This document shows, piece after piece, positions 1 through 47,205 of a stretch of 47,205 nucleotides of DNA (within the stretch, counting starts at the first letter, position 1; each line of letters starts with the position of its first letter). The stretch covers positions 1 to 47,205 of the forward strand of contig MNYW01000026.1 of NCBI GenBank assembly GCA_001873295.1. Reading direction: 5' to 3'. The stretch comes from Nitrospirae bacterium CG2_30_70_394. Its GTDB lineage: Bacteria; CG2-30-53-67; CG2-30-70-394. The position numbers and the translations under genes were made by a program. The notes beneath the pieces were generated by a model. It was not told where the DNA came from. It searched no databases and worked only from the letters and a program-made list of their open reading frames with translations.

Positions 1-342
1 CTCCTCTGGCTCAACCTTTTCCTCCTCGCGGTCGGGTCGATGATGGACATCTTCTCCGCGATCATGGTGGTCGTCCCCCTCGTCCTCCCGATCGCCGAGT
101 CGTTCGGCGTCCATCCGGTCCACCTCGGCATCATCTTTCTCGCCAACCTTGAAGCGGGCTACTCGACGCCGCCGGTGGGGATCAACCTCTTCATCGCCTG
201 CTCGCGCTTCAACAAGCCGCTCCTCACCCTCTACCGCGCCTGTCTTCCCTTCCTCGCCTTGCTGTTCCTCTGGCTGTTGGGCATCACCTACCTTCCCGAC
301 CTCTCCCTCTGGCTGCCGCGCCTGGCCCTCGGGGTGCGGTAG
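1..342 (+). CDS. TRAP transporter large permease (DctM family), C-terminal fragment; 5' end lies outside the window
   Basis: Frame 1 is open from base 1. The translation ...LLAVGSMMDIFSAIMVVVPLVLPIAESFGVHPVHLGIIFLANLEAGYSTPPVGINLF... matches the conserved DctM C-terminal region, including the PPVG-NLF motif and a hydrophobic tail. Confidence 0.8.
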   Translation, partial: LLWLNLFLLAVGSMMDIFSAIMVVVPLVLPIAESFGVHPVHLGIIFLANLEAGYSTPPVGINLFIACSRFNKPLLTLYRACLPFLALLFLWLLGITYLPDLSLWLPRLALGVR

Positions 343-388
343 GGGGCAAGGCGCCCAGCAGCCACGGCGCGCTGCCTCGGGCGCACCA

Positions 389-558
389 GGATCGGATTGG
401 ATCGGATTGGGGTCATGGATTGGATTGGGATTGGGGTCAGGCTTCGTTTCTTTCATTTAGGGGGTGGACGTCGCCGCGAAGGTAATGAAATAACGAAAGC
501 CTGACCCCAAAGCCAAAAGCCCTGACCCCCAGACCCCAAAGCCCTGACCCCAAAGCCC
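389..558. repeat. Large imperfect palindrome. GGATTGG/GGGGTCA tandem motifs on the left are mirrored by TGACCCC/CCAAAGCC motifs on the right. The core hairpin is 433-508.
   Basis: The left arm ggggtcaggcttcgtttctttcattt (433-458) pairs with the right arm aatgaaataacgaaagcctgacccc (484-508), leaving a loop of about 25 nt. The inner stem is AT-rich in a GC-rich background. It lies just downstream of the TRAP permease stop. Confidence 0.6.
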
Positions 559-701
559 CACCCGCGCCTCCTCCCCGCGCCTCTGTGGCTCTGTGCGAGC
601 CCGCCTTCAGGGCCCGCGCCTCGCCCGATCGCCGCGCCCGCGACCCCCCCCTTGGCCGGTCGCTCGGGTTGTGCACCTTGGCCGCCGCCGCCTCTCCCTC
701 C

Positions 702-2051
702 ATGATCCGCGCACCCCCCATCGCCATGGCGCCGCCGCCCACCCTCCTCACGGTTACCGAGTTCACCCGCCTCTTGCAGGAGGTGGTCGAGGAGCGCTTT
801 TCCGAGGTGTGGGTGGGGGGCGAGGTGTCGTCGCTCCGGCGGGTCGCCTCGGGCCACACCTACTTCACGGTGAAGGACGCGGGCGCGGCCCTGGCCTGCG
901 CATTGTTTCGCTACCAGCAGAAATACCAGCGGTTCGAGCTCGCCGAGGGGGAGGCGGTGGCCCTGAAGGGCAGGGTCTCCGTCTACCCGCCGCGCGGCAC
1001 CTATCAACTGGTCGTCGACTACTTCGAGCCCCTTGGTGGCGGCGCCCTGGCTGCCGCCTTTGATGCCCTCAAACGCAAGCTGGAACAAGAGGGGCTCTTT
1101 GACCCGGGGCGCAAGCAACCCCTGCCGCTCTTGCCCCGGCGGGTGGGGATCGTTACCTCGCCCACCGGCGCGGTGATCCGCGACATCATCCAAGTCGCCA
1201 CCGCCCGCTTCCCGAACTGCCAGCTTTTGTTAGCGCCGGTGCGCGTGCAGGGGGCGGAGGCGGCGGCGGAGATTGCCGCCGCGATCGCGCGGCTCGACCG
1301 GCGCGGTGACTGCGACGTGCTCATCGTCGGCCGCGGTGGCGGCTCGATGGAGGACCTGTGGCCGTTCAACGAGGAGGTGGTGGTGCGGGCGGTGGCGGCG
1401 GCTACCACCCCGATTATCTCGGCGGTGGGCCACGAGACCGACTTCACCCTCTGCGACTTCGCCGCCGACGTGCGCGCCGCAACCCCATCGAACGCCGCCG
1501 AGCTCGCCTTCCCGGTGAAGGCGGAGTTGCTCACCCTCCTGGCGCAGCGCAGCCGCAGCCTCGACCTCGCCCTGCGCCGCCGCCTCGACTACCTCGCCCA
1601 GCGGCTCGACACCGCCGGTCGCATCCTTGGCCAGCAACGGCGCCGCTTCCGCGACCAGCGCGAGCACATCGCCCGCCAGCGGTTCGATCTCGCCGCCGCC
1701 ACCGTCGCCGGGATCGGCCGCCGGCGCGAGGAGCTTGGGCGGCTCGCCACCCGCCTCGAACGGCACTCACCGCGCGCCCGCCTTGCCTCCCACCAGGCGC
1801 GCCTTGCTGGCGGCGCTTCCCGCCTCGTCCACGCCGGCGCCACCCTCACCACCCCGCACCACCACGCCCTTCGCCGCCTCGCCGAGACCCTCGACGCGGT
1901 CTCGCCCCTGGCGGTTTTCAGGCGTGGCTATTGCATCGCCACCCGTCCGGGAGAGGCCGCGCCCCTCACCCGGAGCGCCGACCTCGCCCCCGGCGACCCG
2001 GTCGAGCTGCGCCTCGCCGAGGGGAGGGCCGTGTTGCGGGTGGAGGGCTAG
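702..2051 (+). CDS. xseA: Exodeoxyribonuclease VII large subunit
   Basis: Motifs seen: OB-fold N-terminus (TVTEFTRLLQEVVEERFSEVWVGGEVSSL...HTYFTVKD), catalytic core (VGIVTSPTGAVIRDI, LIVGRGGGSMEDLWPFNEE, ISAVGHETDFTLCDFAADVRAATPS), and a long coiled-coil C-terminus. The ORF is open from 585, but 585-701 is intergenic repeat. An ATG at 702 or 723 is the likely start. Confidence 0.9.
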   Translation: MIRAPPIAMAPPPTLLTVTEFTRLLQEVVEERFSEVWVGGEVSSLRRVASGHTYFTVKDAGAALACALFRYQQKYQRFELAEGEAVALKGRVSVYPPRGTYQLVVDYFEPLGGGALAAAFDALKRKLEQEGLFDPGRKQPLPLLPRRVGIVTSPTGAVIRDIIQVATARFPNCQLLLAPVRVQGAEAAAEIAAAIARLDRRGDCDVLIVGRGGGSMEDLWPFNEEVVVRAVAAATTPIISAVGHETDFTLCDFAADVRAATPSNAAELAFPVKAELLTLLAQRSRSLDLALRRRLDYLAQRLDTAGRILGQQRRRFRDQREHIARQRFDLAAATVAGIGRRREELGRLATRLERHSPRARLASHQARLAGGASRLVHAGATLTTPHHHALRRLAETLDAVSPLAVFRRGYCIATRPGEAAPLTRSADLAPGDPVELRLAEGRAVLRVEG

Positions 2052-2195
2052 CGGCCTGTCGGACTGGGTCCCGATCGACCGCGGTAGGGGGAGCCATGGG
2101 CGGACCCGTGGGCCGTGCTTCGGAGGCCGAGCCCCACGTGGCGCTCCGAACGGATCCGACCGACTCGTAGACCGCTTAGCGCCGAACGGCCGTGG
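2052..2195. repeat. Partial or diverged copy of MITE-like element family B
   Basis: The 5' block gcctgtcggactgggtcccgatcgacc matches gcctgttggacctggtcccgatcaacg at 9640-9666. The rest has diverged. Confidence 0.4.
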
Positions 2196-2282
2196 GGGTT
2201 GGAGACAGCGCGGCGCACCTCGCCCGGCAGGTGCATCCCCCGGACCGACTCGGCGGAGGAGGCGGGCGCTTCACCCCGGTGT

Positions 2283-2560
2283 GGAGCCTCTGCGCGAGCC
2301 CGCCTTCAAGGCCGCGACCCAAGCCCGATTGGGGCGCCCGCGACCTTCCCGTTCGTTCCCCCCGCGCCTCCCCCCCGCGCCTCTGCGCCGCTGCGCGAGC
2401 CGGCCTTCCTGGCCGCGACCCAGGCGGCGGTTCGTCCGCGCCACCCACCCCTTCCTATTTCCTACTGCGTTGAGTCGTCTCCTCCCCTTCCCGATTCGCG
2501 CCCATTCGCGTTCATCCGCGGTCCCCTCTACAAACCCTCTTCCGCACCAGGATTGGATTG
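2283..2560. repeat. GC-rich modular intergenic repeat, family A (modules Y-Y-X)
   Basis: Module Y (ccgcgcctctgcgccgctgcgcgagccggccttcctggccgcgaccc...) occurs twice here. Module X (cgcgccacccaccccttcc...cccgattcgcgcccattcgcgttcatccgcggtcccctctacaa) occurs once. Related copies lie at 560-650, 16320-16580 (reverse), 19100-19245 and 45975-46023 (reverse). Confidence 0.65.
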
Positions 2561-2719
2561 GAGGTCCGGGGGTGCCATTGCAACGGGTCGAAGGGGTGCG
2601 CCATAACGAAGTTGGAATCCCAATGGCCGCGCCGCGACCGTGGAGCAAGGATCGTGACCGGGGTGGCCACGTCGGTGGCGCGCCCTATAGTTTTCACCTT
2701 ACGAAGGAAGGGAGAGACG

Positions 2720-3325
2720 GTGACTGGCGAGCGGATCCTGTGGATGGTGATCGGGCTGTGGCTTTCCATGGCGGGTGGGTGGATTCACGCGGAGGCGGAT
2801 GAGAAGGGCGGGATCCAGCCGCCTTCCGGGCAGGTCGAGGGGATCGACCCGCAGGCGCAGAAGATCATCGACCAGCAGATGAAAGGCTTGCAGGAGCGCG
2901 AGGCGGCGACCTTTCCGTGCAGCCTCTTTCCGCAGGCGGAGATCGATGCGCTGGTAGGCAATCCGCTAGACAAGGGGAGTTACGCCTTCAACCACCGGGT
3001 TGAGGACGATCGCCAGTACAAGAGCGAGTCTTGCGACTGGTCGGTGGTGGGCGGCGAAGGCAATGAAGTCGGCCTCTGGGTGAGCCTGCCGCGCCACTTC
3101 GCTTCCGGCCAGGTGGAATGCTCGCCCGGCAGTACCAACCGGAAGATCACCGGCATCGGCGATCAGGCGTGGTGGGAGTACCAGAAGTACTTCGGCATGG
3201 GCACCCTGCGGGTCTGTTCCGCGACCGCGATGGTGGAGGTGAAGGTCACCGTAGAGAATCGGGACGAGGCGAAGGCCAAGAAGATCGCCCAGACGATGGC
3301 GGAACGGGCCCTAGCGTCGCGGTGA
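2720..3325 (+). CDS. Hypothetical secreted protein (about 200 aa), function unknown
   Basis: GTG at 2720 is preceded by ggaagggagag (RBS-like). The N-terminus VTGERILWMVIGLWLSMAGGWIHA looks like a signal peptide. The region upstream from 2558 is repeat sequence. No family motif was recognised. Confidence 0.5.
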   Translation: MTGERILWMVIGLWLSMAGGWIHAEADEKGGIQPPSGQVEGIDPQAQKIIDQQMKGLQEREAATFPCSLFPQAEIDALVGNPLDKGSYAFNHRVEDDRQYKSESCDWSVVGGEGNEVGLWVSLPRHFASGQVECSPGSTNRKITGIGDQAWWEYQKYFGMGTLRVCSATAMVEVKVTVENRDEAKAKKIAQTMAERALASR

Positions 3326-3410
3326 TTCAACGAGCCCCTGGCCTCCGACCTCCACGCGAATGGCGGCTGGAGGGGGCGCCTCCATCCTCGACGCGCCCAA
3401 ATCCGCAGGC

Positions 3411-3515
3411 GGCGGATCGCGCGATGGCGGGTCGGTCGCCACGCACACGGTTCCGCCCTTGCACATTGCCAGGCGCCAAGGTGGCGGATCGCGCGATGGC
3501 GGGTCGGTCACCACG
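3411..3515. repeat. Pair of 33-bp direct repeats (3411-3443 and 3483-3515), 72-bp period
   Basis: ggcggatcgcgcgatggcgggtcggtcGccacg versus ggcggatcgcgcgatggcgggtcggtcAccacg, one mismatch. The pair is intergenic. Confidence 0.7.
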
Positions 3516-3640
3516 GTCAGGGTGGGCGTCGCCACGGGCCGGTGGGGCAAGGGTATGGATTGCGAGACGCCTACCGCTTGAAGGAGCACAAGATCCGCTC
3601 CGCCCAGGGGGTGGGGATTGGCTGATGGGAGAGGGCGATC

Positions 3641-4336
3641 ATGCACGCACACTACCTGCAACACGTCCCCTTCGAGGGGCTGGGGGCCATCGGCTGGTGG
3701 CTGGAGGCGGCCGCGGCAGAGGTCACGCGGAGCGCCCTCTACGCGGCAGAGCCCCTGCCGGACGTGGCCGGGCTCGACCTGCTCGTGGCCCTGGGCGGAC
3801 CGATGAGCGTGAACGACGAGGCGGCCTTTCCATGGCTGGTGGAGGAGAAGCGGTACCTTCGCCAGGCGATCGACCGGGGGATCCCGGTGCTCGGGGTGTG
3901 CCTCGGGGCGCAGCTCATCGCGAGCGCCATGGGGGCGCGGGTCTATCCCAACAGAGAGAAGGAGATCGGCTGGTTTCCGGTGACCGCGGTGGAGCCGGTG
4001 GATGGGTCGAGCTTTCGCTTTCCCACCGCCATCGAGGTCTTTCACTGGCACGGGGAGACCTTCACCCTGCCCGCCGGCGCCGTCCACCTGGCGCGCAGCG
4101 CCGGGTGCGCGCACCAGGCCTTCCAACTCGGCGGATCGGCGATCGGTCTGCAATTCCATCTGGAGACCACCCCGGCGAGCGCCCGCGCCCTCGTCGATCA
4201 CTGCCGCGGGGAGCTGCTACCCGGCCGGTTCGTGCAGAGCGAGGCCCAACTCCTCGTCCCACCGGCCGGGCGGTATGCGGCCATTTACGCCCTGCTGGGT
4301 GAGCTCCTCGCCTATCTGGTGGGGGCGGCGCGGTAG
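3641..4336 (+). CDS. Class I (type 1) glutamine amidotransferase-like protein
   Basis: ATG follows gggagaggg. Motifs seen: the nucleophile elbow PVLGVCLGAQLIA, then FHWHGETF. Length is 231 aa, typical of stand-alone GATase1 proteins. Confidence 0.75.
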   Translation: MHAHYLQHVPFEGLGAIGWWLEAAAAEVTRSALYAAEPLPDVAGLDLLVALGGPMSVNDEAAFPWLVEEKRYLRQAIDRGIPVLGVCLGAQLIASAMGARVYPNREKEIGWFPVTAVEPVDGSSFRFPTAIEVFHWHGETFTLPAGAVHLARSAGCAHQAFQLGGSAIGLQFHLETTPASARALVDHCRGELLPGRFVQSEAQLLVPPAGRYAAIYALLGELLAYLVGAAR

Positions 4337-4476
4337 GGGCAGCGCCGTCTGGGCGGGGGTCGAACCCCTTGGGCAACCGGCCCGAATCGCCTTACCGTCG
4401 AACCCATCCATTCCCTGCCGCCTCCGGTTGGGTCGCGCCATGTTCCGGCCAGGGGCAACCGACAGGAACCACGCCC

Positions 4477-5103
4477 ATGCCCATCAACCATCGGGTCCGC
4501 GAAGGCGAGACGGTTGCCTCGATCGCCGCCCCCCACGGGCTGGCGCCGGAGACGGTATGGGACGATCCGGCCAACGCGCAGCTCAAGGCGCAGCGCGGCG
4601 ATCCCAACATCCTTGCCCCCGGCGACGTGGTGGTCGTCCCGGACAAACGGGCGAAGGAGGAGAGTGGCGCGACCGAGCAGCGCCATCGCTTCCGCACCCA
4701 TCGTTCGACGGTGACCCTGCGCCTCGTCCTCCACGACGCGGGCAACAAGCCGGTGGCCAATGCGGCATGCACCCTGGTGGTGGGGGAGCGCTCCTTCGAC
4801 CTGACGAGCGACGGCGACGGCCAGATCGAGCAGCGGGTCCCGGCCGGCGAGCAGGACGGGAAGCTCCTGGTGGGGGAGCAGCTCCTGCCTATGAAGATTG
4901 GCCACCTGGACCCGCTCGACGTGCACGCGGGCCAGCGCGAGCGGCTCAACAATCTCGGCTATCGCGCGGGCCAGGGGGATGACCCGGACGCGCCGGCCTA
5001 CCGCTCGGCGGTGGAGGAGTTTCAGTGCGACTACGACCTCGGGGTGAACGGTGTGTGTGGCCTTGAGACGCAGAACAAACTGAAGGAAGTCCACGGATGT
5101 TGA
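4477..5103 (+). CDS. LysM domain + beta-sandwich (CarboxypepD_reg-like) + PG_binding_1 domain protein
   Basis: ATG at 4477 follows aggaac. The LysM domain starts at the N-terminus (HRVREGETVASIAAPHGLAPETVWDDPANAQLKAQRGDPNILAPGDVVVVP). The C-terminus RLNNLGYRAG...YRSAVEEFQCDYDLGVNGVCGLETQNKL fits PG_binding_1. No signal peptide is evident. Confidence 0.75.
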   Translation: MPINHRVREGETVASIAAPHGLAPETVWDDPANAQLKAQRGDPNILAPGDVVVVPDKRAKEESGATEQRHRFRTHRSTVTLRLVLHDAGNKPVANAACTLVVGERSFDLTSDGDGQIEQRVPAGEQDGKLLVGEQLLPMKIGHLDPLDVHAGQRERLNNLGYRAGQGDDPDAPAYRSAVEEFQCDYDLGVNGVCGLETQNKLKEVHGC

Positions 5104-6575
5104 CGCGGGTTGGGGCGGGGATCGCGATGGGGTGGGGGGGGGCCTTGGGGAAAATCGTCACCTCTGTTGGCGGACCTCGGCCCGTCGCGGGGGGTGGGTT
5201 TCGACCCGTTCGCGAAGCCGGCGCGTGGCTCGCGCCCCCTTCCGTATCCGGGGCGCGTCCACCACGAATGGCGTGTCCGGGGAGGTTGCCGGTCGTGAGC
5301 CCCCGTCCCACCCACAGCGCGACCCCGGGCGGCGCGGCGTCCAGCCACCCCCTCGGGGACGTGGACGCCCGGTGCGTGGCGACGACTACTGCAGACGGCC
5401 GCAATACGATCGCCGAGCCCCTCGTGCCGGTGGCGTCGTGGCGCATGGATGACCTCCGCTTTCAGTTCGACTCCTCCTTCATCCGGCCCGAGGCGGCCGA
5501 CGAGTTCACCCTCCTCGCGGTCCTGGCCAAGGAGCACCCCAAGGCGCCCATCACCCTGTTCGGCCACGCCGATCCGGTGGGGGACGACGCCTACAACAAG
5601 AGGCTCAGCGGCCGGCGCGCGATCGCGGTCTACGCCGTGCTCACCCGCGACCCGGCCTTGTGGGAGGAGCTCTACTCTCACCCCCACGGCCGCGACGCTT
5701 GGGGGACGCGCACCCTCCAGCTCATCCTCGAAGATCGGGGCCACTCTCCGGGACCGATCGACGGCATCGCGGGAGAGCAGACCCGGGTGGCGATCAAGGC
5801 CTTCCAGCGGGAGAACGGCCTCACCGAGGACGGGGTCGCCACCCCCCTCACCCGCGCGAAGCTGTTCCGCGCCTACATGGATGGCCTTTGCCGCGACGCG
5901 GCGGGCGAGCCCTTCGTTTTGGAGAAGGCGGACTTTCTCGGCCAGGGGGGGGATGGCGACAGGCGCGGGGATGTCCAGGGGTGCGGCGAGTTCAACCCGG
6001 TGCGCCTGTTTTCCCAGGCCGAGCATCAACGGCTCCAGCAGCCGGCGAACCGCGCCGAGCGCGACCGCGAGAACGCCCCCAACCGCCGGGTGGTGGCGCT
6101 GCTCTTCCGGCCCGGCACCGTCGTCCCCCTAGCCAAGTGGCCGTGTCCCGCCGCCACCGCCGGCGACTCCAAGTGCCGCAAGCGGTTCTGGTCGGATGGT
6201 CCAACCCGGCGCACCTTTCAGGAGCAGCGCCGGGAGTACCCCCAGACCCGCGACACCTTCGCCTGCCGGTTCTATGACCGGATCGCCGGGGAGTCCCTGA
6301 TCGAGATCCACGCGGGCGGGCAGGGCAAGTTGTTCATGGAGATCCGCGACGCCCTCGGGGTGGAGCCCCTCGCCGGCCGTGGCTATCGCATCACCCCCCT
6401 CGGTGCAGCGGCGGCGATGTTCGAGGGGAGGCTGGACAACCAGGGGCGGCTGAGCCATGCCGGTGTCCCGTCCGACGACTACCAGCTCGTGGTCGACGGG
6501 GTCGCCGGGGAGCACGCGGCCCTGGTGCTAGATGCGGCGGCGAGCGAGCCGCAGCTCCGCTTTCTGGAGGGATAG
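5097..6575 (+). CDS. OmpA-like peptidoglycan-binding protein with an inserted PG_binding_1 module and a C-terminal extension
   Basis: ATG at 5097 has the RBS gaaggaag 6-7 nt upstream and overlaps the upstream stop (5101-5103). OmpA_C motifs: FQFDSSFIRPEA, LFGHADPVGDDAYNKRLSGRRA, and later NRRVVALLF. The PG_binding_1 module is LQLILEDRGHSPGPIDGIAGEQTRVAIKAFQRENGLTEDGV. The first 115 or so residues are G/P-rich low complexity, so an alternative start at ATG 5445 is possible. Confidence 0.7.
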   Translation: MLTRVGAGIAMGWGGALGKIVTSVGGPRPVAGGGFRPVREAGAWLAPPSVSGARPPRMACPGRLPVVSPRPTHSATPGGAASSHPLGDVDARCVATTTADGRNTIAEPLVPVASWRMDDLRFQFDSSFIRPEAADEFTLLAVLAKEHPKAPITLFGHADPVGDDAYNKRLSGRRAIAVYAVLTRDPALWEELYSHPHGRDAWGTRTLQLILEDRGHSPGPIDGIAGEQTRVAIKAFQRENGLTEDGVATPLTRAKLFRAYMDGLCRDAAGEPFVLEKADFLGQGGDGDRRGDVQGCGEFNPVRLFSQAEHQRLQQPANRAERDRENAPNRRVVALLFRPGTVVPLAKWPCPAATAGDSKCRKRFWSDGPTRRTFQEQRREYPQTRDTFACRFYDRIAGESLIEIHAGGQGKLFMEIRDALGVEPLAGRGYRITPLGAAAAMFEGRLDNQGRLSHAGVPSDDYQLVVDGVAGEHAALVLDAAASEPQLRFLEG

Positions 6576-6578
6576 GCC

Positions 6579-7859
6579 GTGGCCATCCGCGTCTTGTTGC
6601 AACCCGCGACCGTGCGGGTGACCCCCGGCGGGGGTAGCGCCGCCTACACGGTGGTGACCGGCGTCACGATCAGCCTCACCTCCCGGGGACGGGGTGCGGC
6701 GCCGGTGCAGGCGACGCCCACCCCGGCCTCCCTGGAGTTCTACGAGCTGCCGGTCCAGGGCGACACGGCGCGCACGGCGCGGCTCCTCGGCACCCTGGCG
6801 GGTGCGATCCGCCTCGACGGGACCGATTTCAAGTTTGCCGGCGGCGCGCCGCCGCTCATCCAGTTCGCCCCCCTGGTGGATGAGACGGACTTCTTCGTCC
6901 CTCTCACCTACGACCGGACCAACTTCGAGAACGTGACGGATCAGCATCTGTGGCTGCCGTGGGAGAGCGTCGCCGAGCGGGGCCGCCTGGAGCTGGGGGT
7001 GAAGCTGCGGATTGACTCCGCTGTCCACGCCGACCTCGCCAACAACGACACCCTCGACGTCTCCCTCGTCCACCGCGGGGTGCCCGATGACGGTACGGAC
7101 ACGGCGCAGCGCTTCGATTGCCAGGGCATCACCGAGGTCTACCCGACGGGCAACCACAACCTTACGACTGCCCAGCGCATCCCGATCTCTTCCGACCCTT
7201 TGCGCATCCGCGTCCACGACAGCGTGCGCGACGCCTGCAACGCGGTACACGCGGGCTCCTTCAACCTTGCCCAACTCACCACCCACCTGACCACCATCTT
7301 TCGCGACGCCGGGTTCGCCACCGTCGACGTGCAACTGAAGAGCGACGCGGACGCCACCGCCGCGTGGTGGCAGCAACGCTCCGGCCGGTTCATCGCCAAG
7401 AACGTCGCCGATCCCCGGCATGCCAGCGACCTCGATGGGCAGGAGCTGCCGTTCTTCGAGTTCTGGGCCTTCAGCCAGACGAGCCTGTTCGCCAACGGCG
7501 AGGCGGCTGAGTCTGAGGCCCTCAACCCGGGCCACGAGATCAACGTCTCCGCCCGGACCAAGCGGGTGATCGCGCCGATCGCGGTGCTGGGCAGGCAGGC
7601 GAAGTTCGACGACACCTACCAGCAGATCCTCCAGCCGGCGACGCGCATGCAGTTCCTCGCCAGCCTGCTGGCCCACGAGATTGGCCACACCCTCGGCCTG
7701 CCGCACGCCCTGCACTTCAACGCCCGCAGCCAGTCGTACTCGCAGCTCGGCGGCGACATCATCGGGACCATGGGCTTGTTCAGGGTCGACGGCGGCCGCG
7801 GCCGGGTGCAGAAGTTCGGCCCGGTCCACAAGGCGACCCTCCGCCGCCACTTCCTGTAG
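6579..7859 (+). CDS. Hypothetical protein with a C-terminal metzincin-type zinc-protease motif
   Basis: GTG at 6579 lies 7 nt after ggaggg and 3 nt after the upstream stop. The motif LLAHEIGHTLGLPHA (HExxHxxGxxH, 7674-7706) is followed by a possible Met-turn, IIGTMGL. The 360 or so N-terminal residues match nothing I recognise. No signal peptide is evident. Confidence 0.65.
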   Translation: MAIRVLLQPATVRVTPGGGSAAYTVVTGVTISLTSRGRGAAPVQATPTPASLEFYELPVQGDTARTARLLGTLAGAIRLDGTDFKFAGGAPPLIQFAPLVDETDFFVPLTYDRTNFENVTDQHLWLPWESVAERGRLELGVKLRIDSAVHADLANNDTLDVSLVHRGVPDDGTDTAQRFDCQGITEVYPTGNHNLTTAQRIPISSDPLRIRVHDSVRDACNAVHAGSFNLAQLTTHLTTIFRDAGFATVDVQLKSDADATAAWWQQRSGRFIAKNVADPRHASDLDGQELPFFEFWAFSQTSLFANGEAAESEALNPGHEINVSARTKRVIAPIAVLGRQAKFDDTYQQILQPATRMQFLASLLAHEIGHTLGLPHALHFNARSQSYSQLGGDIIGTMGLFRVDGGRGRVQKFGPVHKATLRRHFL

Positions 7860-7997
7860 GCGAATCGGGCGTACCGGCAATCCGTGGCGGCGGGTGGTGG
7901 CGCATGGCGCTGAGTCCAGCAGCGCCTAGGCGGACTCAATGGTGTCGGCCTTCCCCGCAGAGCTTTCGGGGCGGTTCGGGTGCGGCGCCGGGTGCGC

Positions 7998-9563
7998 TCA
8001 GGGCGCTGAGCCCAGCAGCGCCAGGGCCGACTCGATACCGTCGGCGGCGGAGGAGATGATGCCGCCGGCGTAACCCGCCCCCTCGCCTATCGGGTAGAGG
8101 CCGAGGTGAGAGGCGGACTGGCGATCAGGACGCCGGACCATGGTCAGCGGGCACGAGGTGCGCGACTCCACGCCATAAAGCAGCGCCGGCGGGTCGAGGA
8201 AGGTGGGGGCGATCCGGCCGAACCGGTCGAGCCCCTGGCGCAGCGCTGAAGTCAGCGGCCGCGGCAAAAGGGTGGTGAGGCGCGCCCCCGCCACCCCCGG
8301 GCGATAGCTCGCTGCGGGAATCGGCGGGTTGGCGCGGCCGAGAAAGGCGGCGACGGTCTGCACCGGGGCGCGGTAGTCGCTGCCGCCGAGGCGAAAGGCG
8401 AGGCGCTCCAACCCCTCTTGGAAGTGCATCCCGGCCAGGACCCCGCCACCCGGAAGATCCGCGGGAACGACCCCGACCACCACGCCGCTGTTGGCAAAGC
8501 CGGTGGCGCGGCGGCGCGGGCTCATCCCGTTCACTACCCCTTGTCCCGCCGCCGAGCCGGAGGCGACTACCTCGCCACCCGGGCACATGCAGAAGGTGTA
8601 GACCGCGCGGCCGTCGTGGGTGTGGTGGACGAAGCGGTAGCGCGCTGGCTCCAGGCCGCGGCCGGCGTCGGCGCCGTACTGGATCCGGTCGATCACCGCC
8701 TGCGGATGCTCGATGCGCAGGCCGACGGCGAACGGTTTGGCCGCCATCGCCACCCCTTGGCCATGGAGGGCGGCGAAGGTGTCGCGGGCGCCGTTACCCA
8801 GGGCGAGGAAGAGGGCGGCGGTGTCGATCGTCCCCGCGCTCGTCGCGACTCCCGTGATCCGCCCGTCGCGCACCACCAGGCGGGTCATGCGCGTGGCGAA
8901 GAGGAAGCGGCAGCCGAGTCCCGACAGAAAGCGGCGGATGCGCACCACCACCGCCCGCAACCGGTCGGTTCCCACGTGCGGGTGGCCGTCGATCAGGATG
9001 TCAGCCGGCGCCCCAAAGCCGACCAGCTCCTGCTTGATCCACTCCACCAACGAATCATCGCGCGACGCGCTCAGCTTGCCGTCGGAGAAGGTACCCGCGC
9101 CGCCCTCGCCGAACTGGATGTTGTTCTCCGGGTCGAAGCTGCCATCCCGGTGAAAGGCGCGCACCGCCTTCACCCGTTGCTCCACCGGCTGGCCGCGCTC
9201 GATCACGATCGGTGGATTGCCCGAGCGCGCCAGGATCAGGGCGGCGAACAGCCCCGCCGGGCCGCTGCCCACCACCACCGGCGGCTGGGCGAGGCGGCGC
9301 GCCGGGATGACCGGCGGCGGCGCCGGCGGCCCCAGGGGGACCACGGTGGGGTGGGGCGAGCGGCTGACCGGTGCCTCCACCGCCACCGTGTAGACCCGAT
9401 GCACCCCGCGGCGCGTATCGAGGGAGCGCCGCCGGATGACCACCTCGCCGAGCTCGCTCTCGCGCACCCCGAGGCGGCCGGCGACCGCCGCGCGCAGCTC
9501 CGCCTCCCCCGCCTCCGGGCCGATACACACCTCCCGCACCAGCCAATGCCGTATCTCAAACAC
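7998..9563 (-). CDS. FAD-dependent oxidoreductase (COG2509-type uncharacterised FAD protein)
   Basis: Motifs seen: dinucleotide fold VVVGSGPAGLFAALILARSG, then IQFGEGGAGTFSDGKL, and a C-terminal GEGAGYAGGI motif. The start is GTG at 9563. Confidence 0.85.
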   Translation of the reverse strand: MFEIRHWLVREVCIGPEAGEAELRAAVAGRLGVRESELGEVVIRRRSLDTRRGVHRVYTVAVEAPVSRSPHPTVVPLGPPAPPPVIPARRLAQPPVVVGSGPAGLFAALILARSGNPPIVIERGQPVEQRVKAVRAFHRDGSFDPENNIQFGEGGAGTFSDGKLSASRDDSLVEWIKQELVGFGAPADILIDGHPHVGTDRLRAVVVRIRRFLSGLGCRFLFATRMTRLVVRDGRITGVATSAGTIDTAALFLALGNGARDTFAALHGQGVAMAAKPFAVGLRIEHPQAVIDRIQYGADAGRGLEPARYRFVHHTHDGRAVYTFCMCPGGEVVASGSAAGQGVVNGMSPRRRATGFANSGVVVGVVPADLPGGGVLAGMHFQEGLERLAFRLGGSDYRAPVQTVAAFLGRANPPIPAASYRPGVAGARLTTLLPRPLTSALRQGLDRFGRIAPTFLDPPALLYGVESRTSCPLTMVRRPDRQSASHLGLYPIGEGAGYAGGIISSAADGIESALALLGSAP

Positions 9564-9637
9564 CGCGCCTCCAACTCAAAGGGGGCGCCACCCTACATCA
9601 ACCGGGCGGCGCCGTTCAGGCGGCCAGCGTGGTGAGA

Positions 9638-9793
9638 GAGCCTGTTGGACCTGGTCCCGATCAACGATCGCGCGCGGATCACGGCCCGGATCGGGCGCCA
9701 ACCTTCGTTTCCTCGGCCCCCGTAGTGCGACGAACACCTCCCCCTCCGGACCCGAGCCCGCCGCTTCTCGGCCCACGATCGACCAGGTTCACA
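9638..9793. repeat. MITE-like element family B, intergenic copy
   Basis: It shares 5', central and 3' blocks with 20828-20995. The 5' block is gagcctgttggac versus gagcctgccggac. The central block cggcccggatcgggc is identical. The 3' block is ccggacccgagcccgcc...cacgatcgaccaggttcaca versus ccggactcgagcccgct...cacgatcgacagggttcgaca. Confidence 0.65.
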
Positions 9794-9878
9794 GACTCCT
9801 CGTGGACGGCGCGGGCCTCGGCGGGCCGTGGCCAAGTTGGCGAGTTTGCGTGTTTGCAGGACTGACCCCAGTACGCGC

Positions 9879-10307
9879 CTACAGCATCCCGACTTGCAGG
9901 CGGGCGACCTGGCTCATCCGGTCGGGACCCCAGGGGGGATCCCAGACGAGGGTGACCTTGGCCTCGGTTACCCCGGCGACCTGGCGCACGGTCTGCTCGA
10001 CCTCACCGGGGAAGGTCTGGGCGACGGGACAGCCCGGGGCGGTGAGGGTCATGGCGATGGCGACTTGGCCGCCCGCTTCCACGTCGAGGCGGTAGACGAG
10101 GCCAAGCTCGACGAGGTCGGCGGGGAGCTCGGGGTCGTGAACCGTGTGCAGGGCGGCGATCACCCGCTGGCGGAGCGGTTCGCACGCGGGGGCGCAGGTG
10201 CCGGGCGGCCCACCGCCGGGGTGGGGCGGTGCGGCTGGAGTGGGCGCGACTTCACCCCCCTCACCGGTGGCGGCGCCCAGGGGGAATCTCCGGCGCAGGG
10301 GTTCCAT
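9879..10307 (-). CDS. sufT: SUF-associated DUF59/SufT-like Fe-S assembly protein
   Basis: The C-terminal 100 aa, LRQRVIAALHTVHDPELPADLVELGLVYRLDV...AMTLTAPGCPVAQTFPGEVEQTVRQV...VTLVWDPPWGPDRMS, forms a DUF59 core. The ATG overlaps the sufU stop (TGATG). The protein has a P/G-rich N-terminal extension of about 45 aa. Confidence 0.8.
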   Translation of the reverse strand: MEPLRRRFPLGAATGEGGEVAPTPAAPPHPGGGPPGTCAPACEPLRQRVIAALHTVHDPELPADLVELGLVYRLDVEAGGQVAIAMTLTAPGCPVAQTFPGEVEQTVRQVAGVTEAKVTLVWDPPWGPDRMSQVARLQVGML

Positions 10308-10753
10308 CACTCGGTGCACACGGTCTCGTGTTGGTTCTCGATCGCCGCCTTCATCACGTGCCATCCCAAGGTGGCGCACTTGATCCGCATGGGGAACTCG
10401 TGGACTCCGGCGAGGACCGCCAGCTTGCCGAGCGGCGCCGCCGCCTCGCCTTTGTGGGTGAGCAGGTGGTGGACGGACTGGAAGAGGGCCTCCACCTCCG
10501 CAATCGGCTTGCCCTTGATCGCCTCGGTCATCAGCGAGGTTGAGGCGACGGCGATGGCGCAGCCAACGCCTTCGAAGCCGACGTCGGTGACGATGTTGTT
10601 TTCCACCTGGAGGTAGACCGTGAACTCGTCGCCGCACAGGGGGTTGAAGCCGAACGCCTGGTGGTTGGCGCCGCCGGGCTTGTGCTGGAAGTTCCGCGGC
10701 CGGCGGTTGTGGTCGAGGATCACGTCTTCGTAGAGGGCGCGCAGGTCGTTCAT
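10307..10753 (-). CDS. sufU: SufU-type (NifU/IscU-like) sulfur acceptor/scaffold
   Basis: The protein begins MNDLRALYEDVILDHNRRPRNF. It has the three-Cys signature NPLCGDEF, GVGCAIAVAS and RIKCATLGW. The ATG overlaps the sufS stop (ATGA). Confidence 0.9.
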   Translation of the reverse strand: MNDLRALYEDVILDHNRRPRNFQHKPGGANHQAFGFNPLCGDEFTVYLQVENNIVTDVGFEGVGCAIAVASTSLMTEAIKGKPIAEVEALFQSVHHLLTHKGEAAAPLGKLAVLAGVHEFPMRIKCATLGWHVMKAAIENQHETVCTE

Positions 10754-12009
10754 CGTCCGAGTACCTCCTGAACGTGGTGGATCCCGGCTACCAGGCGGTC
10801 GATCTCCGCGCGGCGGTTGTACAACGCGAGGGAGGCGCGGGCGGTGGCGGGGAGGTGGAAGTGGTCCATCACCGGGTGGGCGCAGTGGTGGCCGGCGCGG
10901 ATCGCGATGCCGTCGCGGTCGAGGATGGTGGCGACGTCGTGGGGGTGGGCACCGGCGATCACCATGGAGAGGATGCCGAGTCGCTCCGGCGCGTTGCCGA
11001 TCAGGCGCACGCCGGTGAGCCCGGCGAGTTGGGCGAGGCCGTAGGCGAGGAGGTCTTGCTCGTGGGCAGCGATCCGCTCCCGGCCGAGGGAGTCGAGGTA
11101 GTCCAGCGCCGCGGCCAGCCCGACCGCGCCGGCGACGTTCGGGGTCCCCGCCTCGAAGCGAGCGGGTGGCGGGGCGTAGGTGGTCTCCTCGAAGGTGACG
11201 TGGCGGATCATCTCGCCGCCCCCTTGGTAGGGGGCCATCTGCTCCAAAAGCTCCCGGCGGCCGTAGAGGCAGCCGATCCCCATGGGGCCGTACACCTTGT
11301 GGCCGGAGAAGGCGTAGAAGTCGGCGCCCATGGCGTGCACGTCGACTTCCAGGTGAGCCACGGCCTGGGCGCCGTCCACCAAGAGCAGGGCGCCGGCGGC
11401 GTGGGCGCGCGTGGCGATCTCGCGCACCGGGTTGATCGTGCCGAGGGCGTTGGAGCCGTGGACCACCGCGACCAGGCGGGTGCGCTCGGTGAGCAGCGCG
11501 TCGAGCTTGTCCAGGCGCAGGCAGCCCTGATCGTCCATGGGCAGGACCTTCAAACAGATGCCGAGGCGGTCGCGGAGGAGTTGCCACGGGACGATGTTCG
11601 AGTGGTGCTCCATCTCGGTGATCACCACCTCGTCGCCGGCGGTGAAGCGGTTGCCGAGGGAGGCGGCCACCAGGTTGATCGCCTCGGTGGTACCGCGCAC
11701 GAAGACGATCTCCGCGGCCTCGGCGGCGTGCAGGAAGTGGGCGACTTTGGCGCGCGCCTGCTCGTACGCCTCGGTCGCCCGCTCGGCGAGGGCGTGGACG
11801 CCGCGGTGGACGTTGGCGTTGTCGTGGGCGTAGTAGCGTGCCATCGCCGCGATCACCGCCTGCGGCTTTTGGGTGGTGGCGGCGTTGTCGAGGTAGACGA
11901 GGGGCTGGCCGTGGACCTCTTGATCGAGGCAGGGGAAGTCGGCGCGCACCGCGTCGAGGTCCAGCGGCGGGCGGGTCGGGGGGCGGGGCGCGGCGAGCGG
12001 GCGGGTCAT
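10750..12009 (-). CDS. sufS: Cysteine desulfurase, SufS (group II)
   Basis: Motifs seen: YLDNAATTQKP, PLP-lysine motif FSGHKVYGPMGIG, and active-site loop RAGHHCAHP. The ATG overlaps the sufD stop. Confidence 0.92.
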   Translation of the reverse strand: MTRPLAAPRPPTRPPLDLDAVRADFPCLDQEVHGQPLVYLDNAATTQKPQAVIAAMARYYAHDNANVHRGVHALAERATEAYEQARAKVAHFLHAAEAAEIVFVRGTTEAINLVAASLGNRFTAGDEVVITEMEHHSNIVPWQLLRDRLGICLKVLPMDDQGCLRLDKLDALLTERTRLVAVVHGSNALGTINPVREIATRAHAAGALLLVDGAQAVAHLEVDVHAMGADFYAFSGHKVYGPMGIGCLYGRRELLEQMAPYQGGGEMIRHVTFEETTYAPPPARFEAGTPNVAGAVGLAAALDYLDSLGRERIAAHEQDLLAYGLAQLAGLTGVRLIGNAPERLGILSMVIAGAHPHDVATILDRDGIAIRAGHHCAHPVMDHFHLPATARASLALYNRRAEIDRLVAGIHHVQEVLGR

Positions 12010-13472
12010 CGTGGCTCCTCCAGCAACTCGGTAAGGCGGCGATCGACGCGCGCGCGGACCGCTGCGGCCACCGTGGGGTCGGCGACGCTCGCCACCACCT
12101 CGGTGGCAAAGGCGGCGGTGAGGATCTGACGCGCCTCGTCCGCATCGAGCCCACGGGCGCGCAGGTAGAAGAGGGCCTCGTCATCGAGTCGGCCGACGGT
12201 GGCGCCGTGGCTGCACTTCACGTCGTCGGCGTCGATGCGCAGGATCGGCCGGGTGTCCGCCTCGGCGCGGTCGGAGAGGAGCAGATTGGCGTTGGTCAGG
12301 CGCGCGTCGGTCTGTTGGGCGCCGGGGTGGACGTGGACCAGGCCGGAGAAGCAGCCACGGCCACGGCCGGTGACGATCTGCTTCACGAGCTCGCGCGAGC
12401 GGGTGGCCAGGGCGTCGTGGTCGATGCGGGTGGTGAGGTCGAGGTGGTCGCCCCCGCCCGCGAGGGCGAGGCCGAAGAGTTGCGCCGAACCACCCGCGCC
12501 CGCGAGATGGGTGGCGAACTCGGTGCGGGCGAGCCGGCCGCCGAGGGCGAGGAGGTGGGCGGTGAGGCGGCTATCGCACCCCTGGGTCACCGCCACGGTG
12601 GCGGTGTGGAAGCTGCCTGGCTCGTGAACGAGCTTGAGGTAGTCGAGTTGAGCGCGGGCGCCGAGGTCGATCTCGGTCACCGGGTCGGCGAAGGCGTTGG
12701 CCGTCCCGAGGGCGACATGGTTCTCCACCACCGTGGCGTGCGAGCCAGCGCCGAGGACGATCAGGTTGCGCGGCGCGGAAAAGAGCGGCTCGCTGGTGGC
12801 GGTGGTGAGGAAGAGGAGCTCCACCCTCCCCGCGTCCACGCCGTCGGCAACGAACAAGACCGCGCCGTCGCAGGCCAAAGCCATGTTCAGCTCCGCCACC
12901 GGCTGATCCGCTCCGAGGTGGTGGCCAAGGTGGTGGGCCATCTCGTCGGGCCACCGCTCGATCGCTTGGGCCCACCCCGCCAGGCGCAGCGCCGACCGTT
13001 CGGGCGGCGCCGCCGGCCCGCCGCACGGTCGCCCATGGACGCCGGTGGGGTCATCCCCGGCCGGGGTCGGGCTTACGCCAGCCCCCCTCGGGGATGGCGC
13101 GCCCCGCCCGATCCCGTCTGCCGAGAGGGAGGGAGCAAGGCAGAGGGAGGGGGCGAGGCGGCCATTCACAAAACAGAGGCGGGCCTTGGCGCCAGGAGCC
13201 ATGAGCAGGGGGGCGAGATCGCCGGTGTCGAGGCCGATGCACTGCTCTCCCGGCGGCGCGAACGCCACCGGTGCCACCGCCGCCAGGGAGGTGTAGTGCC
13301 ACCGTTCGTCGCGGGTCGCCGGCAGACCGGTGGCGGCGAAGCGGGCCATCGCCGCCGCGCGCAGGTCGGCGAGCCAGGGGGGCTCCGCGCCGACTCGCCG
13401 GGTCGCGCGCGCGCGAAAGAGGCTCCGGTAGTGGTCCACCGCTGTGGTGGGGTTGAGCACCTTGGTCGTCAT
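12006..13472 (-). CDS. sufD: Fe-S cluster assembly protein SufD
   Basis: Position between sufC and sufS supports the call, as does the beta-helix C-terminal region (RIDADDVKCSHGATVGRLDDEALFYLRARGL). ATG at 13472 has the RBS gagaggagag 4-5 nt upstream. The ORF is also open to a GTG at 13511 that overlaps the sufC stop. Confidence 0.85.
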   Translation of the reverse strand: MTTKVLNPTTAVDHYRSLFRARATRRVGAEPPWLADLRAAAMARFAATGLPATRDERWHYTSLAAVAPVAFAPPGEQCIGLDTGDLAPLLMAPGAKARLCFVNGRLAPSLCLAPSLSADGIGRGAPSPRGAGVSPTPAGDDPTGVHGRPCGGPAAPPERSALRLAGWAQAIERWPDEMAHHLGHHLGADQPVAELNMALACDGAVLFVADGVDAGRVELLFLTTATSEPLFSAPRNLIVLGAGSHATVVENHVALGTANAFADPVTEIDLGARAQLDYLKLVHEPGSFHTATVAVTQGCDSRLTAHLLALGGRLARTEFATHLAGAGGSAQLFGLALAGGGDHLDLTTRIDHDALATRSRELVKQIVTGRGRGCFSGLVHVHPGAQQTDARLTNANLLLSDRAEADTRPILRIDADDVKCSHGATVGRLDDEALFYLRARGLDADEARQILTAAFATEVVASVADPTVAAAVRARVDRRLTELLEEPR

Positions 13473-13507
13473 CAGACTCTCCTCTCGCGTGGGGGCCACC
13501 GGACCCG

Positions 13508-14272
<765 letters not shown>

Positions 14273-14345
14273 GGTGGTTTCCTGGGGAGTGGGTGGGGCC
14301 GCTTGGGTGGAGGGCGGGGCGGCGTGGCTCTGCATGGGAACTCGT

Positions 14346-15788
14346 TCACCCGATCGCATCTTCGAGGCTCACCCCGAGGAGCTTCCGCGCCTCCACCGCG
14401 AACTCCATGGGCAGCTCCCTGAAGACCTCTTTGCAGAAGCCGTTCACCAGCATGGAGACCGCCTCCTCCGGGGCGATGCCGCGCGCCTGGCAGTAAAAGA
14501 GTTGATCCTCGCCGATCTTCGACGTGGAGGCCTCGTGCTCCACCCGCGCGCTCGGCTCCTTCACCTCGATGTACGGGAAGGTGTGGGCGCCGCAGGTGTC
14601 GCCGATCAGCAGCGAGTCGCACTGGCTGTAGTTGCGCGCTCCCGTCGCCCCCTTCGCTACCTTCACCAGGCCGCGGTAGCTGTTCTGGCCCCGTCCCGCG
14701 GAGATCCCCTTGGCGAGGATGGTGGAGCGGGTGTTGCGGCCGAGGTGGACCATCTTCGTGCCGGTGTCCGCCTGCTGGTGGTGGTGGGTGAGGGCGACCG
14801 AGTGGAACTCACCCACCGAGTCGTCGCCGCGCAGGATGCAGCTCGGGTACTTCCAGGTGATCGCCGAGCCGGTCTCCACCTGGGTCCACGAGATCCGCGA
14901 CCGCGCGCCGCGGCACTCGCCGCGTTTGGTGACGAAGTTGTAGATGCCGCCCTTGCCCTCGGCGTCGCCCGGGTACCAGTTCTGCACCGTCGAGTACTTG
15001 ATCCGAGCCTCCTCCTCGGCGATCAGCTCGACCACCGCCGCGTGCAGTTGGTTCTCGTCGCGCATCGGCGCGGTGCACCCCTCGAGGTAGCTCACCTGGC
15101 TGCCGCGGTCGGCAATAATCAGGGTGCGTTCGAACTGGCCGGTGGCCGCGGCGTTGATTCGGAAGTAGGTGGAGAGCTCCATCGGGCAGCGCACCTTCGG
15201 CGGGATGTAGCAGAACGAGCCGTCGGTGAAGACCGCCGCGTTGAGCGCCGCGAAGAAGTTGTCCGCCGGCCCGACCACCGAGCCGAGGTAGCGGCGCACC
15301 AGCTCCGGGTGGCTGCGCACCGCCTCGGAGAAGGAGCAGAAGAGGATCCCCTCCTCGGCGAGCCGGTCCTTGAAGGTGGTGGCCACGGAGACCGAGTCGA
15401 AGACCGCGTCCACTGCCACCCCGGCGAGGGCCTCGCGCTCGGCCAGGGGGATGCCGAGCTTGTCGTAGGTGCGCAGCAGCTCCGGGTCGATCGCGTCGCC
15501 GGACCGCGTCCCGGCGCGTCGCTTCGGCGCCGAGTAGTAGGTGATCGCCTGGTAGTCGATCGGCGGGTAGTGAACCCAGGCCCAGGTGGGCTCCACCATC
15601 GTTTGCCAGTGGCGGAAGGCAGCGAGGCGCCAGGCGAGCAGCCAGTCGGGCTCGCCCTTCTTTTCCGAGATGAGGCGAATCACCGCCTCGTTCAGGCCGG
15701 GCGGGACGCGGTCCTCGTCGATGGGGGTGACGAAGCCGTCGCGATACTCCTTGGCCAACAGCGCTTCCACGGATTGCTTGCTATTCAT
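14346..15788 (-). CDS. sufB: Fe-S cluster assembly scaffold SufB
   Basis: A 480-aa protein starting [19 protein letters not shown]. Conserved blocks seen: [27 protein letters not shown] and [15 protein letters not shown]. The ATG overlaps the stop of the upstream rrf2 gene (ATGA). Confidence 0.92.
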
Positions 15789-16261
15789 CGCTGCCTCCTT
15801 TGCGTGCGCGACGCCGCCACGGGGTGGAGCTCGAGGGGGTGGGTCGAACCATGGAGGGGGCTGGCCGCCACCATGTCCGCCAGGGTCACTCCCTCCAAGG
15901 CCGCCTGGACGATCTCGTTGACGCGCATCCACGGGGCGCGGGTGGCGCACGTCGCCTCGTGGTCGCAAAGCCCCTCGCCGTCGCTGCACGCGGTGACCGT
16001 CACCGGCCCCTCGAGGGCGGTGATCACGTGCGCGATGGTGATCTCCTCCGGCGGCCGCGCCAGGCGGTAGCCGCCGAGGGCGCCGCGCCGAGATGCCACC
16101 AGCCCCTTGCGGGTGAGCCCCTTGAGGAGCTTGGCGACCGTCGGCAGAGGGATGCGGCTCTCCTCTGCCACCTCCGCCGCCGTGTGCAGGCGAAACGGCG
16201 CCGCGGCGATCTTCACCATCACCATCGTCCCGTAGTCCGCGAGCTTGCTGATTCGAAGCAT
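15785..16261 (-). CDS. Rrf2-family transcriptional regulator heading the suf operon
   Basis: Motifs seen: [19 protein letters not shown], winged helix [41 protein letters not shown], and a Cys cluster C..GEGLC....C consistent with Fe-S ligation. Confidence 0.85.
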
Positions 16262-16285
16262 GAAGTCCTTCCCGGTCTCGATGTG

Positions 16286-16300
16286 GGACCACTCTGGTCC
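16286..16300. promoter_or_regulatory. Candidate operator: palindrome GGACCA-CTC-TGGTCC upstream of the suf rrf2 gene
   Basis: A perfect 6-bp inverted repeat with a 3-bp spacer, 25-40 bp upstream of the ATG at 16261. The functional assignment is inference only. Confidence 0.3.
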
Positions 16301-16319
16301 TCAACGGGCGAATGGGCAA

Positions 16320-16580
16320 GCGGGGCGCAGCCGGCCCCAGGCCGGCGACCGTGCGCGATGGAAAGGCAAGGGCGCACGCGGGCGCGGGGGGTGTTGCGGG
16401 CGCAGCAATCGGGGAGGGGGCGCGGCCGGGAAGGCGAGCTCGCGCGGAGACGCGGAGGCGCGGAGGGAGGGAGGATGTCTTGTAGAGCGGGCCGCGAATC
16501 ACTGCGAAGGGGCGCGAATCGGGGAGGGGGGAAGACGAGGAACGGGTAGGAGAAGGTAGAAAGGGGTGGGTGGCGCGGGC
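16320..16580. repeat. Family A modular repeat, reverse orientation (modules X-Y)
   Basis: The reverse complement reads cgcgccacccaccccttctacc...ccccgattcgcgccccttcgcagtgattcgcggcccgctctacaag...ccgcgcctccgcgtctccgcgcgagctcgccttcccggccgcgcc. This is collinear with blocks of 2283-2560, but the module order is swapped. Confidence 0.65.
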
Positions 16581-16674
16581 GCACCGCCGGCGCGTCGTCG
16601 GCGATGTTGCTGGCGACACCTCCCCGCCGTGGCTCGCCCTACTGATGACCGGGGATCTCCGGCATCATCCCGCG

Positions 16675-17709
16675 ATGCCACGCGACAACCTCGACTCGCC
16701 GGTGCGGATCGGCTCGGTCACCCTCCCCGGGCGGGTGGTCGCGGCGCCCATGGCGGGGGTCTCCGACCTCCCCTTTCGCGAGCTGGCGCGCGAGCTCGGT
16801 GCGGCCATGGTGTGCACCGAGATGGTGAGCGCCGAGGCCCTGGTGCGCCGCTCGGGCCGGACCCGCGCGCTCATGCGCTACGCGGAGGGCGAGCGGCCCG
16901 TCTCCATGCAGCTCTTCGGCGGCCGGCCCGCGGTGATGGCGGAGGCGGCGCGCGTGCTGTGCGACCACGGCGTCGATTTGATCGACATCAATATGGGTTG
17001 CCCGGTGCGCAAGGTGGTGAAGTCGGGCGCCGGGGCGGCACTCATGCGCGAGCCCACCCAGGCGGCCGCGGTGGTGGCGGCGGTGGTGGCGGCCGCCGAT
17101 CGGCCGGTGACCGTGAAGATGCGCGCCGGTTGGGACGCCACGTCGATGAACGCGGTGGCGGTGGCGCGCGCCTGCGAGCAGGCGGGGGCGGCGGCGGTCT
17201 GTGTCCACGCCCGCACCCGCGGCGATGGCTTTGGCCCGCAGCGCCGCTACGACGTGGTGGCGGCGGTGAAGGCGGCCCTGACCATCCCGGTGATCGGCAA
17301 TGGTGGCATCGATTCGCCGGCGGCGGCGATGCATGTGCTCGCCGAGTGCGCCTGCGACGCGGTGATGGTGGGGCGCGCCGCCCTCGGCAACCCGTGGATC
17401 TTCGCCGCCATCCGCGCCGCCTTGCGCGGCGCGGCCCCGCCGGTGGTGACCCTGGGCGCGCGGCGGCAGGCGTTGCTCCGCCACCTGGCGCGCGCGGTGG
17501 AGGTCCACGGCGAGCAGCTCGCGGTGCGCCGGATGCGCAAACACCTGGCGTGGTACCTCCACGGCCTGCGCGACGGTCATCGGGTGAAGGAGGCGCTCCA
17601 GCGGCTCGACTCCGCCGCCGAGGTGGCCGCGGCGGTGGCACGCTACTTCGACCGGCTTGCCACGGTGGAGGCCACCAGCGGGTGCGCGGCGGTGGAGGTC
17701 GGGGAATGA
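16675..17709 (+). CDS. dusB: tRNA-dihydrouridine synthase B
   Basis: Motifs seen: VRIGSVTLPGRVVAAPMAGVSDLPFR, DINMGCPVRKVVKSGAGAAL, and VHARTR...IPVIGNGGI. ATG at 16675 is preferred; the ORF is open from 16570 through repeat sequence. Confidence 0.88.
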   Translation: MPRDNLDSPVRIGSVTLPGRVVAAPMAGVSDLPFRELARELGAAMVCTEMVSAEALVRRSGRTRALMRYAEGERPVSMQLFGGRPAVMAEAARVLCDHGVDLIDINMGCPVRKVVKSGAGAALMREPTQAAAVVAAVVAAADRPVTVKMRAGWDATSMNAVAVARACEQAGAAAVCVHARTRGDGFGPQRRYDVVAAVKAALTIPVIGNGGIDSPAAAMHVLAECACDAVMVGRAALGNPWIFAAIRAALRGAAPPVVTLGARRQALLRHLARAVEVHGEQLAVRRMRKHLAWYLHGLRDGHRVKEALQRLDSAAEVAAAVARYFDRLATVEATSGCAAVEVGE

Positions 17710-17878
17710 GCAGGGTGTTTGTGCTGGACGAGGGTGGCGCGCCGCCCTCCCTCTTGGAGGGGGTTATCGACTCCCCGCCCGGTGCCCCGGTAGCGCGCTG
17801 TTTCGACCGCCGGGCGGCGGCCGCGATCGAGGGGGCGGCGGATGGCGCGGCCCGGGCGATCGCCTTGGAGGGCGCGCG

Positions 17879-18979
17879 GTGAGCGACCCGGCCGCCTTGG
17901 CAGGCAGTGACCGTGGCGAGGCGGCGTGGGAGGCGCTCTTCGATGGCTTGCCGGTGGCGGTGGTGGCGGTGGATCGCCACGGCGGGGTGGTGGCGTGGAA
18001 CCAGGGGGCGGTGGGGTTGATCGGGTCGTCGCGCCGCCTGGCGCGCGGTCAACCAGTCGCGGCGGCGATGGGGCTGGATTTCGACGTGGGGGCGGCGGTG
18101 GCGCGGGTGGTGGCGGAGGGGACGGTCTACCTGCGCCGTGACGCCCGCCTGCTCCTCGGGCCGGATCACGAGCGGGGGGTGGCGGTGCGCATCGGCCCGG
18201 TGGCGGCCGCGGCGGAGGGTTCGGCGGCCGCGGTCCTGCTGATCGACGACGAGGGGTCGTTCCAGCGCGAGGTGGAGCGGACCCGCCAGGCGGGGAGGCT
18301 GGAGGCCCTCGGGACCATGGCCGCAACCCTCGCCCACGAGGTCCGCAACCCCCTTGGGGCGATCCGCGGCGCGGCGCAGATCCTGGCCACCGTCTGTGAC
18401 GATTCCGATGGGCGCGAGGGGATCGCGGTGATCCTGCGCGAGGCGGATCGGTTGGCGCGACTCGTGGAACAGGTCCTCGGGGTGGCGCGCGCGGGGGCCA
18501 CGGTGGTGCGGCCGGTGAACATCCACCGGGTCCTCGATCGGGTCGTGGAGCTGCTTGTCTTGGAGCGTCCCATCGACCCCCTGGCGGTGGTGGCGCGCGA
18601 GTACGACCCGTCTCTGCCGGAGGTGGTGGGGAGCGAGGATCGCCTGGTGCAGCTCTTCTACAACCTGGCGAAGAACGGTCTCGAGGCGTCCCCCGCGGGC
18701 ATCCCCGTGGTCTTCCGTACCCGCCTGTCGCCGGTGCGCGTGCGCCGCGGCAAGGAGGGGGCGCGGCGCCTGAGCGTCGCGGTGATTGACCGCGGCGCGG
18801 GGCTGACGGAGGCGGCGCGGGAGAGCCTCTTCACCCCCTTCTTCACCACCAAGGAGGGCGGCACCGGCCTCGGCCTCGCCCTGTGCGCGCGCATCGTTGA
18901 GGAGCACGACGGCGAAATCGAGGTGCGGCCCCAGCGCGGCGGTGGCACCCGCGTGGAGGTGTGGCTGCCGCTGGTGTAG
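17879..18979 (+). CDS. NtrB-like PAS/HisKA/HATPase sensor histidine kinase (soluble)
   Basis: Motifs seen: PAS-like N-terminus LFDGLPVAVVAVDRHGGVVAWN, H-box LAHEVRNPLGAIRGAAQIL (NtrB-like), N box LFYNLAKNGLEA, and G box FTTKEGGTGLGLALC. The start is GTG at 17879. No TM segments are apparent. Confidence 0.8.
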   Translation: MSDPAALAGSDRGEAAWEALFDGLPVAVVAVDRHGGVVAWNQGAVGLIGSSRRLARGQPVAAAMGLDFDVGAAVARVVAEGTVYLRRDARLLLGPDHERGVAVRIGPVAAAAEGSAAAVLLIDDEGSFQREVERTRQAGRLEALGTMAATLAHEVRNPLGAIRGAAQILATVCDDSDGREGIAVILREADRLARLVEQVLGVARAGATVVRPVNIHRVLDRVVELLVLERPIDPLAVVAREYDPSLPEVVGSEDRLVQLFYNLAKNGLEASPAGIPVVFRTRLSPVRVRRGKEGARRLSVAVIDRGAGLTEAARESLFTPFFTTKEGGTGLGLALCARIVEEHDGEIEVRPQRGGGTRVEVWLPLV

Positions 18980-19099
18980 GAGGGTGGCGGACTGGGTCGA
19001 GCGCCTGGGGAGGCAAGGGTGGGTGCGCCCGAATTGGGGCGCGGGGAAAGCGGGCCGCCAATGGAGGCCTATCCGCGCCTACGAAGGCGCAGGGTGGTT

Positions 19100-19245
19100 C
19101 GCCGTCGCTGCGGTACAACGCGCCTTCCGGCTCCGCCGAGCGCCAACTCAAGCCGCGTGGGCCGTCGCCTTCCCGTTATTGATTCGCGCCCCTTCCTGAT
19201 TCGCGCCCGTGCGCGTGATTTGCGGCAATACCCAAAAACCATTTT
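19100..19245. repeat. Family A repeat, degenerate copy
   Basis: gccttcccgttattgattcgcgccccttcctgattcgcgcccgtgcgcgtgatttgcggc parallels the module X core seen at 2485-2520. Confidence 0.5.
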
Positions 19246-19372
19246 CAATGGCTTGATCCGGCGGGAGCGCCCCCTACCCAACCGCCCGCGCCTCTCTGTC
19301 ACCGTGAGTCTTACGGGTGCCTCGTGGCTGCGTCGCCAACCTCCGCGCCACCTAGTGAGGGAGCTGAGTGGT

Positions 19373-21634
19373 ATGTGCGATCTCTGTGCCCAGTGTGGCC
19401 TGCCCGTGGGACGCCGCCCGCTGCGCGGCCGTGTGCGCGGCGCGGAGGCCGCCTTCTGCTGCTACGGCTGCTACCTGGTGATGCGGGTTAGCGGCGAGCC
19501 CGGGGTGCGCGGTGTGGCCCAGGGGCTGGTTCTGCGCCTCGGCCTCGGGTTGTTTTTCGCCCTCAACGTGATGGTCTTCTCCCTCGCCCGCTACGGCGGC
19601 CACTTCGCCATCCCCGCCACCTTGCTCGGCGCGGAGGTAGATGCGGCGCGTTTCAACCTCCTGCTCGAGTACATCCTCCTCGCCTTCGCCACCCCGGTGG
19701 TCCTCCTCATCGGCCTGCCCATGGTGCGGCGCCTTGGCTCGGAGATCGTCCACCTGGCGTTTTCCATCGACTCTTTGGTGGCGATCGCCACCTTCGCCGC
19801 CTTCGCCCTGTCCGTGCGTACCACCCTGACCGGCGGCGGCCAGGTCTACTACGACACCGCCTGCTGGCTCTTGGTGCTGATCACCCTCGGCCGCTATCTG
19901 GAGGCGCGGGCGAAGGTGCGCACCACCGGCGCGGTGGAATCCCTTCTCGCCCTGGCGCCACCCACCGCGCGGCGGAGGCGGGCGGACGGCGGACTCGAGG
20001 AGGTGGCGGCGGCGAGCCTCGTCCCCGGGGAGGTGATCGAGGTGCGGCCAGGGGAGGGGATTCCGGCGGACGGCGTGGTCCTCGAGGGGGCGGGCACGGT
20101 GGATCGCGCTCCCCTCACCGGCGAGGCGACGCCGGAGGCGGTGCGGGCGGGGGTTCCGGTCCATGCCGGCACCACCAGCATCGACGCCGCCTTCACCGCC
20201 CAAATCTCCGTGCCCCCCGGGGCGCGCCTCTTGGACCGCATCGCCAAGCTCATGGAGGAGGCCAGGGCGGCGCGTGGCCCGCGCCAGCGCCTCGCCGATC
20301 ACGTCGCCGCGTGGGTGGCGCCGGTGGTGGTGGGGCTGGGGGTCGCGACGTTCTTCTACTGGCGCGGCCGGGTGGGGGTGGAGGTGGCGCTCCTGCGGAT
20401 GCTGGCGGTGTGGGTGATCGCCTGCCCCTGCGCCCTCGGTATCGCCACCCCGATGGCCCTCTGGGTGGGGCTCGGGGTGGCCGCGCGTAACGGCCTGCTG
20501 ATCCGCACCGCCGCCGCTTTGGAGGCGGTGAATGCGATCGACACGGTCTGTTTCGACAAGACCGGCACCCTCACCGCCGCCACCTTGGAGGTGGCAGAGG
20601 TGCGGGTGGGTCGCGGTGTCGGCGAGGGTGAGATGCGCCGCGCCTTGGCGGCCCTGGAGGCGCGTTCGGAGCATCCGGTGGGCCGTGCGCTGGCGGCGTG
20701 GGCGGGGGGTAGTGCACCGGCGGCGGAGCTGCGCACGGTGGTGGGGGCGGGGGTCGCCGGGCGGGTCGACGGCGTGTTGTGGCGCGCCGGCAGCCGCCGC
20801 TGGCTCGCCGCCGAGAGGGTGGCCTTAGAGCCTGCCGGACTTTGTCGCGATCGACTACGAAGAGCGGAACCAGGCTCGGATCGTCGGCCCGGATCGGGCC
20901 TCGTCCTTCATGACCGAGTCCCACCTAGCCCTACGAATGGGTCGCGATCCGGACTCGAGCCCGCTGGCTTGCGCCACGATCGACAGGGTTCGACACGGGC
21001 CGTGGGCGCGGCGCTCGCCCCTCTGCAGCCGGGCCGCTGGGTCTATCTCGCCCGCGACGGCGAGGAGTGCGCGGCGGTGCGCCTCGCCGAGCAGCTCGCC
21101 CCGCACGCGGCCGAGGCGGTGGCGCGGCTGGCGGCGATGGGCGTCTCCCTCCATCTCCTTTCCGGCGACGAGCCGGGAGCGGTGGAGGCGGTGGCCGGCC
21201 GCCTGGGGGTCCCGTTCACCGTCCACGCGGGGCTGCTGCCGGACGAGAAGATCAACGCGATCGAGCAGCTCGTGGCCGCCGGGCGCCACCCCCTCATGGC
21301 CGGCGACGGGATCAACGACGCCCCGGCGCTGGCCGTCGCGCCGCTGGGGATGGCGATGGCGGGCGGGACCGACCTCTCCCGCAATGCCGCCGACGTCATC
21401 GCCCTGCACGACGACCTCCGCCTCGTGCCCGACCTCCTCGCCCTCGGTCGCCGCGTCCACCAGACCTTGATCGCCAACCTCCTCTGGGCCTTTTCCTACA
21501 ACTTTCTCGGCGTCATCCTCGCCGCCGCCGGCCGCCTCTCTCCGGTCTTCGCCGCCAGCGCGATGTTCATCTCCTCCCTGCTGGTGATCGCCAACTCGCT
21601 CAGGCTCAACCGCTGGCGGCCCGCGGGAGATTAG
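19373..21634 (+). CDS. Heavy-metal P1B-type ATPase with a FixI/CcoI-type N-terminal Cys-rich domain; carries an in-frame repeat insertion
   Basis: The N-terminus MCDLCAQCGLPV...FCCYGCYLV fits the C-x2-C ... CC-x-GC metal-binding domain. Other motifs: TM CPC (VIACPCALGIATP), phosphorylation site CFDKTGTLT, hinge GDGINDAPAL. The distance from DKTGT to GDGIND is 249 aa, against about 190 aa as I recall it for E. coli CopA and ZntA. Confidence 0.85.
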   Translation: MCDLCAQCGLPVGRRPLRGRVRGAEAAFCCYGCYLVMRVSGEPGVRGVAQGLVLRLGLGLFFALNVMVFSLARYGGHFAIPATLLGAEVDAARFNLLLEYILLAFATPVVLLIGLPMVRRLGSEIVHLAFSIDSLVAIATFAAFALSVRTTLTGGGQVYYDTACWLLVLITLGRYLEARAKVRTTGAVESLLALAPPTARRRRADGGLEEVAAASLVPGEVIEVRPGEGIPADGVVLEGAGTVDRAPLTGEATPEAVRAGVPVHAGTTSIDAAFTAQISVPPGARLLDRIAKLMEEARAARGPRQRLADHVAAWVAPVVVGLGVATFFYWRGRVGVEVALLRMLAVWVIACPCALGIATPMALWVGLGVAARNGLLIRTAAALEAVNAIDTVCFDKTGTLTAATLEVAEVRVGRGVGEGEMRRALAALEARSEHPVGRALAAWAGGSAPAAELRTVVGAGVAGRVDGVLWRAGSRRWLAAERVALEPAGLCRDRLRRAEPGSDRRPGSGLVLHDRVPPSPTNGSRSGLEPAGLRHDRQGSTRAVGAALAPLQPGRWVYLARDGEECAAVRLAEQLAPHAAEAVARLAAMGVSLHLLSGDEPGAVEAVAGRLGVPFTVHAGLLPDEKINAIEQLVAAGRHPLMAGDGINDAPALAVAPLGMAMAGGTDLSRNAADVIALHDDLRLVPDLLALGRRVHQTLIANLLWAFSYNFLGVILAAAGRLSPVFAASAMFISSLLVIANSLRLNRWRPAGD
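20828..20995. mobile_element. MITE-like element family B inserted in-frame (168 bp, 56 codons) within the ATPase N-domain coding region
   Basis: It is collinear with the intergenic copy at 9638-9793 through shared 5', central and 3' blocks. Internal near-direct repeats are gagcctgccggactttgtcgcgatcgac (20828-20855) and gagcccgctggcttgcgccacgatcgac (20957-20984). G+C is locally lower. The ORF is not interrupted. Confidence 0.6.
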
Positions 21635-21638
21635 CCAA

Positions 21639-21679
21639 GCAACATCTCGAATGCGGGAGCAAGATCGCAACATCTCGAA
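21639..21679. repeat. Two perfect 13-bp direct repeats, gcaacatctcgaa (21639-21651 and 21667-21679), upstream of the SLT-domain gene
   Basis: Read directly from the sequence, with a 28-bp period. They are followed by the hairpin ccaagg-gtt-ccttgg (21681-21695). They may be a regulator site or a terminator remnant. Confidence 0.5.
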
Positions 21680-21739
21680 GCCAAGGGTTCCTTGGGAAGG
21701 TGTGGGGTTGCAGGAAGAGATCGCCTTTGATGGGTTCTG

Positions 21740-23665
21740 ATGCCATGGATCGCCATGTGTAGCCGCGCATTGTCGACGGGTCCGCTACCCCTCGTGTTGC
21801 GCATCGCTCGTCTATTCGTGGTTGGTTGTTTGGCGCTACCTCCTTTGCATGCCCAGGCGAGCAGCCTGGAAATACCCCTGCGCATACCCCTGGAGCCAAT
21901 CCGCCAAGCCCTTAGCGCGCAGCTTGCGACGTCGGCTGAGACCCCGAATGTGATCTACGAGGAGGGTTCATGTAGTTACCTGCACCTCGAGGCCCCGCGC
22001 CTCGAGGCCCATGACGGGCAGTTGCGTTTTGTCGGCCCTGGCGCAGCGGCGTTGGGTGGTGAGCTGTTCGGCACCTGTCACAGCGCCACCGCCTGGCAGG
22101 GCTCCATGGAATTCACCCTCGTACCGCTACTCGACAGCACGGGTGGCATGCACCTGCGGATTATCGATTCCAAACTCACCGACGCCAGCGGAGAGAGCGC
22201 GCCGAGGTTGGGTTTCATCTGGGAGTTGACCAAACGCTACCTCCATCCACGCATGGAACAGTTCAGCTATGACGTTGGTACATCGCGCGACGCCCTGCTC
22301 GCGGTTCTACGCGCGGCGGCCCCACCGGAACACCGCGCCGAGCTGGAACAGGCTCTACGTCGAGTGCAGGTGCTGGAACCACGCATCGAGGCCCGGGACA
22401 TCGTGGTGCCGATCACCTTTGTTTTACCGGAAGCTTGGTTGGCGCCACCACCAGCGGCGACCTCGGCGGAAGCACCTCTGACCGAAACCGAACTCGATGT
22501 CTTGGACAAGACACTGCAGCCATGGGATGCATTCCTGGTCTACAGCATCAAACAGATTGCGCTCGACAGCGACAATGAAATACTACGAAAACGTCTTTTT
22601 GAGTTGCTGCTGAACAGCCGGTATCGCTTGACAGATATTCTCTCCGGTGAGCAACCGACCGCCGGCGATCCGGTCCGTGCCCTGTTCGTGTCGACCTGGA
22701 ACGATCTGCGGACGCTCCTCGCCGATGCCCAACATGAAGGCTTGCTCGATACTGGGCTGCTGCGCTATGCCGCCTTCATTAATGCCGGTGATGCCTTGAC
22801 GGCCCTGGACCACGCGGCGCCCGGGCTTGGCATGCACCTTTCCATTGATGGGCTGCGACGTTTGGCGCACAGCCTGCGTCCGGATGATCTCGCGGATTCG
22901 CTTGCCTACGATCAGAAGATCGATCCACTCCTACGCCAACTATTCGACGTCGACGAACTACCTGTACCCGCGCCTAACCCCGCGCCCGAGCCGCCCCCAC
23001 CGCCGGAACAGAGCTGGCTGGATATCTTTGTGACCTCAGCCCATGCCTCGGATACGGTCGAGCAGGTTGCAGGCCTACCGGCGCTGGACCGCTGGGTACC
23101 CGGAGAGGACGAACTCGATGCGTATGAGCAGCGGTTGTCATCCTTGTTGGAGCAGAGCGCAACGGCGGAGTTGCAGCGTATCGGGGTCGACGCACCCTAC
23201 GATCAGATTTTCCGAAACCTGATACCGACCACGGCGATGATTGAGAGTTGCTGGCATCAGTATGTGCTTCGTGCCGGCGAGATTAGCTATCTGCGCTCCC
23301 AGGCCGGCAGTGTTGGCCTCATGCAGATCAACCAGCATGTTTGGCGCGGCTTTTATGATGTTGAACGCCTAAAGTGGGATACCGCCTACAATGCCCGTGC
23401 GGGTACGCAGGTCCTGATGCGCTACATGAAGGACTACGCCATCGCCTACGCTAACCGCAGCGGCGATCTCAATCATATTCCGCGCGCCACCTATTCGGTG
23501 TATAATGCGGGCCCGCGTGCTATGGGTCGTTTTAATAATCCGAATAGCTCCAAACGTGAACAACGCGTCGATCAGAAGCTCTGGACCATCTATCAAGGTA
23601 TCGCGGCGGGTGGCCACGTGGACGTGAACAGTTGCAGCGTCACGCCCGCCGCGGTGACGCAGTGA
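21740..23665 (+). CDS. Secreted protein with a C-terminal lytic transglycosylase (SLT) domain and a roughly 480-aa N-terminal region of unknown function
   Basis: The N-terminus is signal-like (LVLRIARLFVVGCLALPPLHAQA). The C-terminal SLT motifs are IESCWHQY (catalytic Glu-Ser), GSVGLMQIN, AGTQVLMRY and YSVYNAGP. The gene has clearly lower G+C than its flanks. Confidence 0.75.
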   Translation: MPWIAMCSRALSTGPLPLVLRIARLFVVGCLALPPLHAQASSLEIPLRIPLEPIRQALSAQLATSAETPNVIYEEGSCSYLHLEAPRLEAHDGQLRFVGPGAAALGGELFGTCHSATAWQGSMEFTLVPLLDSTGGMHLRIIDSKLTDASGESAPRLGFIWELTKRYLHPRMEQFSYDVGTSRDALLAVLRAAAPPEHRAELEQALRRVQVLEPRIEARDIVVPITFVLPEAWLAPPPAATSAEAPLTETELDVLDKTLQPWDAFLVYSIKQIALDSDNEILRKRLFELLLNSRYRLTDILSGEQPTAGDPVRALFVSTWNDLRTLLADAQHEGLLDTGLLRYAAFINAGDALTALDHAAPGLGMHLSIDGLRRLAHSLRPDDLADSLAYDQKIDPLLRQLFDVDELPVPAPNPAPEPPPPPEQSWLDIFVTSAHASDTVEQVAGLPALDRWVPGEDELDAYEQRLSSLLEQSATAELQRIGVDAPYDQIFRNLIPTTAMIESCWHQYVLRAGEISYLRSQAGSVGLMQINQHVWRGFYDVERLKWDTAYNARAGTQVLMRYMKDYAIAYANRSGDLNHIPRATYSVYNAGPRAMGRFNNPNSSKREQRVDQKLWTIYQGIAAGGHVDVNSCSVTPAAVTQ

Positions 23666-23767
23666 GATAAGGGCCGTTTGTAGGGGCTTCTCCCGGCACA
23701 ACGGTGTGGCTGCATTCCCGGAGGTCACCGCTTCAGACTGTTGAAGTCGTTGCTCCAACCTCCCGTG

Positions 23768-25309
<1,542 letters not shown>

Positions 25310-25606
25310 GGGGCCCGGGGGGTGAAGGGGAGGGAAGGGTGATCGTGGAATGGGGTGGCTACGGTGGATGGTTCATGCGCCGACCGCCCCGACGCCTGGG
25401 TGCGGTGGCTTTTCTCGCCACTGCGCCCGGCGGCGGCACTCTAGGGGCTCGGCACGGCGGTGAAAAGCAGGCCGCCCTGCGCGGCGAATCGCGGTGCGGC
25501 GGGTGTCACGGTTCCCGGGCGTCATCGAGGTCCAGCGCTCGGGAAGGCCCGCAATCCCCCGGCGCTCTTGGCTTGGGCGACGCGCAATTGGCGAGGCGAT
25601 CAAGGC

Positions 25607-25642
25607 AAAAAAAACGGGCGGCCCGGTGACCCGGACCGCCCG
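25607..25642 (-). terminator. Rho-independent terminator downstream of sat
   Basis: The minus strand reads cgggcggtccgg-gtca-ccgggccgcccg followed by TTTTTTTT. That is a 12-bp GC stem with one G-U pair and a T8 tract, about 25 nt after the sat stop. Confidence 0.75.
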
Positions 25643-25667
25643 TGCTGCGTGTGGTGCGCGGTGGCGG

Positions 25668-26879
25668 TTACTCGCCGGTCGCCGCGCGGTGGAGCTTGAT
25701 CTCCACCTTCTCTTCCAAGGTGGCGTAGTACCGCTTGAGGATCTCCACCACCTCGGGACGGGAGAACTCGGGCGGGACGTCCTCGCCCTCGGAGAGCATC
25801 TTCCGCATCTTCGTCCCAGAGAGGAGCATCCGATCCTCCTTGCCGTGCGGGCAGGTCTTCATCGACGCCATGCCATCGCACTTCTTGCAGTAGAAGGTCC
25901 AGTCGATCTTCATCGCCTGGGTCTCCATGGCGCCCTTGGGGATCTCCTCGAAGATCTTGTGGGCGTCGAAGGGGCCGTAGTAGTCGCCGACGCCCGCGTG
26001 GTCCCGTCCGACGAGGAGGTGGGAGCAGCCGTAGTTCTGCCGGAAGAGGGCGTGGAGCAACGCCTCGCGCGGACCGGCGTAGCGCATGTCCAGCGGATAG
26101 CCCGCCTGCACGTAGGTGTCCTTCACGAAGTAGTTCTCGGTCAGGGCGTTGATGCAGTCGCGGCGCACGTCCGCGGGGATGTCACCCGGCTTGAGCTTGC
26201 CGAGGAGCTGGTGGATGAGGACGCCGTCGGTGATCTCGATGGCGATCTTCGCCAGGTACTCGTGGGAGCGGTGCATCGGGTTGCGGGTCTGGAAAGCCGC
26301 CACCGTGTTCCACCCCTTCGACTCGAAGATGGCGCGGGTCTGGGCCGGGGTCATGTAGATCCCCTTGAACTCGGTAGGGAAGCTCCCCTCGGAGAGGACC
26401 TTCACCGGCCCGGCGAGGTTCACCTCCTCCTGCTCCATCACCTTGGCGACCCCGGGATGCTCCATGTCCGTGGTCTTGAAGACGCACTGGCACTCGTGGG
26501 CCTTGTCGATGGTGTACTTCTCCGTGACCTTCATGGTCCCCATGATCTCGCCGCTCTCCTCCTCCACCAGGGCGATCTCCTCGCCGAGCTTGATGGAGTC
26601 CGCCTTGCCCTGGGTGGTGGAGAGGGTGATCGGGATCGGCCAGAAGAGGCCGTTGGCCATCTGGTAGCGGTCGCACACCCCCTGCCAATCCCCCTTGGTC
26701 ATGAACCCTTCCAGGGGGGTGAAGCCGCCGATCCCCATCATGATGAGGTCGCCGGTCTCGCGCGAGGTCATCTTCACCTGGGTGAGCCCCTGCGCCTTTG
26801 CCAACTCCTTCTTTTGGGCATTGCCGGTCAGAAGCAGGGGTTTGAGATCACCTCCACCGTGCGGTCGAACGAGGGCCAT
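25668..26879 (-). CDS. sat: Sulfate adenylyltransferase (ATP sulfurylase), homo-oligomeric Sat type
   Basis: A 403-aa protein starting MALVRPHGG. Motifs seen: [21 protein letters not shown], and a C-terminal Cys/His cluster [16 protein letters not shown]. The strong RBS aaggaga lies 6 nt before the ATG at 26879. Confidence 0.92.
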
Positions 26880-27095
26880 GAGCTTTCTCCTTGTGAACCC
26901 GAGGGGGGTGGTCGCGGCAGGCAGACCACCGCCCCGATTGAACAAAAAGGCCGCGGCAGGGAAGCATGGAGGGGGCTTGTGGGTCAACCCGGAAACGGTG
27001 TCCGTGGCCGCAGGCGCGGACCTTTTCGGCGTTGCGGCAGGCGTGGCCTGGCCCGCGCGACGTGGCCGCCTTGCATTGGCGTGGGGAGCCTGGCT

Positions 27096-27110
27096 ATCGT
27101 CCCGGACGAT
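27096..27110. promoter_or_regulatory. Candidate operator: perfect palindrome ATCGTCC-C-GGACGAT upstream of the second rrf2 gene
   Basis: A 7-bp inverted repeat with a 1-bp spacer, about 43 bp upstream of the ATG at 27153, in the sat/rrf2 divergent region. The functional assignment is inference only. Confidence 0.35.
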
Positions 27111-27152
27111 TCGGATGAATGGTGTCCGATTCCTCTGCGGAGGCCCTCCCCG

Positions 27153-27635
27153 ATGCGTCTTACCAAGGCTGGAGACTACGCCATGCGCGGGCTGATCTAT
27201 CTCGCCCGCCGGCCGCAGGGGGAGTTTTCCCTGGTGGGGAACATCGCCGCTGCGATGGAGGTTCCGGAGAGCTTCCTCGCGAAGATTTTTCAGAATCTGG
27301 CGCGCGCCGGTTTGGTGCGCTCCAACCGCGGCTACGGCGGCGGTTACTGCCTGGCGCGGCCGGCGGCGGCGATCACCCTTTTGGAGGTGATCGAGTGCGT
27401 GGAGGGGCCGATTGTGTTCAACGACTGCACCGACCCGCACGCCGCCGAGGACGAGACGATGGCCTGTACCTCCGCCTGCGGCGCCCAAGGGGTGTGGCAA
27501 GAGGTGCAGGAGGCGGTCCGCGCCATCCTGGAAAAAAAGACCATGGACGAGCTGGCCGCCACCGCCGCGCTGCCCGGTTCCGTTGCTCAGCCGATCACCC
27601 TCGGGCCGCGGCGCTTCGCCCGCCCAGGCCGGTAG
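27153..27635 (+). CDS. Rrf2-family transcriptional regulator (IscR-like)
   Basis: Motifs seen: [18 protein letters not shown], w[42 protein letters not shown], and downstream Cys residues (C..C..C region). Confidence 0.85.
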
Positions 27636-27689
27636 CCACCCCAGTCCATTCACCCCGCTTCCCACACCGGATCGATTCGCAGGAGAGAT

Positions 27690-28904
27690 TTGATGGCCAC
27701 CACCCAGACCCCTGCCCCCCCGCGTCGCATCTACATGGACCACGCGGCCACCGCCCGCCCCCTGCCCGAGGTGGTGGCGGCGATGCTCCCGTACCTGGCG
27801 GAGGAGTACGGCAGCCCGCAGTCGTTCCACCGCCAAGGCAGCGGTCCGGCCCACGCCCTCAAGCGGGCGCGCGAGCAGGTGGGGGGTCTGATCGGGGCGC
27901 CGGCGAGCCAGATCACCTTCACCAGCGGCGGCATCGAGGCGAACAACCTGGCGGTGAAGGGGGCGGCGCTGGCGTATGAGCGGCGCGGCAAGCACATCGT
28001 CACCACCGAGGTGGAGCACTACTCGGTCCACCACTCGGTGAAGTTTCTGGAGAAGCTTGGCTTCGAGACCACCTTGGTGAAGGTCGACGGCTACGGCCGG
28101 GTCGACCCGCAGGCGGTGGTCGACGCCCTGCGCGACGACACGATCTTGGTGAGCGTGCAGCTTGCTAACCAAGAGGTGGGGACCCTTCAGCCGGTGGCTG
28201 AGGTGGCCCGCCTGGTGAAGGCGCACAACAAGCAGATCATCGTCCACACCGACGCCACCTACGCGGTAGGGCAGATCCCGGTGGACGTGGCCACCCTCGG
28301 CGTCGACCTCCTCTCCCTCACCGCCCATCGCTTCTACGGCCCGAAGGGGGCCGGCGCCTTGTACGCCGGCAAGGGGGTGCGCCTGACGCCGCTGATCCAC
28401 GGCGGGGTGCAGGAGAACGGCAAGCGCGCCGGCACCGAGAATGTCCCGGCGATTGTCGGCCTCGGGGTCGCCGCTGAGCGCGCCGCCGCGGAGATGGAGG
28501 CGCGGGTCGAGAAGGTCCGCGGCCTGCGCGATCGGCTGGAGCGTGGCCTCCTCGAACGGATCGAAAACGTGCAGGTGAATGGCCACCCCAGCGAGCGGCT
28601 GCCCGGCTACCTCGACCTCTCCATCGAGGGGATTGAGGGGGAGGGGACCTTGGTACGCCTCGACCTCGACGGCATTGCCGTCGCCTCGGGCTCGGCGTGC
28701 GCCTCCATGGCCCTGAAGGGGTCGCCGGTGCTGCACGCGATCGGCGTCGACGAGGTCCTCGCCCAGGGCTCCATCCTCATCACCCTCGGGATCGACAACA
28801 CCGACGCCGACATCGACGACGCCCTGGAGGAGATCCCCAAGGTGGTGGCGACCCTGCGCGCCATGTCGCCTATCTACGGCAAGCGGAAGCACTACTTCCG
28901 CTGA
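27690..28904 (+). CDS. IscS/NifS-family (class V aminotransferase fold) protein lacking the PLP-binding lysine
   Basis: Motifs seen: [38 protein letters not shown], and the persulfide loop ASGSACAS. Where the family has S-G-H-K-I/V-Y-GPKG, this protein has [10 protein letters not shown] (Arg codon cgc at 28329-28331). Confidence 0.85.
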
Positions 28905-29107
28905 CCGCGCCCCTGGACTCGGGATGACCACGATGCAGACCACAGAAAAACGGCTGGCCGACCGCCGGCGTCTTCTCCACCCACCGGGAGGAGCGGGCTC
29001 CTACCCGCCCCCCCTGGCCGCCGCTGGCTGGTCGGGCCTGTTGCGCCGGCAGGAGCCGGCTCTTCCCTGAACGAGATCCACCCTCCCTAACCCCCAAGGA
29101 GTCCCCC

Positions 29108-29515
29108 ATGCAGCACACCGACTACAGTGCCAAGGTGATCGACCACTTCATGAACCCCCGCAACATGGGCGAGCTTGCCGGGGCGAACGCCGTGGGCACG
29201 GTGGGCAGCCCCGCCTGCGGCGACATGATGGACATCTACCTGAAGGTCGAGGGCGACCAGATTGTCGACGCCTCGTTCAAGACCTTCGGCTGTACCGCCG
29301 CGATCGCGAACAGCTCGATGATGACGGAGATGGTCAAGGGAATGAGCCTCCAGGATGCGGAGAATCTGAAGAATCGCGACATCGAGGCCGCCCTCGACGG
29401 CCTCCCGCCGCACAAGATCCACTGCTCCACCCTCGCCGCCGACGCCCTCCACGAGGCGATCAAGAGCTACAAGGAGCGCCAGGGTGCGACCCAGGGCAAG
29501 GTGGCGGCGTCATGA
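29108..29515 (+). CDS. iscU: IscU/NifU-N type Fe-S scaffold
   Basis: Motifs seen: VIDHFMNPRNMG, GSPACGDMM, FKTFGCTAAIA, and LPPHKIHCSTLA. All three ligand Cys plus the Asp are present. The RBS aaggag lies before the ATG. Confidence 0.9.
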   Translation: MQHTDYSAKVIDHFMNPRNMGELAGANAVGTVGSPACGDMMDIYLKVEGDQIVDASFKTFGCTAAIANSSMMTEMVKGMSLQDAENLKNRDIEAALDGLPPHKIHCSTLAADALHEAIKSYKERQGATQGKVAAS

Positions 29516-29757
29516 GCGAGGCCCCGCTCGCGGTGGACGGCGAGCTCGACACCTTCGGCATGTGCTGCCCGATGCCCATCTACGCCACCTCCCAGAAGTT
29601 GAAGGAGCTGGCCGCCGGGCAGGTACTCAAGGTCTCCTCCGACGACCCGGGGTTCCTCAAGGACCTGCCGGCGTGGTGCAAGCAGACCGGCAACCCGTGT
29701 TTGCGGATCGGTGAAGAGGAGTCCGGGGAGTACGTGGGGTACGTGTGCAAGCAATAG
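29512..29757 (+). CDS. tusA: TusA/SirA-family sulfurtransferase
   Basis: An 81-aa protein with the motif LDTFGMCCPMPI (CPxP). The ATG overlaps the iscU stop (ATGA), indicating translational coupling. Confidence 0.85.
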   Translation: MSEAPLAVDGELDTFGMCCPMPIYATSQKLKELAAGQVLKVSSDDPGFLKDLPAWCKQTGNPCLRIGEEESGEYVGYVCKQ

Positions 29758-29844
29758 CTTTATTCACCCGCCTGGCTCCTCTACCCTCCCCGGGCCGCAC
29801 ATCGCGCGCAAGCGATGGCTCGAAACCTACAGGAGGTGTCCACG

Positions 29845-30219
29845 GTGGAAGCTCAGAAGAAGGTGCTCATCATCCAGACCAGCGGCCTGAAGACACCCGA
29901 GCGGATTCCCGCCCCCTTCTTCATCGCCACCACCGCCGCGGCGATGGACATGGACGCCACCGTGGTCTTCACCATGCAGGGCGCCTCCATTGTCCGGAAG
30001 GGTGCCGCGGAGCGGACCCGGATCAAGGAGGGTGGGGCCACCATCGCCTCCTTCCTAGACCAGGCGATCGAGAGCGGGGTGAAGCTGATGGTGTGTCATC
30101 AGGCCCTGGACTTGGTGGGGATGGAGCCGGACGACTGCATCGAGGCGGTGCAGGAGGTGGTCGGCGCCGCCGCGATGCTCGACATGGCGCTCGAGTCGGA
30201 CATCGTCCTCACCTTCTGA
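29845..30219 (+). CDS. DsrE/DsrF/TusD-family sulfur-relay protein
   Basis: The protein has the family-typical start KKVLIIQTSG, then PFFIATTAAAMDMD, and the conserved-position Cys in LMVCHQALDLVG. GTG at 29845 lies 8 nt after aggagg. The ORF is also open from ATG 29815. Confidence 0.75.
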   Translation: MEAQKKVLIIQTSGLKTPERIPAPFFIATTAAAMDMDATVVFTMQGASIVRKGAAERTRIKEGGATIASFLDQAIESGVKLMVCHQALDLVGMEPDDCIEAVQEVVGAAAMLDMALESDIVLTF

Positions 30220-30291
30220 CGATCGCGCTCGCGCCGCGGGGCAGCTCAAGCGGGCGAAGCGTCGCGTGGGCCCCGCGGGCAGGCAAAAGCG

Positions 30292-30687
30292 GTGGACCAC
30301 CACCACGTCGCCATCGCCCTAATCAGTCGCCACGGCCGCTGGCTGGTGCAGCAGCGGCGCGCCGGCGTCCCTCTCGCTGGGAGCTGGGAGTTTCCTGGCG
30401 GCAAGGTGGAGGCGGGCGAGAGTGGGGCGACCGCCCTCCTGCGTGAGGTGATGGAGGAGGTCGGGATGGCGGTGACGATCGACCGCGCCCTACCTCCGCT
30501 GACCCACGACTACGCCGACCGGCGGGTCACCCTCCACCCCTTCGTCTGCACTGCCACCGATGCGCCGGTGGCGTGCGAGGGCCAGCTCCTCCGCTGGGTG
30601 ACGGCGGAGGAGCTGGCCAACCTAGAGATCCCGGCCGCGAACCGCGCCCTCCTTTCCCACCTGCAAGCAGGGGAGGGCGCGCGCTAA
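30292..30687 (+). CDS. NUDIX hydrolase (MutT-like)
   Basis: The Nudix box is GSWEFPGGKVEAGESGATALLREVMEEVG. Length is 131 aa. The start is GTG. Confidence 0.8.
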   Translation: MDHHHVAIALISRHGRWLVQQRRAGVPLAGSWEFPGGKVEAGESGATALLREVMEEVGMAVTIDRALPPLTHDYADRRVTLHPFVCTATDAPVACEGQLLRWVTAEELANLEIPAANRALLSHLQAGEGAR

Positions 30688-30694
30688 CAGGCGC

Positions 30695-31414
30695 CTACTC
30701 CGCCTGCCCGGCCGGTGGCTCGGCGGCGTCATCGACCATCGGCGCCTCTTCGTTCATCCCCTGCTCGCCCGCACCCTCCAGGGGCGCCGCCGGGGCGCTC
30801 GGCGCCTCGCTCGACTCCACCTTCACCTCCGCCTTCTCGACGATCGCGTCGTAGTGGTACCCCATGCCGAGGTCCTTGTCGCTGGCGAGGGTGCCCACCA
30901 CCAGGACCGTGTCGCCGACCTTGGTGGAGGCGTCGCTGGTGATCACCAGGTCATTCGTCCCGTTGTCCCCGGTGCCGTCTTGGATGTGGTACCAGTTGGT
31001 CCCCATCACCCCCTGCATCGCCTTCACCACCTTGCCGCGCACGGTGACGCTCTTGCCGGCGAGATCGGTCCGCTGGGCGAAGATGTCACGGACGGTGAGG
31101 CCGCCCTCGGCGGGCGTGATCGAGCCGGGGGCGACGGTCACTGAGGCTGGGGTGGACTCCTGTGCCGGGTGCATCCCCGGGGCCATGACGCCCGGAGCGC
31201 CGGCGGCGGGCGCGGTGTTCGGCAGGGTGTTCACCTGCGCCGGCGGGGTCGGGGCGGCGGGGGTGGCCGGAATGACCGGGGCTTCCATCGCCTCGGGTGG
31301 CTCGGCCGTGGGGGTCGAGCCACCCTCAACCTCCTCCTTGGAGGGGACACCACGGTTACAGGCGGTGGCGAGGGTGAAGGTGAGGGCGAGCAAGAGGAGA
31401 GCGAGACGAGTCAC
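30695..31414 (-). CDS. Hypothetical lipoprotein with a P/A-rich linker and an OB-fold-like C-terminal domain
   Basis: GTG at 31414 lies 7 nt after ggagg. The lipobox is LALLLLALTFTLATAC. The C-terminal segment is KSVTVRGKVVKAM...WYHIQDGTG...GDTVLVVGTL. The family is not identified. Confidence 0.6.
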   Translation of the reverse strand: MTRLALLLLALTFTLATACNRGVPSKEEVEGGSTPTAEPPEAMEAPVIPATPAAPTPPAQVNTLPNTAPAAGAPGVMAPGMHPAQESTPASVTVAPGSITPAEGGLTVRDIFAQRTDLAGKSVTVRGKVVKAMQGVMGTNWYHIQDGTGDNGTNDLVITSDASTKVGDTVLVVGTLASDKDLGMGYHYDAIVEKAEVKVESSEAPSAPAAPLEGAGEQGMNEEAPMVDDAAEPPAGQAE

Positions 31415-31517
31415 GGGGAACCTCCAGGGACGTGGTGAAAACGATAGGTTGTGTGCGAGAGTGCACCGAGCAGGGGCGCAGGTTACCGCCGGCAATAAAA
31501 GTCCATCAAGGCCACCC

Positions 31518-32126
31518 ATGACACCGATCTCATCCCCCTTCCCGTCCCGCCTTCGCCGGTGGTTTTTCCTCCTCACCCTCCTCGCCGTTGCCCCCGGCTG
31601 CGGCTACAACGCGATCATCACCCACGACGAGGCGGTGAAGCAGGCGTGGGCGGACGTGGAGGCGACCTACCAGCGGCGTTCCGACCTTATCCCCAATCTG
31701 GTGCAGACGGTGAAGGGGTACGCCGCCCACGAGCGCGAGACCCTGGAGGCGGTGACCGAGGCCCGTGCCCAGGTGGGACAGGTGAAGGTGAGCGCCGAGG
31801 AGCTCTCCGACCCGGCGAAGGTGGCCGCCTTCCAGTCCGCCCAGGCGGGGATGGGCTCCGCCCTGGCGCGCCTGTTGGTGGTCGCCGAGCGCTACCCGGA
31901 GCTGAAGGCGGACGCCAACTTCCGCGACCTCCAGCACCAACTCGAGGGGACGGAGAACCGAATCAACGTCGCCCGCCAGCGGTACAACCAGGCGGTGGCC
32001 ACCTTCAACGCCGCGATCCGCACCTTTCCGAACAACCTCACCAATCGCCTCCTCCTCCACCTCACCGCCAAGGAGGGGTTCAAGGCGGAACCCGGTGCGG
32101 AGGTGGCGCCGAAGGTGACGTTCTAG
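31518..32126 (+). CDS. lemA: LemA family protein
   Basis: An N-terminal anchor and lipobox-like LLAVAPGCGYN is followed by the conserved LemA blocks AWADVEATYQRRSDLIPNLV, ERYPELKADANFRDLQ and RQRYNQAV..FN..IRTFP. Confidence 0.88.
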   Translation: MTPISSPFPSRLRRWFFLLTLLAVAPGCGYNAIITHDEAVKQAWADVEATYQRRSDLIPNLVQTVKGYAAHERETLEAVTEARAQVGQVKVSAEELSDPAKVAAFQSAQAGMGSALARLLVVAERYPELKADANFRDLQHQLEGTENRINVARQRYNQAVATFNAAIRTFPNNLTNRLLLHLTAKEGFKAEPGAEVAPKVTF

Positions 32127-32376
32127 CCAGCGCGCCGCGCCCCCACGGGTGGGTCGCGCACCGGATGGAGTGGATGGGTCCGGCAAGCGCCCGCGTGCGG
32201 TGCGCGGGGCGCGCCTCTCCTTGCGGCTGGCGATTGCGGCGCAACGCCACGGGGGGAGCGGCGGGGGTGACCGTCAACGGTCCGCCGGGTGATCTGCCGG
32301 GCAAGCGGCGCTGGCCAGGCGCGCGCAAGCCCAACGCGACCCACCCCAAGACCCGTTGCCCCAGGCGTGCGGAGGC

Positions 32377-32823
32377 TCAGGGGGTGCTGCGATCGACCCG
32401 CTGTTGGCAGTACGCGTACAGCGCGTCGTAGACGATCCACTGGGCGGCGTTGATCTGGTGATCGTCCGCGTAGCCGAGGTGGCGAAACCCCTCGGCGATC
32501 GCCTTGAGCCCCGCGGCCTCGGGCTGGTTCCAGAGGGCATTGTCGGTATCCGCGCCGTTGACGATCTTGGCCAGCAGCACGATCGCCGGGTCCGCCATCA
32601 GGTCGTACTTCTTCACGATCGCGTCAAAGGAGCACTCCCTTCCGTGGTGGCCCAGCTCGACGCCGGCCACGTCGTAGGGGATCGCACCCTCTTGCCGCGC
32701 GACCTCCAGCACCTGCTCGGCCGGCACAAAGACGAACTCCGCCGCGGGATCGACAAACTTGGCGATCAGCCAGGGGCAGGCCACCCGGTCGACCTTGACG
32801 TGCTCGCGTGTGACCCACTTCAT
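32377..32823 (-). CDS. Chromate-resistance ChrB C-terminal-domain (Chrome_Resist) protein
   Basis: A 148-aa protein, MKWVTREHVKVDRVACPWLIAKFVDP.AEFVFVP. It parallels the segment WVDRVASAWLIQRFIDPQPRFVWL of the adjacent full-length ChrB. The RBS aaggag is present. Confidence 0.8.
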   Translation of the reverse strand: MKWVTREHVKVDRVACPWLIAKFVDPAAEFVFVPAEQVLEVARQEGAIPYDVAGVELGHHGRECSFDAIVKKYDLMADPAIVLLAKIVNGADTDNALWNQPEAAGLKAIAEGFRHLGYADDHQINAAQWIVYDALYAYCQQRVDRSTP

Positions 32824-32882
32824 GATTTGCTCCTTGGGTGGTGGGCGGGCAACCCCGCCAAGAGCGGGGCGCCGGGCGCCAC

Positions 32883-34241
32883 TCAGCCGATTAGGGTCTC
32901 GATCAAGCCGGCGGCCCCGCAGGCGCCGATCACCGGGATGATGCCGACCTTGAACCGCCACAACGCCACGAAGGCGGCGACGCTGATCGCGCCCGCGACC
33001 CACTCGAAGGGGGCCGCGAACCCCTGCGGCCAGAGGACGTGGTAGGCGAAGAAGAGCGCGAGGTTGAGCACCACCCCGACCACCGCGGCGGTGATGCCGG
33101 TCAGCGGCGCGGTGAGTTTGACCTCGTGGCGGCTTGCCTCCACCGCCGGCGCGCCGGCCAGGATGAAGAGAAACGACGGCAGGAAGGTGAAGTAGGTGGC
33201 GATTCCCGCGCCCGCGGCCCCGGCCAGGGCCAGGTGCGTGGGACCGAAGAGCGCCCGGGTCCAGCCGCCGACGTAGCCCACGAAGGCGACGATCATGATC
33301 AACGGGCCGGGGGTGGTCTCGCCGAGGGCCAGACCGTCGACCATCTGCGCGCCGGTGAGCCAGTGGAACTGCGAGACGCCGCCTTGGTAGACGTAGGGCA
33401 GGACCGCGTAGGCGCCGCCGAAGGTGACCATCGCCGCCTTGGTGAAGAACCAGCCCATCCGGGTGAGGGTGGAGTCCCCACCGTAGAGAGCCACCAGCAC
33501 CGCCATCACCCCCGCCCACAACCCGAGGCCGATGAGCAGGTAGTGGCTCAGCCGCACCCAGGAAAGGCGCGCCCGGTCCGGCAGCGGCGTGTCGTCGTCG
33601 ATGAGCGCCGGGCCGTAGCCGTTGCCCGCGAGCCCGTGGCCGCCGCCTCCGCGGAACCAGTCGGGGGCGACCTGGCCGCCGATGAAACCGATGGTCCCGG
33701 CCCCGACCACGATGGCGGGGAAGGGGACGTGGAGGGCGAAGATGGCGACGAAGGCGGCGGCCGCCATCGCCCACAAGACGCCATTCGTCAGGGTCCGGGA
33801 GCCGATGCGATAGGCGGCGAACAGGACGATGGCGGTCACCGCCGGCTTCATCCCATACAACAGGCCGGCGACCACCGGGACCTTGCCCCAGGCCAGGTAG
33901 ACCCAGGTCAGCCCCATGAGGATGAACAGGGACGGAAGGACAAAGAGCGTCCCGGCGAGGATCCCGCCCCAGGTACCGTGCATCAGCCAGCCGATGTAGG
34001 TGGCGAGCTGCTGCGCCTCCGGGCCGGGGAGGACCATCGCGTAGTTGAGGGCGTGCAGGAAGCGGCGCTCGGAGATCCAGCGGCGCCGCTCCACCAGCTC
34101 CTGGTGCATCATGCTGATCTGGCCGGCGGGGCCGCCGAAGCTGATGAACCCCAGCTTCAGCCAGTAGAGGAAGGCCGCGTGCAGGGAGACCGCGGCAGGG
34201 GTGCCACGCTCCACGGTCGCGGTGGGGTAGGGGATCGACAC
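32883..34241 (-). CDS. chrA: Chromate transporter ChrA
   Basis: A 452-aa polytopic membrane protein. The duplicated CHR motifs are FGGPAGQI...H and TFGGAYAVLPY. GTG is preceded by aaggaga. Confidence 0.9.
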   Translation of the reverse strand: MSIPYPTATVERGTPAAVSLHAAFLYWLKLGFISFGGPAGQISMMHQELVERRRWISERRFLHALNYAMVLPGPEAQQLATYIGWLMHGTWGGILAGTLFVLPSLFILMGLTWVYLAWGKVPVVAGLLYGMKPAVTAIVLFAAYRIGSRTLTNGVLWAMAAAAFVAIFALHVPFPAIVVGAGTIGFIGGQVAPDWFRGGGGHGLAGNGYGPALIDDDTPLPDRARLSWVRLSHYLLIGLGLWAGVMAVLVALYGGDSTLTRMGWFFTKAAMVTFGGAYAVLPYVYQGGVSQFHWLTGAQMVDGLALGETTPGPLIMIVAFVGYVGGWTRALFGPTHLALAGAAGAGIATYFTFLPSFLFILAGAPAVEASRHEVKLTAPLTGITAAVVGVVLNLALFFAYHVLWPQGFAAPFEWVAGAISVAAFVALWRFKVGIIPVIGACGAAGLIETLIG

Positions 34242-34254
34242 GGTGTCTCCTTGA

Positions 34255-35217
34255 TCAGGGTGAGATCAGGCCGTCGCGGCCGGTGGTGTACAGGGCGTCC
34301 AGCACCGGGGCCATGGCGGCGAGCAGGTGGTCGTCATCGGGGGCGTGCTGGCGGCAACCGGCGAGGATCGCCTCGAAGCCGGCCCCCTCCGCCACCGGCG
34401 GCCCCCCCGCGTCCAGGTAGTGGACCAGCTCCGCCAGGCGGGTGAGTCCCGGGTCGGACTCGAGACCGAAGCTCGCTATGAGCACCTCGAAGGTGACCCG
34501 CTCGCCGATGTGGGTGAAGGTGGCGCCGTCGAAGTCGAAGCCGACCACCTTCGCCGATCGGGCGGCCACCTTCTTCAGCCAGACGAACCGTGGCTGCGGG
34601 TCGATGAACCGCTGGATAAGCCAGGCGCTGGCCACCCGATCGACCCACAGCCCGGCGCGGGTTGCCCAGGTGCGACCGTGAAAGGCGGCGGGGTCGAGAC
34701 GCGCGATGGCGCCGGCGCGGGTGGCCGGCTCCTCCGGGGAGAACCACCGGTTGATGGCGCCTTCGGCGCCCGCGAGTGCCGCCGCCGCCTCCTTTTGGCT
34801 CACCGCCGGGAAGTAGTCGATGGCCGCCAGGGCCGCGGAGTCCCGCTGCAGCTTGCGCAACCGGCGGCGGGCCGCGGCCTCGCCATGGTGGGCGGCGTCG
34901 CGCCGCAAGGCGGTGGCCGCTGCGATCAACTCGCCGTACTCGCCGCCGCGCGCGAAGAGGTCACGGAGCGTCTCGTCCGTGTGGCCTTGCGGGCCAAGCT
35001 CCAGGAGGTAGGCGGTGCCCCCCTGGTCGCGCACCGCCGCCGCCTGCTCGGCGAGCGCCGCCGCCAGGGGCTCTTGCCACGGCAGGAGGTAGACCCCGTC
35101 GCGCAGCATCGCCGCCCCCAGCCCCTTGATCCCGCGCCACAACCGCACCCGCACCGCGCCCACCTCGCCCGGGAGGCGGGTGATCAGGAGGAGCCAGGTG
35201 GGGGAGGCCGCAACCAT
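34255..35217 (-). CDS. chrB: Chromate resistance regulator-like protein ChrB
   Basis: The N-terminus WLLLITRLPGEVGAVRVRLWRGIKGLGAAMLRDGVYLLP is typical of ChrB. A Chrome_Resist C-terminal domain is present. The gene sits immediately upstream of chrA. Confidence 0.85.
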   Translation of the reverse strand: MVAASPTWLLLITRLPGEVGAVRVRLWRGIKGLGAAMLRDGVYLLPWQEPLAAALAEQAAAVRDQGGTAYLLELGPQGHTDETLRDLFARGGEYGELIAAATALRRDAAHHGEAAARRRLRKLQRDSAALAAIDYFPAVSQKEAAAALAGAEGAINRWFSPEEPATRAGAIARLDPAAFHGRTWATRAGLWVDRVASAWLIQRFIDPQPRFVWLKKVAARSAKVVGFDFDGATFTHIGERVTFEVLIASFGLESDPGLTRLAELVHYLDAGGPPVAEGAGFEAILAGCRQHAPDDDHLLAAMAPVLDALYTTGRDGLISP

Positions 35218-35809
35218 GTGTTACGCATATTACAGTGTTGTTACGTCTGCACAATAATCTTCCAGGGAGGGGGCAGAGGTCGGGGCGCGGTCGCTGTTGA
35301 AGCCCCGTCCGTGCGCCGGCCGGAGGGCGGCCCCGCCCGCGCCCCGCGCGGGGGTCACAACCCGGGGCTCTCTGCCCGATCCACCGTTCGCCGGCGGCCA
35401 GCCTGGACCGTCCCGGCCGCCGCGCCGCGGGGGGGTGCAGCACACGCCCCACCGGGCGCTCAGGATCCGGCAAGGTTGTGCGCGGTCGACCCGCAACCGG
35501 CACGTGACACCCTGGCCGCACCGTGTTCGATCCGGCGGAAGATGGGCGCCTCTGTGGTCGGGCGCCGGTTCGCCGGTCGTGGCGGACAGGGATTGACCCC
35601 CGAGGGCAGCGGTGGCGCGCGGCCGCCGTCGCGCTTGGCGATCTGGCGCACCGATTTTCAGCGCGGTGGCGGCGGGCGAGCGGTGCGCCACGGTCTGGCG
35701 TGGGGAGGCGCCCCGCAACTCGGTCCGCCACCGGCGGCGGGCCGGGGCGCGGGTCAGGGGGGCGCTGGCCGCCTTCCCGGCGCGGGTGGCCGCGGACCCG
35801 TCGCGCCGC

Positions 35810-37066
<1,257 letters not shown>

Positions 37067-37120
37067 GGGGGACCGGGAGAGGGAGGCAGAGGTTGCGCCA
37101 ATCTATCGCAGATCTCGCTG

Positions 37121-37765
37121 CTACTGCTCTTCCTTCTTCGTCTCCTTCTTGCGCTCGACCACTAGGTCAACCAGGCCGTACGCCACCGCCTCCTCCGCCG
37201 ACATGAAGTTGTCGCGCTCGGTGTCGCGCTCGATCTGCTTCAGCTTCTGGCCGCTGTGGCGGGCGAGGATCTGGTTCAGGGTGTCGCGCGTCTTGAGGAT
37301 CTCCTTGGCGTGGATCTCCACGTCGGTCGCCTGCCCCTGAAAGCCCCCGAGGGGTTGATGGATCATCACCCGCGCGTGCGGCAGGCAGTGGCGCTTGCCC
37401 GGTGCCCCGGCGGCGAGGAGCACCGCCCCCATGCTCGCTGCCATGCCGATGCAGATGGTCGACACGTCGGGCTGGATGTACTGCATGGTGTCGTAGATCG
37501 CCAGCCCCGAGCTCACCATGCCGCCGGGCGAGTTGACGTAGAGGGAGATGTCCTTGGTGGGGTCGTCCGCCTCCAGGAAGAGGAGCTGGGCGATCACCGC
37601 GTTGGCGATCATGTCGTCGATCGGGGTGCCCAAAAAGACGATGCGGTCCTTGAGTAGCCGCGAGTAGATGTCGTAGGCGCGCTCTCCCCGCGGCGTCTGC
37701 TCGATCACCATCGGGATCAGGTTGGCGTGCGGGGCGGCGGGGAGGTCAGACGTGGGCCAGGCCAT
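37121..37765 (-). CDS. clpP: ATP-dependent Clp protease proteolytic subunit ClpP
   Basis: Motifs seen: [19 protein letters not shown], catalytic GMAASMGA, and MIHQPLGG. Confidence 0.95.
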
Positions 37766-37838
37766 CGGGCTCTCCTAGATCAAAGGGGTCGGGCGGGGCG
37801 CATGTTCCGCCGGGAAGGCGCGGCGCCAGGGCGAGTGG

Positions 37839-39137
37839 CTAGGCCGCCTCGCCCACTTCCTTGAGGGTGGCTTGCGCCAGGCAGAGGTCGAAGGCCTTCT
37901 CCTCGCGCAGCCGGTCGTGGAGCGGGTCAAGGGAGCCAAACTGGCTCTGGTAGTACTGGCGCAGGACCTCGGGGGTGACCCCCACCTCCTGCGCCTCTTT
38001 TTGCAATTGCGCCTGGATCTCCTCGTCGCGGATCTCCACGCTGTGCTCCTCGGCCACCCGGTCGAGGATGAGGGTCAGGCGGGCGCGTTGCTCCGCGTCA
38101 CCGCGGAGCTCCTCGTGGAGCTCCGCCTCGCGTTTGTCCACCTGGTCTGCGTCCATCCCCTCGCCGAGGAGGCGGACCACTCGGTTCTTCACCATCATTT
38201 GGAGCTGACCTTCCAAGAGGGTGGTCGGGACCTCGATGGGGTGAAGCGCCACCAGCTTCTCGGCGATCTCCGCGTGGTAGGCGCGGCGGTTGGCCTCGGT
38301 GATCCGGGCGGTGAGGCCGTCACGGATCGACTGCTTGAGGGCGTTCAGGTCGTCGTGGTCGAGGTCGCGGGCGAAGTCGTCATCGACGGCCGGGAGGATC
38401 TTCTCCCGGATCTCCTTCAGAATGACCTTGAAGGTGGCCTGCTGGTTCGCGAGGTCCTTCCGGTAGTCGGCGGGGAAATCGATGGTGAGGTCGCGCACCT
38501 CGCCGGCGTGCATCCCCTCAATCCCCGCCTCGAGCTGCGGGAAGATCCGCCCCGTGCCCACCTCCACCGCGAACCCCTCCCCGCTGCCCCCCTCGAAGGG
38601 TTTGCCGCCGACCGTGCCGGTGTAATCGATGATCCCCACTAGACCGTGCGCCAGGGTGGCGTTCGCGTCTTCGATCTTGTTCAGGGTGGCGTTGGCTTCG
38701 CGCAGGCGTGCAAGGGTGGAGTCGACCATCTCGTCGGTGACCTCCACCGGCCGCTTCGGGAGCTCGAGCTTGGCCAGGTCCTGGAGTTCGAAGCGCGGTA
38801 GGACGTCCACTTCCGCGAGGTAGACGAAGGGCTGGCCCTCCACGATCGAGATCTCCTCCAGGGTCGGTGGGCCGATCGCCTTCAGATCGTGCTCGGCGAG
38901 CGCCTTCGGGAAGGACTCCTGGAGGAGCTGGTTGCCCACGTCCTCCTTCACCCCGTCGCCGAACCGCTGGCGGAGGACCGACAAAGGCGCCTTGCCGGGG
39001 CGAAAGCCGGGCAGGCGGGCGTTCTTCCGGAGCGCCTGGTAGGCGCGCTCGAAGTGCTGGCTGGCCTCTTCAGCGGGCACGGTGACTCGCACCTGGTAAC
39101 GGGTGGCGGTGAGCTCCTGGGCGGTGGTCTCCATCAT
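37839..39137 (-). CDS. tig: Trigger factor
   Basis: The N-terminal ribosome-binding motif is LPGFRPGKAP. An FKBP-like middle domain and the position upstream of clpP-clpX support the call. The start is the ATGATG at 39137/39134; the ORF-track extension to 39197 overlaps tRNA-Leu. Confidence 0.92.
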   Translation of the reverse strand: MMETTAQELTATRYQVRVTVPAEEASQHFERAYQALRKNARLPGFRPGKAPLSVLRQRFGDGVKEDVGNQLLQESFPKALAEHDLKAIGPPTLEEISIVEGQPFVYLAEVDVLPRFELQDLAKLELPKRPVEVTDEMVDSTLARLREANATLNKIEDANATLAHGLVGIIDYTGTVGGKPFEGGSGEGFAVEVGTGRIFPQLEAGIEGMHAGEVRDLTIDFPADYRKDLANQQATFKVILKEIREKILPAVDDDFARDLDHDDLNALKQSIRDGLTARITEANRRAYHAEIAEKLVALHPIEVPTTLLEGQLQMMVKNRVVRLLGEGMDADQVDKREAELHEELRGDAEQRARLTLILDRVAEEHSVEIRDEEIQAQLQKEAQEVGVTPEVLRQYYQSQFGSLDPLHDRLREEKAFDLCLAQATLKEVGEAA

Positions 39138-39165
39138 CCTCTCTCTCGAAAAACGGGGCGGTGGC

Positions 39166-39249
<84 letters not shown>

Positions 39250-39302
39250 CTGCGGGGACAAACAAAGACGGCCGAGAGTTGCCTCTCGGCCGGGATGTGG
39301 GT

Positions 39303-39378
39303 TGGTGAGCCGTGAAGGGATCGAACCTTCGACCCGCGGATTAAGAGTCCGCTGCTCTACCAGCTGAGCTAACGGCCC
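39303..39378 (-). tRNA. tRNA-Lys (anticodon CTT), CCA encoded
   Basis: Manual fold: GGGCCGT-TA-GCTCAGCTGGTAGAGC-A-GCGGA-CTCTTAA-TCCGC-GGGTC-GAAGGTTCGATCCCTTC-ACGGCTC-ACCA. Confidence 0.9.
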
Positions 39379-39436
39379 ACAAGAAAGACGATGAATGCGC
39401 CCTACGCGCTGCGCCAAGCGATGGTACTCAGGTTCG

Positions 39437-39513
39437 TGGGGTGAGTGAAGGGGCTCGAACCCTCGACAGCCGGATTCACAGTCCGGGGCTCTACCAACTG
39501 AGCTACACTCACC
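39437..39513 (-). tRNA. tRNA-His (anticodon GTG) with genome-encoded G-1 opposite C73, CCA encoded
   Basis: Manual fold: G-GTGAGTG-TA-GCTCAGTTGGTAGAGC-C-CCGGA-CTGTGAA-TCCGG-CTGTC-GAGGGTTCGAGCCCCTT-CACTCAC-C-CCA. Confidence 0.9.
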
Positions 39514-39654
39514 ATCCGCGCGCCATTGTCGGGGGATTCGGAGCGCATGTCTAGGCGCCGGTCGGACCGCCGTCTAGGCGCCGTGGGGGTGTTGTGGGGG
39601 CGGCGGGTCTGGGGCGCGGTGGCCACGCTACGGATCGCCGGCGAGGGTCGCGGC

Positions 39655-42003
39655 CTACTTTTCCGCCGCCAGGGCGAGTTCCCCCTCCAGCCGTTCCAGG
39701 TGTTCGCGGATACGGCGGTGGACACCGAGCCGGTCGTCCATGACCAGGACGTGGTAGTCGGCGGGGAGGCTGACCACCCGGTGGTCGGCGTGGGTGAGGC
39801 GCACGGCGATCTCCTGGGCGCTGATCGGCTCCACCGTCGGGTCGTGGTCGCCCTGCAGGATGAGGCAGGGACAGGTGACCTCGCCGAGGTGTTCCTGGTA
39901 GGCGGCCATCACCTCTTGGAGTTGGTGGATCCCGGAGATTGGCAGGTGGAGGTAGTTGGTCTCCGGGTGTTCCGGGGTCACCGGTTCGAAGTTCTTGAGC
40001 CCCGCCACGCCTGGGAGCATGCCGGCGAACTGGTTCGCCTTGTGGAGCAGCGGCACCAAGCTGGAGCGGCGGCTCGTCAGGCGGGTCGGGGTGGCGATCG
40101 AGACCACCCCCGCCACCGCCTGCTCCGCGGCGAGGAGGTAGGCGAGGCAGCCGCCCATGGAGTGGCCCACCGCCACCACCGCGTCGCATTGCTGCTGGAG
40201 GTAGAGGAGGCCGAAGCGGGCCGAGTCGAGCCACTCCTTCCAGCACCGGCCGGCGAGGTCGTAGGGCGAGGTCGCGTGGCCCGCGAGGCGCGGGGCGCAG
40301 ACCGGGAAGCCGTGGGCGGCAAGGTCGTCGGCGAGCGGCGCCATCGTACCCGGCGAGGCGGAGAAGCCGTGGATCAGCAGGGCCCCGAGGTGTCGGGTGC
40401 CATCGCGGAAGAGGGAGGAGCCGTCCTTGCGCTCCATCTCAGACTTGTTGAGGTGGTGGTAGCGCGGCTGGTCGAAGCTCTCCTTGGCCGCGGCGTAGAG
40501 GAGCGCATCGTCGTCGCGCAGGGCCTCGGCCACCTGGCGATGGCGCTCCTCGCCGGTGAGTTGAATGACCGCCTCCACTGCCTCGACGCACGGGCGTACC
40601 GGCTCCGACTCGTTGACCGCGAGCTGGATGTGGTTCTCCAGGCGGATCTCGTCGAAGTCGTGCTCGTCGGTGAGCTTGGGGGAGAGGAGTAGCTCGTCTC
40701 GGTTGCGCTGCACCAGGTGCTGTTGCTCGGCCCGTTCCAGGAAGCCGGCCATCCGGTCGAGGGGGCGGATGGCGATCTCCAGGTTGTTCGCGACCTCCTT
40801 CAGGTCGGGGTGGAGGAAGACGCGGCGGGAGTGTTGCAGCCGCTTCAGCGCTAGGTAGGTCGCCTCGCCCACCTCGCGAATCCCCAGCCGTTGGCGATGG
40901 TATTCGGCGAGGTTCCGGTAGAGGACGTTGGAGACGAGGTGGCTCAGGTTGATGGTGGTGAGCCGGTACATCTCGCGCATGTAGCGGTGCATGATCCCCT
41001 CGGCGAGCTCGCGGGTCCGGCGCCGCTGGAGGGAGTAGAGCCAGCGCAGCGGCCGTGTGACCATCGCGCGGCCCCGCGCCTCCTGGCGCAGGAGGCGGTA
41101 GATGCGGCCGAGGAGCCACCGGTCGTAACGCTCGAGGTAGTCGGCGACGTGGATCGGCTCGCCGAAGCGGACGTCCATGTCGGTGGCGCGGGAGAGCATG
41201 TTGCCCTCGATTTTCAGCTCCTCCAAAAGCCGCCGGCTGCGCACTCGGCCGATCTTCTTCGCCACCGTCTGCAGAATGTTGTTGGTGATGTAGAGGGGGA
41301 AGAAGGTGATGTTTGCCGGGACGATGCTCACCGGCCGGGCAAGGCGCGCCTGGATCTGCTCCGGCTCCAGCTCCGGCCAGTGGGCGAGGAGGTGGTCTTG
41401 GAGGCGCGTGTCACCGTCGGCGAAGGCGCGCTTCAGGCAGTCGATGCGGTACAGCGCCTTCAACGCGGTGACCGCCGAGCCGGTGTGCGGCGGCCGCCGC
41501 TCCAGGCGGCTACGGGAGTAGATCTGCAACCGGCCGTGGCGATCGAGGACCTTCTTGTCCTTGATCATGCTCCCCTCGGGGAAGATCACCATCTTGCGGC
41601 CGGCGAGCAGCTCATCGCCCATGAAGTCGATGATCCGCGGCAGGTCGGTGGGGATCGCGCCCAGGGAGCGGAGGAAGGTGCCCGCCGTGTCGGGGCCGAG
41701 AAACTCGGGGGCGGCAAGCGACCGGCCGATCACCCCCGCGTGGCGGTAGAGGATGTACTGCGGGATGAAGGTCTCGAAGCGCGAGAAATGGTTGAAGAGG
41801 AAGATGTCGCCGCGCTCGGCCTGGTCGGTGAGGTCGTGCACCCGCAGGTTCAGGGGCGAGACCTTCATCAGCAGATCCATCAACCGCCGCACCCACTGGT
41901 AGGTGCGCAGGTTGATCTCGTAGCTCGGCGGCGCCTCCTCGGCCACCGGCGCCAGGGGGGGGGCCGACTCGGCGGCGGTGGCAGCGGGAGAGTCCATGGC
42001 CAT
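39655..42003 (-). CDS. Fusion protein: N-terminal PlsC-like acyltransferase domain, about 350-aa middle region, C-terminal alpha/beta-hydrolase (esterase/lysophospholipase-like)
   Basis: The acyltransferase blocks are FLFNHFSRFETF (an HX4E variant of HX4D) and VIFPEGSM. The hydrolase motifs are LLIHGFSASPG, nucleophile elbow VGHSMGG, acid LQGDHDPTV, and His in ADYHVLVMDD. ATG at 42003 (or 42024) is the likely start; the ORF-track N-terminus up to 42288 overlaps the upstream gene. Confidence 0.75.
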   Translation of the reverse strand: MAMDSPAATAAESAPPLAPVAEEAPPSYEINLRTYQWVRRLMDLLMKVSPLNLRVHDLTDQAERGDIFLFNHFSRFETFIPQYILYRHAGVIGRSLAAPEFLGPDTAGTFLRSLGAIPTDLPRIIDFMGDELLAGRKMVIFPEGSMIKDKKVLDRHGRLQIYSRSRLERRPPHTGSAVTALKALYRIDCLKRAFADGDTRLQDHLLAHWPELEPEQIQARLARPVSIVPANITFFPLYITNNILQTVAKKIGRVRSRRLLEELKIEGNMLSRATDMDVRFGEPIHVADYLERYDRWLLGRIYRLLRQEARGRAMVTRPLRWLYSLQRRRTRELAEGIMHRYMREMYRLTTINLSHLVSNVLYRNLAEYHRQRLGIREVGEATYLALKRLQHSRRVFLHPDLKEVANNLEIAIRPLDRMAGFLERAEQQHLVQRNRDELLLSPKLTDEHDFDEIRLENHIQLAVNESEPVRPCVEAVEAVIQLTGEERHRQVAEALRDDDALLYAAAKESFDQPRYHHLNKSEMERKDGSSLFRDGTRHLGALLIHGFSASPGTMAPLADDLAAHGFPVCAPRLAGHATSPYDLAGRCWKEWLDSARFGLLYLQQQCDAVVAVGHSMGGCLAYLLAAEQAVAGVVSIATPTRLTSRRSSLVPLLHKANQFAGMLPGVAGLKNFEPVTPEHPETNYLHLPISGIHQLQEVMAAYQEHLGEVTCPCLILQGDHDPTVEPISAQEIAVRLTHADHRVVSLPADYHVLVMDDRLGVHRRIREHLERLEGELALAAEK

Positions 42004-42091
42004 GTCGCGATTCACCCTCAGCATCGGCTTTCGGCTTGGCGCTTGGTGGCGGCGGAAGGCGCGTTTCGGCCACGCTCCGGTGGCGGTCGTC

Positions 42092-43657
42092 TCACCCCTT
42101 GCGGAGCCGCCCGAGCAACCCACTGAGACCGGCGCGGCTGCCCTCGGGTTTGTGGCTTGCCGCCTCCATCTCCGCCAGCGCCTGGGTGGCGTGGCGCTGG
42201 TGCGGGTCCCAGCGGAGCGCCTCGCGATAGCAGCCGGCCGCCTTCTCCTCCATGCCCCCCTCGCGGTACAGGTCGCCGAGGGCGACATAGCCGCGCGGGT
42301 CGCTCGGGGCGAGGCGGGTCGCCCGCTTCAGGGCCTGTTCCGCCTCCCGCTTGCGACCGCGCAGCCGGATGCAGGCGGCGGCAAGGTAGAGGTGGTAGTC
42401 GGTCTCGTCCGGCTTGCGCTCGATGAGGTTGGCCAGCAGACGGGCGGCCCGTTCGTAGTCGTGGCCGGTGATCGCCAGCTTGGCGTTGGTGAAGATCGCC
42501 TCCGGGTCGCCGGGGGCGGGGTGGTGGGCGGCGGGGTGGTCGCCGTGCCCACCACCCCCGTGCTTCGGGTCGGAGAGGGTCTGGTAGGCGGCGGTCAGCG
42601 CCTGGGTAACGTGATCGGCGACCGCGATGATCTCCTCTCCCAGCCCCAGGCCGCGCACCACGTCCGGGTGGAACCGCTTGCTCAGGTGGTGGTAGGAGCG
42701 CTTCACCTCGGTCAACGAATGGTTGCGGTTGACGCGCAGGAGCGCGTACGGGTCCATCGCGCCGATCCGCCGCGCCAGGCCGGTGAGCTCGCGTTCCAGG
42801 GCGCGCGCCTCCTCGGAGATCGCCCCCGTCTCGGTCGCCGCCGCCGGCGTGGCGGGGGGTGTGGGGGTGGCCGCGGTCTCCGCCGCAGGCGGGGTCGGTG
42901 CAGCCGCGGTGGCCGCGGGGACCTGTTCGGGGGTGATCAGCCCGAGGTAGGCGAGGAGGAAGAGGCGCTGGCGCACCGCATCGGGGGTGAGGGCGGCGAG
43001 GCGGGCGATCTCCGCCAGCGGCCGGCCGCGCTCAACCAGGCCGAGGACGGTGGCGGCCGCGTCGTCGAAGACGAACTGCTGGGCCAACCGCCACGGGGTC
43101 ACCGCCGGCCGGAAGGTGGCGTCATCGTCGAGGGGGTAGGCGCGCCGCAGCGTCGCCACCGGCAGGGAGAGGAGGGCGGTGGGGATCGCCTCGGTGATCG
43201 GCAGGTGCGGATGGGTCGACGCCACGGTCAGCTCCGGGATCGGCAGGAAGCGGACCGGGTGGTGCGGGTCGGCGAGCAGCGCCGCGAGGGCGTCGCGGAT
43301 CTGCTCGGTGAGGGCGGTGACCACCGCCTCCTCCGGAACCCGCGCCTGGTCGATCGCCCAGCTCCCCGAGCGCTGTCCCGACGCCTCGATGGCTACCAGC
43401 GCCTCGGCGTGCTGTGCCTCACTGAGCTGGTGGGCCGCGCGCAGGCGCGCCAGGAGCCGCCCCTCCGGTTCCAGCGAGGCGGCGGTGACCACCTCGCCGG
43501 CGACCACGTGGAGCTTGCGATGGTCGCCGTCCACCCGGGCACTGGTGAGGATCCCCGAGGCGTGGTCCGTGAGGATCATTTCCAGGGCGGCGAGGAGCGA
43601 GGTGTTGACGCATCCCGGCCGCTCTTCCGTGGTCGTCTGGTGGGGAGTCGGGTTCAC
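42092..43657 (-). CDS. DUF4388 (PatA-N-like) + J-domain + TPR protein
   Basis: The N-terminus LLAALEMILTDHASGILT...KLHVVAGEVVTA is DUF4388-like. A P/A/T linker follows. The J domain is DPYALLRVNRNHSLTEVKRSYHHLSKRFHPD, with the HPD motif. The C-terminal TPR-like repeats include YHLYLAAACIRLRG and GYVALGDLY. Confidence 0.8.
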   Translation of the reverse strand: MNPTPHQTTTEERPGCVNTSLLAALEMILTDHASGILTSARVDGDHRKLHVVAGEVVTAASLEPEGRLLARLRAAHQLSEAQHAEALVAIEASGQRSGSWAIDQARVPEEAVVTALTEQIRDALAALLADPHHPVRFLPIPELTVASTHPHLPITEAIPTALLSLPVATLRRAYPLDDDATFRPAVTPWRLAQQFVFDDAAATVLGLVERGRPLAEIARLAALTPDAVRQRLFLLAYLGLITPEQVPAATAAAPTPPAAETAATPTPPATPAAATETGAISEEARALERELTGLARRIGAMDPYALLRVNRNHSLTEVKRSYHHLSKRFHPDVVRGLGLGEEIIAVADHVTQALTAAYQTLSDPKHGGGGHGDHPAAHHPAPGDPEAIFTNAKLAITGHDYERAARLLANLIERKPDETDYHLYLAAACIRLRGRKREAEQALKRATRLAPSDPRGYVALGDLYREGGMEEKAAGCYREALRWDPHQRHATQALAEMEAASHKPEGSRAGLSGLLGRLRKG

Positions 43658-43750
43658 CTTGCACCCCTCTCGATCCCTCTGTTACACAGCCGGCCGACGG
43701 TGTTGTGGCCGTGGTTCCGCCATCCTTCGCTCTTTCCGTTGGTACCCAAC

Positions 43751-44029
43751 ATGATGGAACGCGGCTCCCAGGTCCGTCTCGGGCCCATGCTTCTCGTGGC
43801 CCTCTTGTCGGCCATTTTTGGCGGCGTGATATCCAACATCCTGCGCCACCTGATCCCCGGCGGGATCCTCCACGACCTCTTCGTCCAGGGGGTGGAGGTG
43901 GGGATGGCCCCACCCCTGAGCCTCAACCTCGCGATCTTCCACATTACCTTTGGTTTTACCCTCGACCTGAGCCTCCTCGCAATCTTGTGTGCGGTCATCG
44001 GTCTTCTCGTCTACCGCAAGGTGTCGTGA
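43751..44029 (+). CDS. Small membrane protein (92 aa), DUF4321-like
   Basis: Two hydrophobic segments, LGPMLLVALLSAIFGGVISNIL and LSLLAILCAVIGLLVY, flank a LNLAIFHITFGFTLDL segment. The stop overlaps the next gene's ATG (TGATG). The family call is from memory only. Confidence 0.55.
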   Translation: MMERGSQVRLGPMLLVALLSAIFGGVISNILRHLIPGGILHDLFVQGVEVGMAPPLSLNLAIFHITFGFTLDLSLLAILCAVIGLLVYRKVS

Positions 44030-45063
44030 TGCGGGGGGTGGCGTTCGTGCTCCTCCTCGTCGTGTGGGCGGGAACCGCGGCTGCGGCGATTCCCAGCGCG
44101 GTGACCCTCCACTTCCTCCTCGACGGCTCCAGCTCCATGCGCGCCCGGGATGCGGCGGGGGTGCGGATCGACATCCTGCGCGCCGGGGTCGCCAGCTTCG
44201 CCCGCAACCACGACCGGCCGGAGCTGGCCATTCGCGCCTACGGCGACAGCCCCAGCCTCACCGGCTGCGCCGACGTCACCCTCCACCTCGCCCCCGGCCG
44301 GCACACCGTGGAGGAGGTGAGCGCGGCGCTCGGCGGTCTGCTCCCCGAGGGCGGTTCGCCCATCTCCGCCGGCCTGCGCCGTGCGGTCCGCGACCTCAGC
44401 GGCCGGGTGGGGACGCAGGTGGTGGTTCTGATCGCTGACGGCGGCGACAACTGCTCCAAGGACCCCCTCGCGGACGTCGCCAACGTTATGGGCGAGGTGC
44501 CCGGAGTGCGCATCGAGGTACTCGGCCTCAACGTCGGCGCGGCGGTGGACCGCGACCAACTCCGCGAGATCGCCGCCGCCGGCGGTGGCCGCTACTTCGA
44601 GGTCGGTAGCGCCGCCCAGCTCGCCAACGCCCTGGGCAAGATCGCCGCCGACGCCTACCAGCGCGAGGACGATCGCGTCGCCCGTCTGGAGGAAGAGGAG
44701 CAGCGGCGTGCCGAGTGGGTGGCGCGGACCCGGTTGCGGGTCTCCTTCACCACCACCTTCCCCGGCTTTTTCTGCGACGCCGTGTACATCGACCCCCTGC
44801 GGATCAACGGCGCGGCGGTTCCCCTGGCCAGCGGCGGGCGGGTCGGGTGTAGTGGCGCGACGGTCCTCGTCGACACCCCCCAGTCGCCGGGCGACTACAC
44901 GGTGGAGGTGGGATACGTGAAGGAGCTCAAGGGCGAGCGCAGCCCAGGCGAGCTCCTCACCCTGCAGGTGACGATTGAATCGGGGGTCACCACCGAGGTC
45001 GACCTCACCACCCACATGGGCCTCTTCTCGTGGGGGCTGAAGGGGGCGGTCAACAAGCAGTAG
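44029..45063 (+). CDS. Secreted von Willebrand factor type A (VWA) domain protein with a C-terminal beta-rich domain
   Basis: The signal peptide is MRGVAFVLLLVVWAGTAAAA. The MIDAS-like motif is LLDGSSSM. Also seen: VVVLIADGGDNC and REIAAAGGGRYFEV. Confidence 0.75.
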   Translation: MRGVAFVLLLVVWAGTAAAAIPSAVTLHFLLDGSSSMRARDAAGVRIDILRAGVASFARNHDRPELAIRAYGDSPSLTGCADVTLHLAPGRHTVEEVSAALGGLLPEGGSPISAGLRRAVRDLSGRVGTQVVVLIADGGDNCSKDPLADVANVMGEVPGVRIEVLGLNVGAAVDRDQLREIAAAGGGRYFEVGSAAQLANALGKIAADAYQREDDRVARLEEEEQRRAEWVARTRLRVSFTTTFPGFFCDAVYIDPLRINGAAVPLASGGRVGCSGATVLVDTPQSPGDYTVEVGYVKELKGERSPGELLTLQVTIESGVTTEVDLTTHMGLFSWGLKGAVNKQ

Positions 45064-45083
45064 CCACCACCCCGCGTCGCCCC

Positions 45084-45929
45084 CTACGGGTGCGGTGCCA
45101 GCGCCTCGTGGCGTGGGTCGAGGTGGTCGCGGAGGCGGTCGCCGAGGTGGACCGCCGCCACCACCGTGAGGAAGATCGCCACCCCTGGGAAGGTGGTTAC
45201 GTGCGGCGCCACCAGCAAGTCGGCGCGGCCTCCGTTGAGCAGACCCCCCCAAGTGGCGGTGGGGGGCGGCGTGCCCAAGCCGAGGAAGGAGAGGGACGAC
45301 TCGGCGAGGATGGCGTAGGCAAAACCGAAGGTCGCCTCCACGGTCAGGGGCGCGGCCACCGATGGCAGGAGGTGGCGCAGGAGCAGGCGCGGTAGCGACA
45401 GCCCCAGGCCGGTGGCGGCGGCCATGAAGTCGGTGGAGCGCAGGGCGAGGACCTGGCCGCGGGTGAGGCGGGCGTACCCCACCCAGCCGATGATCGACAG
45501 GGCGAGGATCACGTGGCCGATCCCGGGGCCGGTGGCGGCGGTGAAGGCGATGGCCAGGAGAATCCCGGGGAAGGCGAGGAAGCAGTCGGTGATGCGCATG
45601 AGCAGCTCGTCCACCCAGCCACCGAGCCAACCCGCGAGGAGCCCCACCGCTGCCCCCACCGTGGCGGTCACGGTGACCGTCGCCATCCCCACCAGGAGCG
45701 AGATGCGCGCCCCAAAGAGGAGGCGCGAGAGAAGATCGCGGCCGAGACGGTCCTGGCCCAGCCAGTGGTGAACCGATGGCGGCGCGAGCGCCCCGGCAAG
45801 GTCGATCGCCGACGGATCGTGCGGTGCCAGCCACGGTGCCGCGGCGGCCCCGATCGCCATCGCCACCAGCAACCAGCCGGCCCAGCCGGGAGCGACGAGC
45901 CAACGCGCGAGGCGGGGTGGGACGGCCAT
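45084..45929 (-). CDS. ABC transporter permease, DppC/OppC family (no partner genes in the window)
   Basis: The OppC_N-like start is LAPHDP...HWLGQDRLGRDLLSRLLFGARISL. The EAA-loop region is FMAAATGLGLSLPRLLLRHLLPS. Confidence 0.85.
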   Translation of the reverse strand: MAVPPRLARWLVAPGWAGWLLVAMAIGAAAAPWLAPHDPSAIDLAGALAPPSVHHWLGQDRLGRDLLSRLLFGARISLLVGMATVTVTATVGAAVGLLAGWLGGWVDELLMRITDCFLAFPGILLAIAFTAATGPGIGHVILALSIIGWVGYARLTRGQVLALRSTDFMAAATGLGLSLPRLLLRHLLPSVAAPLTVEATFGFAYAILAESSLSFLGLGTPPPTATWGGLLNGGRADLLVAPHVTTFPGVAIFLTVVAAVHLGDRLRDHLDPRHEALAPHP

Positions 45930-45974
45930 GGCCGCGACTCTACCGCCGCCCCCCGCCGGACCGCACCCCACGGG

Positions 45975-46107
45975 GACGCCGCCTTAGAAGATGTTTTGTA
46001 GCGCGGGCCGCGAATCGTAGCCTGGGGTCAGGCCTTTATTTTATATTCCCGGTCCAACACCGGACTCTGATGCGCCGCGTTGCAGCATAAAGTAAAGACA
46101 TGACCCC
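45975..46107. repeat. Composite repeat: family A fragment (reverse) plus a GGGGTCA hairpin element (46024-46107)
   Basis: ttgtagcgcgggccgcgaatc parallels ttgtagagcgggccgcgaatc at 16480-16500. The hairpin arms are ggggtcaggcctttattttat and ataaagtaaagacatgacccc: 21 bp, 3 mismatches, with a loop of about 42 nt. Confidence 0.6.
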
Positions 46108-46188
46108 AGACCGATCTTGGCGGCGCGGCGGCTTCGCCCGGTGGGGGTGAGGCGCCCACCCCCTCCTACTTCCTACTCCTCGCGCCCG

Positions 46189-47205
46189 CTACGGTTGTTC
46201 CGTCACCGCGTCGTCGCGGTGGTGGGAGCCGAGGGAGGCGGTGCGGGCGAGGGCGGCCTGGCAGATCAAGCGGCTCACCATGATCGCGTTGCCGGTCTCC
46301 GCCACCAGGCGGTCGGCCGGGTAGCGCTCGTGGGGCAGCTCCAGCTTGGCGAGGGCGGCGTCGGCGGCAATGAGCCCGTCGGCGGTGCGGTGGATCCCGG
46401 CGAACTCCCACATGATCGTGCGCGCTTGGCGCTGGCGGCCGGCGTAGTCGATCTCCAGGATCGGCGCCGGTGGCTCGTAGAAGCCGGCGTTGCGCAGGGT
46501 GGGGAAGGCGACCTCGCTGGCAAGGATCGCGCGCGCCGCGCGCTCGCCGAAGACCAGCCCCTCCAAGAGCGAGTTGCTCGCCAGACGGTTGGCGCCGTGG
46601 ACGCCGGTGCACGCCACCTCGCCGCAGGCGTAGAGGCCGGGGAGGTCGGTGGCGCCGTCGAGGTCGGTGACCACCCCGCCCATCATGAAGTGGGCCGCGG
46701 GGGCCACCGGGATTGGCTGGCTGCGCATGTCGATGCCGTAGCCTTGGCACGCCTGAAAGATCGTGGGGAAGCGCTTCGGCAACAGCTCTGCGCCGAGGTG
46801 GCGGCAATCGAGAAAGACCGGCTGGCCGCCGTGGCGCGCCATCTCGTTGTAGATCGCGCGGGCGACCACGTCGCGTGGCGCCAGGTCGCCGTCCGGGTGG
46901 CGGCCGACCATGAACCGTTCGCCCTCTTGGTTGATCAGCCGGGCGCCTTCGCCGCGCATCGACTCGGAGATGAGGAAGGCGGGGACGCCGGCGAGGTGCA
47001 GGGCGGTGGGGTGGAACTGGACGAACTCCAAATCGCGCAGGGTGGCGCCGGCGCGGTGCGCCATGGCGAGGCCGTCGCCGGTGGCCACTGCCGGGTTGGA
47101 GGTGTACCGGTAGAGCTGCCCGACGCCGCCGGTGGCGAGGACCACCGCGCGCGCCAGCAACAGCCGCTCGCGGCCATTGGTCTGATCCACTAGCCAGACG
47201 CCCAG
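46189..47205 (-). CDS. nadB: L-aspartate oxidase, 5'-truncated by the window edge
   Basis: Motifs seen: VVLATGGVGQLY, FVQFHPTAL, ISESMRGEGA, HFMMGGV, and GANRLASNSLLEGLVFG. The frame stays open to base 47205. Confidence 0.9.
   Translation of the reverse strand: MGVWLVDQTNGRERLLLARAVVLATGGVGQLYRYTSNPAVATGDGLAMAHRAGATLRDLEFVQFHPTALHLAGVPAFLISESMRGEGARLINQEGERFMVGRHPDGDLAPRDVVARAIYNEMARHGGQPVFLDCRHLGAELLPKRFPTIFQACQGYGIDMRSQPIPVAPAAHFMMGGVVTDLDGATDLPGLYACGEVACTGVHGANRLASNSLLEGLVFGERAARAILASEVAFPTLRNAGFYEPPAPILEIDYAGRQRQARTIMWEFAGIHRTADGLIAADAALAKLELPHERYPADRLVAETGNAIMVSRLICQAALARTASLGSHHRDDAVTEQP

Follow-up and report, generated by a model that had tools for sequence, protein, structure and literature searches.

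Where would a predicted protease act if the two proteins encoded beside it are built from peptidoglycan-binding modules and none of the three has a recognizable route out of the cell? The question is raised by three genes, here called genes 1, 2 and 3, in the window (the whole 47,205-nucleotide stretch of DNA that was analysed), which comes from a groundwater bacterium. An initial annotation described the trio as a translationally coupled module, could name no described system of such composition, and left it between a cell-wall protease and an antagonism effector set. The co-directional arrangement that it reported is borne out by the sequence and by a strong third-position GC signal in the frames of all three genes. 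The features discussed are collected in Table 1.

Table 1. Coordinates of features in and around the three-gene locus, as positions in the window.
Feature	Position	Strand	Description
Insertion, 5.9 kb	2052..7997	.	Between convergent xseA and FAD-dependent gene
Gene 1	4477..5103	+	208 aa, leaderless; LysM-like stretch (residues 5-55), central beta-rich stretch, PG_binding_1 (155-202)
Spacer, 191 nt	5104..5294	+	Unconserved; alignment with L002 has indels of >100 nt and loses identity
Shine-Dalgarno GGGGAGG, gene 2	5279..5285	+	DNA conservation with L002 resumes here
Gene 2	5295..6575	+	426 aa, leaderless; OmpA-like with nested PG_binding_1, Cys-containing linker, C-terminal transthyretin/CarboxypepD_reg-like sandwich
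OmpA halves of gene 2	~5457-5648 and ~5982-6113	+	Alignment A5
PG_binding_1 insert in OmpA-like fold	5709..5864	+	Gene 2 residues 139-190; Pfam
Gene 2 C-terminal beta-sandwich	6324..6569	+	Residues 344-425; putative cargo-specific domain
Shine-Dalgarno GGAGGG, gene 3	6566..6571	+	Within gene 2 end; read from sequence
Gene 3	6579..7859	+	426 aa, leaderless; predicted Ig-like sandwich 1-165 (6579-7073) and metzincin catalytic domain ~200-426 (7176-7856)
Zinc site HEIGHTLGLPH	7674..7706	+	Gene 3 residues 366-376 (H366, E367, H370, G373, H376)
Met-turn candidate M398	7770-7772	+	Conserved Met after zinc motif
Degenerate 50-nt copy (80%) of FAD-dependent gene 3' end (7996-8045)	7900..7949	.	Insertion right edge; repeat search

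The coupling of the three genes had been proposed in part from a 7-nt overlap of genes 1 and 2 at 5097-5103. This overlap exists only in the longest open reading frame of gene 2, which starts at ATG 5097 and traverses a region where the third-position GC signal is weak (5100-5250). In two relatives, protein conservation begins at the residue encoded by GTG 5295, and most public gene calls give a protein of 426 aa. DNA conservation with an 80-85% relative (L002) is lost past the gene 1 stop and comes back exactly at the Shine-Dalgarno sequence GGGGAGG. The most likely start of gene 2 is GTG 5295 rather than ATG 5097. Because conservation and coding signal place the start there, leaving the 191-nt spacer, genes 1 and 2 do not appear to be translationally coupled, and tight coupling is most likely limited to genes 2 and 3. 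At that second junction the 3-nt gap first reported (6576-6578) stands, between the gene 2 stop TAG 6573-6575 and the gene 3 start GTG 6579, with both genes in the same frame. In distant relatives the same two genes overlap by 4 nt.

Gene 1 had been read as beginning with a LysM domain and ending in PG_binding_1. The C-terminal PG_binding_1 is secure in Pfam (32 bits against a cutoff of 23), whereas the LysM match (PF01476) is sub-threshold, at 17.1 bits against a gathering cutoff of 20.9 (E 0.0056), although it spans the whole profile (positions 1-43); precomputed LysM matches among homologues are only "faint". Full-length homologues, aligned from residue 1 at 37-48% identity, were found in L017, L018, L019, L045, L046, G010 and G013. 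For gene 2, both OmpA_C-like and PG_binding_1 assignments hold (41 bits in the first half and 57 bits, respectively, in Pfam), and a PDB profile search matched OprF, OmpA and Pal, down to E 8e-17. Both OmpA halves are conserved in the alignment of homologues, the second (GCGEFNP...NRRV, including the C-terminal NRRV strand) continuing past the PG_binding_1 insert, and the insert is itself missing from several homologues. Gene 2 has at least 995 homologues in many phyla; approximately 45 of the best 120 matches align only to about residue 337, and therefore have a different C-terminal domain there.

The HEIGHTLGLPH motif of gene 3 is confirmed, but it is not the only recognizable feature of the protein, as had been stated. 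The AlphaFold and Foldseek analyses that the initial annotation proposed were carried out, and an AF2 model built from 43 sequences (pLDDT 94.4, pTM 0.92) contains an N-terminal Ig-like sandwich and a whole metzincin domain. The five residues of HExxHxxGxxH (H, E, H, G, H) are invariant across 43 family members, so that the motif loss that would have argued against a protease is not seen, and M398 recurs in at least 90% of alignment A4 (17 members) and is invariant in alignment A1. In a VIA-align comparison the model superimposes on archaemetzincin 2x7m with Z 9.0 and an rmsd of 3.4 over 153 residues. Zinc metalloproteases fill ranks 1-32, and almost every one belongs to a recognized metzincin family; archaemetzincins, adamalysins, MMPs, snapalysin, fragilysin, ulilysin and serralysin align over residues 200-426. 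Foldseek matches the model to ADAM10/17, and in the PDB profile search the family profile matches serralysins (E 3e-6). Gene 3 thus shares with the metzincin clan (2x7m, serralysins, adamalysins/ADAMs, MMPs) the zinc motif, the later Met, and the fold. It nevertheless falls below the gathering score of every Pfam or NCBIfam metzincin family compared, including Pfam M10, Reprolysin and DUF4953 and NCBIfam serralysin, with matches that span the motif region only (Peptidase_M10 is best, at 20.5 bits against 24). In the gene 3 family the third His is followed by Ala or Gly, unlike in classical metzincin families. The family is rare, with 86 clusters among 1.84 billion representatives. Gene 3 is, by its model, a predicted complete zinc metzincin of a new, rare family.

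None of the three proteins, nor any of 12 homologues from five other loci, has a stretch resembling a signal peptide or a transmembrane segment in a hydrophobicity scan, a crude check, in which the best 19-residue Kyte-Doolittle mean for the three proteins is at most 1.3. This agrees with the earlier view that the trio lacks Sec and lipoprotein signals. The initial annotation had added that LysM proteins lacking a leader typify phage-tail, eCIS or T6SS assemblies.

Genes 1 and 2 have homologues that are widely found together as a leaderless pair, and the third gene behind them varies. The pair stays 37-52% identical across loci, and the third genes encode unrelated proteins of 301-641 aa. Direct adjacency to vgrG or PAAR genes occurs at four independent loci (L017, G010, G013 and L045). 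In a same-genus genome (G010, 100% complete), TssB-TssC-Hcp-TssE-TssF-ClpV-VgrG are encoded on one contig, and vgrG is directly followed by a full-length gene 1 homologue (39.5% identity) and then by the gene for a 550-aa HExxH protein, with a 208-aa sandwich protein and an 851-aa gene 2 homologue encoded farther downstream. The order in G013 is VgrG, gene 1 homologue (48%), 172-aa protein, and 377-aa HExxH protein; these two vgrG-linked loci lie on contigs G010:C70 and G013:C2. A soil contig (L045) encodes, in order, VgrG, a 128-aa protein, a gene 1-like protein, a 751-aa protein, PAAR, gene 1-like and gene 2-like proteins, a gene 3 family member (E 2.7e-128), and another gene 2-like protein. 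A Zixibacteria contig (L017) carries ClpV-like and VgrG genes, repeated gene 1-like/gene 2-like units each with a variable gene, and DUF4280; its gene 1 homologues adjoin VgrG, ClpV and a PAAR-like gene. No T6SS gene was seen within 10 kb of the pair at L018, L019, L001 and L004. Among 14 genomes of the phylum, which are related and not independent as a count, TssC occurs only in G010, G012 and G013, and homologues of genes 1 and 2 occur only in these three and the host genome (G000). G012 has both an orthologous trio (80-85% identity) and a T6SS with TssC, as many as six gene 1-like copies are present in G013, and gene 3 occurs in two of the four genomes that bear genes 1 and 2. We regard gene 1 as a putative VgrG-docking helper or co-effector.

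Variation in the C-terminal sandwich of gene 2 tracks the metzincin. Wherever a gene 2 homologue bears an EPQxRFL tail, a member of the gene 3 family comes after it; other homologues have other partners. A prediction made from the alignment held: two further homologues with the same tail were each followed by a gene 3-family gene. The sandwich is also 46% identical to a stand-alone 108-aa protein encoded just upstream of the metzincin in a distant relative (L001). Co-conservation, which the initial annotation had named as a check, is thus found for genes 2 and 3 in relatives.

The insertion that holds the trio also contains genes for a secreted 201-aa protein and a GATase-like protein, the former showing no consistent partnership with gene 3 across compared loci. 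Gene 3 ends 138 nt from the convergent FAD-dependent gene. In G010 about 10 nt separate the stops of xseA and the FAD-dependent gene, a single contig matches window positions 667-2042 and 8002-8602 with nothing between (blastn), and the trio is absent from this site in the same-genus genomes G010 and G011. Values of dN/dS are 0.20 for gene 1 (against L016), 0.20 for gene 2, and 0.44-0.48 for gene 3. As first observed for sheath and spike genes, no VgrG, TssC or sheath gene was found in the window, nor in the draft genome as a whole. Searches of the draft host genome with Pfam models, and by tblastn with G010 proteins, found no TssB, TssC, Hcp, TssE, TssF or VgrG. The draft is 94% complete, in 182 contigs, and measures 2.65 Mb versus 3.1 Mb for G010; it is possible that a T6SS cluster of about 40 kb was missed. 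The trio here is an orphan cassette, set apart from T6SS clusters. After gene 3 there is no immunity gene in the window, nor in L016, L004, L045 or L046. In the distant clade of L001 and L003, a lipoprotein-type gene follows the metzincin gene, placed as periplasmic immunity genes are.

We conclude that the trio is probably a VgrG/PAAR-linked T6SS effector cassette carried in the insertion. Between the two possibilities first left open, the linkage to vgrG and PAAR genes in relatives favors antagonism. Genes 2 and 3 would be translated together and gene 1 apart, as the sequence indicates, and the leaderless proteins would assemble in the producer cytoplasm. There the transthyretin-like sandwich of gene 2 may hold the metzincin, as we infer from their co-variation and from the gene split in the distant relative. 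The LysM-like head of gene 1 would dock the complex onto the VgrG spike, a step suggested by gene 1 homologues directly following vgrG and by experiments with different stand-alone LysM proteins (PMC10673891). Firing would then put the complex into the periplasm of a neighbor, where the LysM, the two PG_binding_1 domains and the OmpA-like domain would grip the sacculus and the metzincin, by analogy with Tpe1 and VgrG2b, would cut a putative envelope substrate. Peptidoglycan-binding modules without export signals make sense on this account because the action would be in the target periplasm and not in that of the producer.

Genes 1 and 2 could also constitute an undescribed, self-sufficient, T6SS-independent route for placing leaderless enzymes on peptidoglycan, with the vgrG-linked copies as one use. 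Such a route would fit because no T6SS genes were found in the host draft and planctomycete-type loci have no T6SS nearby, but we consider it unlikely. Likelier, and quite possible although we hold it tentatively, is that these pairs are widespread, undescribed co-effectors for T6SS cargo loading, with the C-terminal sandwich determining which cargo is taken; they would then serve as a marker for new effectors outside the proteobacteria.

That genes 1 and 2 instead fix the metzincin to the peptidoglycan of the producer itself, as a tethered protease or remodelling module that would serve turnover of the wall or processing of proteins and be deployed by non-Sec export or lysis, seems quite unlikely. 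The lack of signal peptides and membrane anchors in the proteins and their homologues argues against it, a polymorphic third gene and tandem cassettes are ill-suited to housekeeping, the cassette is missing at this site in G010 and G011, and the direct vgrG/PAAR adjacency recurs at four independent loci. These weigh against the presence of four peptidoglycan-binding modules beside a protease, the host draft without T6SS genes found, and the loci of the pair without a T6SS gene within 10 kb, all of which this explanation would accommodate.

TagL-type proteins anchor the T6SS to peptidoglycan, and TagX opens the sacculus in Acinetobacter. Genes 1 and 2 might likewise anchor the apparatus while the peptidase opens the producer sacculus, and in relatives the genes are indeed located within T6SS clusters or next to them; OmpA-like and PG_binding domains serve as T6SS anchors, as is also stated in PMC3482391. 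We judge such an accessory or biogenesis role very unlikely, given that no transmembrane segment or signal peptide is present for reaching the producer periplasm, gene 1-like copies number up to six in G013, the partner gene varies and the cassettes come in tandem, and gene 3 accompanies the pair in only two of the four genomes of the phylum that bear it. An origin as a phage lysis module, or as eCIS cargo, is extremely improbable. It is suggested by PHROGs endolysin matches through PG_binding_1 and by leaderless LysM proteins of eCIS and phage baseplates (PMC10673891), but those PHROGs matches extend no further than the binding domain, and gene 3 has no counterpart among the phage families. 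Searches of window and genome turned up no gene of a phage, a sheath or an eCIS, and the machines beside relatives are canonical T6SS (TssB/C, Hcp, ClpV).

The effector-cassette reading has precedents in described systems. One is the loading of effectors with the help of stand-alone LysM and PG_binding_1 proteins encoded in vgrG loci, such as Kalk_10460 (Commun Biol 2023, PMC10673891). Those LysM proteins are leaderless and encoded directly after vgrG and before the toxin, the position that gene 1 homologues occupy in G010, G013, L017 and L045, and the study also gives PG_binding_1 as a vgrG-locus domain family. The likeness is one of position and domains: gene 1 differs in uniting a LysM-like head, a beta-rich center and PG_binding_1 in one 208-aa protein, gene 2 is a second conserved paired helper that the study does not describe, and PG_binding_1 is there confined to gamma-proteobacteria, whereas the pair occurs in many other phyla. 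Tpe1-Tpi1 of A. baylyi and the C-terminal domain of P. aeruginosa VgrG2b provide VgrG-linked HExxH zinc peptidases that act in the target periplasm and are neutralized by a periplasmic or lipoprotein immunity protein (PMC6899460). Gene 3 resembles them as an HExxH zinc peptidase, and its relatives in L001 and L003 are followed by the lipoprotein-type gene. It differs in its extended motif HExxHxxGxxH with a Met-turn, its N-terminal Ig-like domain, its separation from VgrG (unlike VgrG2b), and, in the clade of the window, its lack of an adjacent immunity gene; the PDB profile search gave no sequence match to VgrG2b. Polymorphic and PVC-delivered toxins, which are leaderless and injected, carry Tox-OmpA, PGB1 and LysM modules whose proposed ligands are the peptidoglycan of the target cell or precursors of it (Zhang et al. 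2012, PMC3482391). In those toxins OmpA is the extreme C-terminal toxin domain of a long protein; gene 2, a separate 426-aa protein, instead has it as an N-terminal core in which PG_binding_1 is nested, and ends in a putative cargo-specific tail. LysM/PG_binding_1 helpers and T6SS metallopeptidase effectors are, then, already described, contrary to the first impression of a composition without precedent.

MIX, FIX and RIX domains mark effectors in proteobacteria. If the effector-cassette reading is true, the conserved handle formed by genes 1 and 2 (one protein with LysM and PG_binding_1, the other with OmpA, PG_binding_1 and a cargo-specific tail) would mark T6SS cargo in little-studied phyla such as Zixibacteria, Planctomycetota, Acidobacteriota, Gemmatimonadota and this small candidate phylum and could be used in the same way. 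The short list of T6SS peptidase effectors would gain a new, rare metzincin family whose fold model is confident. An apparently system-less trio is explained here through comparison with relatives, and it offers a case of peptidoglycan-binding modules probably meant for the wall of the victim.

Reading frames were chosen by third-position GC, because long spurious open reading frames are frequent at the G+C content of the window (about 70%). The initial annotation had placed the start of gene 2 at an ATG at 5097, giving a 7-nt overlap with gene 1; four lines of evidence favor a GTG at 5295 instead. The third-position coding signal is weak across 5100-5250. In a DNA alignment to L002, the locus of a close relative (80-85% identical), identity is lost past the gene 1 stop codon, with indels of more than 100 nt, and conservation returns exactly at the GGGGAGG of 5279-5285, 9 nt upstream of the GTG. 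The protein is conserved from the GTG residue onward in both L002 and another relative, L016, and public records of the identical protein most often give it 426 aa. Gene 2 therefore encodes 426 residues and is separated from gene 1 by a 191-nt spacer. The junction between gene 2 and gene 3 stands as first described, with a TAG stop, 3 nt, a GTG start, and a GGAGGG within the end of gene 2; distant relatives have a 4-nt overlap here. A search for promoter-like sites found none, and the sole terminator-like match, at the gene 2/gene 3 junction, does not go beyond chance expectation.

Features of the window and of related genomes; G010 (same genus as the window) and G013 belong to the same phylum, and C numbers are contigs
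Feature	Location	Strand	Remarks
xseA	585-2051		upstream of the trio
near-tandem repeat	2286-2324/2387-2425		39 nt, 87%
201-aa protein with signal peptide	2720-3325		upstream of the trio
near-tandem repeat	3407-3451/3479-3523		45 nt, 89%
class-I glutamine amidotransferase-like gene	3641-4336		upstream of the trio
gene 1	4477-5103	+	third-position GC
gene 2	5295-6575	+	GTG start, 426 aa
gene 3	6579-7859	+	third-position GC
FAD-dependent protein	7998-9563		downstream, convergent to the trio
T6SS cluster loci	G010:C70:5000-45000 (L042, L043); G013:C2 (L044)		
550-aa VgrG-linked protein with AHEFGHILNLPH	G010:C70:22930-24582 (L042:17931-19583)	-	matches no Pfam family

In gene 1, residues 5-55 match LysM over its full length but below threshold (17.1 bits vs 20.9), and residues 155-202 form a PG_binding_1 domain. 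In gene 2, a nested PG_binding_1 domain, missing from some homologues, splits the OmpA-like domain into two flanking halves; after these come a linker with a Cys and, at the C-terminus, a CarboxypepD_reg/transthyretin-like sandwich. No signal-peptide-like or transmembrane stretch occurs in the three proteins, and the same is true of 12 homologues. In a comparison with PHROGs, endolysin matches ran through PG_binding_1 only and gene 3 matched nothing. Membership in a known defence system was rejected, as PADLOC returned just weak ZorB/MotB matches through the OmpA part.

Gene 3 gives only below-threshold matches to metzincin families. When 1.84 billion representatives were searched by profile, 86 relatives came up; the family is rare, with 8 close proteins. 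An AlphaFold2 model based on an alignment of 43 relatives has a pLDDT of 94.4 and a pTM of 0.92; a model from 8 sequences (pLDDT 46.6) was discarded. Residues 1-165 are modeled as an Ig-like sandwich, while residues from about 200 to 426 align to archaemetzincin (Z = 9.0) and also to adamalysins, MMPs, snapalysin, fragilysin, ulilysin, and serralysin. H366, E367, H370, G373, and H376 are invariant (43/43 sequences), M398 is nearly so, and the family profile matches serralysins (E = 3e-6). Cyanobacterial proteins from a genome-contig search were set aside, as they share with gene 3 only the HExxH (zinc-peptidase motif) stretch, 358-419. Another assembly has a 492-aa variant (P0005 / P0240), identical to about residue 420 and then in a different frame, that probably represents a 1-nt indel or assembly error near the 3' end.

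Homologues of gene 2 number at least 995 and occur across many phyla. The contigs with such homologues share one recurring unit, in which a gene 1 homologue of 210-230 aa and then a gene 2 homologue of 420-540 aa precede a variable third gene. Within these units the gene 1 homologues are 37-48% identical over their full length and start at residue 1, and those of gene 2 show 44-52% identity over the part up to about residue 337; the third genes are related neither to gene 3 nor to one another. The idea that the variable third genes of loci L017-L019 share the N-terminal domain of gene 3 was rejected, as these genes had no HMM match. That domain recurs elsewhere, in proteins fused to OmpA/PG_binding_1.

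Comparison of gene 2 sequences suggests that the C-terminal sandwich tracks cargo identity. It is common to the homologues at L004, L016, and L002, and in each a gene 3 relative is the next gene. At L001, from a distant gene 3 clade, a stand-alone 108-aa protein encoded directly upstream of the metzincin is 46% identical to the sandwich. This pattern served as a prediction, and it held for two further gene 2 homologues with the same EPQxRFL tail: the genes after P0106 and P0107 both belong to the gene 3 family (E = 2.7e-128 and 1.6e-103). Genome G012 of the same phylum has an orthologous trio at 80-85% identity with quite different flanks. The distant gene 3 locus at L001:11500-15182 adjoins a TraG/VirD4-type coupling protein and a relaxase; the L001 cassette is carried on a conjugative element. 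An AbiEii/HTH pair and an AAA_15/AAA_21 ATPase adjoin the relatives' gene 2-gene 3 pairs (L004:5337-6385, L002:5174-6286), whose surroundings are variable and island-like.

Several relatives lie beside type VI secretion system (T6SS) genes. On a Zixibacteria contig (L017), genes for a ClpV-like ATPase and VgrG are followed by gene 1/gene 2 units and then by a DUF4280 (PAAR-like) gene. A soil contig (L045) encodes, in order, VgrG, a 128-aa protein, a gene 1-like protein, a 751-aa protein, PAAR, a gene 1-like protein, a gene 2-like protein, a gene 3 family member, and another gene 2-like protein. Among 14 genomes of the window's phylum, TssC occurs in three (G010, G012, and G013), all in the window's family, and homologues of gene 1 and gene 2 occur only in these three and in G000, the draft genome containing the window; this co-occurrence is no more than suggestive, since the genomes are related. 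Within this small candidate phylum, a complete canonical T6SS cluster was seen in three of five genomes of that family and in none of the nine of the other family. Contig C70 of G010 carries TssB, TssC, Hcp, TssE, TssF, ClpV, and VgrG. Directly downstream of vgrG are genes for a gene 1 homologue, the 550-aa protein with AHEFGHILNLPH, a sandwich protein of 208 aa, and a gene 2 homologue of 851 aa. The 550-aa protein is a candidate second zinc-peptidase cargo, unrelated to gene 3; an ORF with a lipoprotein-like leader comes after its gene. The layout in G013 is similar: VgrG, a gene 1-like protein, a 172-aa protein, and a 377-aa HExxH protein. Searches of G000 with Pfam models, and by tblastn with the G010 proteins, found no T6SS core genes; with 94% completeness and a draft that falls 0.45 Mb short of G010, the absence may reflect either loss or a gap.

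No immunity gene adjoins gene 3 in this clade. The 201-aa protein, which has a clear signal peptide, matches no Pfam family, and has homologues in G012 (76%) and G006 (54%), gained no support as an immunity candidate: it occurs in G006 without gene 3, and no gene 3 locus outside G000 and G012 has a copy. A 220-aa ORF after gene 3 in L002 and L016 lacks a homologue in G000 and appears doubtful as a gene call. At L001 and at L003, of the same distant clade, the metzincin gene is followed by genes for homologous proteins with lipoprotein-type leaders, which fits a periplasmic target.

The distance from the xseA stop to the FAD gene stop is about 10 nt in G010 vs 5,946 nt (2052-7997) in G000, and the trio and the gene for the 201-aa protein lie in this insertion. 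A 50-nt direct repeat (80%) pairs the right edge of the insertion (7900-7949) with the 3' end of the FAD gene (7996-8045), and the degenerate copy at 7900-7949 looks as it might after integration into the 3' end of a gene. The 5.9-kb insertion contains no integrase. Two of its stretches, 2052-2720 and 3326-3640, are long, non-coding, and contain near-tandem repeats. Elsewhere in the window, 21740-23665 has lower G+C (about 60%) and contains a 641-aa ORF. Between lineages dN/dS is 0.20 for gene 1, 0.20 for gene 2, and 0.44-0.48 for gene 3, values that indicate purifying selection on all three; gene 3 is the fastest evolving, and fast evolution is frequent among cargo genes. The DNA is present in many groundwater and aquifer metagenomes. 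Short contigs from four aquifer metatranscriptome libraries match gene 1, the spacer, and gene 2 perfectly, and one matches at the 3' end of gene 3; given a depth of 2-5 and possible DNA carry-over, these do not prove expression.

LysM proteins in vgrG loci, stand-alone or fused, are required for effector-VgrG binding, and PG_binding_1 is one of six such vgrG-locus domain families (PMC10673891). VgrG2b C-ter and Tpe1 are T6SS metallopeptidases that act in the periplasm, with periplasmic or lipoprotein immunity proteins (PMC6899460), and injected toxins with OmpA, PGB1, and LysM modules have been described (PMC3482391). We consider it likely that the trio is a T6SS effector cassette of the VgrG/PAAR type that stands as an orphan in the G000 draft. 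Such cassettes are already known as a kind; what is new here is a conserved handle, made up of two helpers and bearing a cargo-specific tail, together with a new metzincin family.

Follow-up and report, generated by a model that had tools for sequence, protein, structure and literature searches.

The plus-strand genes that lie beside an ATP sulfurylase gene in the window (the whole 47,205-nt stretch that was analysed, from Nitrospirae bacterium CG2_30_70_394) appear to form a minimal ISC/MIS-type Fe-S assembly module fed by protein-bound sulfane sulfur and not by cysteine, a reading that we hold with somewhat better than even confidence. If it is correct, Fe-S clusters would be supplied with sulfur without cysteine breakdown. 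The central observation is that an IscS-like gene lacking the catalytic lysine (here iscS*, and its protein IscS*) recurs together with iscU, tusA and dsrE across numerous lineages of bacteria and archaea, a pattern that points to a cysteine-independent sulfur feed for Fe-S assembly. No paper describing a link between Lys-less IscS/IscU and TusA/DsrE carriers was found.

The locus and its gene products

All six genes lie where the initial annotation had placed them, with sat on the minus strand, a divergent region, and then rrf2, the iscS-like gene, iscU, tusA and dsrE on the plus strand; the ATGA overlap of iscU with tusA is likewise borne out by the coordinates (29512 versus 29515). Every domain call for the six genes passed its Pfam gathering score. 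The features are:

10750-12009, minus strand: sufS, motif FSGHK (TIGR01979 583 bits, cut-off 475)
15785-16261, minus strand: Rrf2-type SUF regulator
25614-25643, minus strand: terminator-like hairpin just downstream of sat
25668-26879, minus strand: sat, ATP sulfurylase, 403 aa (Pfam PF01747 and PF14306, NCBIfam NF003166)
26880-27152: sat-rrf2 divergent intergenic/control region, exactly 273 bp
27113-27127, plus strand: GGA-N9-TCC inverted repeat, candidate operator, 25 bp 5' of the rrf2 ATG
27153-27635, plus strand: rrf2, IscR-like Rrf2-family regulator, 160 aa
27693-28904, plus strand: iscS*, IscS/NifS family, 403 aa
28329-28331, plus strand: Arg213 codon of iscS*, at the position of the PLP Schiff-base lysine
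28698-28700, plus strand: Cys336 codon of iscS*, loop cysteine
28905-29107, plus strand: iscS*-iscU spacer, 203 bp
29108-29515, plus strand: iscU, Fe-S scaffold, 135 aa
29512-29757, plus strand: tusA, sulfur-carrier protein, 81 aa
29845-30219, plus strand: dsrE3-like gene, sulfur carrier, 124 aa from GTG 29845 (alternative ATG 29815)

The sat product scores 543 bits against NF003166 (cut-off 387) and contains the Pfam domains ATP-sulfurylase and PUA_2, with dN/dS of 0.10-0.15; the hairpin 3' of the gene, with 11 GC pairs in its 13-bp stem, is followed by a T-run, TTTTTTTT. A search of the 273-bp divergent region for a sigma-70 consensus gave no match. When the intergenic region was aligned with those of four related loci, the only block kept in all five, start-codon flanks aside, was the GGA-N9-TCC repeat. 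This candidate operator has a format like that of the 3-N9-3 boxes of the Rrf2 family, of which the RirA box (TGA-N9-TCA) is one. The regulator itself (Pfam Rrf2, 124 bits) reached no NCBIfam equivalog cut-off, with RirA on top at 84 bits, and its three-Cys motif (Cys92, Cys105 and Cys109) aligns with a conserved trio in the iscS-adjacent Rrf2 genes of 31 other loci.

IscU scores 165 bits on Pfam NifU_N and 183 bits on TIGR03419 (NifU_clost, cut-off 188), as against 73 bits on the SufU profile. Residues Cys37, Asp39, Cys62, His105 and Cys106 are all present, the ligands are intact in 111-113 of 113 partner IscUs, and dN/dS is 0.07-0.09. The spacer upstream of iscU is poorly conserved (203 bp in the window, 44 bp in locus L003 and about 176 bp in L089); it gave no match in an Rfam search, has a fold z-score of -0.32, and contains only an unconserved 48-aa ORF. 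The TusA protein (Pfam TusA, 73 bits; PDB matches to TusA-family proteins) has a Cys19-Pro-x-Pro motif, and this Cys is kept in 125/125 module TusAs. For the last gene, the GTG at 29845 is a likelier start than the ATG at 29815, with AGGAGG 7 nt upstream and the same call on public contigs. Its assignment to the DsrE family (Pfam DsrE and DrsE_2) held up and could be refined to DsrE3-like. It is not TusD- or TusBCD-like; the closest solved relative is 3MC3 (E 5e-20), which is SSO1125, a DsrE3A (PMC4175335, PMC11094781). The active-site residue is Cys84, the active Cys is kept in 119 of 120 proteins, and dN/dS is 0.08-0.12.

The Lys-less IscS subfamily and its linkage to sulfur carriers

An AGGAGA ribosome-binding site precedes the ATG at which iscS* begins; the mechanical ORF start is the TTG at 27690. 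IscS* scores 222 bits on Pfam Aminotran_5 and 460 bits on TIGR03402 (NifS), under the cut-off of 531, and its AlphaFold model (pLDDT 87) matches NFS1, AfIscS and EcIscS with TM of about 0.9 and has a flexible loop at 335-341. As had been noticed at the outset, the PLP lysine is missing: Arg213, within the motif SLTAHR rather than the canonical SxSxHK, aligns with Lys206 of E. coli IscS. Further pocket substitutions place Ile81, Tyr190 and Leu362 at the positions of E. coli IscS Thr76, Gln183 and Arg354. Judging from these lost active-site residues, IscS* cannot act as a cysteine desulfurase. Cys336, the counterpart of E. coli IscS Cys328 and of the AfIscS cluster ligand Cys321, is retained, and this loop Cys is kept in 63/63 Lys-less locus proteins, 120/120 homologues of the window protein and 120/120 AfIscS homologues.

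Neither the catalytic lysine nor the Arg354 equivalent occurs in any of the 120 nearest database homologues of IscS*. Among proteins from the surveyed loci, the Arg354 and Gln183 equivalents are found in 0/63 and 4/63 of the Lys-less class, versus 25/26 each in the Lys class. IscS and its partner IscU both have class-specific signature positions, the Lys-less proteins group together in a neighbour-joining tree, and hundreds of homologues from different phyla and from archaea share the Lys-less state. The missing lysine belongs to a set of concerted active-site losses by which an entire subfamily is defined, and the Lys-less proteins are a coherent group and not a case of isolated decay. A Lys-containing form in near relatives, which the initial annotation had taken as the mark of a decayed paralogue, was not seen: Arg stands in 26/26 scorable members of the close clade (29 sequences at >=78% identity, three of them outside the search pattern).

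Linkage to the carriers is strong and extends over many lineages. Across 79 genome loci, 54/63 Lys-less iscS genes have a same-strand tusA or dsrE no more than 4 kb away, versus 4/27 Lys-containing ones (Fisher p = 2e-10, uncorrected for phylogeny), and three of these four are due only to an adjacent Lys-less copy. A dsrE-seeded search returned 80 loci, and the lysine is absent in 49 of the 50 scorable iscS-like genes among them; the 36 well-flanked metagenome loci (>=2.2 kb on both sides) include 33 with tusA, 28 with an iscS-like gene and 25 with tusA, iscS* and iscU together. Lys-less iscS, iscU, tusA and dsrE are thus co-conserved far outside the window's lineage, in at least four gene orders and about eight bacterial groups (NCBI labels) plus archaea:

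rrf2-iscS*-iscU-tusA-dsrE: window clade
iscS*-iscU-Zn ribbon-dsrE2B-like-tusA, or ending tusA-dsrE3 instead: Chloroflexota
rrf2-(tusA)-iscS*-tusA-iscU: Nitrospira, Thermodesulfovibrionales, Magnetobacterium
tusA-dsrE3-iscS*(Asp)-iscU: sediment metagenomes
tusA-iscS*-iscU, with tusA overlapping iscS*: Bathyarchaeota

The five-gene unit beside sat, as first proposed, is general only in its four core genes. The IscR-like rrf2 joins these in Nitrospirota-labelled lineages, and sat linkage is restricted to the window's own small clade, the divergent arrangement being found among the surveyed loci in L003 and L088-L090 only.

A proposed carrier-fed route and its alternatives

The suggestion that sulfur enters IscU through TusA and DsrE, rather than by cysteine desulfuration, is well supported by the comparative genomics, given the co-conservation, the absence of a Lys form in relatives and a system only partly described before. 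The individual transfer steps, the way they run, the primary source of the sulfur and the regulation are inferred as follows. IscS* retains the fold of IscS, its dimer and IscU-docking architecture and the mobile loop with the Cys; it would dock on IscU and relay persulfide via Cys336, which may also serve as the fourth cluster ligand, as does AfIscS Cys321. The upstream carriers would be the DsrE3-like protein (Cys84) and TusA (Cys19). Transfer from DsrE3 to TusA and on to IscS*/IscU is proposed because DsrE3A to TusA sulfur transfer is irreversible in Metallosphaera cuprina (PMC4175335), and the final step would run in the opposite direction to the transfer from IscS to TusA in E. coli. In a manual alignment, the window protein has Ser, His and Lys at the E. 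coli IscS positions that contact TusA, Trp45, Glu49 and Asp52 (PMC2854127), so the E. coli docking mode is not to be assumed. The IscR-like Rrf2 protein, with its conserved Cys trio, would respond to Fe-S status in regulating the operon, and in the window lineage the divergent sat would also be under Rrf2, which would tie sulfate activation to the module.

The window also contains the complete SUF system with canonical SufS that had been reported 15 kb away; it lies 15 kb upstream on the minus strand and comprises the Rrf2-type regulator, sufB, sufC, sufD, sufS, sufU and a sufT-like gene. With an active-type SufS-SufU pair at hand, the module is not obviously required for bulk Fe-S supply.

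It is possible, although we consider it unlikely, that free sulfide feeds IscS*-IscU directly, a mode already suggested for other minimal systems in anaerobes, with IscS* serving only as structural partner and Cys ligand. TusA and DsrE would then not be the donors but would buffer or detoxify reactive sulfur, or divert sulfur to a different pathway that merely shares the regulation. Many of the organisms with the module live anaerobically in sulfidic settings (Dehalococcoidia, Thermodesulfovibrionales, Desulfobacterales, Archaeoglobi and Bathyarchaeia), the SMS system draws on sulfide instead of cysteine (review PMC13066941), a role in reactive-sulfur detoxification has been suggested for DsrE4 proteins (PMC11094781), and a pure scaffold and ligand role has already been proposed for AfIscS (PMC8918507). 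Furthermore, 9/63 Lys-less loci have no tusA or dsrE within 4 kb, so the carriers may be dispensable or encoded elsewhere; in several of these nine (Acidobacteriota, Aminicenantes) IscU is fused to a Zn ribbon. Direct feeding by sulfide, however, leaves unexplained the tight association of lysine loss with tusA/dsrE in at least four independent gene orders, and in comparable organisms the Lys-containing iscS-iscU pairs of the MIS type come without tusA/dsrE. The module is also present in Nitrospira, an aerobe, and the overlaps of iscU with tusA and, in Bathyarchaeota, of tusA with iscS* suggest joint production and joint function of the products.

A sulfur relay with a non-Fe-S end product such as tRNA or cofactor thiolation, in which the IscU-like protein is a SufU-style sulfur acceptor, seems to us quite improbable. 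E. coli IscS, TusA and the DsrE-family TusBCD do form a tRNA thiolation relay (PMC2854127), and SufU, with its IscU fold, acts as a sulfurtransferase (PMC13066941). Yet the profile scores, together with Asp39 and His105, mark the window protein as an IscU-type scaffold, and a separate true SufU is encoded in the window. The regulator is IscR-like with its Cys trio, AfIscS-IscU holds a [2Fe-2S] cluster (PMC7585200), and no tusBC, tusE/dsrC, mnmA, thiI, moaD or similar gene occurs in the operon or the surveyed loci.

Residual catalysis by IscS*, through non-covalent PLP/PMP chemistry or on another substrate and with Arg213 in a new role, is very unlikely. Nearly all Lys-less proteins still have His109 and Asp187 (equivalent to His104 and Asp180) and Thr248, AfIscS binds PMP (PMC8918507), and some PLP binding persists in the K206A variant of E. 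coli IscS (PMC9978102). The lysine position, however, is occupied across the subfamily by Gln, Asp, Arg, His, Ala, Ser, Thr, Asn, Glu, Met, Leu or Pro, which argues against a specific new catalytic role, and Leu, Val or Met invariably stands in place of the substrate-carboxylate Arg (with one Gln among the 120 nearest homologues). K206A and Q183E each abolish E. coli IscS activity (PMC9978102), and AfIscS and its D199K variant are both inactive (PMC8918507). Finally, the complete SUF system and the loss of several catalytic residues might suggest a decaying paralogue, redundant with SufS and juxtaposed by chance, but, to the extent that sequence evidence can decide, this is ruled out by purifying selection on an intact reading frame (dN/dS 0.19, versus 0.22-0.25 for the housekeeping gene guaA), by the conserved loop Cys and fold, by the same state in hundreds of homologues, and by the conserved linkage.

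Comparison with the Archaeoglobus fulgidus IscS2-IscU complex

A known counterpart of IscS*-IscU is the A. fulgidus IscS2-IscU pair, a solved PLP-less complex in which IscS has Asp in place of Lys and shows no desulfurase activity, and whose sulfur source has been called an open question (PMC8918507, PMC7585200). The initial statement, that no characterised system of exactly this composition was known to its author, must be qualified in that the pair itself was already known, while no paper linking it to TusA or DsrE was found. Expressing AfIscS-IscU in E. coli, with neither TusA nor DsrE from A. fulgidus present, Marinoni et al. (2012) reportedly obtained the complex with its [2Fe-2S] cluster. 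By sequence, AfIscS2 falls in the Asp-type group (E 8e-138 against locus L099). In the genome of A. fulgidus a DsrE3-like ORF, apparently truncated at the N-terminus, stands immediately before the AfIscS2 gene, and iscU follows it. The cluster ligand contributed by AfIscS in the solved complex is Cys321, whose counterpart in the window protein is Cys336.

Gene content of the operon and its surroundings

The initial annotation placed sat, a 273-bp divergent region, rrf2, an iscS-like gene, iscU, tusA and a dsrE-family gene in that order, and this arrangement proved to be correct in every particular, including the ATGA overlap between iscU and tusA (29512-29515). Mechanical ORF lists for the window, which has a G+C content of about 70%, abound in antisense artefacts, and the real genes were picked by codon-position GC, ribosome-binding sites and domain searches. 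The features of the region are as follows.

Features of the operon and its flanks
23768-25309, minus strand: guaA
25668-26879, minus strand: sat, with a strong terminator-like hairpin at the gene end
26880-27152: non-coding region of 273 bp
27153-27635, plus strand: rrf2
27693-28904, plus strand: iscS-like gene
28905-29107: spacer of 203 bp between the iscS-like gene and iscU
29108-29515, plus strand: iscU
29512-29757, plus strand: tusA, with the ATGA overlap with iscU
29845 (GTG, good ribosome-binding site) or 29815 (ATG) to 30219, plus strand: dsrE-family gene
30292-30687, plus strand: Nudix gene

A 1091-aa ORF on the minus strand (25668-28943), which extends sat antisense through rrf2 and the iscS-like gene, was rejected as an artefact of the 70% G+C. 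Antisense-strand "Sat" matches in other loci were also dropped, since they were the product of an HMM contaminated by this ORF.

The spacer between the iscS-like gene and iscU is poorly conserved, and its length varies from 44 to about 200 bp among close relatives. Part of a GC-rich palindrome within the spacer (GGCCGCCGCTGGC...GGCC) is kept in two related loci (L088 and L089). The fold of the spacer is no more stable than those of shuffled sequences (z = -0.32), and its sole ORF is an unconserved one of 48 aa, with no zinc-ribbon gene present. A scan for sigma-70 promoters from 25.5 to 30.8 kb gave no match, and other promoter types are possible in this host. When the 273-bp divergent region is compared across five related loci, a single block proves to be conserved: an inverted repeat, GGA-N9-TCC (27113-27127), which lies 25 bp before the rrf2 start and is a candidate operator.

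The regulator itself has the Pfam Rrf2 winged-helix domain (124 bits); its best NCBIfam model is RirA, at 84 bits and under the cut-off, and it scores 69 on IscR against a cut-off of 208. Residues Cys92, Cys105 and Cys109 align with a cysteine trio kept in 31 iscS-linked Rrf2 genes, and this trio is conserved beside iscS genes of both classes, those that keep the Schiff-base lysine (Lys-containing) and those that have lost it (Lys-less). The trio is consistent with a regulator of the IscR kind that senses Fe-S clusters. In the window IscU, Cys37, Asp39, Cys62, His105 and Cys106 are all present, with 165 bits on NifU_N and a score just under the cut-off on NCBIfam NifU_clost (183 versus 188). 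TusA has the motif Cys19-Pro-Met-Pro and 73 bits on Pfam TusA, and does not reach the cut-off of the NCBIfam TusA equivalog (43 versus 78). The nearest PDB match of the DsrE-family protein is 3MC3 (E 5e-20), which is SSO1125, a DsrE3A (PMC4175335, PMC11094781); Cys84 aligns with the active cysteine, and the second cysteine of the DsrE3A Cys-x7-Cys motif is replaced by glycine.

The complete SUF system with a canonical SufS that had been noted some distance away is indeed present. It occupies the minus strand from 9.9 to 16.3 kb (9879-16261) and comprises sufB, sufC, sufD, sufS, sufU, a sufT-like gene and an Rrf2-type regulator gene of its own. SufS has the motif FSGHK and scores above the TIGR01979 cut-off, SufU scores above that of TIGR01994, and the regulator, at 140 bits, exceeds the TIGR02944 cut-off of 111. 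Because the SUF operon carries this separate regulator, each of the two Fe-S systems in the window has its own Rrf2 protein.

No sulfate-reduction gene besides sat was found in the window. The gene at the 3' end (46192-47205) was considered as aprA, which would make sat dissimilatory, and was rejected because it is nadB. Linkage to sat is confined to the window clade, that is, the window and its close relatives L003 and L088-L090. A chromate-resistance-type cluster occupies 32377-35220 on the minus strand, with a gene for a ChrB C-terminal domain, a chrA transporter gene and a full-length chrB. Rfam models run over the entire window detected only three tRNAs, all distant from the operon; their genes are consecutive (39169-39512, minus strand) and lie upstream of a tig-clpP-clpX cluster (35810-39206). 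The same cluster occurs about 4 kb upstream of a Lys-less iscS-iscU pair in another locus (L005).

The window is matched by at least 73 contigs from many metagenomes, and its taxonomy rests on two NCBI labels, both "Nitrospirae bacterium", borne by relatives with 84-91% identity. The next ClpX relatives, which include Thermodesulfovibrionales, Nitrospira and NC10, are only about 65% identical, and the source of the window is therefore taken to be an uncultured, deep-branching, high-GC lineage.

IscS proteins without the PLP lysine

The IscS-like protein has the full class-V aminotransferase fold of a type I IscS/NifS (222 bits on Pfam Aminotran_5), and its AlphaFold model (pLDDT 87) gives a TM score of about 0.9 to human NFS1, to E. 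coli IscS and to AfIscS, the PLP-less IscS (IscS2) of Archaeoglobus fulgidus. A flexible segment, residues 335-341, bears the conserved loop cysteine, Cys336. The earlier observation that the PLP lysine is missing is borne out, with Arg213 at its position, and the losses extend further into the pocket, where the E. coli IscS residues Thr76, Gln183 and Arg354 correspond to Ile81, Tyr190 and Leu362. In E. coli IscS, none of His104, Asp180, Gln183, Lys206 and Cys328 is dispensable (PMC9978102). The PLP cysteine-desulfurase site defined by E. coli Lys206, Gln183 and Arg354 is thus not retained, and the NCBIfam NifS score (460 versus a cut-off of 531) is under the equivalog threshold.

Lysine is found at the PLP position in none of the 120 best database homologues (Gln in 82, His in 16, Ala in 9, Arg in 4, and others). 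The Arg354 equivalent is also missing from all 120, and the loop cysteine is present in every one. Identity falls to 58% after four close relatives, and the named matches are mostly labelled Chloroflexota. The database annotation of these homologues is "cysteine desulfurase" or "NifS"; because Lys-less genes bear the former name, desulfurases may be over-counted when metabolism is reconstructed for Dehalococcoidia, Nitrospira, Thermodesulfovibrionia, Bathyarchaeia and others.

A profile built from the Lys-less proteins led to 79 loci among the matches listed from species-representative genomes, the best being 56% identical and none coming from the window's own species, and these were annotated by in-house ORF calling and iterative HMM searches. 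The two classes of IscS differ as tabulated here, and there are more class-specific signature positions both in IscS and in the partner IscU.

Lys-less and Lys-containing iscS loci among the matches listed. The residue rows cover 26 Lys-containing proteins, one over-long ORF being excluded; the linkage row covers all 27.
Feature; Lys-less; Lys-containing
Arg354 equivalent; 0/63; 25/26
Gln183 equivalent; 4/63; 25/26
Loop Cys; 63/63; 26/26
tusA or dsrE within 4 kb on the same strand; 54/63; 4/27

The classes also separate cleanly in a midpoint-rooted neighbour-joining tree, which is descriptive and carries no bootstrap values. The window clade falls near the class boundary in this tree, beside Nitrospirota-labelled sequences. 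One of these sequences is the IscS of an rrf2-iscS-iscU-tusA locus of Nitrospirae bacterium SZUA-242 (L014, 7543-9858), which keeps the lysine but has Cys for Gln183, Gln for Arg354 and Ala for Thr243; it is possibly an intermediate from which the Lys-less clade branches.

The best PDB sequence matches of the window gene (27693-28904) are 9WEP, 9WER, 9WEW, 9WF8, 9WFB, 9WFE and 9WFY, all with lysine; the Foldseek comparison used a copy of the PDB older than their release. These seven 406-aa "cysteine desulfurase" chains vary among themselves at the Thr76, Gln183, Ser203 and Arg354 equivalents, as would be expected of a set of mutants made from one partly degenerate IscS with kinship to the Lys-less family. 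Proteins of the 9WFE type, like that of L014, combine the lysine with loss of the Gln183 and Arg354 equivalents and are possible intermediates. A literature search for a paper behind the entries found none; their very recent date suggests active work on this family by others.

Linkage to sulfur carriers and a proposed source of sulfur

The association of Lys-less iscS with tusA or dsrE is strong by a Fisher test (p = 2e-10, not corrected for shared ancestry), and the few linked Lys-containing genes add detail to it. One of the four is the possible transitional form from SZUA-242; the other three, all from Dehalococcoidia (L022, L027 and L042), count as linked only because a Lys-less copy with tusA and dsrE lies directly downstream. 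A canonical Lys-containing iscS-iscU pair is seen there directly upstream of Lys-less iscS-iscU-(zinc ribbon)-tusA-dsrE (L022, 5439-10481; L027, 1003-6522; L042, 4893-10208), and since the two systems are adjacent they evidently coexist, with no mutual replacement.

A reverse survey, in which a profile of window-type DsrE proteins was scanned over metagenome contigs, gave 80 loci. Where at least 2.2 kb was available on both sides (36 loci), dsrE adjoined tusA in 33, an iscS-like gene was present in 28, and tusA, an iscS-like gene and iscU were found together in 25. The iscS-like genes of the 80 loci lacked the lysine in 49 of the 50 scorable cases, with Asp in 42, Gln in 3, Arg in 3 and Asn in 1, and the Arg354 equivalent was missing from every protein that reached that position. 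The DsrE3-like subfamily is of modest size, with 360 clusters (50% identity) at E <=1e-3 and 57 at E <=1e-10.

The neighbourhood thus recurs across lineages in several orders. Linkage that is kept while gene order is shuffled is a classical sign of functional coupling. The carrier cysteines are kept almost without exception (TusA 125/125, DsrE 119/120), and at least 111 of 113 IscU proteins retain their ligands.

Gene orders around Lys-less iscS
Order; occurrence
rrf2-iscS-iscU-tusA-dsrE3 with divergent sat; window clade only
iscS-iscU-zinc ribbon-dsrE2B-like-tusA, or ending in tusA-dsrE3; Dehalococcoidia, Anaerolineae, Chloroflexia
rrf2-(tusA)-iscS-tusA-iscU; Nitrospira, Thermodesulfovibrionales, Ca. 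Magnetobacterium
tusA-dsrE3-iscS(Asp)-iscU; sediment metagenomes
tusA-iscS-iscU, overlapping genes; one Bathyarchaeota genome

A cysteine-rich double zinc-ribbon protein of about 65 aa probably also belongs to the Lys-less module. Dehalococcoidia, Anaerolineae and Chloroflexia have a separate gene for it directly after iscU (for example, the ORFs L007 7582-7794 and L004 7587-7784). In Acidobacteriota, Aminicenantes and some Chloroflexota the ribbon forms a C-terminal extension of IscU itself, and the fusion proteins are 180-210 aa long. The iscU genes concerned are those of L005, L011, L028, L036, L038, L043, L046, L050, L054 and L065. The zinc-ribbon HMM of the survey partly catches IscU because of extended ORFs; the window has no zinc ribbon.

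Textbook Fe-S biogenesis begins with a PLP cysteine desulfurase. On balance, we favor the view that the window operon encodes a minimal ISC-type assembly module, in which the Lys-less IscS would act as a docking, relay and ligand subunit and TusA and DsrE3 would supply the sulfur. The order of transfer would be from DsrE3 to TusA and then to IscS and IscU, as proposed because Metallosphaera cuprina DsrE3A hands its sulfur to TusA; that transfer, of sulfur bound as thiosulfonate, is irreversible (PMC4175335).

The main rival to this carrier-fed assembly is that free sulfide is the sulfur source and that the carriers serve some other purpose. Nine Lys-less loci among the matches listed have no carriers nearby, and a sulfidic lifestyle is common among the hosts, both of which favor sulfide; this reading nevertheless leaves unexplained why the carriers are gained so consistently where the catalytic site is lost. 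A thiolation relay with no Fe-S output is contradicted by the scaffold type of the window IscU, with its Asp39 and His105 ligands, and no tusBC, tusE or mnmA gene occurs in the window operon or the surveyed loci. Residual catalysis by the Lys-less protein is contradicted as well, in that the K206A and Q183E proteins of E. coli IscS are inactive (PMC9978102). Comparison of the window with relatives that are 78-81% identical gives the iscS-like gene a dN/dS of 0.19, comparable with that of guaA (0.22-0.25), and values of 0.07-0.35 for iscU, tusA, dsrE, rrf2 and sat. Simple decay of the gene conflicts with this dN/dS and with the outcome of the proposed check for a Lys-containing form in near relatives, which have Arg in 26 of 26 scorable sequences of 29 from the close clade (the other three fall outside the search pattern). 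Judged from its sequence, the window gene is a conserved non-catalytic IscS paralogue and not a decaying one.

A broader version of the carrier-fed model is offered more tentatively. Cysteine-independent Fe-S biogenesis could be widespread, with a dead IscS paralogue serving as persulfide-relay and docking subunit for IscU, fed by a pair of TusA and DsrE3 (or DsrE2B) and sometimes accompanied by the double zinc-ribbon protein. If so, many "minimal" ISC systems would gain a sulfur input, among them those of Chloroflexota, Nitrospirota, Desulfobacterota, Bacillota, Archaeoglobi and Bathyarchaeia, and the carrier-fed route is perhaps a condition in which the ISC lineage does without PLP chemistry.

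Comparison with known systems

All of the component families, and a PLP-less IscS, are already known. What is apparently new is the recognition of PLP-less IscS as a large clade that spans both domains and includes the A. fulgidus model, and the systematic coupling of this clade to TusA and DsrE and, in many lineages, to the double zinc ribbon. A search of accessible full texts found no description of a link between PLP-less IscS and TusA or DsrE, and an earlier mention is possible. Of the composition for which no characterised counterpart was initially known, the PLP-less IscS-IscU pair has been described from A. fulgidus.

The SUF systems (SufS-SufU and SufS-SufE) resemble the proposed module in that a dedicated protein persulfide carrier supplies an Fe-S scaffold; they differ in that the persulfide comes from an active PLP enzyme, and the window has a separate canonical SUF operon. 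For another system, SMS, complementation of an E. coli strain without isc and suf, sustained by a mevalonate bypass, is reported by Dussouchaud et al. (2025), cited in PMC13066941. Minimal IscS-IscU or NifS-NifU pairs of anaerobes (MIS) likewise consist of a core of iscS and iscU alone, with HscBA, Fdx and IscA all missing and an Rrf2 regulator frequently present, and the best NCBIfam models for the window proteins are the clostridial-type NifS and NifU. A 2026 review, which takes MIS from Garcia et al. (2022) and calls it the least studied system, describes it as a cysteine desulfurase and a scaffold with no additional components (PMC13066941). The window, in contrast, has a dead desulfurase site and two added sulfur carriers, and both of its NCBIfam scores are just below the cut-offs.

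The E. coli relay from IscS through TusA, TusBCD and TusE to MnmA also combines an IscS-family protein with a Cys-Pro-x-Pro TusA and a DsrE-family active cysteine. In that pathway, however, sulfur leaves an active IscS, whereas the window protein is inactive by sequence, and TusBCD is a three-gene heterohexamer, as opposed to the single DsrE3-like gene of the window. The residues of E. coli IscS that contact TusA were sought in the Lys-less protein by manual alignment and are not conserved.

The carriers themselves are most like the DsrE3A-(DsrE2B)-TusA proteins of sulfur oxidisers (M. cuprina, sHdr), with the window DsrE nearest to DsrE3A and DsrE2B-like proteins in the Chloroflexota modules, where DsrE is about 161 aa long and bears an insertion typical of the DsrE2 type (Pfam DrsE_2). 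At one locus (L057) DsrE3-like and DsrE2B-like genes both adjoin tusA, resembling the archaeal dsrE3A-dsrE2B-tusA cluster. The difference is that the carriers are partnered by the Lys-less IscS and IscU instead of a complex for dissimilatory oxidation, and genes for hdr, lipoamide dehydrogenase or LbpA are absent from the neighbourhood of the window dsrE.

The closest parallel is the IscS2-IscU pair of A. fulgidus (PDB 4EB5, 4EB7, 4HVK, 4R5F), in which an IscS fold with a replaced PLP lysine is likewise encoded next to iscU; the window protein matches 4EB5 at E 1e-104, with TM 0.89-0.96 to the A. fulgidus structures. AfIscS has Asp199 in place of the lysine, binds PMP and has no desulfurase activity, and its loop cysteine, conserved in the window protein, is a ligand of the [2Fe-2S] cluster on IscU (PMC8918507, PMC7585200). 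Differences are that the window has Arg for Asp, and that the A. fulgidus locus is archaeal, lacks an Rrf2 regulator and sat, and has tusA about 6 kb upstream rather than adjacent. This locus was fetched after the AfIscS sequence had been rebuilt from an alignment and matched in a protein collection. Its iscU lies 5 bp downstream of iscS2, and 9 bp upstream is a DsrE-family ORF, clearly of the window DsrE3-like type (L168 5638-5991, AE000782.1; gene called at 94 aa), from which the first beta-strand is apparently missing. The N-terminal "KKxLxxQTSG" strand present in all relatives is absent; a truncation, a frameshift or a sequencing error in this strain may be the cause. Among the 120 best homologues of AfIscS, which come from Archaeoglobi, Hadarchaeia, Bathyarchaeia and others, 119 have Asp and the lone lysine is that of the engineered D199K, and the Asp-type proteins of the tusA-dsrE3-iscS-iscU loci are closest to 4EB5 (E 8e-138). 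This match, the DsrE3-like neighbour and the iscS-iscU pair place the window operon and the A. fulgidus complex in one module family.

The A. fulgidus protein has been a structural curiosity for more than 10 years, treated in the readable literature as an isolated oddity whose sulfur source is unexplained, and a 2022 review posed cluster assembly without desulfurase function, and the origin of the sulfur, as an open question (PMC8918507). PLP-less IscS now appears as a large conserved subfamily of bacteria and archaea, in which loss of the catalytic site accompanies linkage to TusA and DsrE. If the broader carrier-fed model is correct, it accounts for where the IscS-IscU complex of A. fulgidus obtains its sulfur. 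The question thereby becomes approachable as a concrete experiment with four small proteins.

Follow-up and report, generated by a model that had tools for sequence, protein, structure and literature searches.

The operon and its surroundings

The window analysed here, a stretch of 47,205 nucleotides from Nitrospirae bacterium CG2_30_70_394 (contig MNYW01000026.1), carries on its forward strand an operon for an Rrf2-family regulator, an IscS/NifS-like protein without the Schiff-base lysine (designated IscS*), an IscU-type scaffold, a TusA sulfur carrier, a DsrE-family protein and a NUDIX hydrolase; HscA, HscB, Fdx and IscA are not among its genes. The first gene (27153–27635, +), which starts with ATG, encodes the regulator (PF02082, E 1.3e-34; TIGR00738, 111.7 bits, above the cut-off). 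Its product has three cysteines in the usual cluster-binding region (C-x13-C-x3-C), and the gene is conserved upstream of IscS* orthologues. A promoter scan found no sigma-70-like site upstream of rrf2, a result that is uninformative in a genome of 70% G+C.

The iscS* gene follows at 27690–28904 (+) and encodes 404 amino acids when read from the TTG at 27690, or 403 from the ATG at 27693. The ATG is the likelier start, because AGGAGA lies 8 nt upstream of it and an identical database protein has 403 amino acids. Residue numbers are nevertheless counted from the TTG throughout, so that the arginine discussed below is residue 214, or 213 if the ATG is used.

Downstream lies the gene for the Fe-S scaffold IscU (29108–29515, +; 135 amino acids; PF01592, E 9.3e-49), which keeps Cys37, Asp39, Cys62, His105 and Cys106 and, at 86–91% identity across the orthologous operons of the window's family, is the most conserved operon gene there. 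The tusA gene (29512–29757, +; 81 amino acids; PF01206, E 1.7e-20, 73 bits, cut-off 28.6) overlaps the iscU stop codon by 4 nt; the genome has a second TusA gene. D13, C19, P20, D51 and W55 of TusA are invariant in the alignment, the active-site pair C19-P20 across 37 sequences. The next gene (29815–30219, +) encodes a small sulfur-carrier-like protein of the DsrE family (134 amino acids; PF02635, E 1.2e-16; PF13686, E 7.8e-18, both above the cut-offs), whose sole NCBIfam match, to DsrE2, is weak (50.6 bits against a cut-off of 210) and too low for placement in a named subfamily (DsrE2, DsrE3 or TusD), and whose Cys94 is invariant in all 33 homologues from related loci. A NUDIX hydrolase gene (30292–30687, +; PF00293 and PF14815) is syntenic in all family relatives and lies on the same RNA contigs as the rest of the operon.

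The operon is transcribed divergently from sat, the gene for sulfate adenylyltransferase (25668–26900, −, upstream end approximate; NF003166, 543 bits, above the cut-off), and relatives keep this pairing in the order guaA-sat, then rrf2-iscS*-iscU-tusA-dsrE. The genome carries aprA and dsrA in addition to sat; a DsrD profile matched neither this genome nor the control genomes and is thus uninformative on whether the Dsr pathway is reductive or oxidative. HscB (PF07743), the one chaperone-system component searched for genome-wide, had no match in the 94%-complete genome, while the E. coli control was positive. Horizontal transfer of the operon was considered and is unsupported: its G+C content of 64–72% brackets the 70% of the window, and synteny extends across the family.

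Elsewhere in the window, SufS (10750–12009, −; TIGR01979, 583 bits, above the cut-off) has the lysine motif FSGHKVYG and the cysteine of RAGHHC. No other intact cysteine desulfurase was found in the genome, where the remaining PF00266 matches are SerC and GcvPB, and SufS appears to be the only real desulfurase in this genus.

Loss of the Schiff-base lysine

A preliminary description of this DNA reported that the PLP-binding lysine of the IscS homologue is replaced by arginine. When IscS* was aligned by MAFFT with E. coli IscS (from NC_000913), the codons CAT CGC at 28326–28331 (+) placed His213-Arg214 on the columns of His205-Lys206, within a segment (28320–28349) that reads acc gcc cat cgc ttc tac ggc ccg aag ggg in the window. 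The alignment is ungapped and unambiguous and the observation is confirmed; no neighbouring lysine is positioned to substitute. TAHR of IscS* likewise pairs without gaps at the site with TAHK of the best-matching homologue of known structure (PDB 9wfe series, 57% identity) in a HMMER alignment. Since lysine occupies this column in all 122 canonical relatives, its replacement is more than chance.

The neighbouring assignments made at the same time also hold. HTDATY puts Tyr191 (28260–28262, +) on the column of the PLP-contacting Gln183. The catalytic loop cysteine of ASGSACAS is kept as Cys337 on the Cys328 column, and its codon (28698–28700, +) lies in the SGSACAS sequence of the flexible loop that carries the persulfide or cluster ligand. 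The histidine of EVEHYS (His110, 28017–28019, +) and the aspartate of HTD (Asp188, 28251–28253, +) fall on the columns of His104 and Asp180, and SufS of the same window does retain the lysine motif, as had been said.

Loss of catalytic residues is also what a sequencing error or a decaying pseudogene might produce, and it is all that speaks for such an origin, which the data refute. Over 26900–30800 no difference is seen in independent contigs, which come from two RNA runs and from two DNA runs of depth 59 and 96; the stretch occurs in 19 DNA runs from 16 studies, and the identical protein is encoded on 73 contigs. His-Arg is present in all 42 cluster members that cover the site (78–100% identity), and CGC is kept at the arginine codon in all five genomes of the window's family, in which the operon is syntenic. 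The reading frame is open and iscS* is under purifying selection, with dN/dS of 0.09–0.21 at a dS of about 0.8 and a dN of about 0.16. It is also present in metatranscriptome contigs: RNA-library contigs span the operon from rrf2 to the NUDIX gene, one from 27122 to beyond 30800 and one over 27194–30660.

The predicted structure is equally intact. PF00266 matches residues 14–376 (E 1.6e-65) over profile positions 1–369 of 371, and an AlphaFold2 model (pLDDT 86, pTM 0.86) superposes on structures of A. fulgidus IscS and NFS1 with TM scores of 0.87–0.95, so that the class V aminotransferase fold of type I desulfurases is predicted with confidence to be kept. Loop 336–342 has low pLDDT, as expected of a mobile loop. 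IscS* scores below every NCBIfam equivalog cut-off, including TIGR03402 (NifS; 460 against 530.75), NF010611 (IscS; 362 against 548) and TIGR02006 (348 against 643).

Decay of the substrate pocket

The lysine is one of several losses. Column mapping by alignment, over the stretch with the other pocket positions (27933–28262, +) and beyond it, revealed, beyond the Lys and Gln columns, replacement of Thr76 by Ile82 (27933–27935, +), of Asn155 by Gln161 (28170–28172, +), of Ser203 by Thr211 and of the substrate-binding Arg354 by Leu363 (28776–28778, +). Equivalents of His205 and Thr243 are kept, and the Thr243 column is invariant or nearly so. The preliminary description had argued from the lysine that classical cysteine desulfuration should be impossible; judged from sequence it is implausible, and more so than first stated, because Arg354 and three more pocket residues are gone.

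The same pattern runs through the close homologues. Among 201 of them the Lys206 column holds Q in 130, H in 19, K in 14, A in 10 and R in 9, with E, T, P and S among the other residues; lysine is kept by only 7% of the 200 nearest homologues, the majority having glutamine. The Arg354 column holds L in 140, V in 52 and R in only 5, so that arginine is absent in 196 of 201, and the Asn155, Gln183 and Ser203 columns have decayed in the lysine-less clade. Canonical relatives, by comparison, have Arg354 as well as the lysine in 122 of 122, Asn155 in 121 and Gln183 in 118. Against this background of loss, the Cys328, His104 and Asp180 columns are each invariant in 201 of 201 close homologues.

The invariance, or near-invariance, of His104, Asp180 and Thr243 suggests that PMP, PLP or a similar ligand may still sit in the pocket, as one does in A. 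fulgidus IscS, and hence that the pocket is perhaps not simply dead. To go further and regard IscS* as a working PLP enzyme, a desulfurase or related lyase in which PLP is held non-covalently and Arg214 and His213 take the place of the lysine, seems to us most improbable. Arginine cannot form a Schiff base, the carboxylate-binding Arg354 is leucine here and missing from nearly all close homologues, Asn155, Gln183 and Thr76 are also replaced, and the Lys column varies freely, unlike that of a catalytic residue. The retained equivalents of His104, Asp180, His205 and Thr243 would fit such an enzyme, as would the few clade members with lysine and the A. fulgidus protein, which holds PMP or PLP non-covalently (PMC8918507); yet that protein, also lysine-less, has no activity, and putting the lysine back failed to yield a PLP enzyme (PMC8918507).

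A lysine-less clade and the origin of the arginine

Sequences without Arg354 are set apart from the others by a single branch, with SH-like support of 97 in a FastTree tree of 234 rows and SH-aLRT support of 90 in an IQ-TREE tree (LG+C20, 100 rows), both built with the trait columns retained (2 of about 400), which possibly favours the grouping slightly. Loss of Arg354, which defines the clade, is one change on the IQ-TREE tree. The clade ranges over Chloroflexota, Nitrospirota-like lineages, other anaerobes and Archaeoglobaceae. In the FastTree tree 101 of its 108 rows lack the lysine and seven members keep it, and most lysine-less members are bacterial. The suggestion that Lys-to-Arg replacement in a bacterial protein, together with links to TusA and DsrE, would make a case of its own is not supported: lack of the lysine is the rule in this clade.

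Arginine itself is a minority state at the Lys column (9 of 110) that arose several times on the FastTree tree, and its codons across the clade are CGC, CGT and AGG. It is fixed as CGC in the window's family, whose sister family has histidine (CAC or CAT). The arginine codon is one transition from the sister-family codon (CAC to CGC) and at least two changes from a lysine codon; direct substitution of lysine is therefore probably not the route. Arginine would be a lineage-specific filler, probably derived from histidine, of a column freed from the constraint on lysine. The arginine and histidine clades are sisters in the FastTree tree (support 91) and have phylum and operon type in common, but the smaller IQ-TREE run of 100 rows did not recover the relation with support, and the order from histidine to arginine is to be read as an inference.

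One might instead regard the arginine as functionally special: with His213 and Tyr191 it would have converted what was once the phosphate or cofactor pocket into a site that binds an anion (sulfite, thiosulfate or persulfide), as an adaptation to this sulfur-cycling lineage, so that arginine-type proteins differ mechanistically from glutamine-type ones. The repeated origin of arginine from different codons would suit this view, and so would an organism with sat, aprA and dsrA. His-Arg, Tyr191 and Ile or Ala at position 82 are, in addition, fixed together in the family, in 42 of 42 sequences and in five genomes; this fixation carries little weight, because at 78–100% identity (dN about 0.16) most residues are conserved anyway. 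Operon content, moreover, is the same in glutamine-type and histidine-type relatives, and we regard an anion site as quite improbable.

Gene context across related loci

Linkage to TusA and DsrE, put forward earlier as what would set this protein apart, proved not to be a distinguishing trait: TusA, IscU and DsrE are the normal context of the clade. In 80 fetched loci, drawn like the other neighbourhood counts given here from related genomes and hence not independent, TusA adjoins 67 of 75 Arg354-less loci and none of 5 canonical ones; of all 80 loci, 68 have IscU alongside, 32 a DsrE-like gene and 27 Rrf2. The canonical representatives (P0202, P0163, P0165, P0175, P0166 and P0162) lie mostly on contigs of 1–4 kb with little or no flanking sequence, and a control within the phylum was used in place of their contexts. 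Across the 14 genomes of the window's own phylum, 12 of 13 lysine-less copies lie within 1.5 kb of TusA, compared with none of 17 lysine-bearing paralogues. Further recurrent neighbours in the clade are NadA (an Fe-S enzyme), rubrerythrins and rubredoxin-flavin reductase.

These contexts bear on whether Fe-S assembly is the principal function. IscS* might, as adaptor or relay, mainly serve thiolation that depends on TusA (of tRNA to s2U, of the molybdenum cofactor or of a different thio-cofactor), or else cytoplasmic sulfur trafficking linked to Dsr, Apr and Sat, with IscU an optional passenger. In parts of the clade TusA is the steadier neighbour: it accompanies IscS* without IscU at loci L005, L015, L028, L040 and L054, and the sister-family loci are mostly Rrf2-IscS*-(DsrE)-TusA, so that an Fe-S role could be secondary to a TusA-centred one. 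In both tRNA thiolation and sulfur oxidation the classical sulfur relay consists of TusA and DsrE-family proteins, and the operon here is divergent from sat in a genome with aprA and dsrA. We nonetheless think this unlikely to be the main role. IscU adjoins IscS* at most of the fetched loci, and in the family no operon gene is better conserved; the three cysteines of the operon's Rrf2 regulator are typical of Fe-S homeostasis operons; NadA, the rubrerythrins and rubredoxin-flavin reductase recur beside the clade's genes; and a domain search of the operon found no PP-loop thiolase gene.

Comparison with known systems

The closest precedent is IscS2 of Archaeoglobus fulgidus with IscU (PDB 4hvk, 4eb5 and 4eb7; D199K variant 4r5f), the "inactive cysteine desulfurase paralog". 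The preliminary description mentioned lysine-less partners of IscU in Archaeoglobus, and rightly so: the lysine position of A. fulgidus IscS is Asp199, the protein has no activity, and its loop cysteine ligates the [2Fe-2S] cluster on IscU (PMC8918507, PMC7585200). Sulfide from sulfate reduction has been proposed as its sulfur source (PMC8918507, PMC7585200). IscS* resembles this protein in its predicted type I desulfurase fold, with an identity of 44–47% that is the highest among the structural matches; in the replacement of the Schiff-base lysine, the retained loop cysteine and the IscU-type scaffold as partner gene; and in a host with dissimilatory sulfur metabolism. By sequence score 4eb5 is closer to it than canonical IscS or NFS1 (352 against 289–305 bits). 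The two differ in having aspartate there and arginine here, in the replacement of Thr76 and Gln183 in IscS*, in the bacterial host, and in the Rrf2, TusA, DsrE-like and NUDIX genes that the present operon adds. No aspartate-type sequence occurs at the Lys column among the 200 nearest homologues. An Archaeoglobaceae relative (locus L030), with the order Rrf2-TusA-IscS*-IscU, lies within the clade and has TusA beside the IscS*-IscU pair.

Two-gene cores of an IscS-like and an IscU-like protein without HscAB, ferredoxin or IscA are also known from M. acetivorans IscS1 and from the MIS (minimal iron-sulfur) pair MisS-MisU. In Methanosarcina acetivorans IscS1 the lysine is missing along with further residues that bind PLP, and a mode of action like that of A. 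fulgidus IscS has been suggested for it (PMC7585200), and the MIS system has been described as able to use sulfide (PMC13066941). The MIS literature examined, by contrast, treats MisS as a cysteine desulfurase, and neither a bacterial lysine-less clade nor a link to TusA and DsrE appears there. Our literature searches found no paper on the bacterial lysine-less IscS clade or its TusA link.

The operon brings together the same four families, IscS, IscU, TusA and DsrE, as E. coli IscS with TusA and TusBCD (DsrEFH family), whose genes in E. coli are not in one operon. Transfer in E. coli runs from IscS to TusA; PDB 3lvj and 3lvl are structures of this system, which includes the complex of IscS with IscU. 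The loop cysteine of E. coli IscS is a hub that reaches both IscU and TusA (PMC2854127). That enzyme makes persulfide and hands it out; IscS*, as read from its residues, would be unable to make persulfide, so the flow would have to start elsewhere. The TusA-contact residues of E. coli IscS (Trp45, Glu49, Asp52, Arg220 and Arg237), on the other hand, are not conserved in IscS* or even in its canonical relatives, and docking of TusA is thus not arguable from sequence.

The best solved match to IscS* is a set of entries annotated "cysteine desulfurase" (PDB 9wep, 9wer, 9wew, 9wf8, 9wfb, 9wfe and 9wfy; 406 amino acids; E 1.9e-127; 57% identity), on which literature searches found no paper. One variant resembles IscS* in GGIE, in TAH-x and in departing from the canonical residues at the positions of Gln183 and Arg354; unlike IscS*, all members keep the lysine. 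They look like an engineered series, because they differ from one another exactly at the pocket columns.

A proposed role for IscS*

We consider it likely that IscS* descends from a type I desulfurase but no longer acts as a catalyst, a condition first seen in A. fulgidus IscS. It would join IscU to form a minimal Fe-S module and depend on external sulfur, delivered through TusA and the DsrE-like protein or as sulfide. Arg214 would prevent formation of the internal aldimine with PLP, while Leu363, Gln161, Tyr191 and Ile82 would prevent binding of the cysteine substrate. The fold, the mobile-loop Cys337 and, we infer, the IscU-binding surface would be kept, allowing IscS* to pair with IscU in an assembly module that works without chaperones. 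Cys337 may act as acceptor and donor of persulfide, as the fourth ligand of the cluster, or as both.

Since IscS* could not liberate sulfur itself, the sulfur would have to come from outside. By one route, sulfane sulfur would pass from Cys94 of the co-transcribed DsrE-like protein and Cys19 of TusA to Cys337 and on to IscU, the carriers having been loaded from dissimilatory sulfur metabolism or from SufS; by the other, free sulfide would be the source. The cysteine-bearing Rrf2 regulator may close a feedback loop.

The persulfide route may apply well beyond this operon. We suggest tentatively, at rather less than even chances, that the clade without lysine and Arg354 represents an undescribed way of building Fe-S clusters from a source other than cysteine, common among bacteria and archaea of anaerobic and sulfur-cycling lifestyle, in which sulfane sulfur from DsrE-like proteins and TusA reaches the loop cysteine of IscS* and then IscU. 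The old desulfurase would have become a persulfide dock, the reverse of the relay from IscS to TusA in E. coli. The present operon would be a bacterial example, expressed in an aquifer, regulated by an Rrf2 protein and adjoining sat, in an organism with aprA and dsrA.

The A. fulgidus IscS-IscU structures raised the question of how Fe-S clusters are assembled with an IscS partner that is unable to use cysteine, and a review still lists it as unresolved (PMC8918507). The inactive IscS now appears as the normal state of a large, mostly bacterial clade tied to TusA and DsrE rather than as an archaeal curiosity, and this tie offers a specific candidate, open to experiment, for the sulfur supply that the inactive partner lacks. 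IscS* genes are labelled "cysteine desulfurase" in databases, so that metabolic reconstructions credit these organisms with a desulfurase that they probably lack.

The change of lysine to arginine is by itself a detail of minor interest.

Active site of IscS*

The gene for the lysine-less IscS/NifS homologue, iscS*, occupies 27690-28904 (+) as an open reading frame of 404 residues, which shortens to 403 if translation begins with the ATG at 27693; this ATG is the likelier start, since AGGAGA lies 8 nt upstream and the resulting length equals that of an identical database protein. The preliminary description held that arginine has replaced the PLP-binding lysine of this protein, a claim borne out by the sequence and by two alignments. 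The codons cat cgc stand at 28326-28331, within [10 protein letters not shown] in the window translation. IscS* matches PF00266 end to end (Pfam, E 1.6e-65), and Arg214 falls on the Schiff-base lysine column, Lys206 of E. coli IscS, both in HMMER alignment to the PDB 9wfe series (57% identity, gap-free nearby) and in MAFFT alignment with E. coli IscS from NC_000913; neither alignment contained a lysine near Arg214 able to substitute for it. Alignment with E. coli IscS also placed Tyr191 on the column of the PLP-contacting Gln183 and showed His110, Asp188 and Cys337 to be kept, in agreement with what had been reported for the pocket and the loop cysteine, and the SufS of the window is normal, as described, in keeping FSGHKVYG. 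The losses first listed, Lys and Gln183, were correct and incomplete: the substrate-binding Arg354 is Leu363, and Thr76, Asn155 and Ser203 are Ile82, Gln161 and Thr211, respectively. With the lysine, Arg354 and pocket residues absent and a score below every curated NCBIfam cut-off, IscS* by its sequence lacks the features that define a type I cysteine desulfurase as an enzyme.

AlphaFold2 gave a confident model of IscS* (pLDDT 86, pTM 0.86), in which uncertainty is confined to the termini, the Cys loop and one further loop. It can be superposed on A. fulgidus IscS (TM 0.87-0.95, 44-47% identity) and also on NFS1 and IscS structures. The closest solved structures are seven near-identical 406-aa "cysteine desulfurase" chains (PDB 9wep, 9wer, 9wew, 9wf8, 9wfb, 9wfe and 9wfy), which differ exactly at cofactor and substrate columns (DH[A/I]AT, GG[T/I]E, HTDA[VQ/AP]S, [S/T]AHK, GS[R/V]). 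The series has the look of variants engineered to step between a canonical pocket and a degenerate one; a literature search found no paper on it.

Read support, selection and RNA-library coverage

The stretch was found, with every sampled word, in 19 DNA runs belonging to 16 studies of groundwater or aquifers, as well as in four metatranscriptome runs. Contigs assembled from two of the DNA runs, at depth 59 and 96, and from two RNA runs showed zero differences across 26900-30800, and hence no variant at the cgc codon. Sequencing or assembly error at this codon is ruled out by these contigs, by the presence of A-H-R in 42/42 database sequences covering the site at 78-100% identity, and by CGC in all five genomes of the window's GTDB family. 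The dN/dS of iscS* was 0.19-0.21 against orthologues at 79-80% identity and 0.09 between those orthologues, with dS about 0.8. Contigs from RNA libraries covered 27194-30660 and, in the longer case, 27122 to a point past 30800; they begin shortly before rrf2 and reach the end of the NUDIX gene. This is a weak hint of a single transcript, given that the contigs may include DNA carry-over.

The lysine-less clade

To place the substitution among relatives, the 120 best protein matches and 80 genomic loci from named genomes were aligned with E. coli IscS. Among these close homologues the Lys206 column holds Q130, H19, K14, A10, R9, E6 and others, and the Arg354 column L140, V52 and R5; Cys328, His104 and Asp180 are invariant. 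More distant relatives are mostly intact: of 149 sequences that each represent a cluster at 50% identity, 133 retain Lys together with Arg354, and of the 16 without Lys, 14 are without Arg354 too. In a 234-row tree every Arg354-less sequence lies within a single clade (108 rows, support 97), 101 rows of which are without the lysine. IQ-TREE (LG+C20, 100 rows) required a single change at Arg354 (SH-aLRT 90) and four at Lys; the A. fulgidus IscS sequence itself was not part of the clade trees. Asn155, Gln183, Ser203, His205, Lys206 and Arg354 have decayed within the clade and are essentially invariant in 122 canonical relatives. Its bacteria comprise Dehalococcoidia and other Chloroflexota, Nitrospirota-labelled lineages, Planctomycetia, Deltaproteobacteria, Clostridia and Aminicenantes, and one Archaeoglobaceae MAG also falls inside it. 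Judging by the residue counts, the tree and clade membership, the lysine-less state is the rule for the IscS* branch and Arg a minor variant of it. The view that a bacterial Lys-to-Arg copy linked to TusA and DsrE is a distinct case is thus not supported. The earlier interpretation is therefore supported in part: classical desulfuration is implausible, with lysine and pocket lost, and the Archaeoglobus precedent is real.

The window's IscS* groups with its three closest clusters in a fully supported clade, to which a His-bearing clade is sister (FastTree, support 91). Whole-genome searches showed that the window's GTDB phylum has only 14 species genomes in two families, and that all 14 carry a lysine-less IscS*; relatives bear the label Nitrospirae or Nitrospirota at NCBI. 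The family of the window (five genomes) has H-R; the other has Q-H, with codon CAC or CAT and the same operon type. CAC and CGC differ by one transition, a Lys codon and CGC by at least two changes, and Arg elsewhere in the clade uses CGT and AGG. The sister relation was without support in the smaller IQ-TREE run (100 rows), so that for the window's lineage we only infer that His preceded Arg.

Operon and neighbourhood

Rrf2 (27153-27635) is encoded by the first gene of the operon and is followed by iscS*, iscU (29108-29515), tusA (29512-29757, overlapping the iscU stop), a dsrE-family gene (29815-30219) and, last, a NUDIX hydrolase gene (30292-30687). The sat gene (25668-26900, -) is divergent from this operon, a pairing conserved in relatives; these share the whole arrangement at 78-91% protein identity, with guaA and sat on the upstream side and LemA on the downstream side. 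The NUDIX gene follows the dsrE-like gene in every family genome, and the same RNA contigs cover it; its product has no obvious sulfur or Fe-S role. The spacer between iscS* and iscU (28905-29107, 203 bp) is unusually long and very G+C-rich, and in orthologous operons its length varies between about 45 and about 220 bp. Since short parts of its sequence recur on other contigs of these metagenomes, one of the small repeat elements of the genome may lie within it.

In the set of 80 related loci, TusA adjoins 67/75 Arg354-less loci versus 0/5 canonical ones; IscU is a neighbour in 68/80, a DsrE-like gene in 32 and Rrf2 in 27. In a control within the phylum, TusA lies no more than 1.5 kb from 12 of 13 lysine-less copies, the thirteenth being cut by a contig end, and near none of 17 paralogues that bear the lysine, although IscU or NifU adjoins six of the latter (nominal Fisher p 1.5e-7, a value that makes the evidence look stronger than it is, since the genomes are related). 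TusA is the most constant neighbour of IscS*. Rrf2-IscS*-(DsrE)-TusA occurs without adjoining IscU in some clade members (L005, L015, L028, L040, L054, L109, L111, L114 and L117), among them the remaining Nitrospirae loci of the Arg type and the greater part of the sister family. Recurrent neighbours in Chloroflexota and other lineages are rubrerythrin, NadA (a [4Fe-4S] enzyme), a flavin reductase-rubredoxin fusion, a MOSC-domain protein and a hemerythrin-like protein (L007:2671-3207, L034:2784-3731, L010:6547-7233, L013:261-767, L006:1792-2301, L018:3099-3965), an iron, redox and Fe-S client context.

The partner proteins retain TusA Cys19-Pro20, DsrE-like Cys94 (33/33 homologues) and IscU Cys37, Asp39, Cys62, His105 and Cys106. 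IscR and NsrR have the cysteine spacing C-x5-C-x5-C; in contrast, the three cysteines in the cluster-binding region of this Rrf2 protein are spaced C-x13-C-x3-C, an unusual arrangement, and its score reaches none of the NCBIfam equivalog cut-offs (IscR, RirA, SufR-like, CymR, NsrR).

Genome background

The only other PF00266 matches in the 94%-complete genome are SufS, SerC and GcvPB, which leaves SufS as its sole predicted intact desulfurase. A lysine-bearing type I paralogue is absent from the three genomes of the window's genus and present in the sister genus. In related genomes from this phylum, a canonical lysine-bearing NifS/IscS domain lies in open frames of ~1130-1160 aa (L100/L127, G004:C60; L122, G013:C92; L123, G008:C8), which suggests fusion proteins whose C-terminal part is a desulfurase domain, comparable to the 1139-aa cluster representative P0198. 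A search of the window's genome for HscB found none, and a second TusA lies elsewhere. The genome carries, besides sat in the window, aprA and dsrA (contigs C53, C178 and C121; dsrA as two partial matches at contig ends), so the organism has a dissimilatory sulfur pathway, either reductive or oxidative.

Proposed role of IscS*

To our knowledge, A. fulgidus IscS is the only characterised relative of the inactive kind, which IscS* fits by sequence. The archaeal protein, of the Archaeoglobus kind named in the preliminary description, is inactive and holds PMP or PLP non-covalently; through its loop Cys it completes the ligands of the [2Fe-2S] cluster on IscU as the fourth one. The literature treats the origin of its sulfur as an open question and offers sulfide from sulfate reduction as a guess (PMC8918507). 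The lysine is also missing from a second protein, M. acetivorans IscS1 (PMC7585200). The operon also fits the minimal iron-sulfur (MIS) type in gene content. We regard the locus as an Arg-type, bacterial, sulfur-cycler form of an already known inactive IscS. A literature search, whose reach did not extend to the defining MIS paper, found neither the bacterial lysine-less clade nor the TusA/DsrE linkage described; the K-to-R detail is minor, and the clade-wide link is the part worth experiment.

The aldimine lysine and the substrate pocket have been lost in a coordinated manner, which speaks against IscS* being a desulfurase. The strictly retained loop Cys, the purifying selection on the gene and its constant neighbours speak for a protein that still works, through Cys337 and together with IscU and TusA. 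The module is probably a chaperone-free minimal Fe-S assembly pair whose sulfur would arrive from outside, either as persulfide passed from the DsrE-like protein to TusA, Cys337 and IscU or as free sulfide; that specific direction of relay is put forward tentatively. His104, Asp180 and Thr243 stay fixed in the supposedly dead pocket, which suggests that it may still bind a ligand.
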